DNA of 64,000 nt from Cenococcum geophilum (Eukaryota). Below are positions 1 to 64,000 of the stretch, piece after piece. The first letter of the stretch is position 1. Each line of letters starts with the position of its first letter. The notes under the pieces are model-generated. The model was not told the origin of the DNA. It saw only the letters and a list, made by a program, of their open reading frames with translations, and ran no database searches. The stretch covers positions 13,640,001-13,704,000 of the forward strand of contig CP158635.1 in NCBI GenBank assembly GCA_050273025.1, written 5' to 3'. The translations under genes were made by a program, and so were the position numbers.

Positions 1-3000
1 ACCAACTTAGGGCCTTATACTTACTACCTAGAAATATTAGTACGCAGAAACCAACTAACACACTCCCTTTAGCTTTACCAAAAAGGGTATATTAAAAAAG
101 TACTACGGGAATTTAATATATGGGAGTATAAACTAGTTATAAACCCTATAAATATAAATAAACCAAAACCCTTTAAAGAAGGCTTTATAGCTATAAAAAT
201 AGACTAGAACTAGTACGCTAGGGCAATTAGGTTACTAATATACGTCATACTAGAGACTAGACCAGATATTATATACGTAGTATTAGTCTATAGCCGTTAT
301 ATAGCTAACCTAAAAAAAACCCTATATTAAAGCTATAAAACGCATCTTCTAATACCTTTAAGGCACTATTAACCTAGAGTTAACCTACTCTAGTTTTTTT
401 AGAAAAAGTAGTTAAATATATTAACCTAAACTAAGCGGGAGATATTATAACTAAACGCTCTACTATAGGGTATATCTTTAATATTAAAAGTAGAGCAATT
501 AGCTGGTTATTAAAAAGGCAGCCTATTATTACCCTATTATCCTATAAGGTAGAATATATAGGAGAAACATAGGCTACTAAGGAAGCCGTCTAGCTTAGAA
601 AATCTCCTATCAGAACTACTTAAGTTAGAAAAAGATCCTATAGCAACTATAATCTACGAAGATAATTAAGGAGCTATAGCCCTAGCTAAGAACCCCTAAT
701 TCCACTTTAGGATAAAGCATATCTTAATTTAACACTATTATATGCGAGAAAGACAGGCTAAAGGGGACGTAAACCTATCCCTTAACCCACCGGCGTCCAT
801 CTAGTAGATAGTCCGTGTAGAACACCAGAATTAAAACTACGCGTATAGCCTATATAGATTTAATTAATACATTACCATTAACTATGCCTTTATATTGTAC
901 TTCTAATAATATAGACCTTATTTAGCCGACTTAATATAATGTTTAACCAAATTAGGTAGCTAAAAAAACTACCCCTAAAGCTATAAGAACTGCCCAATTT
1001 TAAGCCTTTATATATTAACGATTTTAATAACTATAGCACCCCAAATTTACCTCCTACCCTTAATAGAGGCAATCCGTTTACTATATTTAGTTAATTCTTT
1101 ATAGATAAGATTATAGATAAGCTAGTAGAGTGGACAAATAAATACGTAGAGCTATACCTGTTAGACGGCGAAAGACTATAAGTACGCCTATGGCAGCCAA
1201 TATATAAGGATAAACTCTAGGCGTATTTTAGTGTGCTTATTTATATAGGCCTTACGCATAAATTGTCTATTAAGGACTACTAGGGCTCTTTAAACACTAC
1301 TAGCTTAGAGTATATTTTTAAAAAAAAGCCGGGTACAATTTAAACAGCTTAATTGCTACTTTTAGTGTATAGAACTATGGCTAGATAATAATTCTATACT
1401 ATAATCTATATTTAATAGAGTTAGTAAGCTTACTAAATACATTCGGCTTACCTATAGGAAGCTTTATAGCCCTAGCACGCACCTAACTATTAATAAGACG
1501 ATTAAACGCTTTATAGGCTGTGCTTCTAAAATAGTTAATATTTCTTTTAAATTAATGCCCAAAGGCTTTAAAATATAGGTCCTAGCAAACGAGGGCTATA
1601 TACTTAATTGGCTCTAGTATATAAGAGGTAATAAGGCAGGTCCAGTTAATCTAAATAAGATATTTATAGAGGAAGGCCTTTTAAAGACGTAGGCAGTAGT
1701 GCTTAATTTACTTACTTAGCGTAATATAGAGTTAAATAAGCCTCTCTATTCTCTAGGAAAGCACATTATTTAGCTTAATAATTTATTTATAAGCGTTAAG
1801 CTTCTTATATAACTTTAAGGGCTTAGTATTAGAGTAGAAACTATCCGGACTACTAAAACAAAGTAGAAAAAGAAGGGAGGAGAGGAGGGCAATATATTGG
1901 TAAATTTAGGGAGTAGAAAAAAGGTTAAAGTTACTGTAGAGCAAATTAACTATAGGCTCGCTAACCTTAAATTAACTTACGCAGCTTAAATAGAATGGGG
2001 TACACTATATATAACAACGTTAAAGGATGGCTAGGTTATGGAGTTTATATAGAAGGACGCTAATATAGTACTTTTTATAAGTATAATTAACAACGGTAAA
2101 TAATACACTAAAAAGCTTCTAAAAATAAGGCTTAAAATACTAATTTTGTTATATATCGCTAGGTTAATTAATGCAGGAAACTAACTGTAAACGTCCTCCT
2201 CTTACCTAAACTGGTGCCTAAATAACTCGCAAAGTCTTTAGCAATAAGGTAGTTAAGATTTTATATATTCCTACCTTTATATTCTACTACAATCTATATA
2301 TAGGTGGCGTGGATATTACTAATTAACTGTAGTTATATTTTAACACTTAGAGGTTATATAGGAAGATATAAAACCCTTTATTTTACTTTCTGCTAAATAT
2401 AGTCCTTAGTAACTCCTACCATCCTACTAATTATTAAGTAACTCATTAAGAAGGCCATAAACAATTTAGGAGAGACCTTCACGACGCCCTATTTAATTGC
2501 TTAATTTAAAAGTAGAAGCGAACTGTTAAAGACCCTACGCGGCGTTCTATAAATAATATTATATAGTATTTTACTAAGCTGTATATACTAGAGAAGCTTT
2601 AGTTAAAGTTAAAGAACTATTCTACCTGCATATAGGCTTAAAGATCGTCTTAGCAACATTACAAACGATTAAGGAAGCCTCTATTAAAGCTTTTACTAAA
2701 TACTATTTAAAAACCATAAGACAGTAAATACTAGAAGAGGCCTCGGCGAGCGCTAAGGACGCATTTTAGGTGTAAAATATATTAGATTCCGTTCTGCAGA
2801 AAGGACAAGTATTAGCTACCTTATATTAAGCGACTTAACTCTAAGGAATAAGCTATATAGATTATTTTATATAATATTTAGTAGATATTACCAGCCGCAT
2901 ATTCCTAAGCACGGCGATTTAATCCTATTAATCTAATTGGCTAAATCCTTATCGATAATAGATAGACGTAACTTAGCGGGTTAAGGGATAGTATATTTTA

Positions 3001-3738
3001 ACGGAAAAGTAGGTAGTAAATAGGCTCACTAAAGCCCTACTAAAAGATAAATTTATTGCCTTTAGAAACGTATTAGGGTTAAAAACGTATAAATATTAAG
3101 ATTAGTAAACGGACTAATTAAGATTTTCCATGCCGGGCATATAAAATCGCTATTAGCTCGATTAAAGGCAGTAACTATAATCGTATATTACGACATATAG
3201 AACCTTTATTACGGCGCTAGTGAAAACTAGTAGATATTAGTGGATTGTGGCAGACAATCGTAGACAGTTTTAGATAGTTTTAGATAATTGCCGTTATATA
3301 ACTAGAGGATTGTATATAATGTTAAGTGGCGCCGTCCTCCGTCCCCCTTCCTTTTTCTAGCTTTAGATCCTCGTTTAAAAGACTACCAATCGTATAGGCT
3401 TGCGCGTCCCTCTTGCCGTACTCGTGCCTTAATTGACTAAGTCGCTAATAACCTCCCTTATCACTCTTTCCATATTTTTCTTATAAGGAGTTTTAAGGTT
3501 TAATAAGGCCTAAAGGGGAAGTCCCCCTTTTTACGATTTATCTATCTATAGAATTTATATAAAGGATTAAGCGGAAGCTATCTATTCTTATACTATTAGT
3601 TTAAGCAAGAGTGTTAAAAGTCGGCCTTTTAGTGGCGTAAGGAGGCTAGTAAAGCCAGCCTCCTTAATATTATACTATATAGCCACTAGCCTTTTCCTAA
3701 ATAGATTAATTAAGTAATTAAAGCACTATATTTTAACA
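1..3738 (+). mobile_element. Ty1/Copia LTR retrotransposon, 3' part (RT end, RNase H, 3' UTR, 3' LTR 3612-3738); RIP-inactivated and interrupted by a piggyBac-like element
   Basis: De-RIPed motifs TRPDI.Y.VS, EAEY...ATKEAVWL, YEDNQGAIALAKNPQFH.RTKHI; the frame resumes after the insertion as QYIPTEKQVADGLTKAL. A Copia-type PPT (ttaagcaagag) precedes tgtt at 3612; the LTR ends ttttaaca at 3738. Confidence 0.85.
778..2988 (+). mobile_element. piggyBac-like DNA transposon with a RIPed transposase (~900-2830)
   Basis: Inverted ends tcccTTAAccc...gggTTAAggga. De-RIPed motifs FSQFFTD..VEWTNKYA, LTVDETIERFMGR..PSKPTPEGFKIWVLA, WLDNLFTS and YNLYMGGVD (DDE_Tnp_1_7 type). Confidence 0.85.
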
Positions 3739-3809
3739 TAGAACTTTTAAAGCCGTGTTAACTTATAAATAAAGGCGTTATTAAAAATAAGGACTAAGCG
3801 AAGCCCTAA

Positions 3810-3904
3810 TGTAACGGAATCCCTTAAAAGGTATATAGTAGTAGTAATTCTTTAATTAACGTCTGATATGGATCCTACTGGCCCACGCAGACTACTCCGT
3901 CACA
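3810..3904. repeat. Possible short LTR or LTR fragment
   Basis: TGTAACGGA...TCCGTCACA inverted termini; no matching TSD. Confidence 0.35.
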
Positions 3905-4599
3905 GGGGGAAAACTTATAATTTACATGAAGAAAACCCTGCAGTTGGGGGAAGGAAAAACCCTATAAGCCACCTCAGTAGGATAAAAAACCCCGAATTGC
4001 CATATTTGCACGTAGCAGCGGCCCTACGGGCCTACAGCACGTCCTCCTCCTTAGATGTTTTGAACTCCTTAGGAACTACTACTTCCTTCTCTAGCTTATT
4101 AAAGCTGGGGTTCACTACGTCCCAGTTAGGCCCTACTAATCAATTACTATGTCTTATTATCTTATTCCGTATCTTACCTATCCCCTATATGCTATCTCTT
4201 ATAGACTATTGCCATATACGCCTTACCTCCCCCCCCCCTAGAGCCATCGAAGGCGTAAGGGGGATTCATCCATTCTAGCCACCGTAATACTAATAAGCGA
4301 GCGGGATATATTGTGTATTTAGGTATCTTTTATACCTAGGCCCCAGCTAGGCCCTTTCTAAGGGCACTACTCCGTTAAAAGGAGATAGGGAAAACCGTAG
4401 GTTGCAATCTAGGCTGCTAGGTAGTATTCGGTAGTTGAAAACAGCGAGTAACCGCATGCTCCGCGGGCGATTGCCCTAGGGGTTAGAAGGGGCCGTATAT
4501 TTGCTTATTCGTTCATTTACTCCGCGTTCGCTCGTTCGTTAATATAAGAGGTCGTTAATGCTTTCTGTTAGGGGTTAGGGGATGCTATTAAATGCCATA

Positions 4600-4827
4600 C
4601 ATCCATGTTGGATTGTATAGGTGCCTTAGATAGGAGAATAATGTAGTAGTCGTCGTATTGTAGAGGGCCAACAGTAGTGGTTTTTAAGATCTCACCATCC
4701 GAAAACTTTTCACCACCGCCCTTAACGCCTACAACCACCACCAGGTCCTGTCCACACGCTATACAACGTCTCTGCGTTGGCTCTGGATCTGAACTTCAAA
4801 GACTAGGTTCGTAACCGTCACCGCGTA
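4600..4827 (+). promoter_or_regulatory. Weakly RIPed unique segment; probable displaced upstream region of the oxidoreductase gene
   Basis: Retains CpA/TpG (caccatccg, acaaccaccaccagg). Ends in ccgcg-TA at the first TE terminus; the TE stack ends in TA-ccccgcc at 35108, 99 nt before the ATG. Confidence 0.5.
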
Positions 4828-6435
4828 CAGGTGCAGAGTCCGATTTCGACGGCCTTAAAAGGTATATATTAGATAAGACAGTAGGAGGTTTTATCTATAT
4901 TCTATCTACGTCCTAAAAGACACAGTTAGATAGATAAGGGGCGAAGAGTTTTGCTAGCGTTTTAAAAGTATTATATAGGGAGCTAGTTCTCCTCTAGAGA
5001 AGAATTAGCAATTAGTCTTTAAATAAAAAAAGGTTAAAAAGCATTTACCCTTTATTACGTAAAGCTCGCTCTACCTAACTTATCTTCTACTTACCTATAA
5101 CTCTTATTCTATACTGTTAATTATATAATTATATATTCCGGTTAAACTGGCCTTTTATACCTAAATATAGCGAATAATAAAGAAGCACATACTCCTCTAT
5201 AAAGGCTTTAAATATCTTAGAGGTAATAGAGCCTTAAAAGATAAGGTAGCTTAAATATCTATTAACTATTAAGGCTAATAGAAGGCTCCATCTCTCTAAC
5301 CTTTTAAGTAGGCGTACTATACCACGTATAGTCCCTTTTAGCGACTAGCTGTACTTCCTATTACTAGTCCTCTTATTTGCTACTAACTTATTAGGAAATA
5401 TAATCTACTCTACTATTTAGCTTTTTTAGATACTAATTTAGACGTTATAAAGGAAAGCGCTAATTGCCTTCCGTAACTATTAAGCGCTCTTAAAAATATA
5501 GTAGATAGTTTAAATAGAGACTTAGGTATTAAATTCGTTAAATAGAAAAGCCTATATCTTATCTAGATACGCGGTAAGCTGATCTTTAAGGTAGTTAAGA
5601 AGCCTCTATATAAGTAGTTAGCAAAAATCTTAACACTATAACATTATCCCTTACTATTTCTTAGTATGGTAGTAGAGCTCTTAGTCGCCTAAGAATAATA
5701 GTAGGAGGCGCGTACGGTTTGCCCTAAATATTAAGGTTTAGTCACATCTTATAAACCGTCTTTTTAGCTACTTTTACTGCAGCTGCGGTAGCTGCTATAT
5801 CCTTATTGGCTTTAATTTAAATCCTAATTCTATAAACAACTTTATTAAAAAGGCGGCGACCTATATTAATCTTAATTGCGGTAGTTAAAATTAAAAGAAT
5901 TACCCCATGTAATAAAGCCTTATAGGAAATACTACGGTGGACTTATTAATGGGCTGGGTATATAGGTATAGAATAGTCAACAATATAAACATAACTGATA
6001 GAGTGGTTGCCTAATAGATTAACTCTAATTATATTCTAAGATTTACTATAAGGAGAGAAGAACTATCTAGGTAGGGACCGTGGTCCTTTAAATATATAAC
6101 CATACTCCTAAGAAATCCTCTTTATACGTAAGGTATGTCTTATATATAAGGTACATAGGTTCCTCTTATTCCTTTTGTTTAATACGTAGCACGTTATATA
6201 AAATTAGTTACTATTCCTCGTTATATGGTTCTATTGGCTCTATTTTAGACCGTACCTTAATTAACTAACTAGCTGCTTCTAACTCCTCTCCTAGTAGTTA
6301 TAATATTGTACTTAAAGCGTCCGTAATACTATTTCCCTCCTTTTTATCTTTGTCCTTAAAGACTTTTAATATCTTTAAGTTATTTACTAGAGGTATAATA
6401 TCCATCTAATTAGTTTGGTTAATATTATCGCTTTT

Positions 6436-9400
6436 ATACTTAAAGCTCCTTCTTTTTATACGCCTAACGTTATGCTTATACCGTTGCTGCAATATTATCA
6501 CTTAGTAAGATTATACTATCTCTGTGTTCTTGTTATATAAAAGAGGGGTTAGTCTATATTACGTTAGCGAGTCTATCCTCTTAATAACTGTCCTTTTACT
6601 TAGAGTGCACTAAAGCGAATATTTATTTGTCCTATAACGTTCGCTCTACTTCTAATGCTAAATATACGCGTTCTATTACTCTTAATAGTCGTCTAGTTCC
6701 GTAGTTAATTTGCCTTAGGGTCTTATATTTAATCTGCTGCTACTTATCTTAATGGCAAGTTATCTTAAGCTTTTACTAAATTAGAATACTTTTATAATGC
6801 GGAACAGAAAGCCCTAAATACTTATATTACGGTGTCTGCTTAATTACTTCGTCTTAAGAAGGTTTATAAGAAGGGTTATTTTAAGAAGTAAAAACTTATA
6901 AAATAAGGTTTAATGAACTGGATCTGAGGATAAAAGAATGAATATAAATCTATTAAATCTATCTATGACGAATATAGGCCTTTATATAGGCCTACACCTA
7001 TAAAGTCGTAAGTGATTGCTTATGGACGCCGTCCAGAAAGGAATCAAAGGGAATCTGCTTATGTAAGCAGGCAACGAACGTGGAGGACTCTTCCAGAACC
7101 ATTATTACACCCCCTAGTACTCCACCAAAATAGAAGCAGATCCTTCCTAAATTAGTATTAAACTTATTAATATACAAAAGAAACACCTTATAATCCTCCG
7201 AGTGTATTATAGGTCTTATTTAACCTCTCCCTAAGCTGTAATCGATTACTCGTTACGAGCTCTCTACATCGTTCCCGTCCCCCATTTAAAAGTCGTCAGC
7301 ATTAGTTAGAATCGTCAAATAGCGTACCCTCTAAGGTTTTACCGACCTGTGTATGATTTCCTACTTAGGTTTAGTATCTATGTCGCATTAAACGAGGCCT
7401 AGCTGCTTAATGAAGTTCCTAAACTAAGTCGTCAACAGTGGCTTCGTAAAACCATCTGCTACTATACTGCTTATAGGAACGTGCTATAGGTAGATTACAC
7501 CGCTTTGAACCTTATTACAAATGTAGTGCCAGTATAGCTTAAAGTGCTTAGTACGCGCGTGGTAGTTATCACTTTTAGCAAGACTAATAGCTGGTTAATT
7601 GTCGCCATATAAATGTATTGGTAATAGATCCTTTCCGGTATAGCCTAAATTAGTAAGTAATTAACGGAGCTATAAGGCTTCCTTGGCCGCATACGTCATC
7701 GCTATATACTTAGCCTCTATAGTAGAGGTCGTAAGAATTAACTGTTTACTTAACTTGTATGAAACTAGGCCACCCGCTAGCTTATAGATATAGCTAGAAG
7801 TTAACTTCCTATTAACTATATCCGCGAACGCTGCATCGCTATAGCCGTATAGCTGTAGGTCAGGTATATTATCTAGTGCGCTTCCGCCATACTCCCTATT
7901 GCAATTAGGCGTAGTATAGTCCGTAGCTAACGCCTCGGCGAAAGCTTTTGGAGGTGGCTACTGCCCTTAGGGTAAGCCGAACTCTATACCTAAGTTAATC
8001 GTCCCTATATAGTAGGCGAGTATCTACATCGCGGCATCCATATATAGTTTAGTAGGGTTATATAGGAACTGACAGAGCTTTCCTACGGCCTAGGCCACAT
8101 TAGGCCAAGTCTAATTTTATAGATATAGTAGAAAGCCTATTAGCGATTAATACTGTTTTACTAGCTCCTGCGGAGCTTAATCCTTAAGCTTACGTAGCTT
8201 AAAGTCTACCGCGGAGGGGTAAATTGGTGTAGAGGCCGGTGCGTAATCCTCTATATGGAATATATATAAGATCTTCCTAATATAGGCGTCCTGTACCAAT
8301 CGAATTAATCGCGCTTAGCGGTTCCGTATAATTTAAATACCTAGGTAGTACGCAATTAGGCCTAAGTCTTTTACTTTATACTTATTCCTAAGTGCTTCTT
8401 TAAGCAGTTTAATCGTCTGTATGTCTCGTCTAATTAAGATAAAATTGTCGACGTAGATGATAATAATTTGGCCGCTTTACTGGCTAACAAAGACGTATGG
8501 GTTAACTGGAATTGGCATATATTTAAGGGTAATAAGGAAGCTCTTAAGCTCCTTATACTAAAGATGTGGCGCCTACTTAAGACCGTAGAGAGCCTTAAGC
8601 AGTAGGCCTATAAGAGTAACGCCGTCCTTCTAATACTGGCGGTATCCTTCTGGCAGCTAAATGTAGATGTTCTTACAGTTAAGCTTCCCATTAAGGAAGG
8701 CCGTAATTACATCTAAGTGCTCGCACTCTAGATCGTACGCGGTAACTAAGGCTATTAGTAGCTTAAATGTACTTGGTCGAACGACGCCTACAAACGTGTC
8801 GCTATAGTTAATTTCTGGGCGCTGCTTATTACCGCGTAGTACCAGTCTTGCTTTCTATCTAAATAGGACGTTGTTTTTATTAAATTTGTATATAAAGACC
8901 TACTTAATAGGTAGAGCCTTAGCTCTAGGCGGAAGTTTAACGATCTTAAATAAGATATTCACTATTTAAGACTCCCATTCCTTATCCGCCGCAGCCTTCC
9001 ACTCCTTCTCGAATATTGAATTTATGGCTTCCTTCTAGTTTCGTAGCTCCGGAGGTAGTCCCTTAGTTATCCTTATCTACTAAGGCTGCGATAAAGTACT
9101 TATAAATGTGTAGGCGAAGGACGGGGTAAGGTAGGTAGCCTTTATGGCTAGCTCCTTCCTTCCAGTCCTATAGAGTACGCTATAGTTAAGCCATAGCTTT
9201 AACCGTGTACGAGTATTTGCTATAGGTTTATCGTCCTCTTCTAAATACTTAGTTAAAATCTGTTCCAGATCCTCCTAGTAGACGTCCCTTAGGGGAGTCT
9301 CTTCCTAACAGAGGTGTCCTCCTAGATTAGGTAGCTCTTGCTAGTCAAGGCCTACCTGTTCGTCGTTAGTAAGGGGAGGTCGATTAAGCTGCGGTATGAT

Positions 9401-12400
9401 ATTGTAATTGCCAGAGGCACCCCCCGATTAAGAGTTACCCCCCAACTACGAGGCCCGAGAGACTTTATCTGCCTTCTACAGTGACCGAGCAGCCTTACTT
9501 CCTTCCTGTAGTGACTAAGAGACCTTACTTCCTTCCTGCAGTAACTAAGAGACCTCTAGTGCAGTGTCTTCGGTAGGAAGTTCCTTAAATAGTATCTAGC
9601 AGATATCGTTGTTACCACCTTCTTCTTCACTAATTGGTGTAGTAAGAAAGGTTCCTAATTTATTAAAAGTGACGCTACTTAATCAAACGACCCTGTTCTT
9701 ATAAGGTAGATAAACGCGATATATATATAAACCTTTATAGCTAACTAATCGTCCTTTCTAAGCTCTTATAACGAACTTATTACCCTATTGCCGCTAAGGG
9801 TCTTTTTTATTAATATAAACGTAGGCGGGACAGCTATAGATCTTCTAGTTAGCGTACGTAATTATAAAATCAGTATTACCTAGGGCGAAAGCTATTGCTT
9901 AAGCGGGCGGAGCTTTGTCCTTATTAACTAATATAGGCAATATATTAAGCCCGTATACGGCTGCCTTGGCGACTTTAAGCTAGAGCTTTAGTAGTAATTA
10001 AGTCTTAATTAACATTACCCTAACCCTTTCTTTAACTAGGTAGTTGGCCTTCTCTGCTATTCTATTCTGGTGTGTAGTATACAGGGTAAAGGCCTCAGTA
10101 AGTATACCTTCATCCTTAAAGAAATCGGTTATGTCCTTACTAAACCACTTAGCAGCTCCATCTAATCGGAAGCAGCCAATCGTTATCCCTGTTTAAGTCT
10201 TAATTATATAGACGAACTGCTTTAAGGTAGAGGCCGCGGAGCCTCTATTTAATATATAGTAGATCCATCTAAAGCGTGTTTAGTTATTAGTAAATAGTAT
10301 CCAGTACTTCTTACCGTGAAGACCTTTATATTTTAATGGCCTAACCATATTAACATGCACCTTTTTAAATATGCGATTGCTACGTCGTTAAGGGCGTCTT
10401 AATATTTGCTTCTTAGCCTTTCTAAGGTAATAGTCCTTATAGTGAAATGGCTTATCCTTAGTAACTATAATCCCCTTTATATTTCTGGCGAGGAGACGTA
10501 TCTAATTAGAAGGAAGGTGTTATAGTCTCTTATACTAAGTCTCTATAGTAGCTTTGGCAAGCACGCCTTTCTTATAAAGGCGTAATTGTGCGGTAGCCAG
10601 AGCCATTGCGAAAGGAACCTTCGTAGGGTTGTCTACCAGTATAAACATATTAAGTCCGTTAATATATAGGATATAGGCTATTTCTGCCCAATCTTTAACG
10701 AAGTTAATCGTATTATAGAGACCGTTAAAGAACGCGCCCTTCCTACGTAGAATATTAAGCGAAACGACATTCGTAAAGAAGTTAGGATAGTGATATACTT
10801 CAGTAAATATAATTATATAGGCTAAGTGGTTAGTTCGGGCGACTATAAGCTTAACTAATCCAACGCCAATAGCCTTTATTAGACCTCCTCCTATCTAAAT
10901 TTAGAGAGGTTTAATTTCCTTATACTGCACGAACTTCCTAATATCATTGCCTATATAAATATTCGAGTAACTATCGGCTATCTAGGAGTCCTTAATATTC
11001 GTTCCTAAAGCTATAGCTGCTAGCCTAATAACCTATGTAGTAAAGATCGATCTAGTTGCCAAATTGGTAGCTTAAGAGGGGTAATTAGATGTCCCCCTAG
11101 AGGCCTTATTAGTAGTTATTAAGGCTCCTCCATTACCTAAGCGCGAAGGTCGTCTCTCTCCTGGTCTCCACTATTCGTGCCTTAGGTAGGCGTACTTCAT
11201 CCAGCAGCCCTCCTCGCCACCTAGATAACCTAGCTTATACCATCCACACTTATTTAAAGCATCCTTAGTAGGGCCTTAATTGCCTAATAAGGCACCGCGG
11301 CTGGCTCCCCCACCTCTGCCGTGACTATTACCGCGACTACAACTATTGCCGCGTCCTTAACCGGAGTTACCTAGTGGCCTATTAACTAAGGCGAAGGTCT
11401 TAGGTAAGTCCTTCCGCCAGGCCTCGTTAGTGAGGTCAGCGATTAATTAGGGTAGTGACATTGTGTAGCCGTCGCGAATCTTATCTTGTTGGATTTAAGC
11501 CTACATAGGGAAGTGTTCGTCGACGGCGTTAATAAATTAATAGTTAATAATCTTATTATCTAGGGCAAGCTTTACCTGCTTAACTCCTTAAACCGCTTCT
11601 TAGTAACAGCTTAAGAAAGTAGTAATTACTTAGTCTAATTAATAGCGGAGCTTAACGAAAGTCTTCTATATATTAGCCTTATAAATTAAGCCACGGGCCT
11701 TAAACGTCTGCTTAAGGTAATTAATGTAGTCCTTTGCTAACTGCTTGTGCTCTAAGGCAGTAAGGATCTCATTATTAATTATACCAAGGATAACTAAACA
11801 GACTTTGCCGTCTTCCTTATTGTACTATTTAAGCTCCTTATTATACTCGTTAAAGAGTGCCTTATTAGTTAAGCGAATTAAATCATTAGTATCCGCAATA
11901 ATTTAAAACCTCTTAAGGATCTCGTCTCACTCCTCCTTGCCGGCGTCCTTTAGTACTCAATCAATAGATATTGTAGGTTTTTCTTCCTGGAGCTTTAGGT
12001 AGAGTAGGGCCGCATCTTCTTAAATAATATGCAGAAGGCCCTCACCACGTAGGTACGTGCTAAGCTGGGTCCAATATTGGGGCTAATTTAAACCGTCTTT
12101 CTTAAGGCGTTGAATGCCTGGATAGTCTTTACCCATAGCGACGCGTAAATAAAAGGATTTAATGCGTAAATAAACGGATTTAACGCGTAAAAAGAAAACG
12201 ATTTTAACGCGTAAATTTAATAATAGGAAATAACTTTATGCGCAGGTGTGGTCACCTTTAATGCGGCCTTTAGTAAGGCGTTAAATGTAGAGCAGTAAGA
12301 TATGACCTAGCATGGGTATAGTAACCCTTGATGCAACCTATAGTAAGGTGTCAATCTTCTAATGTTGTAGCTTGGTAGCAACGAGTGCTTATAACCTAAT

Positions 12401-12780
12401 AAACTAGATCTAAGGATAAAAGAATGAATATAAATCTATTAAATCTATCTATAACGAATATAGGCCTTTATATAGGCCTATACCTACGGAGTTATAAGTA
12501 ATTGCTTACGGACGTCGTCCAGAAAGGAATTAAAGGGAATCTGCTTATGTAAGCAGGCAACGAACGTGGAGGACTCTTCCAGAACCATCGTTAAGGTTTG
12601 TAGGAACTTGGCGATAAAAAAACGGATTCTTTTTTATCCGAAAAGGAAATAGATTTAAGTAGTTCGGCAACTGCTCTTCTTAGGTCCCCCTTAAGTAACT
12701 TATTTTTTTTAGCGATTTTTCTTTATTAATACTACCTGACCTAATCTCTTTTGATACTTCTATACCTTTCTTATAGCGTT
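6436..12780 (+). pseudogene. Antisense accessory ORF of Gypsy B (Zn2Cys6-like plus coiled coil), split by the Copia at 6911-12593
   Basis: Homologous to 22910-23561, with the Cys pattern and intron position conserved after de-RIPing. Confidence 0.6.
6911..12593 (-). mobile_element. Full-length Ty1/Copia retrotransposon (LTRs 6911-7107 and 12397-12593; gag-PR-IN-RT-RH ~12136->7190), RIPed
   Basis: 197-bp LTRs; TSD aggtt/aggtt; PBS GGTTATAAGC; PPT ctagggggtg; minus-strand motifs HLDVITAFLNG, ALYGLKQAP and IIIYVDNF (RIPed YVDD). Confidence 0.95.
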
Positions 12781-15700
12781 TTTTAGATTCTTTAGTAGCT
12801 CCTAAGTAGTCTTATTATAGCCTATCTACTTAACCTTATACTATATTTTATTGTTAATGTCTTTATAACTAATAATTTTTAAAACTTACTATTTATCTTC
12901 TCCTTATCCTCTATACGTGTCTGCTTTATAGGTTAATAGCTTAATATTTCTATATACTAGCTCTAGTATTATAATATGCTGTATAGAGTAGATTTTTATT
13001 TTAGCTAGTAGGTTTAACTTAAACGTAACCAGTAAAATCCTTTATATAATTTTAAAAGGTCCTAGTCTAATATAGTCCAACTTTTTGCTTAGTTATTAAC
13101 TCTTAAAATTTTTATATAGTAGCTATACTTTATCTTCCTCCTTAAGATCTGGTCCCTTAGATCTCTTAGCATTATAGTACCTTTTTATTCTTTTTAATAC
13201 CTTTTTTACTAATTCTATAAGGTCTACATAAAGATTTATTAGTATCTTTATTCTTTTTTTAGCTATACTACTTGTTTTTTTTGCTTATTATAGTAATAAC
13301 AATATTCTTAGCTTATATTTATAATTTGCCTTAAATAGTAAGCCAATGCTTAGTTCGCTTTTTATTCTTAATATACTATAAATAAGTATTCTCTAAGCAT
13401 TCCCACTACTATTGTCCGTCTAAGTATTCTTCCATAAGGAATCTTTTTAGTTAAAGTATTAAGTTTCCTAACTCTTAAACTTTTGTTAGATACCATCTAT
13501 ATATATTTAGTATTTCTATACTATTGCTTATCTAGCGCCTAATATATCCTTATAGGGTATTTTTAATTCTTCTCTTTTAGGTTCTTATGCATTTTATATA
13601 TATTATCCATATATACAATTTATAATAGCGTATAGTGTGCTAGGTGCTTTAGGTCAACTCTTAACTTATTTTTATCTTTAAGTTTAAACCTTTACCGTAT
13701 TAATCTAAACGTTATAACTTTATTCGCGGGTACTAAGATGCGCCTCTTGCTTCTTTAGTCCTCTAATCATTCCTCTAGATCCTTTAATATTATAATTAAG
13801 GCTCCTTTAATATAAGTTATAGCCTTCTCTATAATTAGGTAGTCTTAGATAACTCGTTTATCTAACTATATATAGAAATCTTCCCACTTATTATTATGCC
13901 TTTGCCTATACCACTTTTAGTATAGCTACTAGAGATACGGCTTATCCGTAAAAAAGTATCTTCTTATTACTACATTATAATAGCCCTTTATATATCGTTC
14001 TTTAAACCTAATAGGGATCCCTAGATCCTCTTTATCTTCTAGTTTAGTAAGCTACTTAGCTCTTAGTGTGCCTGCCCTAGGCCTATTAGTAATTCTTTAT
14101 ATAGGTGCTTTGTCTCTTATACAACCTAGTATACTAAATCTCTTATCTAGTTTCTGTTCTTGCTATACAAGGATTCTCTATCTAAACTCCGTTATAGTTT
14201 CTTTTAGTTTACGTTTTATAAGTAAATCCTTAAAGTCTTCTTACTTCTTAATCTTAGTTTATTTAATAGTTCTTATTTATATATTAAAATCTTAGTCCTA
14301 TAGAATTCTCAATCCTAAGCTTACTTCTATCTTAAGCTTAGCTCTAGCCTTAGTCTAACTAGGCTTCTATAGTGTTCTTATCTTAAAAGTTTTATACTTT
14401 TAAGAAACTTTATCCTAAGCTTATTTATATATTACTAAACTAAGCTATTACTCTGCTCTATTAGTTATCGTCCGTTATAGGTCCTTAAGCTTACCTTATC
14501 TTATCTTAAGAATCTTAGTTGTCTTTTATCTCGTCTTAAGATTTTTAAGCCTTTGGCCTTTTGCCTTTATTAAGTGCCGAAGTAGTTCGCTATCCTACTT
14601 CTCTTACGTCTTATAAAGCAATAGATATCGTGTCTAGTGGGGTCTTAATCCCTACTAATGTTTCTTGTTCTATAGTGGAATCATTCTTTACCTCTTTTAT
14701 AATATCTTTAAGGTCTATATACTTTTAGTAAGCTGCCCTTATTACTTTATCGTTACTAAATGTTTTGCCTATGTTAAATTTATTATCCTTAATGTCCAAT
14801 CTGTGAACTGGTTTATTAGTTCCTCTAAACTCTACTAATTTTAGCTCCTATAGCTAATAGCTTGCGCCGTACTTAGCGTCTTTATAAATTTAGTATACGT
14901 TATTATAACAAAACGCAAAACTTTTAATTAAATACTCTTTCGTTCCTTATAGTATATTATTATTCCTTTATACGTATATATTGTCTGCTAGTTTCGTTCC
15001 TTTTACTATATAGTGATTTTAATTACTTTTATAGTCTTTAATATAATAACCTTATTTTCCGTAATTTATATAAGCTCCTTTTTTAAACTATTTTTCTTAC
15101 TATGGAGTTTGCCTAAACGTCTTTTATTATTAAGATCTCTGGTTTAGCCTCTACTCCTTAGACCTTTAATTACTTAATTCTTGTTCTCTAGGTTTCTATA
15201 GTCGTTTATTCTATTTCCTGTTTTCTTTAGTACTACTTAGGTTTATTAGCTTTGCGCTATACTATAGTTTCTAATTTTAACTTTATTATTGCGTGCCCTA
15301 CGCCTTATATAACTATAGAACTCTATCCTAACCTTTCTTAGTCTGCTCTCTTTAGTAGATCCTATTATCAACCTTAATTGCTTAATTAATTAAATCCCTA
15401 AGAGTATCCGCATCTTCCATTAGGATAATTATATCCTAGACTTTTACCTTAAGTCCTTATTTATACTATGCTATAAGCGCCTTATTGTTCTATTTAACTT
15501 ATATTACTAATATCTAAAACTACGTTATATATTTAATTACTAAGGTTCTTTATACTAGGTTTTAAAACTTTCTTTCTACTATAGTAATTGCCTTTAGGTT
15601 TTTAAATATTTGCGTTAAGCGTTCCGCAAACCTATTCTAACTTAAGAATATATATTATACCTCCTGGTTAGTAGTCGTTATACTATGCTCCTATACCTCT

Positions 15701-16553
15701 ATAAGGTAATGTTTAAACCACTTAAGTGCCCTTCCTGTTAAGAATAATCCTACGTAAGCGACTTGATCTATAGGCGTTCCTAGTTTTACCCCTTCCTATA
15801 TAACTTTAAAGTGTATTTATATAAGGAATCCTTTAAGTTTTAACTTCTCCCCTAAGAATCGCTTAATTAAGAGTAGCTTAACCTTAGCTGCTCCGATTCC
15901 ATTAATCCTTTCTTTAAGTATCCTATTATTATCTATTAATCGATTAACTATTTCTTATAGCTATCCAATAGTAACTGGTTGTGAGTTAGTATTTACTATA
16001 CTAGTGTGATTACCTAATCCTAAGGTAGTCGCCGCTGTGGACGCCGTCGTGGCTGCTGCTTTTGGTAGTATGTTGTTTAACTTCTTTTACTATAACCTTA
16101 GTAGTAAATGTGTAATAAAGCCTTGTAGGAAATACTACGGTAAACTTATTAATAGGCTAGGTATATAGGTATAGAATAGTCAATAACGTAAATATAACTA
16201 GTGGAGTGGTTACCTAATAGATTAACTTTAATTATATTCTAAGATTTACTATAAGGAGAAAAGAACTATCCAGGTAGGGACCGTGGTTCTTTAAATACAT
16301 AACTATACTCCTAAAAAATCCTGATTATATATAAGGTACGTCTTATATATAAGGTACGTAGGTTTCTCTTATTCCTCTTATTTAATACGTAGTACGTTAT
16401 ATAACCTTAGTTACCATTCCTCATTATATAGTTCTATTGGCTCCATTCTAGACCGTGCCTTAATTAACCAACTAGCTGCTTTTAACTCCTCTTCTAGTAG
16501 TCGTAACATCGTACTTAAAGCGTCCGTAACACCCTATATATAAATTTTAGTAG

Positions 16554-16746
16554 TGTGACGGCGCTGGAGCGCGTTACCTAGTCAGGGGTTCGCTTAAGAC
16601 TTGGCGTGTATATATAGACGTAGCCTCACCACCTTCTCTTGCTCCTTAGCTTAATATCTTCGTAATACAGCATTCGTTCGCTTGATCTTGCAAGCATTTG
16701 TTTAAGTCTCTGTTGAGACATTTGTTCGATGGTTTGAGCCGTCACA
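16554..16746. mobile_element. Solo LTR (same family as 54578-54772, related to 21950-22136)
   Basis: TGTGACGG...CCGTCACA ends; TSD agtag/agtag. Confidence 0.92.
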
Positions 16747-16852
16747 AGTAGGATATAATGCGGCTCTTTTAGCTTAGTGATTTTTACCGTTAAGAACGGC
16801 TATATGTTACTATACTATTATTGCCAAAATATCGTAAACTCGCGCTAGAGTA

Positions 16853-18133
16853 TAGTGCTAAGATATTAGTCTCCTAATATATAAATTCTTACTAAAATTA
16901 ATATAACTTTAAATAATTATATAACACCGCAGTAATTAAATTAAGCTAAATTAGTATATAGATTATTTAATTATAATTAATACTTTATTTACTAGCCGTC
17001 TACTTTTTTTTACTACCTTTAGCCTTTATTTTATATTATTAATTGGGCGCTATATAAGGCTTTAATTAAGGGCTATCTACGCCTCCTTATATACCTTAAC
17101 TAAACACTTTAAATCCTTTATTTTATCTATTTAAACTTTAAATAAAGCTTAAAACCCTTTCTTTTTAGTACTAGCTAAAGATATTTAACTAGATTTAAAT
17201 TAGGTAAATAAAGGAAAAAAATTAAGGTTTAAATACTATACCTTTTTAACTACTCCCTTATAAGTTTTAATATATAAATTAAAGCATTATCTATCTAGTA
17301 AATATTTAAAGGCTTATATATTGGTATAAAACCGTCTTTTAAGGCCTAGATATAGCTTTAAGCGCTATAGCCATATTTTACTATTAAAGGATCCCTTTCT
17401 ATAGTAATTAACTCTAAGTAACTATTATACTAAAAGTAAGCGTAAACTATCTATAAGATCCTTTTTATTAAACACCTCTTTAATAAATTTATAATGCTAC
17501 TTTTATAAAGATGTTTAAAAGACCTAAATAGGCTTTTTTTCTAAGCCACGTTTATAAAAATATTTATTAAAAAACTTAACTTTTTTAAGGCAATTCCTTA
17601 TACTTCTAAGCCTAATAAAGCCTTAATTAAGCTGCTGCTAGCGTTAGCTTTGGTTTTTTTTTGCACGTCAGTTTATAATATAGTGTTTTTTTTTAAAGAA
17701 ATAGTATAAAGTTCTATATAAAACGGTAACTCTTATAACTTAGTACTTAAGAGCTATATAGTTAATTTAGGGGTGTATATATATAATTTAAATAAGCAAA
17801 CGCTTTTAGTATTAGGTAAGCTTTTTAGGCTCTTTAAGTCTTAATAAAGATTTAAGCGTATAATAGTTTTTTTATTAATTAATTATATTATAAACAGTTA
17901 ACTAATTTACGCGATATTCTATAGTAATTTTAAGCTTTAAAACCTTAGCCTCTAACGTAGTAATAATTCTAGCTCTTATAGTCTCTAAAAGCTTAGCTTT
18001 AGGCCTTTTATTTTTACTAATTTTAGTACTAAATAAGTGTTATATTATAGTATAAAAAGGTTATAATCTTTATATTAGAATTTTAATAATTGTGATTTTA
18101 TATTTATATTAGAAAACTAATATCTTAGCACTA
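16853..18133 (-). mobile_element. IS630/Tc1-mariner transposon, copy 1 (1281 bp), heavily RIPed
   Basis: TIRs (C/T)AGTGCTAAGATATTAGT, TA TSD, de-RIPed DNASIH and PYSPDLNP motifs on the minus strand. Confidence 0.88.
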
Positions 18134-18566
18134 TAAGCCCGCGTATTCCCTACTAATATTAAAACTATATACCCCCTATAGCCCTACTAATATAGCTTTA
18201 TAGTTTATAAATAGAGGCCTAGTTTATAACTTTATTCTAGGGCTATAAAATAAGCCTTTATTTATATAAATTGGACTAATATTAGTGGAATTATATAGGG
18301 TGCTTTATAACGTCTAAAAAAAACATAATTTAAGGCTCTACGCTAACTAATTTAACCCTTAACCTCCTAAAATAAGCACCCCCTATAACTCCACTAAAAT
18401 AGCCATAAATTATATAAATAAGGGCTTATTTTATAGCCTTAAAATAAAACTATAAAATAGGCCTCTATTTATAAACTATAAAGCTATATTAGTAGGGCTA
18501 TAGGGGGTATATAGTTTTAATATTGGTAGGGGGTACGCGGGCTTATAGTGCTAAGATATTAGTTTC

Positions 18567-18759
18567 TATAACCGACTACCAGACCTTGCATATTACCCTG
18601 TTTCACCTGCGTCAGCACTACCCTCGTATGTCTCAGATACGTTAGAAATGAGTTATAGGCTTTGGAGTTCGGGGTCTACTTTTATATATTTATATCACTT
18701 GATTTCCATAAATTTACAATTAAGTTACTTATTCAATTCCACACACTGCAAAGCTTATA
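18567..18759. mobile_element. Solo LTR inserted in the Tc1 copy 2 TIR
   Basis: tataac...cttata (RIPed TG...CA) with 5-bp TSD gtttc/gtttc. Confidence 0.75.
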
Positions 18760-21700
18760 GTTTCCTAACATAAATATAAAATCGCAATTATTAAAATTCT
18801 AATATAAAGATTATGGCCTTTTTATACTATAATATAACGCTTATTTAATACTAAAATTAGTAAAAATAGAAGGCCTAGAGCTAAGCTTTTAGAGATTATA
18901 AAAGCTAAAATTATTACTATATTAAAGGCTAGGGTTTTAAAACTTAAAATTACTATAAAATATTATATAAATTAGTTAATTATTTATAATATAATTAATT
19001 AATAGAAAAACTACTATATACTTAAATTTCTATTAAGACCTAAAGATTTTAAAAAGCTTACCTAATACTAAAAGCGTTAATTTATTTAAATTGTATATGT
19101 ATACTTCTAAATTAACTATATAGCTTTTAAGTACTAAATTATAGGGGTTACTATTTTATATAAAACTTTATACTATTATAGTGCTGTAATAAAGTAGACT
19201 AAATAACTATGTTATAGTATAAAGAGGGGAAGAAGGTGGAAAGGGGGTATTATATATAAATAGTAGGGCTAGCCGCTAAGTCACTAGTGGTGGGCTAGCT
19301 AATAGTAGGAAATAGTATACATTAGGTTAGTGCCGTAACAGTACTCCTTTCCCCTAGATAGTTTAGTCCCTAAACTAAATGGATAACTTAAAAATAGGCA
19401 GTATACGGGGTTGCCTATTTTTTACTGCAAAGATATTAGTTCTACTTACTACCCTTAACTAAGCTAATAGTGATTTTCTATACCGGGTATAGAAAATCCT
19501 AATTGGTTAGTTTAGTAAGTAAGGTTGGTAGAACTTTATACTACTACCTAAATCAATCCGCATAGCGTTTCTTAGCAAGAATTTAGCTAATTAAATAACT
19601 TTAACCGTTGGTTAAAGTTCTATAATATCTTAACTACCACAAATTTTAATACGGTGGTCAGCTATGACCTTAGCGTGACTTTTCCTTATTTTATACCTAG
19701 TCTGGGGTTTTTAGCTTCTTAGGGTATTACTTATAGAAGCGCTATATAGCTTGTTTATAACCCTTTAGGTTTTCCTTTAGCTACTAGGTTATATCCTTAT
19801 AATATTTCCATTTAATCTTATAAGTTAGGCCCTAGGGGTCTTCGTTATATATATTAAGGATTTTCTTAAACTCCTATTTATCTTCTATATTGCCGTTATT
19901 ATCTCTTTCTACCACTCGTCCTTATATATTACGGCGCTCTATAGTATTAATATTTGCTTAGCTAGGGATCTCTTTAGTAGCCTAAAGGCGGACCTTAAAT
20001 ATATAAAAGGATTTATTTACTTAGATGTAGTTTAGAAGGTTTACTATAACTACCTTTTAGTATACTGCGAGTACGGGGTATAGGCCGTCCCATTTATCGT
20101 CCTATTTCTTCTTAAATCTATTTATCTTTATATTTTCTAAGCTAACTATAACTATATTGCCTTTGTAGAATAACGCGCTCTTATTCCTATAGGTATTAGT
20201 ATTATCTTTATAGCGTTACTATAAAATCTAGGCTAGGGCCTTAAGCTGTATTAATATCCGCTTAAAGCAGTTAGCCATAGAGTCTGCGTGGAAGAACTCC
20301 TTCTTTACTTATATTAATAGTGTTAGTAAGTAGGGGCTAGTAGGCTCGATTTTGAGGTAAGGGTTAAAGCTATAGTTTGCAAAAAATAGGGAGATGCCTG
20401 TACTCTTGTTAACTTAGTTATTTATAGCAAACTTAGTAGGCGGTAGGTAGTTAACCTAGTTGTCCTATATAAAGCTAACAAAAGTATAAAGGTATTTATT
20501 TACGGCAGCGTTAATAATTTTAGTTTAGCCGTCCGTTTTTAGGTGCTAGGCTAAGCTTAGTCACAAGATTGTCTTAAGGCGTTTACTTAGTTATTACTAG
20601 AAGTCGCTAATAAATTATATGCCGCGATTAGAAATAATCGTGCTTAGTATATTATAGAGCTTATATACGTTATTAATAAAGCTATTAACTAGCTCCTTTA
20701 TTAAGAGTCCTATTACTAGAACAAGGTATTATATTTTAGTTAAGTGGTCTATAATAATAAGGATATATTTATATGCCTTGCCGTGGCGTTAGTATACTAG
20801 TAGCGTTATAATATAGTTAATTAAGATATTGGTTTATGGGCGGGTAGGTAATTTTAATAGCTTTAGAAAACCGAGCGGGGTAGAATAAGGGGTCTTAGTA
20901 TAAATATATAGGGTATAGTTTTTAATTAAGGTAGCCGTAAACTAGGAGATTCCTAGCTACTAGTATATTTGGTTTAAGAGGTTAAAAGTCTTAACCTAGT
21001 TAGGGTAATTAGTAGGGTTACTACTATAAAAGTAATAGGTAACTTCTAGGTGGAGGTTTAGGGTATTAGGGATAAAGAGACGTTAGTAGAAGTAAATCTA
21101 TCTGTTAATAATACTATATTTTAATTTATTATAACGAAGTAATTTCTTAATCTTTTTTAGCTAATAGCGAGCTTTCCAATTACGTAGGGCTGTTACTATA
21201 TCTTTTACAAGTTTGTTCTTCTAGTATCCTAGCTAGATTAACTTATCTAGTAACTTTTTAGCTATTTTAGGGTTTAAAGCAGCTATAAACTCCGCGTTAT
21301 TATAATTATGGGACTTATATAGTAATTCTTTTAAGATTATAGGGTTAACTTTCTAGGGCGGTATAATGACTTAGGCTTAGTAGCGGAGGTGTTTATTATT
21401 AGCGTCCTTAGACCTTATTCTTAGTAGCTAGCTTAGGGTATTAGGGAGCGTAGCTTTGCTTTTAGGTCTATATATAATTATAAAGTTAAACTATAAAAGG
21501 AACTCTGCCTACTAGACTTAGTGCTAATTTAGCTACTTAGTAGTTATAAACGTCTATAGGTTCTTATAGTTGGTAATAATTTTAAATAGCTTCTTAGTCC
21601 CTTATAGCTTAGGACGCTATTCCTTTAAAGCCTTAATAATAGCTAAGAGTTCTTTATTATAGATCTTATAGTTATACTCTAGCGTAAAGTACTTTATAGA

Positions 21701-21949
21701 AAAGAATGCGACCGGCCTTAATTTTCCGTTATTATTATATTAGGAAAGGACTCCGCCGGAAGCCTAATTTAATATATCTATTTCTACCACTGTTTTCTTT
21801 ATATAGTTATAGTATACTAATACTAGTGCTAAAGTAAAGGCTCCCTTAAAGGCCTTAAACGATTTAGCTTATTTTAGTCCCTATAGCTATCTAATATCCT
21901 TCTTTAAGAGTTTTATTATAGGTATAGCGATAGTAGAGTAGCCTTAAAT

Positions 21950-22136
21950 TGTTACGGCTCGAACAAATGCCTCTGAACCGAAGCTTGAACGAATGCTGTA
22001 TTACGAAGATACTAAGCTGAGGAGCAGAAGGAGGTCGAGGAAAGGACAGGTCTATATACACGAGCCAAGCCTCTAAGCGAGCCCCTGACTAGGCTGTATG
22101 TAGACGTCGTAGGGGCGGTGCCCTAGCGCCGTCACA
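21950..22136. mobile_element. Solo LTR, opposite orientation to the related 16554-16746
   Basis: TGTTACGG...CCGTCACA ends; TSD taaat/taaat. Confidence 0.9.
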
Positions 22137-22380
22137 TAAATAAATTATTAGTAGAAGTTCGCGAAGCTAAGAAATTGTTATAGTTCTTTAATTAATATCG
22201 GGTCCTTTTATTTCTGTAAGGCCTATACCTTCTTAGGGTCTATAGTTATGCTATTAGTTAAGATAATTAAGCCAAGGTATTTTGTTTTAGTAAAGTAGAA
22301 CTTAGACTTATTAATATTAATCTAAAGTCTAGTATTACCGAGTCTTTAGATGACTTTATTTATATACTTAGTATACTTAG

Positions 22381-25300
22381 TATAACGGAACCTTGTAGTA
22401 AGAACTACGATAAGTTCTATTAATGGGCTAGGTATGTAGGTATTGTAAGTAAGTCAACAACGTAATAACAACTGGTGGAGTGGTTGCCTAACAGATTAAC
22501 TTCAATTATATTCTAAGAATTACTACAAGAAAGGAACTATCTAGGTAGGGACTAAGGGTCTTAAATACACAACCGTACTCCTATAAAATCCTTCTTATAT
22601 ATAATGTACGTCTTATATATAAGGTACGTAAGTTCCTCTTATTCCTCTTATTTAATACGTAGTATATTATATAACCTTGGTTACCATTCCTTATTATATA
22701 GTTCTACCGGTTCCATTATAGACCGTGCCTAAATTAACCAACTAGCTTCTTCTGACTCCTCTTCTAGTAGTTGTAATATTGTACTTAAAGCGTCCGTAAC
22801 ACTATCTCCCTCCTTTTTATCTTCGTCCTTAAAGATTTAAAATATCTCTAAGTTATTTACTAGAGGTATAAGATCCGTCTAATTAATTTGGTTAATATTA
22901 TTACTTATTATACCTAAAGCAATTTCTTCTTTACACGCCCAACGTCGTGCCCGTACTATTGCTGCGATATTATCTCTTAGTAAGATTATACCGTCTCTAT
23001 GTTCTCGTTATATAAAAGAGGGGTTAGTTTATATTACATTGGCAAGTCCTTCTTCGCAACAACTATTCTCTTGCTTAGAGTGCACTAAAGCAAATATTCA
23101 TTTGTCCTATGACGTTCGCTCTACCTCTAATGCTAAATATGCGCGACCTATTACCCTTAATAGTTATCTAGTTCCCTAATTAATTTATCTTAGGGTCTCG
23201 TGTTTAATCTACTGCTGCGCAGCTAGATAGTAAACTGTCTTAAGCCCTTACTAAGTTAAAATATTCTCGTGATGCGGAACAGAAGGCCCTAGATGCTCGC
23301 ATTACGGCGTCTACTTAACTGCTTCGTCTTAAGAAGGTTTATAAGAAGGTTTATTCTAAGGAGTGGAAGCTTATAGAACAAGGTCTTTAGGAACTGGGTA
23401 ATAAGAGAACTAACTCTCTTTCTGTAATAAAGGGAACAACTCTAAGTAGTTCGGCAGTTGCTCTTCCTAGGTCCCCCTTAGGTAACTTATTCTTTAATAC
23501 TCCTTTCTTATTAATATTGCCTAACCTATTTTCCTCCAATACTCCTATACCTTTCCTATAGCGTTTCTTAAATTCTCTAGTAGCTCCTAGGTAGTCTTAG
23601 TATAGCCTATCTACTTAACCTCGTACTATGTTTCGTTGTTAATGTCCTTATGGCTAACAATCTTCAAAACTTGCTATTTGTCTTCTTCTTGTCCTCTATA
23701 CATGTCTGCCTCATAGGCTAATAGCTCCACATTCCCATGCGCTGGCTTTAGCATTGCGATATACTATATAGGGTAGATTTTTATTTTGGCTAGTAGGTCT
23801 AATTTAAACGTAACTGGTGAAATTCTCTATGTAATTTTAAAAGGTCCTAGTCTGACGTAATCCAACTTCTTGCTTAGTTGTTAACTTTTAAAATTTCTGT
23901 ATAGTAGCCATACTTTATCTCCCTCCTTAAGATCTGGTCCCTTAGATCTCTTAGCATCGTAGTATTTTTTTATTCTTTACTGTACTACCTTAGCTATTTC
24001 CGTAAGGTTTGCATAAAGATTTATTAAAGTCTCTATTCTTTACTTAGCTCTACTACTTATCTTCTTTACTTAACGTGGCGATAATAATGTCCTTAGTTTA
24101 TATCCGTAATTCGCCTTAAATGGTAACGTACCTATTTCTTCTTATAGTGTTATATTATATGTAAATTGTATAATTAGTAATAGCAATACCCAATTATTCT
24201 GTGCATAATTAACGTAATGCCTTAGATACTGTTCTAGTGTCTAGTTTAATCTTTCTGTTTAACTGTCTGTCTGCAGATAATACGCGGTAGAAGTTACTAC
24301 TTAAACTCCTTATTCTGCCAAGAATACCTCCTAAAATACTGCTATAAATCTTGGATCTCTATCCGATATAATTTTACCTAGTGTTCTATGTCTTACGAAC
24401 ACTTCTTTAATATAGATTTTAGCGATATCTTCTGCTGAGATTTCTTCCGTATAGGCTATAAAGTATTCCTACTTTATAAGCTTGTCTACTATTACTAGAA
24501 TCGCGTTATGATTCTGTCCGGTAATAGGATCTCTTAACTTTAGTAACTTAATAATAAAGTCCTATAATATAACCTCCCATGGTCTCTTTAGTATTTTAAT
24601 AGGTTGTAGCCCTCTATATAGCTTATGCCTTATTAGTTTATTTCTTTAGCAATCTAGATACTCTTTAGTGACCTTTCTAGCTATCTTTTAGATTCCGTTA
24701 ATAATATACTCCTCCTAGAGTCTTAATACTAAGCCCGTTACTCTATTATGTCCTTAAGTTAGTTCCTTATAGAATTCCTCTATAAACTACTCTGCTATAC
24801 TCTTTGGGATATACTTTGTTTTTTGGTTTTCGTATATATCTAACTATAGATCTTCTAGTTATACTTCTAGAATCCTTTATACCTAAAAGCTTTCTAGTAT
24901 CTTATAAACTTTTTCTAACTTATTCTCTTAAGTTACTGCAATCTTTAAATAATTATACCTAATCAATCCGTCTGTGTCTTTTCGTAGTAAAGCCCCTAAT
25001 GGCTTATCGTTATTTTATAGTTTAGTCTTTCTACTTAAAGTATCCGCTTATACGTTCTCTATTCCCTTAGTATACTAAATTTTAAAATAGTATTCTATAA
25101 GCATCTCTGCCCATCTAACCTATCTTTAATTAAGTTCCTTTATTATTAGGAATCCTATTAGGTTCTTATAATCCGTTTTAACTATAAATGGTTTTTTTAT
25201 ACCTTGTAAGAATGCTTTTTATTTTTTTAGTGCTGTAACTATACCTAATAACTCCTTGTTATAGATGTTATAGTTTAACTCTAGTGGTATTATCTTTTAA

Positions 25301-28300
25301 CTATAGTATGCCACTAGATGCCATCCATCTAGATACTTTTATATAAAATATACTCCTAGTGCAAAGTCTAATGCATCTATTTTAACCACTATCTCTAGTT
25401 TTAGTTAGTAAATCTTAAGAACTGGCTCCTGGGTAAATAACTCTTTAACTTTTTTAAAGAGTTCTCGCTGTTTCTCTCCCTATGCCTATAGTTCTTCTTT
25501 TTTTTATTAACCTTATAAACGGCTTAATGTCCTTTAACTATTAAGCTATAAACCTTCTACAGTAATTACAAAACCCTAGAAACGATCTTAACTATATAAC
25601 GTTTTTTAGTTCTTACCAATTCACTATAGCCTTAATCTTCTTTAGATTGATGCTAAGTTGGCCTAGTTTAATAATAAATCCAACAAAATCAGTCTTCTGG
25701 TGAAGAATTTATATTTCTTAATTACTACTAGCATCTGTTCTTTTTATAGTCTCCTTAAAACCTATTTAACATATTCCCCATATTCTTCCTTAGTTATTAA
25801 GTAGATTATAATGTCGTTAAGGTATACTATAATAAATTTATCTAAGTGTTCTCTTAATATATTATTAATACGCTTCTAGAACGTTACTAGTATATTTATA
25901 AGCCCGAATTACATAACTAGTGGTTTATATAGTTCTTCCTTTAACCTAAAGGCTGCCTTCCTTAATCCTAATCTAATAGTACACCTATCTTAGATCTATC
26001 TTTATAAAGATTTGCGCATTACCTATCCTGTCTTAGATTTCGCTAATTAAGGGTAAAGGATACCTATCCTTTTTGGTGATGCTGTTTAACTATCTATAGT
26101 TAATATATATCCTTAGTTTGCTATTCTTTTTTAGTATAAATAGTACTAGATAACCCGCTAATAACTGCAATAGTCTAATATATCCCTTTTATAAGTTTTC
26201 TTAAATAAACTCTTTTAATGCTCTACCTTCTTCTTTAGTAAGCTTATAGATTGGAAAGAACCTTAGACTTATTCCTGGTTCTAATTCTATTTTATAGTCC
26301 TATGCTATATACTCTAACAGCTGTTTACTTTTAGGTAACTATAGTTTCTTACCATATTTGTGGTATCTTTTTAGTATATAACTTAATCCTTTTTCCGTTT
26401 CTTTGTAGGTTACTCCTACTTAGTACCATACTAGCTTAGCTTATTATTACATCTTATAGCATTAAGTATCTCTAATATCGACCTAACCTATAATCTAATT
26501 AATCCTTAGATTATATTCCTATAACTAAGGCATTCTAAATATTGCCTTATTATTTCCTAATAGTAATATGTTAAATGATATCTTAATTTATCTTCCTTTA
26601 ATAGTTAACTAAATAGGTCCTATTTTAAGATTAATAATACCCCCTCTATAGGCTATCGGATCTTCTAAAATTATTACTAATAGGTAAGGATATTCCTTCT
26701 GCCTATATAGTAATCCTATTCTTTTAACTGCTATTAGCAAGATATAGTTCCTTATTACTCCACTATCTATTAGCGCCTTAAACTGTTAATCTTGCTATTT
26801 AACTTGTAAATTTAGGTATTATCCTTAAATTCCTTTAAGGGTCTAAGGCTCTACTACTAGCTCCCTCTAGTCCCATAGGCCTCTACTTTTCCTAACTATT
26901 AGCTACTAGATCTTATTTATACTTAGTCTAACTTAGGCTAATACTTAGTTTATTTTTTGTCCTTAATATACTCTAGATAGGTGTTCTCTAAACATTCCCA
27001 CTATTATCGTCCGTCTAGGTATTCTTCCGTAAGAAATCTTCCTAGTTAAAGTATTAAGTCCCCTTATTCTTAAACTTCCACTAAGTGCTAACTATATATA
27101 TACTTAGCGTTTCTATATTTCGCCTTATCCGTCATCCAATATATCCTTATTAGATACTTTTAATTTTTGTCCTTTGGTGTTCTATGCATATTACACGCAT
27201 TATTTATGCATGCTATCTATAACAATATATAATATGCTTAATATCTTAGGTTAACTCTTAGCTTATCCTCATCCTTAAGTTTAAACCTTTCTTGTGTTAA
27301 TCTAAGCGTTGTAACTTTGTTTATAGGTACTAAAACGCGTCTTTTACTTCTCTAGTCCTCTAATTGCTTCTTTAGATCCTTTAACGTTATAATTAAGGCC
27401 CCCTTAATATAAGTTATAGCCTTTTCTATAATCGGGTAGTCTTAGATAACTTTTTTGTTTAACTATATATAGAAATCTTCCTACTTGTTATTATGTCATT
27501 ATTTATACCACTTTTAGTATAGCTGCTTAAGTATATACGGCTCGTCCGTAAGGAAATATCTCTTTATTACTATATTGTAATAGCCTTTAGTATATTATTC
27601 TTCGAACCTAGTAGAAATCCCTAGATCCTCTTCTTATTTTAGTTTAATAAGCCACTTTGCTCTTAGTGTGCCTATTCTAGGCCTATTGGTAATTTTTTAT
27701 ACTAGTGCTCTATCCTTTGTATATCCTAATATGCTAGATCTCTTATCTAGTTTCTGTTCTTACTATAAGGTAATTTTTGCCCTAAATTCCTCTATAGTTT
27801 CTTTTACGTCGCGTCTTATAAGTAGATCCTTAAAGTTTTTATACTTCTTAATCTTGGTATTAACTTTTTAATCTTCAGGCTAAACACTATATTCCCTTAG
27901 TAAGTCTTCTAGGTCTATATATCTATCTCCTAGTCTAATTACTATTTGCGCTGCAGATTCTCTAATCTATAAAGAAGCTCCTTACCTCTTACTTATAGGT
28001 ATCCTAATTTATACCCCAAATTCTTAACCCCTTAGATTCTTTAATCCTAAGCTTACTTCTAACTTAAGCTTAGCTCCAGCCTTAGTCTAACTAGGCTTCA
28101 CTAGTGTCCTTATCTCGTCTTAAGAGTCCTAGATCTTACTTATCTCGTCTTAAGAGTCCTAGATCTTACTTATCTCGTCTTAAGAGTCTTATACCGTTAG
28201 GAATTCTTATCCTGAGCTTATTTGTATGTCTTTAAACTAAGCTGCTGCTCTACTCCATTGGTTTCTGTCTGTTATAGGTCTTTAAGCTTACCTTATCTTA

Positions 28301-30383
28301 TCTTAAGAATCTTAAGCCTTTGGCCTTTTGCCTTTTTTAAGTGGTGAGCTAGCACTAGCAGTCGTCTGCTTACTTAATTATCTCTAGATATTACTCCTTC
28401 CGTCTTATAAAGCGATAGATACCATATCTAATAGTGTTATAATACCCGTTACTAAACCTTGCTCTATGGTGGTCTTAGTCTCTACTTTTATTATATTATT
28501 AAGGTTTAGATACCCCTAGTTAGTTCTTTTACTATTCTTATTGCTATTAATTAATAAGTACTCTAACTCTATTATTATTATTACTAATCTTTATCCGTAT
28601 ATTACTATAATATCTTAATCTAGCTTATAGAGTCAATCTTATTTTTTATTTAACTCTTTAGTTCCTTTAAGTTCTTTTAACTCTAGCTCTTATAGCTAAT
28701 AGCTTACACTATATTTAGCGTCTTTATAAATTTGGCATGCGTTATTATAACAAAACGCAAAACTTCTAATTAAACATTCTTTTGTTCCTTGCAGCGTATT
28801 ATTATCCCTCTATACATGTGTGCCATATACTGCTAGTCTAGTTCCCTTTACTATATAATGACTCTAACTACTTCTATAGTCTCTGGCGAAATAACCCTGT
28901 TTTCTATAATTTATGCAAGCTCCTTCTTTAAACTATTATTTTTGCTGTAGAGTCCGCTTAAACGTCTTCTGCTACTAAGATCCTTGGTTTGGCCTATACT
29001 CCTTAGTCCTATAATTACTTAATTCTTAACCTTTAGGTTTCTATAGTTTCTTACTCCCTCTCTTATAGGTTTCTTTAGTACTACTTAGGTCCGTTAGCTC
29101 TGCGCCGTACTATAGTTTCTAATTTAGCTTTAGTTATTGCGTGCTCTACGTCTTATATAACTGTGGAACTCTGTCCTAGCCCCTCTTAGCCTATTCCCTT
29201 TAGAAGATCCTATTATTAATCTTAATTACTTAATCTATTAATTCCCTTAGGGTATCCGTATCTTCTATTAGAATAATTACGTCCTAGACTTTAGCCTTAA
29301 GTCCCTATTTATACTATGCTATAAGCGCCTTATTATTCCACTTAAGTTATATAGCTAGCGTTTGGAATTATATCGTGTACTTAATTGCTAAAGTCTGTTG
29401 CGTTAGGTCCTAAAGCTTTCTTTCCGCTATAGTTGTTGCTTCTGGGTCCCCGAACATTTATATAAGTTGCTCTATAAATCTATTCTAGCTTAAAAATATA
29501 AACCGTACTTCTTAGTTTGTTGTTGTTATTCCGTTTACTTATATCTCTATAAGGTAAGGCTTAAACTATTTAAGTGCTTTTCCTAATAAGAACAATCCTG
29601 CATATGCTACTTAATCTATAGTTATTGCTAGCTTTACTCCTTCTTGTGTAACCTTAAAGTGTATTTACATAAGGAATCCTTTAAACTTTAATCTTTCTCC
29701 TAAGAATCTTTTAATTGATAGTAACTTAACCTTTGCTGCTCCTATCCCATTAATCCTATTTTTGAGTACTATATTATCTCCCGTTAACTAATTAACTATT
29801 GTTTATAACTGTTTTACTATCATAGGTTGTTATAAGTTAGTGTTTGCTATACTAGTGTCGTTACCTAATCCTGGCGTAGTTGCCGCTGTTAATGGCGTTG
29901 TGGTGGCTGCTTTTGGTGGCATGTTGTTTGACTTATTAAAACCGTAACCGTGGTAGTGATTGTGTAACGGAACCTTATAGTAAGAACTACGGTGGGTTCT
30001 GTTAATGGGCTAGGTATATAGGTATTGCAAGTAAGTTAATAACGTAATAATAACTGGTGGAGTGGTTGCCTAACAGATTAACTCTAATTATATTCTGAGA
30101 ATCACTATAAGGAAGGAACTATCTAGGTAGGGACTAAGGGTCTTAAATACATAACCGTACTCCTATAAAATCCTTCTTATACGTAATGTACGTCTTATAC
30201 GTAAGGTACATAAGTTCCTCTCGTTCCTCTTGTTTAATACGTAGCATGTTATGTAACCTCGGTTACCATTCCTCGTTATATGGTTCTACTGGTTCCATTA
30301 TGGACCGTGCCTAAATTAACCAACTAGCTTCTTCCAACTCCTCTCCTAGTAGTCGTAACATCGTACTTAAAGCGTCCGTAACA
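22381..30383 (-). mobile_element. Ty3/Gypsy chromovirus, copy C, full length 8.0 kb (LTRs 22381-22801 and 29963-30383); same family as B
   Basis: 421-bp LTRs; TSD cttag/cttag; gag start ~29923 (MPPKAATT), extended gag, PR, RT (YLND, RIPed YLDD), RH, IN and chromodomain. Confidence 0.95.
22910..23561 (+). pseudogene. Antisense accessory ORF of Gypsy C: six-Cys Zn-cluster-like domain, 55-nt intron (23139-23193), coiled coil
   Basis: De-RIPed MPKAISS...PSPCSRCxKEGLVCV...SCSECTKANxxLSCDVRS.SDAE W|SRVQSAAAQLDGELSQALAE...LLRLEKV; the frame is consistent across copies B and C. Confidence 0.65.
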
Positions 30384-33300
30384 CTTAGCGTATATTTTAG
30401 AAAAAATAAGGACGTTATTAAGGTAGGTAGTATAGTAGTTATTAAGGGCGTTATATAGAATATAGTTAATATAATTTTAGAATATAGTAAGTGTATTATA
30501 GAAGCTAAATAGTATAACTAGTATCTTATAAAGTCCGAACTAGGTAATAAATACTATAAGCTACTTATAGCCCTTTATAATCCAGATCCGGTTAAATATA
30601 GTAATTATATTAAGTTTAGTAAAGTACTTAGCACTATAGAGTGCGTTAAGTGTCTTGCGGATTAGTAGCAGTAGGTACCAATTTTTAATAGTAACTGTAT
30701 TTAGGCCTTAGTAGTTATAGTAGATTTATATACCGCCACTAGGCTTAGCGGCGAGGAGGAGTAGTATAGTAGCTAGTAAGGTTAATTTACGGATAAAACC
30801 CTTATCCAGTATCTTATTAATCCACTTCTTTACATACCTAAGTTTAGTAGGTAAGAGTGGTCTATTTTTATAATACGGGGCCTAGTTTCTAGGGGTAATC
30901 TTAATTTTATAGTCCTATAGTTAGTAAGGGGGTAGCTTATCTATATTTTTAGGAAGGAAGTGCTTAATATATTTACAAAACTCCTTTAGTAGGCATTATA
31001 GAATATCTTCGCGGGTTAATCCTAGTTTGCCTTTTAGGAAATTTTTAATATTAGTATTAACTATCTTCTAACATAAAAGCTCGGGTTTAGTTTTTAGATT
31101 TATTTTAAGAAAGTTATAGAAATAGGGGGGGAGTACTTTATAGGCTTTCTTTATTATATAGTTGCCTTCTACTAGCTAGCGGAAAGACCTTTCTAATAGG
31201 TTTGGTACTTTTATTAGGCCTATAGGCAGCTCTTTAAGTAGCTATTAGTGTTTATCTTATTTAACTAGTTCTACTAGCTCCGCTATATAGATCCTTATTA
31301 CCTTTACGTCTTTTTATTTATAGAACTAGGTAAAATTAATAGTATAAGAGTATTTAATATTGTCTAGGTTAGGGCGTATTTAGTTCTCTAGTGCTATAGC
31401 TAGGCTAGTACGGCTTAGTTAGCCTAGGGGGGCGGAAATAAGGCGGTAGCTTTATACGGTATACGCGGGAGATAGATATAAGGTTAGGCGTTATAGTGGC
31501 GCGGTTTCTATTATTTGGGTCTTAGTAGTTTTATAACTAGTCCTTACTATAACGCGGGCTTTAGTATGTATATATAGTATATAGCTTAATTTTAAGTATT
31601 AGGCTAGGCGGCTAGGGTTTAAATAGTACCTAGGTTGGGGTTGGATTCTTAGTAGTGGCGGTATAAAGCGGACCTTCTTTCTTAGTCTTGGTAGGGCTAG
31701 CTAGCCTATTATTTTAGTCTTAAGTACTAAGGTAGTCCAGTCTTCTACTATTTTGTTTCTTTGCAGCTATATAGGCTCCCCTTTATTAGGAACGTCTTCT
31801 ACTATTAGGGCTTTATATATAGTCCTAGGCACTAGGCTTAGTAGTGCTAAGTATCTATATAGGGCGTCCCTACTACTATCAGTTATCCCCTATAAGAGGT
31901 AGTGCTTAGAGTAGTAGTTTAAGTTAAAGCGGATTTTAAGTTTCCTAAAGCTAAAACGGGGCTTATACTTCTAAAGCTAGGGCATACCTAGGATAATTAG
32001 GGTAGTAGGCGAGAATTTAATAATAAAAAAGAGTATAGCTTTAGTATAAAGGCCGATTAATATTTAGGTAGTAAAGTAGTCCGTAATAAGCGAAGATAGG
32101 ATACTGTTTATAAGGCGTAGTGACCTAGGTACTAGCAGCTTCTTAGTTATAATATTATACTTTCTTATAATAGACTCTATGTCGGCAAATGCTATTATAG
32201 TACTACTAGAGTCCACTAGGCTTACTATATTAATATAAACTTAGGGGTATAGGTTACGTAATAAAAAGAGTTAGGTTTAAATAAGGATTAATTTCTTGTT
32301 ACTATTTACTAATCTAAGATTAAATAGTAGCTTACTAATAGAAAGGATTAATTAATCTAATAATAGGGACCTAATCTTCTCGTCTTCCTCCTTATATAGT
32401 TTAAACCCTTAGATATAACTTAGTTTAAAGGTTTACGTTTTAACGACTAGGGTATAAAGCTGTTTTAGCGGGGCGGTCTAATGTCTATCTAGCTAGCGGT
32501 ATTAGTTTTAGTCTTAGTTGGGGTATAGAAAGACAATACCTCGCTAATAACGTAGCTATGTTTATATTCGCTAGCGCGGAATTACTAATACTAGGCGTTA
32601 TTAACGGGTTAGGCTCCTATATAGGGTATAGTTTAGAGTAACTAAGCTATAGGGTTAAAGGGGGGGGGGTATCCGCCGAGGCTATAATAGGCTCCGCGGT
32701 TGCCGCGTTTATAATAGACTCTACAGTCGCTATATCCGCGGTTATTAGTTTACGTCATTTAACGGGGTGGTATTAGAACTGGGTTTACTATCTTAGCGGG
32801 GTTATAGGCGTCTTTTTAGTAGCTAGGCAGGCTATAGGTAAGGTATAGTCTATTATTAACGCGGCGCTTACGCTCCGTATTTAAGATTCTATTAAGGTTT
32901 ATAGGTTCTTTAGTTACTGCTAGGGTTAGAGTTAATATAGAGGTAGGGGCTTAGGTAGGTAGGCAGTGGTTAGCATTCTTTTTAAGGTTGGCTTGGTATA
33001 TATAATTTATAAGGTTTTTAGCAAATATATCTATTTACTTACTCTAACCTATATAGTCGCTATTATTAATTTTATAGGCAAGTTTAAGTACTAGCTCTTC
33101 TATCTTTAAAGAGATAAACTTTTAGAGTAGGTCCACCTTCTATTTATCTATTTTTTAGCGCGGACTATTAGCTTATTAAGCTCTCCCTTCTAGGACTAGT
33201 AATTACGCTCACCCTAGGGGAAATAGTTAAGCTTATTCTTTACAACCTAGGTTATATTAAGGACCTTATAGTAGGTAGTAAGGTCTTTAAGCATATCTTC

Positions 33301-35208
33301 CTTAGTAGGCCATTTCTACGCAGATATGTTGCTTAGGTTCTTATATATAAGCTCTAGGCCCTACTTAATAAACCTATAGGCCTTATCCTTTAGTATATCC
33401 GAGATATAAAGGATCTAGGACTAAACTATATTAAAGTAGTCCCAGTCCCAGTTAAAGACTCCCTTAATCTTAATATACTAGGTTTTAAAATTAGCTTATC
33501 GTTCTAATAGGGTGCCTTTTCCGCTGAATATTGGCGGGTCTTTAGATCTCCGTTTTTTCCGCTAGGTTACTACCGTTATTATAGGGGTTAATTATTTTAG
33601 AACGGCAATAGTCTCTACTTAGGAGTTAATAGTTCCTATCTAGGAAGTAATAAGGGTACTAAGGTTTTCGTTAGCTTTCTTATTAGCGGTGTTTATATTA
33701 TATATATACTATAGTCCTACTTTAATATTATTAAGGAACTCGTTAGTATAGTTAATAAGGGTAAGGTAAGCTTTACTAGGCTTAAAGGTCTTAGGGTATA
33801 GTAGGGAGCGGCAGATTGTTTACGTAATATTAGGGTATATTTTTATAAAGAGGTTTATAAAGACGTTATAGGGGTTTTAGGTTTCGGCTATTTTAGCATT
33901 ATTAGTGTTACCTATTTAGGCGCTAGGTAAAAACTAAGGATTATTCTAGGACTACGCTAGGGACGTGTCGGTTTTAGTAGAGGCGCGCATAGATTGCGAT
34001 TACTCTAGGGCGGAGGTTAATTGGCTAGGGTATAAGGAATTAGTAATTATAACGGGGTGCAAATTAAAGATACTACAAACTGTTATAGTGCTGCAATAAA
34101 GTAGACTAAATAACTACGTTGTGGTATAAAGAGGGGAAGAAGGTAGAAAGGGGGTATTATATACAAATAGTAGGGCCGGCCGCTAAGTCACTAGTGGTGG
34201 GCCGGCTAATAGTAGGAAACAGTACGAGATAGTATGAAACAGTATGCGTTAGGTCAGTGCCGTGACATATACTATCTTTTTAAAAAAACATTATATTATA
34301 AACTGGCGCGCTAATACTAGCGGCAGCTTAATTAAGGCTTTATTAGGCTTAGAAGTATAAAAGATTCTCTTAAAAAAAGTTAAGTTTTTTAATAAATATT
34401 CTTATAAACATAGCTTAAAAAAAGCCTATTTAGGTCTTTTAAACGTCTCTATAAAAGTAGTATTATAAATTTATTAAAGAGGTATCTAATAAAAAAAAAC
34501 TTATATAAATAGTCTATACTTACTTTTAGTATAATAGTTACTTAAAGTTAATTACTATAGAAAGGGATCCTTTAGTAGTAAAAGAAGGCTATAGCGCTTA
34601 AAGCTATATTTAGGCCTTAAAAGATAGTCTTATATTAATCTATAAGCCTTTAAATATCTACTAAATAGATAACGCTCTAATTTATATATTAAAACTTATA
34701 AGGGAGTAGTTAAAAAGGTATAGCGTTTAGACCTTAAAATTCCCCTTTTATTTACCTAATTTAAACCTAATTAAATATTTTTAGCTAGCACTAAAAAGAA
34801 AGGTTCTTAAGCTTTATTTAGAGCTTAAATATATAAAATAAAGTATAGAGAATCTAAAGCGTTTAATTAAGGTATATAAGGAGGTGTAGATAGCCCTTAA
34901 TTAAGGCCTTATACGGCCCTTAATTAATAGTATAAAGTAAAGGCTAAAGGTAGTAAAAAAAGCAGACGACTAGCAGATAAAGTATTAATTATAATTAAAT
35001 AATCTATATATTAATTTAGCTTAATTTAATTGCTACGGCGTTATACGATTATTTAAAGTTGTGTTAATGTCTTAGCACTGTACTCCGGCACGAGTTCACG
35101 GCAACAATACCCCGCCATCACGTGCTTCTATCACCGACTATCTTTATTTTTCTCCTTCTCCGCCTCTCGTCTCCTAGTAGTTCTAAGACGCGGGTCATTT
35201 TTGCTGCA

Positions 35209-36742
35209 ATGAGTTCATTGCTTCCAATCATCTGGAGATCGAACAGCGAGGAATATGAGAAAGCACGCATTGGGCGCGTCTTCAACCACCGCAGACCTGA
35301 GAGGTCCCCACTTGCTGTCGTCGCGCCTACCTGCACATCACATATCATAGATACAGTTCTTCTGGCAATTCAGCGGGAATGTCGCATCTCTGTCCGCTCC
35401 GGAGGGCACAGTTGGGCAGCGTGGAGTGTTCGAGATGATGCCATTCTCATCGATCTTGGAAATTTCCGCGAGATTTCCCTGGACGAAAAGACGGGCATTG
35501 TTAAAGCTTCTCCAAGTACGACCGGCCGGATGCTCAACAGCTTCCTAGCTGAAAAAGGCCGCATGTTTGCAGGTGGCCATTGCCCTGATGTCGGTCTAGG
35601 AGGGTTTCTCCTACAAGGTGGCATGGGGTGGAATTGCAAGGCCAGTCTTAATATGAGATATTCCGCAGCACTCTTCTCATTTAGAATAGAATTGGGGTTG
35701 GGCGTGTCAGAGTATTGCTGCCATCGATGTTGTTACCGCAGATGGTTCGTTCATACACTGCGGTGCAGATCAAAATAGTGAGCTTTTCTGGGCCGCTCGT
35801 GGCGCTGGTCCTGGTAATTTTTCCTTCCCTTTGGCCGCATGCTATGCTTACATGCACAGGTTTCCCTGGAGTTGTCACGCGCTTCTACCTTCAGAGCCGT
35901 CCAAGCTTCTCCCACATGCGTTCCTCGGCGTATAGTTACCCAAAGAGCGATTATCGTAAGGCCATGGATTGGGTGCTTAGCGTAAGAGAATGCATAGCCC
36001 TTCCTCTATACAGATCTAAATTCTAGCTTAGATTACTGCCGATTTTGACAGCGACACTGAAATCGCCGCGGTATCAAGCTACCCTCCAGGTCATGATGAG
36101 ATTCACATCACAGTTCTTTTTGTTACCTTCAAGAATAGCGAGGAAGCGGCACTAAAGGCTCTCCAAAGAGCTGAGGACAGCCATCCCGCTGGAACTGTGG
36201 GTCACTGGTTTTGTAAATCAACAAGCCTTGAACAGGAATACAATGATCAAGCTAGAGCGAGTCCAGAAGGATACCGTTACACCGCCGACAATGCTTATAT
36301 TTGCAATGACGCTAATGTTTCAGAGATTTTGGAAGAGGCTTTTACTACACTGCCATCGCGAAAGGCATTTGCTCTCTGGTATTCTATGGCACCTGTCAGT
36401 AGGTGTCCGCTCGAAAATATGGCGCTGAGTATGCAAAGCGACCATTACTTCGCACTCTATACCGTCTGGGAGCATAAAGAGGATGATGAGCGGTGCCAGA
36501 ACTGGGTGAAGAACATCATGAGAGGTGTTGAGATCCACTCGGAGGGTGCGTATCTCGGAGATTCCGACTTTCAGGTTCGAGGAACGAGATTCTGGGGAGA
36601 GAAAGAAGGTATTAGGCTTCATGACATACGCCGCAAGTGGGATCCTCTTGGTACAATTTGTGGATACTTGGATGCTGGAGACATATCTGGTGTAAATGGC
36701 TTAGAGAACGTCCATGAGTGGGTCGCGAATGTCAAAATCTAA
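35209..36742 (+). CDS. FAD-linked oxidoreductase, BBE-like / 6-hydroxy-D-nicotine oxidase-like (FAD_binding_4 plus BBE domain), 462 aa; exons 35209-35640, 35690-35813, 35860-35981, 36032-36742
   Basis: The four exons join in frame (1389 nt, no internal stop). Motifs VRSGGHSW, GGHCPDVGLGGFLLQGGMGW, ELFWAARGAGPGFPGVVT and GAYLGDSD...RLHDIRRKWDP. No RIP signature. Confidence 0.93.
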
Positions 36743-36851
36743 AAATGTCTCAAAATTATTACTTTGTTCTCAATCTTCATGTGAAAGAGACTCGAGTGTA
36801 CATAATATGTATTCATGAGCATGTACGGAGATCGATAACAAAAGTTCTTGC

Positions 36852-38577
36852 TAGGGTTGCAATCCGTCCAAAATGTAAATCCTGACCTAACCGGATTCGG
36901 AAGATCCGGATCCTGACCGAAATTCTAAGCCGGGTCCTCTATGTTTTAAAGGCCTAGGTTTTAATAATTCTCCGGGTTTTATATAAGAGATTTTAGAGAT
37001 AATATTATAATATATAACGTTAGGCAATTATAGGATTTTATTAAGTTAGTAATATTATTATTATTTATTCTTACTTAATATCTAATGCGGTTTTAAATTA
37101 TAGACTATACGGACGAATACTAATAAGTTAGGTATAAAAAACCTCTAAAAGAAACGTAAGAGGTAATATAGTATATACCCCCCCTAGGTATACCTGTACT
37201 ACATTAACGGGAGAAAAATACCGTTAGGTTAACTGCTTTAAGACTTAATAGTCCTTAATTGTCTATTTTACCCTATATACTACTTATACTATACTTCTAT
37301 AACTTAATAGATTGCTATAAATTACTATATACCTACCATTTCTACCCTATATACGTATATATGTCACCTATAGTCACCTCGCTTATAGTATAAATCTTGT
37401 CCTATATAACCTTCTACTCTAAAGAAATAATAGGATAAACTAAATATCTTATTCTAGGCCCCTAGCCTAGGTCCCTTACCCCCTATTTATTATATTTAAT
37501 AACGCGCTTAGCCTAGTATTATACTTATAGCTAAGTACCTATATTGCTAACAATAGAATAAAGCTAGGTAGATTAATATATATTAGCAACTTGGTTAATT
37601 AAGGCACAAGTATAGTAAGAGGGGCGCGTAAGCCTCTATAATTGGATTGTCTATAAGCGAGGATCTAAAGCTTAAGAGAAAAAAAGGAGAAAAAGACAAG
37701 TAGCGCTACTCGGAGTTTTATATAATCTTCTAGTTATATAACTATAGCTCTCTACTAAGTTGTGCTATTTTCTACTAGTATTATAATATTACCCCTCCTC
37801 CTCTCCGCAAAAGCCTGCCCTTAAGCTTTATAGTTTGTATTATACCCATAGGGCGTTCTTATCTTTATGCTCTTTTAGTAACTTATTGTTTTATCATACT
37901 AGCACTCTATCTATTTATCTAGGTATTTTAGCGATCTAGGTTTATTAGGGTAACGGCTATAAAACTTCTAAAGCTTACAGGGACTACCTATAAAGTTCTA
38001 TATAGGGTACTAAGTGAGATCCGGGTTATATTAGCTACTATTAGTTATAAAATATTAGGAACTCGCTAAGAGCCATAATATACGTATCTACCCTACTATT
38101 AAAATAGTATACCCCCTATAATCCTACTATTATAGCTCCAATATATATAAATAAGGGCTTATTTTATAGCTTTACTTTAAGGCTATAAAATAAAGTTTTA
38201 TTTATATAATTTAAAGCCAAATTGGTAGAGCTATAGGGGGTGCTTATTTTTAAGGGGAGAGAGGCCAGATTAGTTAGTATAGAGCCTTAATTTAAGTTTT
38301 ATAGCCTTAGTAAGGTAGCCCCCTATAGCTTTACTAATTTGGCTTTAAATTATATAAATAAAACTTTATTTTATAGCCTTAAAGTAGAGCTATAAAATAA
38401 GCCCTTATTTATATATATCGGAGCTATAATAGTAGGGTCATAGGGGGTGTGCTGTTTTAATAGTGGGGTAAATATATACGTCATAGCTCTTAGCAAGTTC
38501 CTAATATTTTATAACTAATAGTATTTGTAAGTCTCTACTAGGGCCCACCCTCCTAATAAGAAAATTTTCCCTATTAC
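36852..38577. mobile_element. Possible degraded hAT-like DNA transposon end region
   Basis: Starts TAGGGTTGCAATCCG with clustered ccgg/ggatcc subterminal motifs, and RIP bias rises immediately after. No transposase motif or second end identified. Confidence 0.35.
38038..38521. mobile_element. Foldback MITE copy 2 (484 bp, ~205-bp TIRs, ~70-bp spacer)
   Basis: TA-ctattagttataaaatattaggaac...gttcctaatatttttataactaatag-TA; long inverted arms; no coding capacity. Confidence 0.88.
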
Positions 38578-39583
38578 TGTCACGTCGTAGCGTTCGCGAT
38601 GCGCTGCCGTATATATATCTCTACATTTACTCTAATAGTTTATTAGTACAATCCTAATAAAATACTAATAGTACTACTAGGTTTCTGGGCTCTACTACGT
38701 AGAGGTATAAAGGCCGATTTTATAGAGCCTGATCTAGTAGTATTATATAGAGGTTTTAAATCGGCGGGTATAAGGGATATTATTAAAGTTACCTTAGGAT
38801 GCCCTTAGGGCAAACCCTAGATATCCCTTAGATAGTTATTAGTTACGTATTAAAGGTACATACCTATAATATAAGTCTCTTTAATCCTAGAGGCATTACC
38901 TCCTTAAGGATTTATCTCCTCTATGATTATATTATATAACCCCCTATTTATAAAGCCTATTATAGCTTATACAAAATACTAAGGCGCTAGTAGAAAGCGA
39001 GCTAATTATAGGGTTATAGGATATAGTAGTATAGCTGTAGAATTTAGTAGGTAACGCGCCTTAGCGCCGTTATATTACCTCCTACCCCTCCTACCCCCTT
39101 TTTTTTATTAAAGAAAAACCTACTTTTAAGCTTATTAGAAATAGAGCTAAACTAAATTATAAAATAAAGGAAAAAGGGAGATATAAGCGTGTCTAGGCTA
39201 AGTATATAGGGCGGCCGTAAGTTATATAGAAACACTATATTAAAAAGAATAGTAGCTAAAAGTCTTAGCAGAAATCCAATTAATTAGATAACTTTAACTA
39301 CTAGTTAAAGTTGCTAAATATTTAAGGTATTAATAGTGCTGACAGACTTTAGTAGAATTTGATAGAATTAAAGCCTTAGGGCGTTTTTATCTCTATACTC
39401 TTCTAGTAGCTTATTGTCTTCATTATACTAGTATTCTATCTACTTATTTATATACTTTAAGGGTTTAGGTAAGTTAGAGTATTAATTATAAAAATCTTTA
39501 AGCTTTTAAAGATAGCCTATAAAGTTTTACATAAAGTACTAGGTTAGGTCTAGATTTTACCCCTTCTATTAAATACAGTATTT
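38578..39583 (-). mobile_element. Cluster of LTR fragments (38578-, 38769-38964) plus the 3' end of a minus-strand Gypsy (LTR end ~39073, PPT, chromodomain ~39400-39580)
   Basis: TGTCACG start; 38769-38964 resembles the LTR at 39584-39797; PPT ttacctcctacccc; de-RIPed KYCIQWKG.NPDLTWY...LKDFH. TSDs are unresolved. Confidence 0.55.
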
Positions 39584-40266
39584 TAATAAGGGATATTATT
39601 ACAGTTACCTTAAGTTGCCCTTAGGACATCCCCTGGACACTCCTTAAATAGCTGTTAGTTACGTACTAGAGATATATACCTATAGTATATAATCTCTACA
39701 CTTTTAGGCCTTACCTCCTTAAGGATTTATCTTTTCTATAATTTATTTATTTCTATAATTGTACTATATAGCCCCCTATCTATAAAGTCCCATTATATTT
39801 AAATCCTTTCTACTTTATTTAGAAGGGCAGCTGGCTTAAGAACTAGATTATTTATTTACATTTTTATTTATATCTACTATTTTTTTTTAAAAAAAATCTT
39901 GCGATAACTAAAATAGAAACTCTATAGGTACCCTATAAATAGCTATTGCTTTAAGGCAAGAAGGTCCCTTTAATAGTAAGAGATTATAATAATATAAACC
40001 TAGGTAAGATAGCTAAATAAGCCCTAATACCTAAATACACTAGGAGCTTAAAAACTCTTATATACCTATGGTTACTAGCAACGCTAAGAAATATATAAAT
40101 ACCTTCTATAATAGCTATAACGCTACTAGAAAGTAGCTAGAACCCCTTTAGTCCTACTTACGCTAATTAGAAGATTAAGCGCTAGAGGTAGCTTTAAGAT
40201 TTTTACCTAAGCTAGAAATACTAGAGAAATATATTAATATATCTAATTAGGGATTTAACTAGAACC

Positions 40267-43200
40267 TATTAGGTGAAACCTAAGTAGATAATTATATAGC
40301 CGTAAGGTACGGGCGACCCAGGGGCAACCCAGGGGTGACTCGCCCGTGAGGCACGTGCTCTGCACATGCCTAGGGAAAACCCTTCCTACCTTATACATAG
40401 AGTCCTCCTTTTCCCTTAAGGATTTGTCTCTGTCTATACAATATACCTATTATTCTATTATTGGACTCCCTATCTACATCCTTACCTTATATTTAAATCC
40501 TTACCAATCCCCTTAGGAGGATAGCCAGTTCAATTTTTCTATAATACCTCTAAAAAGAAAACCGACGCCTATACCTAATAGTAATACGCTAGCGATATAA
40601 CTGTAGAACGCCTTAGGATCTAGTGTAGATAAAACCGCTAGAAGCATACTAGTAGCATCTAAGCTATTTTCTAAATCCTAAAACGATTAGACATCTACAA
40701 ACGCTAAAGACTAGTTTAACTTATATACCTAGGCTTAATAGGAGCTTAGTAAGGTTACTAGCGTCCCACCTAATACTGCTGATATAAAGGAGCTAGATAA
40801 GCTGGCTAAGAAAATAGCTAACTTACGGAGCATTATTAATTTAATAAAGCCCTCCTGTCGCCTCTCTAGTAAAGAGTATAAGTTATATAGCGAACGCATA
40901 CGCCGAATAAATCTTAACACCCTAGTCAAAAAGTCATTACCCGATATTAGTGGTACTACTTAATAGCATTTCGACCGGTAGATTACTATAGTTAAGAACC
41001 GATTCGAGGTTAATAACGCTGACTATAACTGTAAGCGACGCACGCGCTGGGCCATCGAAGGTCTTATAAAAGAGAAGACAATTACCTAACTAGTTTATTG
41101 CTGGTTAGGCACTAAGGACAAAGGTCCTTTACTATAGGATAAATTTAAGACTATGGTCTAAGACCAGATTAGGAACCCTATAGTAAGACGCTTTAATAAC
41201 GCTATAATATACTATATGGCTATTATAAAGGAGAACTAGAGGTTTAATGTCTTCCTAGCCCGTATATGTAGCTTAGAGGACCTCTTCTTATATACCCCTT
41301 TTATTAATCCTAAACAATAGGTAGACTTTTAGTTCTTATATCTTCCAGCCCACCTATAAGTAGAGCTTTTCCGCTAGAACTTTACCTAACAGGTAAGAAC
41401 CGCTAAAGACCTCTTTGACGAAATCTGCTGTGTAGAGCAATTGCTTAATACTATAAAGCTTGCGGAAGATCGTATAAGTAGCAGCGGCAAATTATCGCGT
41501 ATAAAGCGCGGTCGCAGTATAGGCTCCGTAGACTTAGGCTTAGGGAACAGAACCTAAAAAAGGCGACGCTTTTCTAAGTAAACTCCTAGGGAGATTACCT
41601 AAAAGCTGGATAGCTTAGGGGACCCCCTAGACGCTAGTGCTACGTAGGCGAGTTAAAGGACCGCAGGCGGCCACTATAAGGAACACTAGAAGCAGGCTAA
41701 AAAGAAGTTAGCTTAGGCTTTAGAAAACCCGAAGCCCTAGTAGCGTATCTCTCTTAACTGCAACTAGGGCCTAATATAGAGGGAGAGAAGAAACGCATTA
41801 TAGTATATATTGTAATAGATACGCCCTAGGGCGAAGTCCGCCTATATGCTTTATATAATAATAGGTGCTAAATTAACCTTATTAATTAAGATATTGTCCG
41901 TAGATTTAACCTACCTATATGCTACGCGCTACGTTTATATAAACCTATTACACGTTTCCTTAATAGTAACTAGATAACAATCTAGGATACTTATAATCTA
42001 ACGGTTACCACTAGCGACTTCTAGGGTACCTCTTATACTATTGGCCCGCAGACCTTTTAGGGCGGCTTATTTAATAGTTATAATATAGTTTTTAGATAGG
42101 ATTAGCTCGCGGAAATAGATCTATTAATTAGCTTCCGTTCTAGATAGTTTATCTAGGGTACTTTAGACCCTAAACGCCTCTAAATAGTTACCCTTAACGC
42201 TCTCCTAGTAGATATTAAGGCTGGTGAAATAGTCTATTCGCTATAGCTAGAAGACTCCTTTTCTACGCCGGTTGTAAATATAATAGAGGACCTATTGTTA
42301 CTAATAGCAAGTACCCGTGCAGACCCTCTAGATGTAGAGATACCGGTTATAAACATAGTAGAGGACCTGCCGTCACTGGCAGTAAGTACCCGTAAAGACC
42401 CTCTGGTGCCAATATAGATCACCTATATATAAGGGGGAGGTAATTAAAACCCCGAAACTATTAAGTATACTATATATTATGGGACGGGGCAGTGGCTACA
42501 AGATGTATGTATTCGAGGAGTCTATAAGACGTTGCGCGATCGATCGTAAGGGTTGAGGGCGTAAGGAGGTGATATACCTACGCGTAGCTGACATAAGCTA
42601 TATGCGAGGTGTACGCGAGAGTATAGGGCTCTCCTATGGAGGCCCCTGCGGTGGGGTTCCGTGACATTACCCCCCCTCCTATAGAGGCGGAGCTCCGGCG
42701 ACGCTGTGGTTACTATGTATATATAAAAGGGACACTTAGGGTATAGAAAAGAAGAAAGGGGGGTATTGCTAAAGGCTTAAAACAATGTTATGTAATAAGG
42801 CTTGGCATCTAAGAATCCGACTAATTAGATAACTTTAACCGCCAGTTAAAGTTCCTAGATATCTTAACGATATTCCGGTTACGTGATTGCACTTTACCGT
42901 AATCTAACGGCAATCTGACGGCAATTTGCCCCTACGTGGCAATGTATAACGGTTTAACTCTATAAGGGCTCCCATAGAGGATTAGGTATAAAATCTCTGC
43001 TTAAGCCCGGTTTCTATGGGTTCGCGTGGTAAAAGTCGCTAATTAGATCCTTTGTATTTTTGAAGTCTTCCTATAATTGCCATTCTGGCTGATTTATGTC
43101 GAATCCTGTGTATATAGCTCTGTAGTAAAGCCGTCGTCCTCTGCTTTTGCTAAAGTATTTAGAGTTAATAATTCGTTTAATGGTCTACTCCTTATAGTTT

Positions 43201-46200
43201 TTGTCTTTGTTCTCGTCTTGGATTAGTACTAGTGGGGGTTTAGGCTGTGTCTGCCCTAGTAAGGGGTTAGGCTAGTAAAGGTGTAGTAGCTATAGGTAAA
43301 ATATAGGCTATATTCCGCGGGTGGCTAGGGCAGGTAGGAGCTTTAGCTTGTATACGGCTCCCCTATTAATGACTCGTTTAATTAGGTAGAGGCCAAGGTT
43401 CTTATAATCGAGTGACTTTATAGGCCTCTGCGTAGAGATATTATGTATATCTAGCTATACCTAGTCGCTAACACGTATTTCCGGTGGTGGCGTTCTATAA
43501 CAGTTAGTAAAGTAGGCCTACTTTACTTAAGCCTAGGCCATTTCTCCCTTGCAGTAGTTAAGTAGATTTTTTATACGGTCTGCATGCTGGTCGGTAAGTA
43601 GCATCTTAAGGCGTTTTCTATATAGCAGTTTCTTATTAATAGGTTCTGGTGGTTTTATGCCGGATTAGGGGTAATATCCCTTATTTGCGAAGAACGGGGT
43701 AAGTCCTATAGTAGTTAAGACGTAATTATTCGCTGCGAATTTACCTAGTAGGAGGTGATCTATCTAGTTATCTTAACTATAGGCAACTACCTGTCGTAGG
43801 TACGCTTTTATACTAGTATTAGCGTTTTCCGGTTGCCTAGTAGTTTTATAGTGGAAGGATATAGATATCTTAACGGAGATGCCAAGGCGTTAGTAGATTT
43901 ATCTCTATATATTAGAGCCGAACTGTATGCCTTAGTTGGACGTAATTGAGTTAGGTAACCTATATAATCGGTAGATTTTATAAAGGAAGGCGTTAGTGAC
44001 GTCGCTAACGGCTACGCCTTCGGTTGGGACGTAGTGGCGCTCTTTTGTAAGTCGGTATATTATTATAAGGATGTTCTTATAGGTACGGCCATATCGCTTA
44101 TAGGGTAGTAGGTTAATAACGAAATCTATGGCGATATCTGCCTATTGTTATATGGGTACTAGTAGAGGGTGCAGTAGTTCTTGGTACTTTGTATTAAAGG
44201 CCTTAGCGCGCTTATAACCATAGTAGGCGCCTATAAAGTATTTAACTAAGTCTATTATTTTAGGCCAGAAGTAGTATCAGCTAAGAAGCTTATAGGTTCC
44301 TCCTCTATTTGGATAGCTGCTTAATTGGAGGTCGTGGGCCATTTAGATTAGTTACCGTTATAGATTTTCTAAGTTAGGGATAAATAGACGGCCTCTATAA
44401 TAGAGCCTATTTTTTTTTACTTTTAAGGCTGCTATATTAATCTGGCCTAAGCTTTAGAGTTTAGTTGGCAGCGTATAGGCGCTAGCGGTCTTTACGGCAA
44501 TAAGTTAATATAGTAATAGGTTAATAGAGGTGTTATATACTATAGTAATAAGCTCGTTAATTTCGGGAGGTAATTTTAGTTCTGTGGTATGGAGCTGAGG
44601 TACAGTTGGCTCTATTATAGGTAGTATACTTAGGGCCAAATTCCGTGCTTTTAGGATTGTTTATTATTAGAACTGGTTGCGGGGGTTATCTTTAGACTAA
44701 GGAAGGTCTTATAAGCGGCGTGTTAGGCTATTAGGCTTAGTACCTTATACTTTTAGCCTATATATAATTTTGAAGTTAAAACTAGAAAGGAACTCGTTCT
44801 AGCGTGCTTAGCGTTAGTTTAGCTATTTTATAGTTATAAAGTACTTAAGGTTGCGATAATCCGTAAGGACTTTAGTTGGCTAGTTAGGTTTTATTAAGGA
44901 GAGTTCCGGTTAGAATTCCTTAAACGCTTATATAATCGCGAGAAGTTCCTTATTATAGATCTTATAGTTATATTCTTATAGTATAAGCTTAGATAAATAG
45001 AATATAACTAGGTAGAGAAGACCGTTGTTACCTATTTGGGAGAGGACGCCTACGTTAACGTGGTCTAAGGAGTTAGTTTTAAGATAGAGTTATTGTTCTG
45101 GTATAAAGTAAGCTAGGATAAGTGCTTTAGTAAAAGTATCTTTAAGGTCTTAAAACGCCTTCTTATATTTAGGCGTCCAGATAAAACGTAAATATATTTT
45201 TCTTCCTTTTGCGGAAAGGCCCTTTGTTTGCATTATTGCTATAAGTGGTGCTATAATACCTAAGAAGTTGTATATAAATTTTTGATAGAAGTTAGTAAAA
45301 CTGAGGAAAGCTTATACGTCTTTAATGCAGTTAGGGGTTTGCTATTTGGTAATTATGTATACCTTCTTGGGGTCTATACGGACACCCTTAGTAGTAATAA
45401 TTAGTCTAAGGTATTTTACTTCTATAACTAAGAATTTGCACTTTTTTAAATTAATATAAAGTCCTACGTCCCTAAGGCGCTATAAGACCTTTTAAACGTG
45501 CTCGGTATGCTTAAAAGGGTTATTATTATAAATAAGTATATCGTCCAGGTACGCAGAGCAGAAGTTGTTAAGATAGTCCCGTAAGGCGTTATTAATATAG
45601 CTTTAGAAGCTGCCTGGGCTGTTATATACGCTAAAGGGTATAACAGTATATTTAAATTGGCTAAAGCGCGATGTGAATGCGGTTTTCTATTTATTACCTT
45701 CTTATATTTAGAGGCGGTTAAAGGCGGCGATGATATTAAGCTTGGTATAGATTTTGGCTTAGCTAAGCCGCTTAAGAGTCTTACGTATAAGCGGTATAGG
45801 GTATTAGTTCTTAATTATGATAGCGTTAAGTCCTCTATAGTTAACGTAGAATTAAATACCTCCTCCTAACTTCTTAGTAAGGAGGATAAGGGCGGCTGCT
45901 AGGAATATGCTAGGGCGAATAAACCCTTTATTAAGGTGTTTGTTAATATACTTTTTAATAACTAGAAGTTTATCTTTTAATATTAAGTAGGGTCTCTTGT
46001 AGGGTAGCGTTTTTCCTTATTTAATATTAATGGCATAGTTATTAGGTTAATGTAGGGGGAGTATATCTACACTCTTTTATAAGTACACGTTAATAAAGTT
46101 ATAATACTTTTTAGGGAGGAGCTTACGGAGTTCCTCGTTAGTAAGTCCTTTTTTAAGCTTTATAAACTTCTTAAAGTCTAAAGGTGAAAGTCCGTAGAGT

Positions 46201-49200
46201 TTTGTAGGGGCATCGTTTTCTAGGAGGTTAACTATATCTATCCTATTACTATAGAGGACGTAGTCCTATTCTTTATTAAGCTTATATAGTTATAATTAGG
46301 AGGCTATAGTAACAGTCTAGCCTTTTCTATATGCTATACGGTAGAAGGCCGCGGCACTTATATAGTAGCAGTTAGTTATAGGTAGGGTAATAAGGGGTTC
46401 CTTAGGTTGGTATCCTAGGGAGTAAATAAAGGCGGCTAGGCCATATCCTAGGCAGGTCTCTCTACAGTATTTAGAGTTAAAGGTTACTTCTTTCTTTTTC
46501 TAGTTAATAGCAGGGTTGTGTTATTTAAGCTAGTTTATTCTAAGGATAATAGGGTAGTTAGTAAGTAGTATAATATAGGCCTAGAGTTCTTTCTGGTGCC
46601 TATTTATGTCTAGGTAGAGTTGTACTATATAGGTAATCTTTTATACGGTATAACTACCGTTAGCGAGTTATAGGGCGCGGGCTTTAGTAAGGGGTAAGGT
46701 AGGTAGGTTATAAGTGTATATAAATTAGGTATCTATAAATTTATTAGTAGCTCCGTAATTAATTATAGAACGGCTTTTATATTATTTTTTAGCAGTAGTT
46801 CCTATTACGGGTAAAACTATCTATTTCCGTCTATTTATCTTTACTAAGTTATCTATTAAGCAGGCCGATATATAGATCCCCTTATTATTAAGGCGTCCTA
46901 ACCTATAACTTAGGGCTAGGACTTGGCGTTTTCCGTTTCCGTATCCAACTTTACCGCTATTGCTGCGTCTTTGTCTTATATGGTAGTGGCACGTAGTGAC
47001 ATATTTGGTGTTTAAGGTACTAGGTTAGGTATTAGGCGGCGGCTGCTAAACCTAGCTATTGGGCAGTTTAGGCTATAGCTATAATAGCCTTTTTAACGAC
47101 ATCTATAGTAACGCTTTAGCTTTTAGAGTAGCTCGCGTTCTCCGTTTAGTAGCTTCTGCGGGAAGGTTAGTATAAAAAGGTTAATATTAGGACTAGTAGT
47201 GTTACTTAGGGTAGTAGGCGTTAGTGGTTTAGTAGGTCTAGAGGGCTTCTATAGGGAGGTCTTTAGGCAGAGGTTTATAGTAGTAATCTAATTTAGTCGT
47301 TGTTTAATCTTCCGTATAGCTGCTACCATATTATAAATATTATTATAGTTATGGCTAGCGGCTGCGTAACTAAGGCGATAAGTAACTTTTTTAAGGAGAT
47401 CTTTTTAGTTTTTAGTATTGTCTTAGGCGAGGGCTCCGGTATATTTCTAGAATTTAATATAGAACTTATTAAATAATTTAGTAGGGCTTATTTTTAGGGC
47501 ACGTAGTTTAGCTTGGTTAGTGGCTAGTAGGTTATAGTCGCGGTATATTAGGTTGAGATCGTTAAGGACTTTTTAGTAGGACTACTACTTCTAGGGGCTA
47601 TTGGTCTCCTATTGGGCGAAGAGTCTGTTAAATAGTATACCCTTTATTTGCCCGATAATGTAGCCAATCTTAGTATCTTCTATAGGAAAAAGGCAGGCGC
47701 TCTAAGTTAGTTTCTTGCGGATTTATATCTTCTAGTAGCTATATTTTTTACGGTCTCCCTAGAAAACTAGGGGATTAGGGTAACGTATATTAAACCCTAC
47801 GGTAGCAGCTTAGGTTTGGTTGTTATAGCTTTTATTATTGCTTTAGTAGGGGTTTCTATTAGATAAGGCTGCTCGGCGCTAACCCTCCGTTAAGTATTAA
47901 GTAGGTGAAGTTGCTAGGGGCGTAGAGACTTAAGTGGCGTTATATGCAGTAGAGAGGTGTCTAGCGTTATTACGAATATGCTTATTAAGCTAAGATTATA
48001 GGTATTTAATTATGCCTTCTCTTTTAGTGACTGTAGCAATAAGTGCGATCTTAGCCTTCTTTAACTGTTGGACGTCGCGTTTAGACATGTGGAGGTTGTC
48101 TTCGGTTTCTTAATGCGTGTTATTAGCGAGTGCCTCGCGAGCTTATAGGTCTTAGATGATATTGCGATCTTAGGCAGTACGCATCTCGGCTTATATAAGC
48201 TTTAGGTAGTAGTTCTATAGAAGGCGGTAGTATTTATTAGGTTCTCGTGCTACTATTTTTATAAACGTCTCGGCGTCTCGTATTTCGATTTTAATAGGTA
48301 GTAGCCCTTCCGCTTACTTATCCGTAGTTATATAGTTAATAAAAGATAAGATATTATTAGTGTTTATCTCCTTAGGGGTTAAGGCTAGGGCTAATAAATC
48401 AAATTCTTCTGGGATTAATTGGCGTTGTAGGTTAAGTATAGGTATTGGATTGTTCTTTGGGTTTAATATAGTGGCTAGTAAGGAATATTGTCTTACTATT
48501 ATGGGTTCCTTGGAAGTATAAAGTAAGGTAACTTATAGGCACGCTGCTTTTAGCAGCGCCTGTAGTATTATAGAGACGTAGAATTGGTTATAGGCTAGGT
48601 GTTGGTGGTAAAAAGGCGCAACGTAATGTCACGGGACGGGGCAGTGGCTATAAGACGTATGTATTCAAGGAGTCTATAAGACGTTGCGCGATTAATCGTA
48701 AGGGTCGAGGGCGTAAGGAGGTGATATACCTACGCGTAGCTGATATAAGCTGTATGTGAGGTGTATGTAAGAGCACGGGGCTCTCCTATGGAGGCCCCTG
48801 CGGTGGGGTTCCGTGACACTATAGTAGAGCTATATACACTCTTAGTGCGAGCACACCTACGAAACGTATGTTGGCTGCACCCTTCTCTTTACTAGCTCCT
48901 AGAAGTACACTACTATATAATAGTCGCTTTGACCTCCGTGGCCCCTGGCCTACTAGATATATATAAGGAGGAAATTAATATCTTCTTTAATAAGCTAGCA
49001 AGTATACTACTATAGAACTCTAAGTATAACTACGCGATCGACTTAGAAGAAGGCAGGACGCCACTGTAAATGCCCCTCTATAACCTCTTATAGAAAGAGT
49101 TATAGATTTTATAAGAGTACCTAGACAGTGCTCTTAAAAAGGGCTGGATTAGGCCTAGCAAGTCGCCTGCTGGAGCGCCTATCCTCTTTATGCTAAAAGT

Positions 49201-52200
49201 AGACGGTATAATACGGCTATGCGTTAACTATAGACGCCTAAACAAGATCACGATTAAAAATTGGTACCCCCTACTGCTAGTCGGCGAACTCTTTAATAGG
49301 CTTAATTATGCGAGGATATTTATAAAGCTAGATCTTCGTAATACGTACTATAGGATTTATATTAAAAAGGGAGATAAATAGAAGACTGTATTTAAGACAC
49401 GTTATAATTACTTTAAGTACCTAGTGATGCCCTTTAGTTTTACTAACGCCCCTATAACTTTCTAGAGCTATATTTATAAAGCTCTAGAAACCCTAGTAGA
49501 TACCATCTATATAGCTTACCTAGATGATATTCTTATCTACTTAAATAACAAGGATAAGTACGTTAAGCACGTTAAGTAGGTACTGCGACAGCTTCGCGCT
49601 TGGGGCCTATACGCCAAACTGTTAAAATATATCTTTTATACTAAGAACGTTAAGTTTCTAGGCTTTATTATTACCCCTAGGGGTATTGTAATAGACCCTA
49701 ACCGCGTAAAAGCTATTAAGGAATGGCCTAAGCCTAAGTTCTATAGGGATATCTAGGTCTTCCTTAGCTTTGCTAACTTCTATAGGCGATTTATCTAGAA
49801 CTACTCGGATACCGTATACCCCCTACACGTATATCTTATATAGGTATATCGCGACCCAACATTAGATGGGGAGAAGAAGAAAAAGTATAAGTTAAAAGGG
49901 CCTACTAAATGGTATTAACCCTAGTCCTAGCCCGATAACGCGTAGTAGGCGTTCTGTAAGCTATACGCTGCGTTTATATAGGCTTCTCTACTTCGCCACT
50001 TTAACCCTAATTTACCCCTAATAGTAATTACTAACGCTTCTAACTATACCTATAGCGGTATACTTCTGTAGCCTTTAGGGTAGGGAAATTAACTCTACTA
50101 GCACCCAATCGCCTATTATAGTTAGAAGCTTACTGGCCTAGAAGTATAGTATAATACGTATAATAAAGAACTACTCGCTATAGTGCAATGCTTTAAGACG
50201 TGGCGCTATTACCTTAAATACGCCGCGTATGTGACGCGCGTGCTCTGCGATTATAACAATTTTAGGTACTTTATAACTACTAAAAGCTTATTTACTCGCT
50301 AGGCCTAGTACGCTAAGGAACTAGTTAAGTTTAATTTTAAGATTAAATATAAGCTAGGTAAGATAAATTCTGCTAATATACTATCCCGGCACCTAGATTA
50401 TGCTAAAGGCTTTAAAGATAGTAGTAAGAGAACAATTCTTAATACTATGCTGCCTATATTGTAGTAAAAGTTGCGGGTTATAGGCCTTGTGGGTGGCCCT
50501 GGTGCTACTATACTATACTAGTAAGTAGCATACGTGCAGTATATAAGTAACCCTTGTGAATTTGGCACTAGCGGACTAGAGCGTCCTGCTATTCTCTTTA
50601 AGACCACTTTAACTAGCCTAATAGCGCTTAACCCTAGGGAAGACCCCTTAGCCTAGGCTACGGTCCCCTATAACGACCTAGCGAGTCACCTATATATTAT
50701 ACGTTACTTTACTAGCACTAACTTTACGCAAAGTCTTGTGCCACGGCAAGAGGTAGTAGTAGCTGCTTTAGCCGAAACGGCGTTTACGGAACACCCCCCC
50801 CGAGTTACTAGTTAATTTTATTCGCGGAGTATAAAAAAGGGACGCCTTTATACGCTTTATATGTGATTAGTTAATTTAGGAATAAGTTCCTACTAGTAAT
50901 AAGGACTACACCTTTAATAATTAAGGACTCCTAAGGTAAAATAATAAGGTCTGGGTGCCGAATTATATACCGCTATAATAGGAGATCCTTAAGCAGAATT
51001 ATAACGATCCTATGGGCGGCTACTATAGTTTTAACTGTACCTTTAAGGTAATCGCGCGAAAGTATACTTAAAACGGCCTTACCTAGGACCTCTGCAAATA
51101 CCTAGATAATTATAATGCCTACTAACGCTCTAAATCGCGCCGCTATAAACCCTATGGTAAGCTGCAGCCTCTTTAGGCCCCCACCTAAGCCTGGCGGTAT
51201 TATTTACTTAACTTTATTACGGATCTCTTAGAGTCCAAGACTCCTAATAGCATAGAGTATAACTCCGTTCTTGTCTTTATAGACCGTTTTATAAAGCTAG
51301 TGCGCTACTATCTAGTATATAAGACAATTAATGCTACGTAACTCGCAGAACTCTTATTTAGAGTCTTTATATAAATAGGACCTCTAGATAATATTGTCTC
51401 TAATAGGGGTAGTGTATTTACGAGCGAGTACTAGAGCACTATGTGCTACCATCTCCGCGTTTAATATAAACTCAGCATTATATTCTACCCGTAGATAGAT
51501 AGCTAGATAAAGCGTTAGAACTAGAAGCTTAAGGTATACCTATATATATTTATGAACTGGAAATAGTCTAATTAGGCCTCCCTACTTAAAGAAGTAGCCT
51601 TTGCCTATAACTCTAAGGTCTATGCCATAATAAAGCATTTCCCTATTAAGCTCACCTATAGCTAGCTACTAAATGTCCCAGATGGAGTCCTAGATAGCGT
51701 TTAAGACGCCTAGTAAGGTAGGGAGGAGTCTAAGTTAACGAATATCTAACTTATAGAGATGCATTTATAACGCCTGCGCCTTATATATAAGGCAGCGGCG
51801 GCGTCAATAATGTACGCCTAAAAGCTTTAGGTAAAATACTACAATTGTCACCATCTGGCTAAGTATTTCGCCGTTAGTAAACAAGTCCTACTCTTCTCTA
51901 AGAATATCCGCACGAAACGTCCTTATAAAAAGCTTAACTATAAGTTTATGGGACTGTTTTAGATCTTAGAGCGTATAGGGCAGTAAGTATATAAGCTAGA
52001 GCTCCTACCTACTATAGTATAGCTCTACCTAGTCTTCTATGTCTCCCTACTAGAGCCTTATAGGTCACGCCCTGGGTTTTAACCCCTAGTAGTAGAAGAG
52101 CTTAAGGAAGGTAGCTAGGAAGTAGAAGTAATTATCGCCTACTAGGATTGTGCTAGACAACCGCAGTACCTTATTAAATGGCTAGGATGGTTAAATAAGT

Positions 52201-53531
52201 ATAATAAATAGAAATATAAGATAGAACTTAAGAATTATTAATAACTGCTAGACGAGTACCGTAAACGGAACACCCTAGCCTTATAGCTAAAGCGTAGGCG
52301 AAAAGTAAGCGCCGCTATTAAAATATAACCTGTATTAAAGCGGAGCAGGGGACGTCCTAAGGGATTAAAGAACAAGTAATGATTGCTATAAGAACTACGG
52401 CGTATATATAGGGTAAAGTTTTAATTTATTAATATCCTACGTAAGCCACACTCTAACGCAACCCGGCGATACTAGTAAGGCTACGGCGTATACCGGCAAC
52501 GAAGCTTAATTTAGAAAGCACCCTTCCTAGACCTAGTCCGTCACTCTATACTAGCTAAGCAGATTGTTTATATATTAGAAAATAGGCTTATTTATAACCG
52601 GGGTCTATTTAACTGGGGTTTACGACTTATTAGTAACCTGCTAGTAGCAACCTATACTAACAACTTATACTATTCTACGCATATGCTATATAGATAACGC
52701 GTAAGGCTAAAGCATAAGTTAGCGGCGGATTTAATAGGTATATAGCCTTACCGTCCTAAACCTGGCTGTATGTAAGTAACCTATAACCTACCCGCGAAGT
52801 ATATACGGCGCTACGCCGGTATAGCGTAAGGCTAAAGTAGGGTTAGTGGCGGATTTAATAGGTATATAGCCTTACCGTTTATAAATCTAGCTGTATGCAA
52901 ATAACCTATAACCAACCCGTAAGGTACTAGCGACCTACCTATATAAGTAAGCTTTTAGAATATTTCTAGTCTACTAAATTTAGGCGATAGTATTAAGCTC
53001 TACTGGCTCTACCTGTTAAATAAACTAATTAGGATTTTCTATACCGGGCATATAAAATCGCTACTGGCTTGGTTAAATGTGGGGGAGTCTTAGCAAGGCA
53101 AATCTGACTAATTAGACAACTTTGACCGCCGGTTAAAGTTCCTTAACATCTTTGCGCCGCGCATGTGCACTACCTGTCTCTCTATACGCAAAATTAAGAC
53201 GCTCTTTCCCCTCTAAATTTTTTCCTTACTAAGGTTTTTTATAGGGTTTTATTGAGACTTAAGTATATAAAGGATTGGGGACAACCCTTTTTAAAGGGGG
53301 GGGCATTGTTAGGTAAAACCTAAGTAGATAATTATATAGCCGTAAGGTACGGGCGACCCAGGGGTAACCTAGGGGTAACTCGCCCGTAAGGCACGTGCTC
53401 TATACATGCCTAGGGAAAACCCTTCCTACCTTGCACACAGACTCCTCCTTTTCCCTTAAGGATTCGTCTCTGTCTATACAATATACCTATTATTCTATCA
53501 TTAGACTCCCTATCTATATCCTTACCTTACA
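40267..53531 (+). mobile_element. Ty3/Gypsy chromovirus D, full length (LTRs 40267-40491 and 53307-53531), containing Gypsy E
   Basis: 225-bp LTRs; TSD gaacc/gaacc; PPT aaaggggggggcat; RT motifs RLCVNYRRLNKITIKN, KLDLRNTYYRI and [13 protein letters not shown], chromodomain and AT-hook. Confidence 0.95.
42475..48818 (-). mobile_element. Ty3/Gypsy chromovirus E, full length 6.3 kb (LTRs 42475-42666 and 48627-48818)
   Basis: 192-bp LTRs; TSD ctata/ctata; PPT at 42667; RT motif [10 protein letters not shown] near 45540; chromodomain ~43000-43200. Confidence 0.95.
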
Positions 53532-53826
53532 GAACCCTTATAGAAGACTATTAGCCTATAATTAGTATAGTGGTGGTATATAAACCGCTTATAAGCTAAG
53601 TGGGTATACCCCTTTAAGTAACCTAATCTAAATATTAACTTAAGACTTAAGTTATATAGGGTAATTTATATTAACTACTAGCGCTAGGATAACCCCTATA
53701 GTTAGAGTTTCCTTAAGCTTAAGAATTTAGAAACTATAATAGGCTTATATAAATACTTCTAAACTAAAGCTAGTAGATTACTACTATATAAGAATACTAA
53801 GCTAAGAAGAGAAAAAAGAAGAAGAC

Positions 53827-54361
53827 TATTAGGGGTCGACGTAAATATAAAGGGATTGCTAGGGCGCTAAGGGTAAGCGAGCTAATGGCGATTTTCTATC
53901 CTAGGGATAGAAAATCGTAATAAGTTAGTAAAAGTTAGGGTTAGCAGAATATAGTAGGATTTAGTAGGATTTAGTAGGTAACGCGCCCTAGTACCGCTAT
54001 ATTACCCCCTTCTCCTAAAAAGCCTACCCTTAGGCGTTATCTAAGCTCCTTATTATTATCTAAATTATTATAGTTATCTACCCTTTTTTTTAGCATTTAA
54101 TCTAGTTTTTTAATTTGCGTACTAGTCTAGGGGGGTCTAGGTAGGCTAGATAGAAATCCCGTAACTTATAGGGGGAGTACTTAAAATTAGATATAGGATA
54201 CTATTCTAGGTTATTACTATAGCCTACCTAGCTTATATAGTGTTTTAGGATATTATAACCCTTTTTAACTGCTAGGATTTCTTTAACTTCTTATTCCTTA
54301 TCTTTAGCAATCTAGATTAGTGGTAGGGGGTTATTATACTATCTAGGTAATAGGTTGTCCG
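53827..54361 (-). mobile_element. 3' end of a minus-strand Gypsy (LTR ~53827-54001, PPT, chromodomain), interrupted by Gypsy F
   Basis: The LTR end resembles 39040-39073; PPT ttaccccctt; chromodomain remnant at 54100-54300. Confidence 0.65.
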
Positions 54362-57300
54362 TATTATAGGACACCCCCATAATACCTTATATACGTCCAT
54401 CTATTTCCACCAACTTAGCAACTAAAGACTAACCATAAGATAGCAATCTAATAGCAATTTACAGCAATCTAATAGTAATCTACTATATTTTACTAAGTTC
54501 TACTAAGTTTTACTAAATCCTACTAAGTTCTGCCAGGACTACTACCTAAATCCTATTCTGCTCCGTATACGTATTAATGTGACGGCGCTAGAGCGCGTCG
54601 CCTAGTTAGGGGTTTGGTTAAGACTTGGTATATATATATATAGACGTGGCCTCACCACCTTCTCTTGCTCTTTAGCTTAATATCTTCGTAATACAGCATT
54701 CGTTCGCTTGATCTTGCAAGCATTTATTTAAGTCTCTGTGAAGACATTTGTTCGATAGTTCGAGCCGTTACAATTAACTAAGTAACGAAGTCTATAATAT
54801 ATACCCTTTCTTTTTATTTTCCTATCTTCTCTCCTTACGCAATATCTTAACCTCCTTATACAGTTTATATATATAGCTTAATAATATCTACCTTACTATA
54901 TATTATCGTCGCTTATACTTTCTCCGTAATACTACGTTATATTAACTACCTATACTATTATTAATATGCAGAACGAACCTAAAACTCCTATAACAGCCGC
55001 TAGTATTATATTTATACTTTAGGAATAATTAGTAGGGATATAAAAGTCTTTTATAGACGCCTTTATATAGAACTAAGCCACTTTAAATTAATAATAAGCT
55101 AAACAAGAAGTAAGATACTAATAATTAATTAAAAACCTCTAAGAAGAAATCTGCACCCTTAAGATACCTATACTAGGACCTTAAGACTAAACGCTATTTT
55201 TAGAGATAAATACGCGGAACATAAGCCCCGAACCTATAGTAGTCTCTTACCCTAAGCCAACTACTATACTATAATAATCTAAATAACTACTAGATCCCTT
55301 AGTATTTACTAATAAATAATAAAAGCTTTAATTATTTCTAAGCTAGTTTAAAAATAAGCTAACTAGTAACACTAACTGCTATATAACTAAAGCTAACTAC
55401 TCTATTACGCCCTAAGTTAAGTAAAAGAAAAGGTAGCTAACCTTATTAAACCTTTTTAGCCAAACTTAGTATAAAGCCTAATTATACTTCTTAAAGCTAT
55501 ATATAGTAACCTAAACCGCTAAGCTACTACTTAGAGGAAAATAAACTATATAGCTTAAGGAACGAAAAGTTTCCTAATATACTTCTCTAAATTTAACTAT
55601 TACGTAAAGGAAACTGGCTAGAACGACTCTATACTAGTTAATAGCCCTATTAAATCTCTAAGTCTTAAACTAAAAACCTTCCTAATAGGCGTAGACCTAC
55701 TAGAAGCCCTTAATGCCTATATAAACGTTATTAATAAACGGTATAATAATATACTACGCCTAATACTAAAACACGTTCCTTAATATAATATAATAGCCCT
55801 ATAAACGTCTACTAAGTTATTTTAGCTTAAGCACCCTAACGCTATAGATATTAACACTAAAACCCTAGGATATGCCCTACTAGGGTCCTCTAAATAAGAA
55901 TAACGCATTAAGCTAGGTCTTTGCTTTAAATATAGAAGTAACTCCTACCTTTTTAATTACTACTCCGTCCCTATACCTAAATATAATTTATAAACGGCTA
56001 ATACTAGCAACTATTTACCGTATTAATCTTCTAGTTACTATCCCTAATCTTTACCTAGTTCTAGCCCTATACCTAGTAAACACTACTTATAAGGGCAAAG
56101 CTATAACTAATATTTTATAGGAACCCCTTCCTACTTACTACTAAAAGGTATATCTTAGAGTTAAGTCGCTTTTCGGGACGGCTCTACCTTAGGATCTTGT
56201 TAAATATTTTAGATATTATAAACTCTAACTCTTAGGATTATAGTATACCTATTAACTATTATTTTTAGCAGAATAATTAATAGGCTAATATTTAAGTCCT
56301 AATTAATATAAGAGCTATTGGTATAGGATTTATTAATAAGATCTTTATATAAGATAATAGTTTTACCCTAACCCCCCTTAACTAATATATTAACGTATTT
56401 AGATTTAATAGTAAATATACAGTCTTAGGCTAAATTACCTATATAGTATATCTAAGACTCTAATATCTAAACTATAAAGAACTAATTAGGCTTTTTATTA
56501 CCACCCTAGGTTACCTAGTAATTCTTAAATAACCCTAAATAAAGCTATATAAGGTAACTATTAATTAAAATAACCTTAAACTTCTATTTACCGCCTCCTA
56601 TTATAGGCGGAAGTGCCTTATAACTTACTACTTAGACCCTAAACTAAAATTTAAAAAACCCACTAAGATCCACTAGTCTAAAATTTCTACTAACGTCCAC
56701 CTTATACCTGAAGAATCTACTTAATTCTACTAAAGTTTACCGGTATAAAACTCCTACTAATACCCACCAAGGATCTAGAAATTCTACCAAGTTCCATAAG
56801 TTATTATTAAGCACTATACCGTCCTAAACTAAGTAGAAGCTAAAGCTTAGTATATAAAACTACTAAAAGAACTAGTATTCTGTAATAAAAAGAATACTTA
56901 AAGAACCTAAACCTAAATTTAATACCAACTCTATACCTAATATTAAACCTAAAGCTAAATAGGAAACTGTATAAGAAACTATAAACGGCCTAAGTAAATG
57001 TAATACTATAAACATTTATATAATTAAAGCTACCCTACTAGCGTAACTCGCAAAGAAACCTAAATATATAATCTTCGCTATTATAATAGCCGATATTAAG
57101 AAGGCCTTAGTACTAAAGAAGCACACTAACCTTACCATAAAGGTACTAGTAAAGTATTATTACTATCTAAATACATTCTTATAAAAAGAAGCTAATAAAC
57201 TACTAGAATACCAACTATATAACTATAAGATTATACTTAAAAAAGGAAAGCAGCCTAGATTTAGACCCTTATACGGAATGTCTTAAAATAAACTCTAAGT

Positions 57301-57623
57301 GCTATAAAAGTATTTAGATAAGAACCTAAGCAAAGAATTTATTAGAGTAAGTGCGTCGCCTATAGCCGTATTAGTAATCTTTATTAAGAAACTCAGTGGC
57401 GGTTTACGCTTCTATATAAACTAATAAGCTCTTAATACCGTTACCGTTAAGAACTAATATCTAATCCTATTAATATAGAAGATACTAAACTAACTAAGTA
57501 AGGCTTACTACTATATGAAGCTTAGTATTATTTTTATATTTAACCGCCTTTATATAGCAAAAGGAGATAAATAGCTTATAGTATTTCGTACTTGGTATAG
57601 ATTATTTAAATACTTAATAACGC
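54362..57623 (+). mobile_element. Gypsy F, 5' part (LTR ~54362-54860, gag from ~54966, PR, start of RT), interrupted by Gypsy G
   Basis: De-RIPed gag motifs LPDP.VFT and AMDID plus a Zn knuckle (GLCFKCGS); RT motifs GPLYGMSQNEL and GGLRFC. Confidence 0.8.
54578..54772. mobile_element. Solo LTR inside the LTR of Gypsy F
   Basis: Near-identical to 16554-16746; TSD attaa/attaa. Confidence 0.92.
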
Positions 57624-60600
57624 TGTTATGAGGGCGTAAAGAGGCTTTGGGGCAGATTCGAAGGAATAATATAAATTCTATCTAAATCTATAGGTATAGC
57701 TCTTGTAGAGAATAAGACATTGCGTAAAAAAGAGAAAGGAATAATATAAGAATCTTATAATTAAATAGTTAGGGGTCTTAGTGGCTAATACGTACGCAAT
57801 CTTCTAACGAACTTTAGTAGAATCTAGTAGAATTTAGCAGAAGTTAATTTAGCTAGCAGAATTTAGTAAAATTTAATTAAGTTAGCAGAATTTAACAGAA
57901 TTTATCTATTAAGTATTTCATAAAGATATTCTTGCTATAACTAGGCTAGTCCTATTATACTACCCCCCTCCTTTAACTAGAGGCTTAAATAATTCAATAT
58001 TCTAAGGCTTTAGTTTCGCCGTGTTATAGGTATTATAATTTATTTTAAGTTCTTTTTAATTTTAAGCTTTCTACTATTGTTTTTCGTGTATTTATATCGG
58101 GTGGCAGTTATTTACCTTCGTGTTGTGTCTATCCAGCTAGAGTAGGCCGCGAAGGATAGTCTTTATGGAATTCTTTTACTAGGGAAGGCGCGTCGGCCTT
58201 AATCTATTTGTAGATTTCCCAGGTTCGCGTTTTATATCCTTCTTATTTAATAAAATTTTTAAATTATTTAAATTATGTCTTCTACTATATATTATTAATT
58301 AAGTTAATAAAGTAAGAACCGTTACTGTTATTAACAATTATAAGAGGTAGCGGCGGCATTTCGCAAGTTAAGGGTTTACCCTTTAAAGGTTGCAGCAAGC
58401 TTATATAAAACGTTAGGTATATTTTTATCTTAGTTAGTAGTTTGAGCTTATAGGCGTATAGGCTTAGTTTCTTTTTAATTTAGTATAGGCCTATAAACTT
58501 CTAATTAAGTTTCTTTAAGGGCCGTTAAGTCTTTATATTTCGTATATTTAGGTAAACTATATTACCTTCTTTAAAGTCCTATACGGGAGCTTGTTCTTTA
58601 TTTATATGCCATTTCTATACTATTTAAGCGTATATTAATTTGCTTTATAGTAGTTCCGTTAACTACTTAATTTAATTAGTAAAGTTATACGCATTAATTA
58701 ACTAAATCTGTTTAATTATGGGTCCTATTATATTAATTTTGGGTTATAGTTTAAATCTAAGTTAAGGGTCTTATCCGTAAGTTACGTAGAATGGCGTTAC
58801 GACTATTAATACGTTTATTATATTATTTACAGTAAACTTAGCTAAAGGCAGCCATTTTTCCCAGTCGTTTTACAGGTAGGAGTAGTATATTTATAGGTAT
58901 TATTCTATAATCGCGTTTATAATTTTAGTTTATCTATCTGTCTTTAGATAAAAATATAGTTAAAAGTTGTATTTATATACTTAATTGCTTATATAGGGCT
59001 TACTAAAAGTCTAAAACGAACTAGCTTCCGTAGCCGGATATTATTAAATTAGGAAGTCTATATAGCTTAAAGACGTACTTAATAAAATATTTAGCTACTA
59101 ATATTGTATTAATTAAGTCTATAGGAATTATATATCGCATTTTTATAAAACGGTTAATAACTACTATAATATTCGTAAACCTATTACTATTAGGCAGGTT
59201 AACTATAAAGTTAATTAAAATATCTCGCTATCTTTGCATTGGAATTAGCAATAGTTAAAATACCCCTTACTTCTTTATATAAGAGGTCTTCCTATATACG
59301 TACATTCTGTAGGCTTAAACGTATTTTTATATATAGTTATATATTATAGGCTAGTAGTATACTCGTTAGATAATCTTATAGGTCTTTATATAGCTAGGAT
59401 GCCCTACTATAGGGGAATTATATATAAATTTAAGTATTTTAAATTATAAGGGTTTGGAATTTGGGCCTACTATCTTCTGTTAATAGTATAACCAATTATT
59501 ACGGATTTAATATTTAGTAAGTATAATATTCTTATATTACCGTTTCCCTATTTAAATTGCTTTTATTATATTTGCTATCTAAAGGTCGTTCTTACATTTA
59601 TATTCTATTAGTTTATTAATTTCTATATCCTACTTATTAATTTCTAATTTATTTCTATTAAGCTCCGTATTTAGAAATATAAGATATAGTTTCTTAAAGT
59701 ATTTAGGGGGCAGTAGAATTTGTAATTAATTTATAATCCATTCGTCTAAAGCGTTTATAGGTAAGTCCTATAATTATTATATTAATAAGTTAGGCTTTTA
59801 ATTAAGTTTACTAGGTCGGTATATAATCTTAAAGTTAAATTATAAGAGGTATTCGGCCTAATAAATTTAGTGTTATATTAATTGCTTTATAGTTATAAAG
59901 TACTATAGGTTTTTATAGTCCGTTAATACGCGTATTAGGAATAATAATCCTTTAAGTTTTAGACGCTATTATTTAAAGTATTTAATAATTATAAGCAGTT
60001 CCTTATTATATAACTTATAGTTTAATTTAGTAAAGGTAAGCTTCTGGAAAAAAAGGCTACTAGGCGTAGCTCGCCATTCTTATTATATTGCAATAATACT
60101 CCTCCTAATATATAGTTAGACGAGTCTATTTTAACAATATATTTAAGGTTAGAATTAAAGTAGGCGAGTATTAAAGCAGTTATAAAACGATATTTTAGGT
60201 TGTTAAAAGCTTATTTATATTTAGTAGTCTATTTAAATCTTATATTCTTCCTTATTAAGTTTACTAATAGCTAATTAATTTTAAGAAGTAATTAATAAAT
60301 TAATAATAGAAATTTATAAATCTTAAAAATCCTTAAGTATCTTATATACTGCTAGAACTTTCCTAGTTTATAATTACAGCAATTTTCTTAGGGTTTATTT
60401 TAATTCTATTATGGGATATAATTAGGCCTAAGTATATAACTTCAGACGCGTAGAACTTATATTTCTTAATATCGCATTATAAGCCCGCGTCTTATAGGCG
60501 TTTAAGAATTATTTAAGTATACTTTTAATATATAGAAAGCAAGGATAAGTAGATTAAATTATTATTAATATACGCGGTAATAAATATATTAAGGAATTTA

Positions 60601-63600
60601 CGGAGTGTATTATTAATATATTACTAAAACGTACTAGGACCGTTCTATATACTAAACGGCATTACTAGGTATTTAAAGAGTCCCCATTATATATAGAAGG
60701 CTATATACTTCTTATCTCCTTTATAAACACAAATTCGATTAAAGGCAGTAACTATATTAAGCTTTATAAAATATTATACTTTTACTAAGCGGTTAAGCGT
60801 CTCTTAATTTAGGGGAATTAGATACCAGTTTTAAATTATAATTACGTTTAAAGCTTAGTAATTAATATAGAATCTTAAGCCTCCTTCTAGCTTTTTAATA
60901 AATAGTATAGGTAAGGTAAATAGTAATTAACTAGGGCGGATAAATCCTTTTTCTAGATATTCCTTAAGGTATTATTGCATTATAAATAGCTCTTCCTATA
61001 ACATTCTATATAATAGACCGAACTTTAATATTATACTAGGTTTAAGTTCTATCTTAAAATCGTATTCCTCTTAATGTGGGGGTAGTTAGTCTATAAATCG
61101 TTTTTTAAACTTATTAATTAGATTATAGTACTCTTTAGGTATAAGAGTTTAAGGGTTAATATATTGCTTTTATTCTAGCGCTTTTTTAATATCTTCTATT
61201 ATTATAGTAAAGATTTTATAGTTTTGTTTTTTTGCTAATAAAATATAAGGTACAGCTTATATTATACGAATTTTAAGAGGGTTTAGTATAACGTCTTTAC
61301 ATTCTTTACTATAATTGGCAGTTATAGCCTTATTATTTTAATTTAAAATTTGTAATGGGGGCAGTTTATATTGTATTAAGTTTAGGTAGTCTTGTGTGTA
61401 TTTGTGGGGTAGGTAGTATTTTAAATAATAGCTTTAGCAGTAACGTATTCCATTACTAAGTGTCCAACATCACCGAGTGTCCGATAATTTCCTTAGCGTT
61501 TACCATCTACCTTTATACAACCATGTCTTAACAAAACAATATACAATCTATTTAAAAAGATAGTAGAATTAATCTAGCTTTATAAGCCTATCTTTAAGGC
61601 TAATTTTAAAGTGCCGAAGCTGCTGCTAAATCGTTTAATATTAATCCCCATACCCTCCGCCGACGCGTTAACGGAATGCAGGCACGACGCGATTATATCC
61701 TAAATGGCTACAAGCTTACCCAGACCGAAGAGCAGACAATCGTCCAATACATCCTTGACCTTAATTTATAAGGGTTTCCTCCCCAACAGTGTAAGGTAGA
61801 AGATATGGCAAATAAACTATTAAGTGCGTGGGGTAGAGAGCCAGTAGGTAAATGCTAGGTAGAGAGGTTTGTAACGCGTTTAAATAAGCTTAAAATGGCT
61901 TTTAACCGAGTAAAGGACCGTTAAAGGATACAGCAGGAAGATCTAAAAGTCATTAGCGCGTAGTTTAAGCTTATTAAGGAGACTAAAGACAAGTATGGTG
62001 TCCAGGATAATAATATACACAACTTTAACGAGACTAGCTTCTAGATGGGCGTTATTAGGTCTATGAAAGTGGTTACTAGCTTTGAGAGACGTACTCAACC
62101 AGAGCTCATTTAGCCAGGCGATTGAGAGTAAGTTACTATTATTTAGAGTATCTACGCCGCGGGGTACGCAATCCTACCGTTTATTATCTATAAAGGGCGC
62201 GTCTACATCTTTACGTGGTATAAAGAAGCTAGAATACCACACAATTGGAAACTCTCTGTCTTAAAAAACAGCTAGACCAATAACAAGCTTAAAGTTGCGT
62301 GGTTAAAGCACTTTAACGCGTATACAAAGGATCAAATAGTAGGGTCTTAGAGGCTCCTTATTTTAGACGGTTATAAAAGCCACCAATCTTAAGATTTTAA
62401 GGACTATTGCCTTAAAAATAGAATCCTTACGCTCTATATGCCCGCCTATTTATTATATATATTACAGCCTCTAGATATAGTCTGCTTTACGCCGTTAAAG
62501 CTAAAGTACTCCTAGCGCGTTTAAGACTTAGCACGCTAGCGCGTCTTCTATATTAATAAGGAAGCCTTTTTACCAGTCTTTAAAGACGCGTTTTTTAACG
62601 TGTTTACAATAGAGAACTATTAAAAGGCCTTTAAAGCGTCAGGTCTTATTCCACTAAACCCGTTAATGGTACTTAACCGTCTTAAAGTACGGTTATATAC
62701 CCCACTAGCACCCCTACTACTAGAGACCCCCTAGCAGTTAAAGACTCCGTCTAATATGCTTAAGTTTAGATTACAGTTAAAGCTAGTAAAGAAATCCTTT
62801 ACTAGATCGCCTATAACGGCCTAGTCTTGCTTTTAATAGCTTATTAAAGGTGCTAAACTAATACTGCACCAAAACGCGCTTTAAGAGTCACGGATTACTA
62901 AGCTTAAAAAACAATTAGCAGTAATAACTAAGCGGAAGGGTTATAAAAGGAAGTATCTCCAGATAGGTAGCACCTTAGAGTTTGGTATAACAGCTAATCA
63001 AGTAGCTTCTAAAGCATTAGTGGCGGTTAAAAAGGCTTAAAGAGGTGGTGGTAGTAATAGTCAGGATAAGGCACTAGCGACTCAACGTCGCTATAGGAAG
63101 TGTGGCGAGACTAGGCATAATGCGCAAACATATTAAGAGGATAGAGAGCCTTCTTCTAAGTCTAAGGCGAGTACTTAGTATATATTTTCAAATAGTTCTA
63201 GTAGTAATAATAAGGATCCTATTACTTAAGTTGGTCATACTAAGAAATTATTAAACACTTAGTGATGTTAGACACTTGGTAATAAAATACGTTAGGTTAT
63301 ATAGAACTTTAGTATTTCTTTAACCTAGCTAATTAAAGGGTTATATTATTTTAGTTATCCGTATCTAGGTATTACTTTATAATACTTTAGGGGTGTTATA
63401 AATAGGGAAACGTATTTAAGGTATTTGCCTATTTACAATTTTATAAGAGCGTAATACGTCAGTTTACTATATATTAAGGGTTTACTATTAAAGCCTTATA
63501 GGCCTTAGGGCTTATTAAGTTTCTTTAAATTTAAGCGTTAGGTTTTCGCGTAGTTTATATTAATAAAGCCTATACTAGTAGCTCTGCTATCTATTAGGAT

Positions 63601-64000
63601 TTATACCTTCTTCTATTTTCTAAATATTTAAATTTCGCTAAGTATATTAAAGGAGTTATATTATATATTAGCGCTAGAAAAGCCTAGATACTTATACTCT
63701 TCTACTTTTTATTTTAAGGCGCAACTTAGCCTTAGGACGATTTATTTTCCAAATTAACTAAAGGTGAGATGCTTTATAGCGACTAAGTATAGTTTATAGA
63801 ATAGGTATAATTTAAGGATTAGGGGGAACTACAGCGGACCCTTTTAAAAGGGTAAGTTTAATAATTCCTTTAAATATCCCTTTTTACTATATCTAAAGTA
63901 TTTTCTATTTACGGCTTAAGTTCTTTATTTATTAGCTCCTAAGGGTATATAGGATTAGGTAGCATTAAGGTCTATAGGGTTATATATAGGGCTTTTAGGT
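57624..64000 (-). mobile_element. Gypsy chromovirus G (3' LTR 57624-57959; chromodomain, IN, RH, RT, PR), running off the window and containing a Fot1-like element
   Basis: TGTTATG LTR start; PPT ctacccccctcc; minus-strand pol motifs such as GLFKYLVMPF and QNDWEKWLPLA. Confidence 0.88.
61443..63292 (+). mobile_element. Fot1/pogo-type Tc1-mariner transposon (1850 bp) with a RIPed transposase ~61523-63230
   Basis: ~50-bp TIRs ACGTATTCCATTACTAAGTGTCC, TA TSD; de-RIPed HNFDETGF, RLLILDGHESH, LQPLDI and C-terminal CGKCGETGHNAQTC. Confidence 0.95.

Follow-up and report, generated by a model that had tools for sequence, protein, structure and literature searches.

What is the nature of an open reading frame that runs along the plus strand of a retrotransposon whose own genes are read from the minus strand? 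The question is raised by positions 22910-23561 of the 64,000 nucleotides of Cenococcum geophilum DNA that we have analysed (contig CP158635.1 of assembly GCA_050273025.1, positions 13,640,001 to 13,704,000; hereafter the window), where a RIP-mutated Ty3/Gypsy chromovirus on the minus strand contains a plus-strand antisense gene. Antisense accessory genes of LTR retrotransposons have rarely been described, with examples in Botrytis (Boty) and in a small number of plant lineages, and the relevant passages of two reviews call the function of such genes unknown (PMC7264820, PMC11963269). An earlier note on this DNA had read the locus as an intron-containing gene for a Zn2Cys6-like, coiled-coil protein of the GAL4 type. 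Here, we examine the structure of the locus, its conservation among relatives and the selection acting on its two strands, and suggest that it is probably the RIP-destroyed remnant of a genuine antisense accessory gene belonging to an ascomycete Ty3/Gypsy chromovirus lineage.

The antisense gene and its relatives

The element that carries the frame, copy C, is bounded by LTRs of 421 bp that are 90% identical and whose TG..CA(TA) ends can be read directly; it is flanked by a 5-bp TSD, CTAAG (22376-22380 and 30384-30388). A second copy in the window, B, has TAGGG/TGGGG as its TSD. On the minus strand of copy C, the Pfam profiles RT_RNaseH (73 bits) and SH3_Tf2-1 (36 bits) exceed their cut-offs, while RVT_1 (23 bits) and Integrase_H2C2 (19 bits) fall below theirs. 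Pfam gave no Chromo match in the RIPed window copy; in L037, an un-RIPed relative from a metagenome, the Chromo domain reaches 41.7 bits, above its cut-off of 25.1. Taken together, the domains of the window and the Chromo domain of L037 give the order reverse transcriptase, RNase H, integrase, with a chromodomain at the C terminus. The features of the two copies are the following.

22381..22801, minus strand: 3' LTR of Gypsy copy C (self-BLAST pair 22380-22803 / 29962-30385, 90.3% identity)
29963..30383, minus strand: 5' LTR of Gypsy copy C, the self-BLAST partner of the 3' LTR
22802..22830, minus strand: polypurine tract adjoining the 3' LTR, read from the sequence
22910..23138, plus strand: antisense exon 1 (76 codons and one further base), whose ATG is RIPed to ATA in copy C
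23000..23110, plus strand: six-cysteine motif C-x2-C-x6-C-x13-C-x2-C-x8-C; RIP has converted Cys 2, 3 and 6 to Tyr in copy C
23139..23193, plus strand: spliceosomal intron of 55 nt; donor GT RIPed to AT in copy C, CTAAT branch-like site, TAG acceptor
23194..23561, plus strand: antisense exon 2, with 121 codons between the initial GG and the TAG, encoding a predicted long helix and then a disordered tail
23530..23680, minus strand: chromodomain-coding end of pol, from the minus-frame translation; it overlaps the last ~10 codons of the antisense gene
6436..6910, plus strand: first part of the antisense gene in copy B (exon 1 6436-6663, intron 6664-6718, start of exon 2 6719-6910), from alignment to copy C and tblastn
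6911..12597, minus strand: Ty1/Copia element nested in exon 2 of copy B, with 192-bp LTRs (6911-7102 / 12397-12588) and an RVT_2 match of 155 bits
12598..12776, plus strand: remainder of exon 2 of copy B, to its stop, mapped by alignment to copy C and tblastn

Set between the chromodomain and the LTR edge at 22801, the frame runs opposite to gag-pol, and the polypurine tract, when read on the plus strand, forms part of a leader of ~108 nt that precedes the antisense start codon. In copy C no stop interrupts the exon 1 frame between 22883 and 23179. Excision of 23139-23193 joins the final T of exon 1 to the initial GG of exon 2 in a Trp codon, and exon 2 closes with the TAG at 23559-23561, upstream of which are four internal stops of the RIP type. 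ORF analysis, the reconstructed splice junction and tblastn all bore out the claim of the earlier note that an antisense, intron-containing ORF occupies this interval in both copies. The whole gene is accommodated within ~750 nt and, as had also been proposed, its end overlaps that of pol in the window: the antisense stop is situated some ten codons within the chromodomain-coding stretch, and in L037 the chromodomain ends ~30 nt inside the antisense ORF. The same tail-to-tail pattern, with a chromodomain on the opposite strand at most 61 nt from the end of exon 2, is found in the window and in 39 of the 42 metagenome loci among the matches listed; the loci that depart from it are L039 and L040, which have no room downstream, and L042, which is a spurious match.

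Both copies in the window are dead, and neither retains the GT donor. Copy C is non-functional because its start codon, its GT donor and three of its six cysteines have been lost and because four stops have arisen in frame; copy B is more damaged than copy C, being in addition frameshifted by a 1-nt deletion in exon 1 and split by the Copia insertion. Transitions account for 127 of the 151 substitutions between B and C. A tblastn search of the 64-kb window revealed no copies beyond these two.

The relatives were compared in an alignment of 43 copies; L042 (72% GC) was excluded from this and every other alignment, and a consensus of 33 copies omits in addition the more diverged L007, L021, L033, L034 and L041 and the members of other lineages, L028, L036, L037, L038 and L039. 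The start codon is ATG in 5 of the 43 rows, ATA in 35 and something else or a gap in 3; the related database ORFs start with MPKA. The six cysteine codons are TGY or its RIP product TAY in 42-43 of the 43 rows, with CGT as the single exception. The splice signals behave similarly, with a donor that reads GT in 11 rows, AT (the RIP product) in 31 and otherwise in 1, and an acceptor that reads AG in 40, AA in 2 and GG in 1, and the stop is TAG in 40. The proposal that a 55-nt intron restores the frame through a tryptophan holds well beyond the window, with TGG at the splice junction in 41 of the 43 copies. The length of the intron itself varies with lineage (55, 64, 127 or 130 nt, with 127-130 nt in the L028 group), and the flanking exons still align; canonical splice signals are kept in three lineages. 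One further element of the original reading, a RIPed CCAAT box at ~22879, had to be abandoned: position 22880 is T in 39 of the 43 rows and C in 2.

The un-RIPed locus L037 (GC 50%, TpA/ApT 0.60) is particularly informative. The earlier note had staked its claim on relatives of this kind preserving the cysteines and the splice sites, and L037 retains the ATG (at 950, preceded by an in-frame stop), all six cysteines, and an intron of 64 nt with a GTACGT donor, a CTGAT and a TAG acceptor. It is itself damaged: exon 2 is shifted in frame by 1 nt near 1325, and pol is frameshifted at several points. None of the metagenome loci among the matches listed offers a complete un-RIPed gene at the DNA level.

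At the protein level the family is large. A HMMER profile search recovered 240 clusters of related ORFs at 50% identity, and word-index searches returned 44 matches to exon 1 and 12 to exon 2. Across 191 related database ORFs, the successive motif columns hold C or Y in 186/188, 188/190, 189/189, 171/173, 171/173 and 148/151 rows, that is, in 98-100% of rows as against 5.9% in the other columns; this Cys/Tyr pattern is far beyond chance. Un-RIPed homologues of exon 2 exist (P0206 and P0003), and P0115 is a natural ORF that reads from the cysteine module directly into the helix. No longer fused protein (182-2000 aa) among 1026 candidates matches the un-RIPed exon 2 piece P0003, so no gene caller on record has joined the two exons. 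The gene seems never to have been assembled by gene callers because RIP and the intron fragment it into small ORFs, and annotators may note that a short Cys/Tyr-rich ORF labelled "hypothetical" in an AT-rich part of a fungal genome can be what is left of this antisense gene. Searches for more un-RIPed relatives with exon 1 of L037 in genome contigs (0 of 600 candidate stretches), and for more relatives with P0115 in viral contigs (0 of 77 candidates), yielded none.

These comparisons show a predicted gene of two exons and one short canonical intron, whose position, start, stop, splice signals and six cysteines are conserved in at least three diverged lineages.

The cysteine module and the helix

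Zn2Cys6 clusters have the consensus spacing C-x2-C-x6-C-x5-12-C-x2-C-x6-8-C, and in proteins of the GAL4 type the cluster is followed by a linker and a dimerising coiled coil. The six cysteines that had been reconstructed by reversing RIP stand, with a correction to the last gap, which is x8 and not x9. The third gap, of 13 residues, is longer than the 5-12 of the consensus, and all the others fit. The resemblance to the GAL4 type (PF00172, Zn_clus) extends to the order C-x2-C-x6-C-...-C-x2-C-x8-C, the short linker, the long helix and the fungal hosts. What the proposed Zn2Cys6/GAL4 architecture retains is the motif; the profile and structure searches did not reinforce it. Exon 1 of L037 scores 13.4 bits against PF00172 (E=0.089), under the cut-off of 21, and exactly the same 13.4 bits (E=0.073) against PF12511 (DUF3716), under its cut-off of 22; these are the best Pfam matches to the un-RIPed cysteine domain. 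Of these weak matches, Zn_clus has the largest number of family members, though just 3 of 81 at E<=1 and none at the cut-off, and the RIPed window copy has no Pfam match to it. The profile of the family found no solved structure at E<=10 in the Protein Data Bank, Zn2Cys6 structures included, and a single-sequence search there returned C2H2 finger matches alone, at the level of chance. AF2 modelled the cysteine domain with low confidence, at a mean pLDDT of 60, and ~50 over the cysteine region, from an alignment of 81 rows that are mostly RIPed sequences. The "Zn2Cys6/GAL4" label is thus best understood as a description at the level of the motif.

A competing view grants that the gene is real and supposes that its product is not a GAL4-like regulator, but carries a DUF3716-type or other zinc module for RNA or Gag binding, integration targeting or anti-silencing. 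We regard this as doubtful, though a possibility of some substance. DUF3716 is a fungal cysteine-rich domain of ~60 residues that is likewise tied to a transposon, being present, according to the pertinent passage of PMC8232023, in proteins encoded by the class II transposon REP9 of Zymoseptoria tritici. Its match to L037 equals that of Zn_clus in bits and spans nearly the whole profile (positions 8-59 of 59). Among the language-model neighbours of L037 exon 1 and P0115 in the ESM Atlas, where the nearest clusters are Ascomycota proteins at <=0.85, one cluster at 0.78 has DUF3716 in 28% of its members; both observations serve as leads only. The 13-residue third loop, the few basic residues between Cys2 and Cys3 in the family and the lack of a match to solved Zn2Cys6 structures likewise distance the module from the GAL4 type. 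Against this stands the fact that the DUF3716 match is also sub-threshold and, at E<=1, confined to 1 of the 81 members, L037 alone; in addition, the REP9 proteins belong to another transposon class and gene context.

The helix encoded by exon 2 is predicted with greater confidence. For exon 2, AF2 gives a single helix from residue 2 to residue 77 (~75 residues) with pLDDT >90, followed by a tail with pLDDT <50. The heptad-rich helix of the earlier note accordingly survives as a long predicted helix, in which a continuous heptad register does not reach significance: 1596 of 5000 shuffles attain the observed a/d occupancy. When two copies of the P0206 helix (residues 5-75) were modelled as a homodimer, the score was 0.43 and one unrelated control reached 0.62, a comparison that tells in neither direction on pairing.

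Coding constraint on the two strands

Differences between lineages accumulate at the third codon positions of the antisense frame. In exon 1 they number 26/10/39 at positions 1/2/3 (p=0.0002), and in exon 2a the three lineage pairs give 17/19/34 (p=0.027), 13/15/34 (p=0.0015) and 10/17/38 (p=7e-5). The dN/dS ratio, which the earlier note had suggested as a check, is 0.21 for the antisense frame of exon 1 (0.26 for the mirror minus frame) and 0.41 for that of exon 2a, where the pol frame has 1.06. These values indicate that purifying selection has acted in the antisense frame. The last third of exon 2 (exon 2b, 23400-23558) is of a different character: it displays no codon periodicity, its dN/dS is 0.34 in the pol frame versus 0.59 in the antisense frame, and it is the pol frame that looks the more constrained there.

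This last observation bears on the idea that both strands are coding, with pol extended at its C terminus across the full antisense gene in the direction of the 3' LTR, or even into it. Such an arrangement seems to us quite improbable, even if several facts accord with it. In L037 the pol frame is not closed until 142 codons past the chromodomain, by a stop that falls within the antisense intron (1194-1196), and another minus-strand ORF (733-1338) stands in the same phase to the antisense frame, such that the repair of one 1-nt indel would produce a single frame into the LTR. When the codons of L037 1316-1618 (approximately the last 100 of exon 2, its second part) are shuffled, 3.7 stops are expected in the pol frame, where none is observed (P=0.011). 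The stops that remain in the minus frame of the de-RIPed consensus can all be derived by RIP from a sense codon (TAA/TAG/TGA), some of them aligning to Q, R or W in L037, and the intron lengths of 55, 64, 127 and 130 nt are all 1 mod 3, so that their differences are multiples of three, as translation of the sense frame would require. This regularity, however, amounts to about three independent length changes, for which the chance is ~1 in 27. The open minus frame of exon 1 is also unsurprising, as it is the mirror frame with shared wobble and the shuffles expect just 0.43 stops in it. In exon 2a the pol frame behaves as if neutral, and its second codon position, which is the third position of the antisense frame, is the most variable. 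The minus-strand tail has no Pfam match, and the argument as a whole draws on one un-RIPed sequence among the matches listed.

That the antisense ORF is simply the shadow of a conserved sense strand or of a cis-acting signal near the polypurine tract is highly improbable. In its favour, this stretch of L037 also has an open sense frame, the mirror frames of exon 1 both have a low dN/dS (0.26 vs 0.21), and the chromodomain helix is encoded opposite the conserved motif at the C terminus of the antisense protein. Such a shadow nevertheless leaves unexplained the conserved ATG and TAG, the canonical intron of varying length, the TGG in 41 of 43 copies and the six invariant cysteines; it does not agree with exon 2a, whose periodicity is incompatible with the open sense frame; and it would predict the opposite of what exon 1 displays, namely an antisense second position that is the least variable (10 differences vs 26 at the first; binomial p=0.011).

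Function and known antisense genes of retroelements

Returning to the reading that we prefer, a genuine antisense accessory gene, its expression could be envisaged as follows. The gene would have a transcript of its own, begun at a promoter within the 3' LTR or adjoining it; the earlier note had likewise proposed expression from this LTR, of a regulator or anti-silencing factor. Antisense introns survive retrotransposition, a point of established knowledge on which the earlier note relied and with which the splice signals kept in three lineages are in agreement. Here the intron would be inherited because it is antisense to the genomic RNA and would never be removed from the copy that is reverse transcribed. 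The spliced mRNA would yield a protein of ~198 residues comprising a short N-terminal helix, the six-cysteine module, a helix of ~75 residues and a disordered tail. The module probably binds two zinc ions in the fashion of a Zn2Cys6 cluster, and the helix may pair with that of a second copy. Our best guess at a function, held tentatively and with less than even confidence, is that of a nuclear protein that binds nucleic acid and regulates the LTR of its own element.

A bolder proposal can be formulated, which we consider distinctly unlikely in its entirety. A widespread lineage of ascomycete chromoviruses might encode a spliced antisense zinc-cluster transcription factor, a "fungal HBZ", that would bind the LTR of the element, perhaps at the GTACGT/CGG repeats clustered in U3, and turn the element from silent to active and back, or protect it from silencing by the host. 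Its module would be related to the DUF3716 proteins of class II elements, forming with them a shared family of Cys6 regulators that might be kin to, or the source of, the Zn2Cys6 factors of the host, and the same DNA might also be translated in the sense direction as a tail of pol.

The interest of the locus lies in part in its context. A large family of fungal chromoviruses (240 ORF clusters) has an antisense gene with a start, a stop, an intron, six cysteines and signs of purifying selection, and fungi are easily transformed; an active family member would permit direct tests of an antisense transposon gene. A full-text search that took in few of the subscription journals found no literature in which Zn2Cys6 is connected with a gene antisense to an LTR retrotransposon.

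Genes in this antisense position, downstream of pol and ahead of the 3' LTR, are themselves already known in Boty (brtn), Grande and Retand, and the window gene adds a variant. The original description of brtn is reportedly that of Zhao et al. 2011, Virology 417:248. In the passages that mention it, brtn is an antisense gene between pol and the 3' LTR of a fungal chromodomain Gypsy element (PMC8365987, PMC7264820), and a Monilinia transcript is stated to match a truncated Pol and the BRTN of Boty-like elements (PMC5987419). The window gene shares with brtn this type of element and the site of an extra antisense gene, a likeness of position; the name "brtn-106", as it appears in PMC4227169, hints at a shorter product.

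The plant genes of the aORF-3R class, in Grande1, RIRE2, Retand/TRP28 and PvRetro13, are likewise placed between pol and the 3' LTR in the relevant parts of two reviews (PMC7264820, PMC11963269). The plant and fungal genes agree in their Ty3/Gypsy site and orientation, and the plant ORFs are described in these accounts as conserved across copies and predicted to bind DNA; the window gene has both the location and orientation of this class and its coding conservation across copies and lineages. As these sources portray them, the plant elements differ in belonging to non-chromovirus lineages, in having POL-3'LTR regions of several kb and in the domains encoded, TRP28 and PF04195.

HBZ of HTLV-1 is an antisense gene whose transcript starts from the 3' LTR and has a spliced form; its product has a dimerising helix and acts on viral transcription. 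HTLV antisense genes are mentioned alongside the plant aORFs in a passage of PMC11963269, and our best guess is that the fungal gene may be functionally comparable to both. HBZ belongs to a vertebrate retrovirus and is a bZIP protein, without a zinc module and without sequence relation to the fungal protein, but it is likewise the product of an antisense retroelement gene and provides the closest functional analogy.

The antisense gene and its host element

The whole window is rich in AT (GC 27-41% in 2-kb bins), and its self-comparison reveals two copies, B and C, of a single LTR retrotransposon, both on the minus strand. With stops read as X, the minus strand of copy C gives Pfam matches to RT_RNaseH (73 bits) and SH3_Tf2-1 (36 bits) and weaker ones to RVT_1 and Integrase_H2C2; since L037, an un-RIPed relative on a metagenome contig, adds a Chromo domain (41.7 bits), the host element is a Ty3/Gypsy chromovirus. 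Between B and C, 127 of the 151 substitutions in the region of interest are transitions; this excess and a TpA/ApT ratio of 1.7 bear the mark of RIP and indicate that the host is an ascomycete.

Opposite to pol, a plus-strand frame is open at 22883-23179. In copy C it reads (I<-M)PKA from 22910 and goes on into a Cys/Tyr pattern; removal of 23139-23193 fuses T with GG into a Trp codon, and the frame then ends at TAG 23559-23561. The earlier note had described this split frame and its counterpart in copy B, and both description and coordinates proved correct but for one Cys spacing.

Features of the two copies
22381-22801 and 29963-30383, minus: LTRs of copy C, from self-comparison; target-site duplication CTAAG
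5908-6329 and 16111-16532, minus: LTRs of copy B, from self-comparison
6436-6663, plus: exon 1 of copy B, mapped from copy C; 1-nt deletion
6664-6718, plus: intron of copy B, mapped from copy C
6719-6910 and 12598-12776, plus: exon 2 of copy B, mapped from copy C; split by Copia
6911-12597, minus: Ty1/Copia nested in exon 2 of copy B; RVT_2 155 bits; 192-bp LTRs 6911-7102 and 12397-12588

Both window copies of the gene are dead. Copy C has ATA for its ATG, AT for its donor GT and Tyr for Cys 2, 3 and 6, and its exon 2 is broken by four internal stops, each TAA or TAG. Copy B is in addition frameshifted, has further stops and is interrupted by the Copia. No third copy was found by tblastn of the whole window. 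The nested Copia has far fewer stop codons than its Gypsy host and is therefore younger or less RIPed. Elsewhere, direct repeats at 40269-40489 and 53309-53529 (221 bp, 93%, 13 kb apart) enclose a second pair at 42481-42669 and 48633-48821 (189 bp, 91.5%, 6.2 kb apart), and both look like the LTR pairs of other nested retrotransposons. There are also inverted repeats at 17700-18130 and 18747-19177 (431 bp, 88%, only ~600 nt between them) and at 16897-17708 and 34268-35068 (~810 bp, 86%, 17 kb apart).

Conservation of cysteines and splice sites

Word-index searches returned 44 related ORFs among 57 candidates for exon 1 and 12 among 15 for exon 2, and many related ORFs begin with MPKA or MPP. 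An exon 1 profile, run with HMMER against 1.84 billion representatives, matched 240 clusters at E<=0.001, of which 140 reach E<=1e-10. RIP (G to A) turns a Cys codon into a Tyr codon; in an alignment of 191 of these sequences C or Y occupies the six motif columns in 186/188, 188/190, 189/189, 171/173, 171/173 and 148/151 rows, the non-motif columns in 5.9%. Longer proteins containing the gene's sequence were absent among 1026 candidates. Three protein pieces are un-RIPed: P0206 and P0003, which cover exon 2, and P0115, an ORF from a 2113-nt contig that runs from the Cys module to the helix without an intron. P0115 reads Cys-Thr at the place where splicing gives Trp, and could be an intron-less genomic variant or the copy of an RNA.

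Metagenome contigs scanned with P0206 yielded at least 42 loci; among the matches listed, all are RIPed except L037 (GC 50%, TpA/ApT 0.60) and L042, a spurious match (72% GC) that was discarded. The earlier note had staked its reading on un-RIPed relatives with intact signals, and L037 is such a relative: downstream of an in-frame stop it has an ATG at 950, a 74-codon exon 1 with all six cysteines (C-x2-C-x6-C-x13-C-x2-C-x8-C, the last gap being 8 residues and not the 9 first reported), an intron with donor GTACGT from 1173 and CTGAT 10 nt ahead of the acceptor TAG, and an exon 2 ending at TAG 1619-1621. Compared with every other lineage, L037 is frameshifted by 1 nt in exon 2 near 1325, and its pol has several frameshifts, so the copy or its assembly is imperfect.

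We aligned 43 copies, namely B and C and 41 metagenome loci from the matches listed. The start codon is ATG in 5, ATA in 35 and another codon or a gap in 3; the Cys codons are TGY or TAY in every row, save one CGT; the splice junction reads TGG in 41/43 and the stop TAG in 40/43. At the donor GT occurs in 11 copies, its RIP product AT in 31 and another dinucleotide in 1, and at the acceptor AG in 40, AA in 2 and GG in 1; together GT and AT make up 42/43. The intron measures 55 nt in 36 copies of the window's family; L013 has 33 nt through a deletion, L037 has 64 nt, L028 has 127 nt, and L036, L038 and L039 share a length of 130 nt. The exons on either side align readily despite these changes. 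Signals that are kept while length is free are the behavior of an intron. The element's genomic RNA is its sense transcript; an intron confined to the antisense strand therefore stays in place through reverse transcription and is passed on.

The strand under selection and the end of pol

A RIP-corrected consensus of ~850 nt, built from 33 copies of the window's family, was compared with L037 and with the consensus of another lineage, the L028 group.

Differences at antisense codon positions 1/2/3
Exon 1, family consensus vs L037: 26/10/39, p=0.0002
Exon 1, family consensus vs L028 group: 19/12/42, p=4e-5
Exon 1, L028 group vs L037: 24/15/28, p=0.14
Exon 2a (23196-23399), family consensus vs L037: 17/19/34, p=0.027
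Exon 2a, family consensus vs L028 group: 13/15/34, p=0.0015
Exon 2a, L028 group vs L037: 10/17/38, p=7e-5

dN/dS, family consensus vs L037
Exon 1: antisense 0.21; minus-strand mirror frame, with shared wobble positions, 0.26
Exon 2a: antisense 0.41; pol frame 1.06
Exon 2b (23400-23558): antisense 0.59; pol frame 0.34

In exon 2a the antisense third position is the second position of the open sense frame, so this periodicity can come only from antisense coding. The antisense frame has the lower dN/dS in exons 1 and 2a; over exon 1, where the mirror frame is the one open in the sense direction, the ratio cannot tell the strands apart. Variation there is nevertheless smallest at the antisense second position (10 differences vs 26 at the first, p=0.011), as it is in real genes. 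In exon 2b the codon-position bias is absent in all three lineage pairs (p 0.4-0.8), and pol seems the more constrained reading. From these comparisons we conclude that the antisense gene was formerly a functional coding sequence, the tail of which overlaps the true end of pol. Such an overlap had been anticipated, and in L037 the Chromo match ends ~30 nt inside the antisense ORF; the near-invariant C-terminal motif of the antisense protein is explained by this position.

It might be supposed that the tail of pol was itself translated past the chromodomain, both strands being coding. The pol frame of L037 stays open for 142 codons beyond the chromodomain before it meets a stop within the antisense intron, another minus-strand ORF (733-1338) runs into the 3' LTR in the right phase if a 1-nt indel is corrected, and the intron lengths of 55, 64, 127 and 130 nt are all 1 mod 3. 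Codon shuffles of L037 1316-1618, the second part of exon 2, make its openness mildly surprising (0 stops vs 3.7 expected, P=0.011), but over exon 1 only 0.43 stops are expected and openness is unremarkable; we consider a translated pol tail unlikely. This frame spans L037 733-1940 (minus), with its counterpart at 22804-23560 (minus) in the window.

In 39 of the 42 listed loci and in the window, the opposite strand encodes a chromodomain no more than 61 nt from where exon 2 ends, and mostly no more than 8 nt; L039 and L040 stop too early for the call. This constancy makes the gene a fixed part of the element, and the same position rules out a captured passenger of one copy. We regard the structure of the gene, its conservation and the selection on it as shown. 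That a family of fungal chromoviruses has an accessory gene on the antisense strand, conserved and predicted to be spliced, is real and well supported; the window contains two RIPed wrecks of it.

The predicted protein, its expression and its counterparts

Once spliced, the gene of the window's family would encode 198 residues, from 229 + 365 coding bases. The earlier note had called it a Zn2Cys6 protein with a coiled coil, of which the six-Cys motif and the long helix stand. Un-RIPed L037 exon 1 has only sub-threshold Pfam matches, among them DUF3716 (13.4 bits vs a cut-off of 22, profile positions 8-59 of 59) and Zn_clus, PF00172 (13.4 bits vs 21, positions 2-32 of 39). Among 81 family members Zn_clus is the commonest weak match (3, none at threshold) and DUF3716 occurs once; the RIPed window copy had no match in Pfam, nor the family profile in PDB. 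The AF2 model of the Cys part is poor (pLDDT 60), and exon 2 residues 2-77 are predicted as a single confident helix (67 residues at pLDDT >= 90), and the tail behind it as disordered. In places Leu, Ile and Val show a 3-4 spacing along this helix, but one continuous heptad register is no better than in shuffles (1596/5000). The predicted Cys6 module, linker and long helix resemble a GAL4-like architecture; membership of PF00172 would rest on motif likeness, with scores below the cut-off, and DUF3716 is an equally good lead, notable because a class II transposon of Zymoseptoria tritici carries DUF3716 proteins, according to the available text of its description (PMC8232023).

The gene would have its own antisense transcript. 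Between its ATG and the LTR edge lie ~108 nt that include the polypurine tract, so the promoter would have to be either in this short leader or in U3 of the 3' LTR. In L037 this U3 holds, at 637-699, seven GTACGT within 63 nt (ten in the whole locus vs 1.08 expected), 250-310 nt upstream of the antisense ATG and, in the sense direction, just upstream of a TATTTAAGG box; the cluster could be a bidirectional enhancer serving both directions. RIPed TACGTA remnants occur in the window LTR at ~22600-22680. The RIPed CCAAT at ~22879, formerly proposed as a promoter element, is not ancestral (T in 39/43 rows, C in 2). By analogy with plant antisense ORFs, with HBZ, which we take to be a functional analog, and with the Grande nuclear protein cited in PMC11963269, the protein might be a nucleic-acid-binding regulator of the element; this is a guess, and to read the gene as a zinc-cluster regulator is plausible without being proven.

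In open-access text we found neither a description of this protein nor a paper linking an antisense LTR-retrotransposon gene with Zn2Cys6. The placement between pol and the 3' LTR is already known for antisense extra ORFs. As described in the available parts of PMC7264820 and PMC11963269, the plant elements Grande1, RIRE2, Retand and PvRetro13 carry such ORFs, of reportedly unknown function, in the same place as the gene here. In the fungi, one Monilinia transcript matches a truncated Pol and also BRTN of Boty-like elements, in the text available (PMC5987419). The brtn gene of Boty, in Botrytis and Sclerotinia, is, in the accessible accounts (PMC7264820, PMC11963269, PMC8365987), an antisense extra ORF of reportedly unknown function between pol and the 3' LTR, as here.
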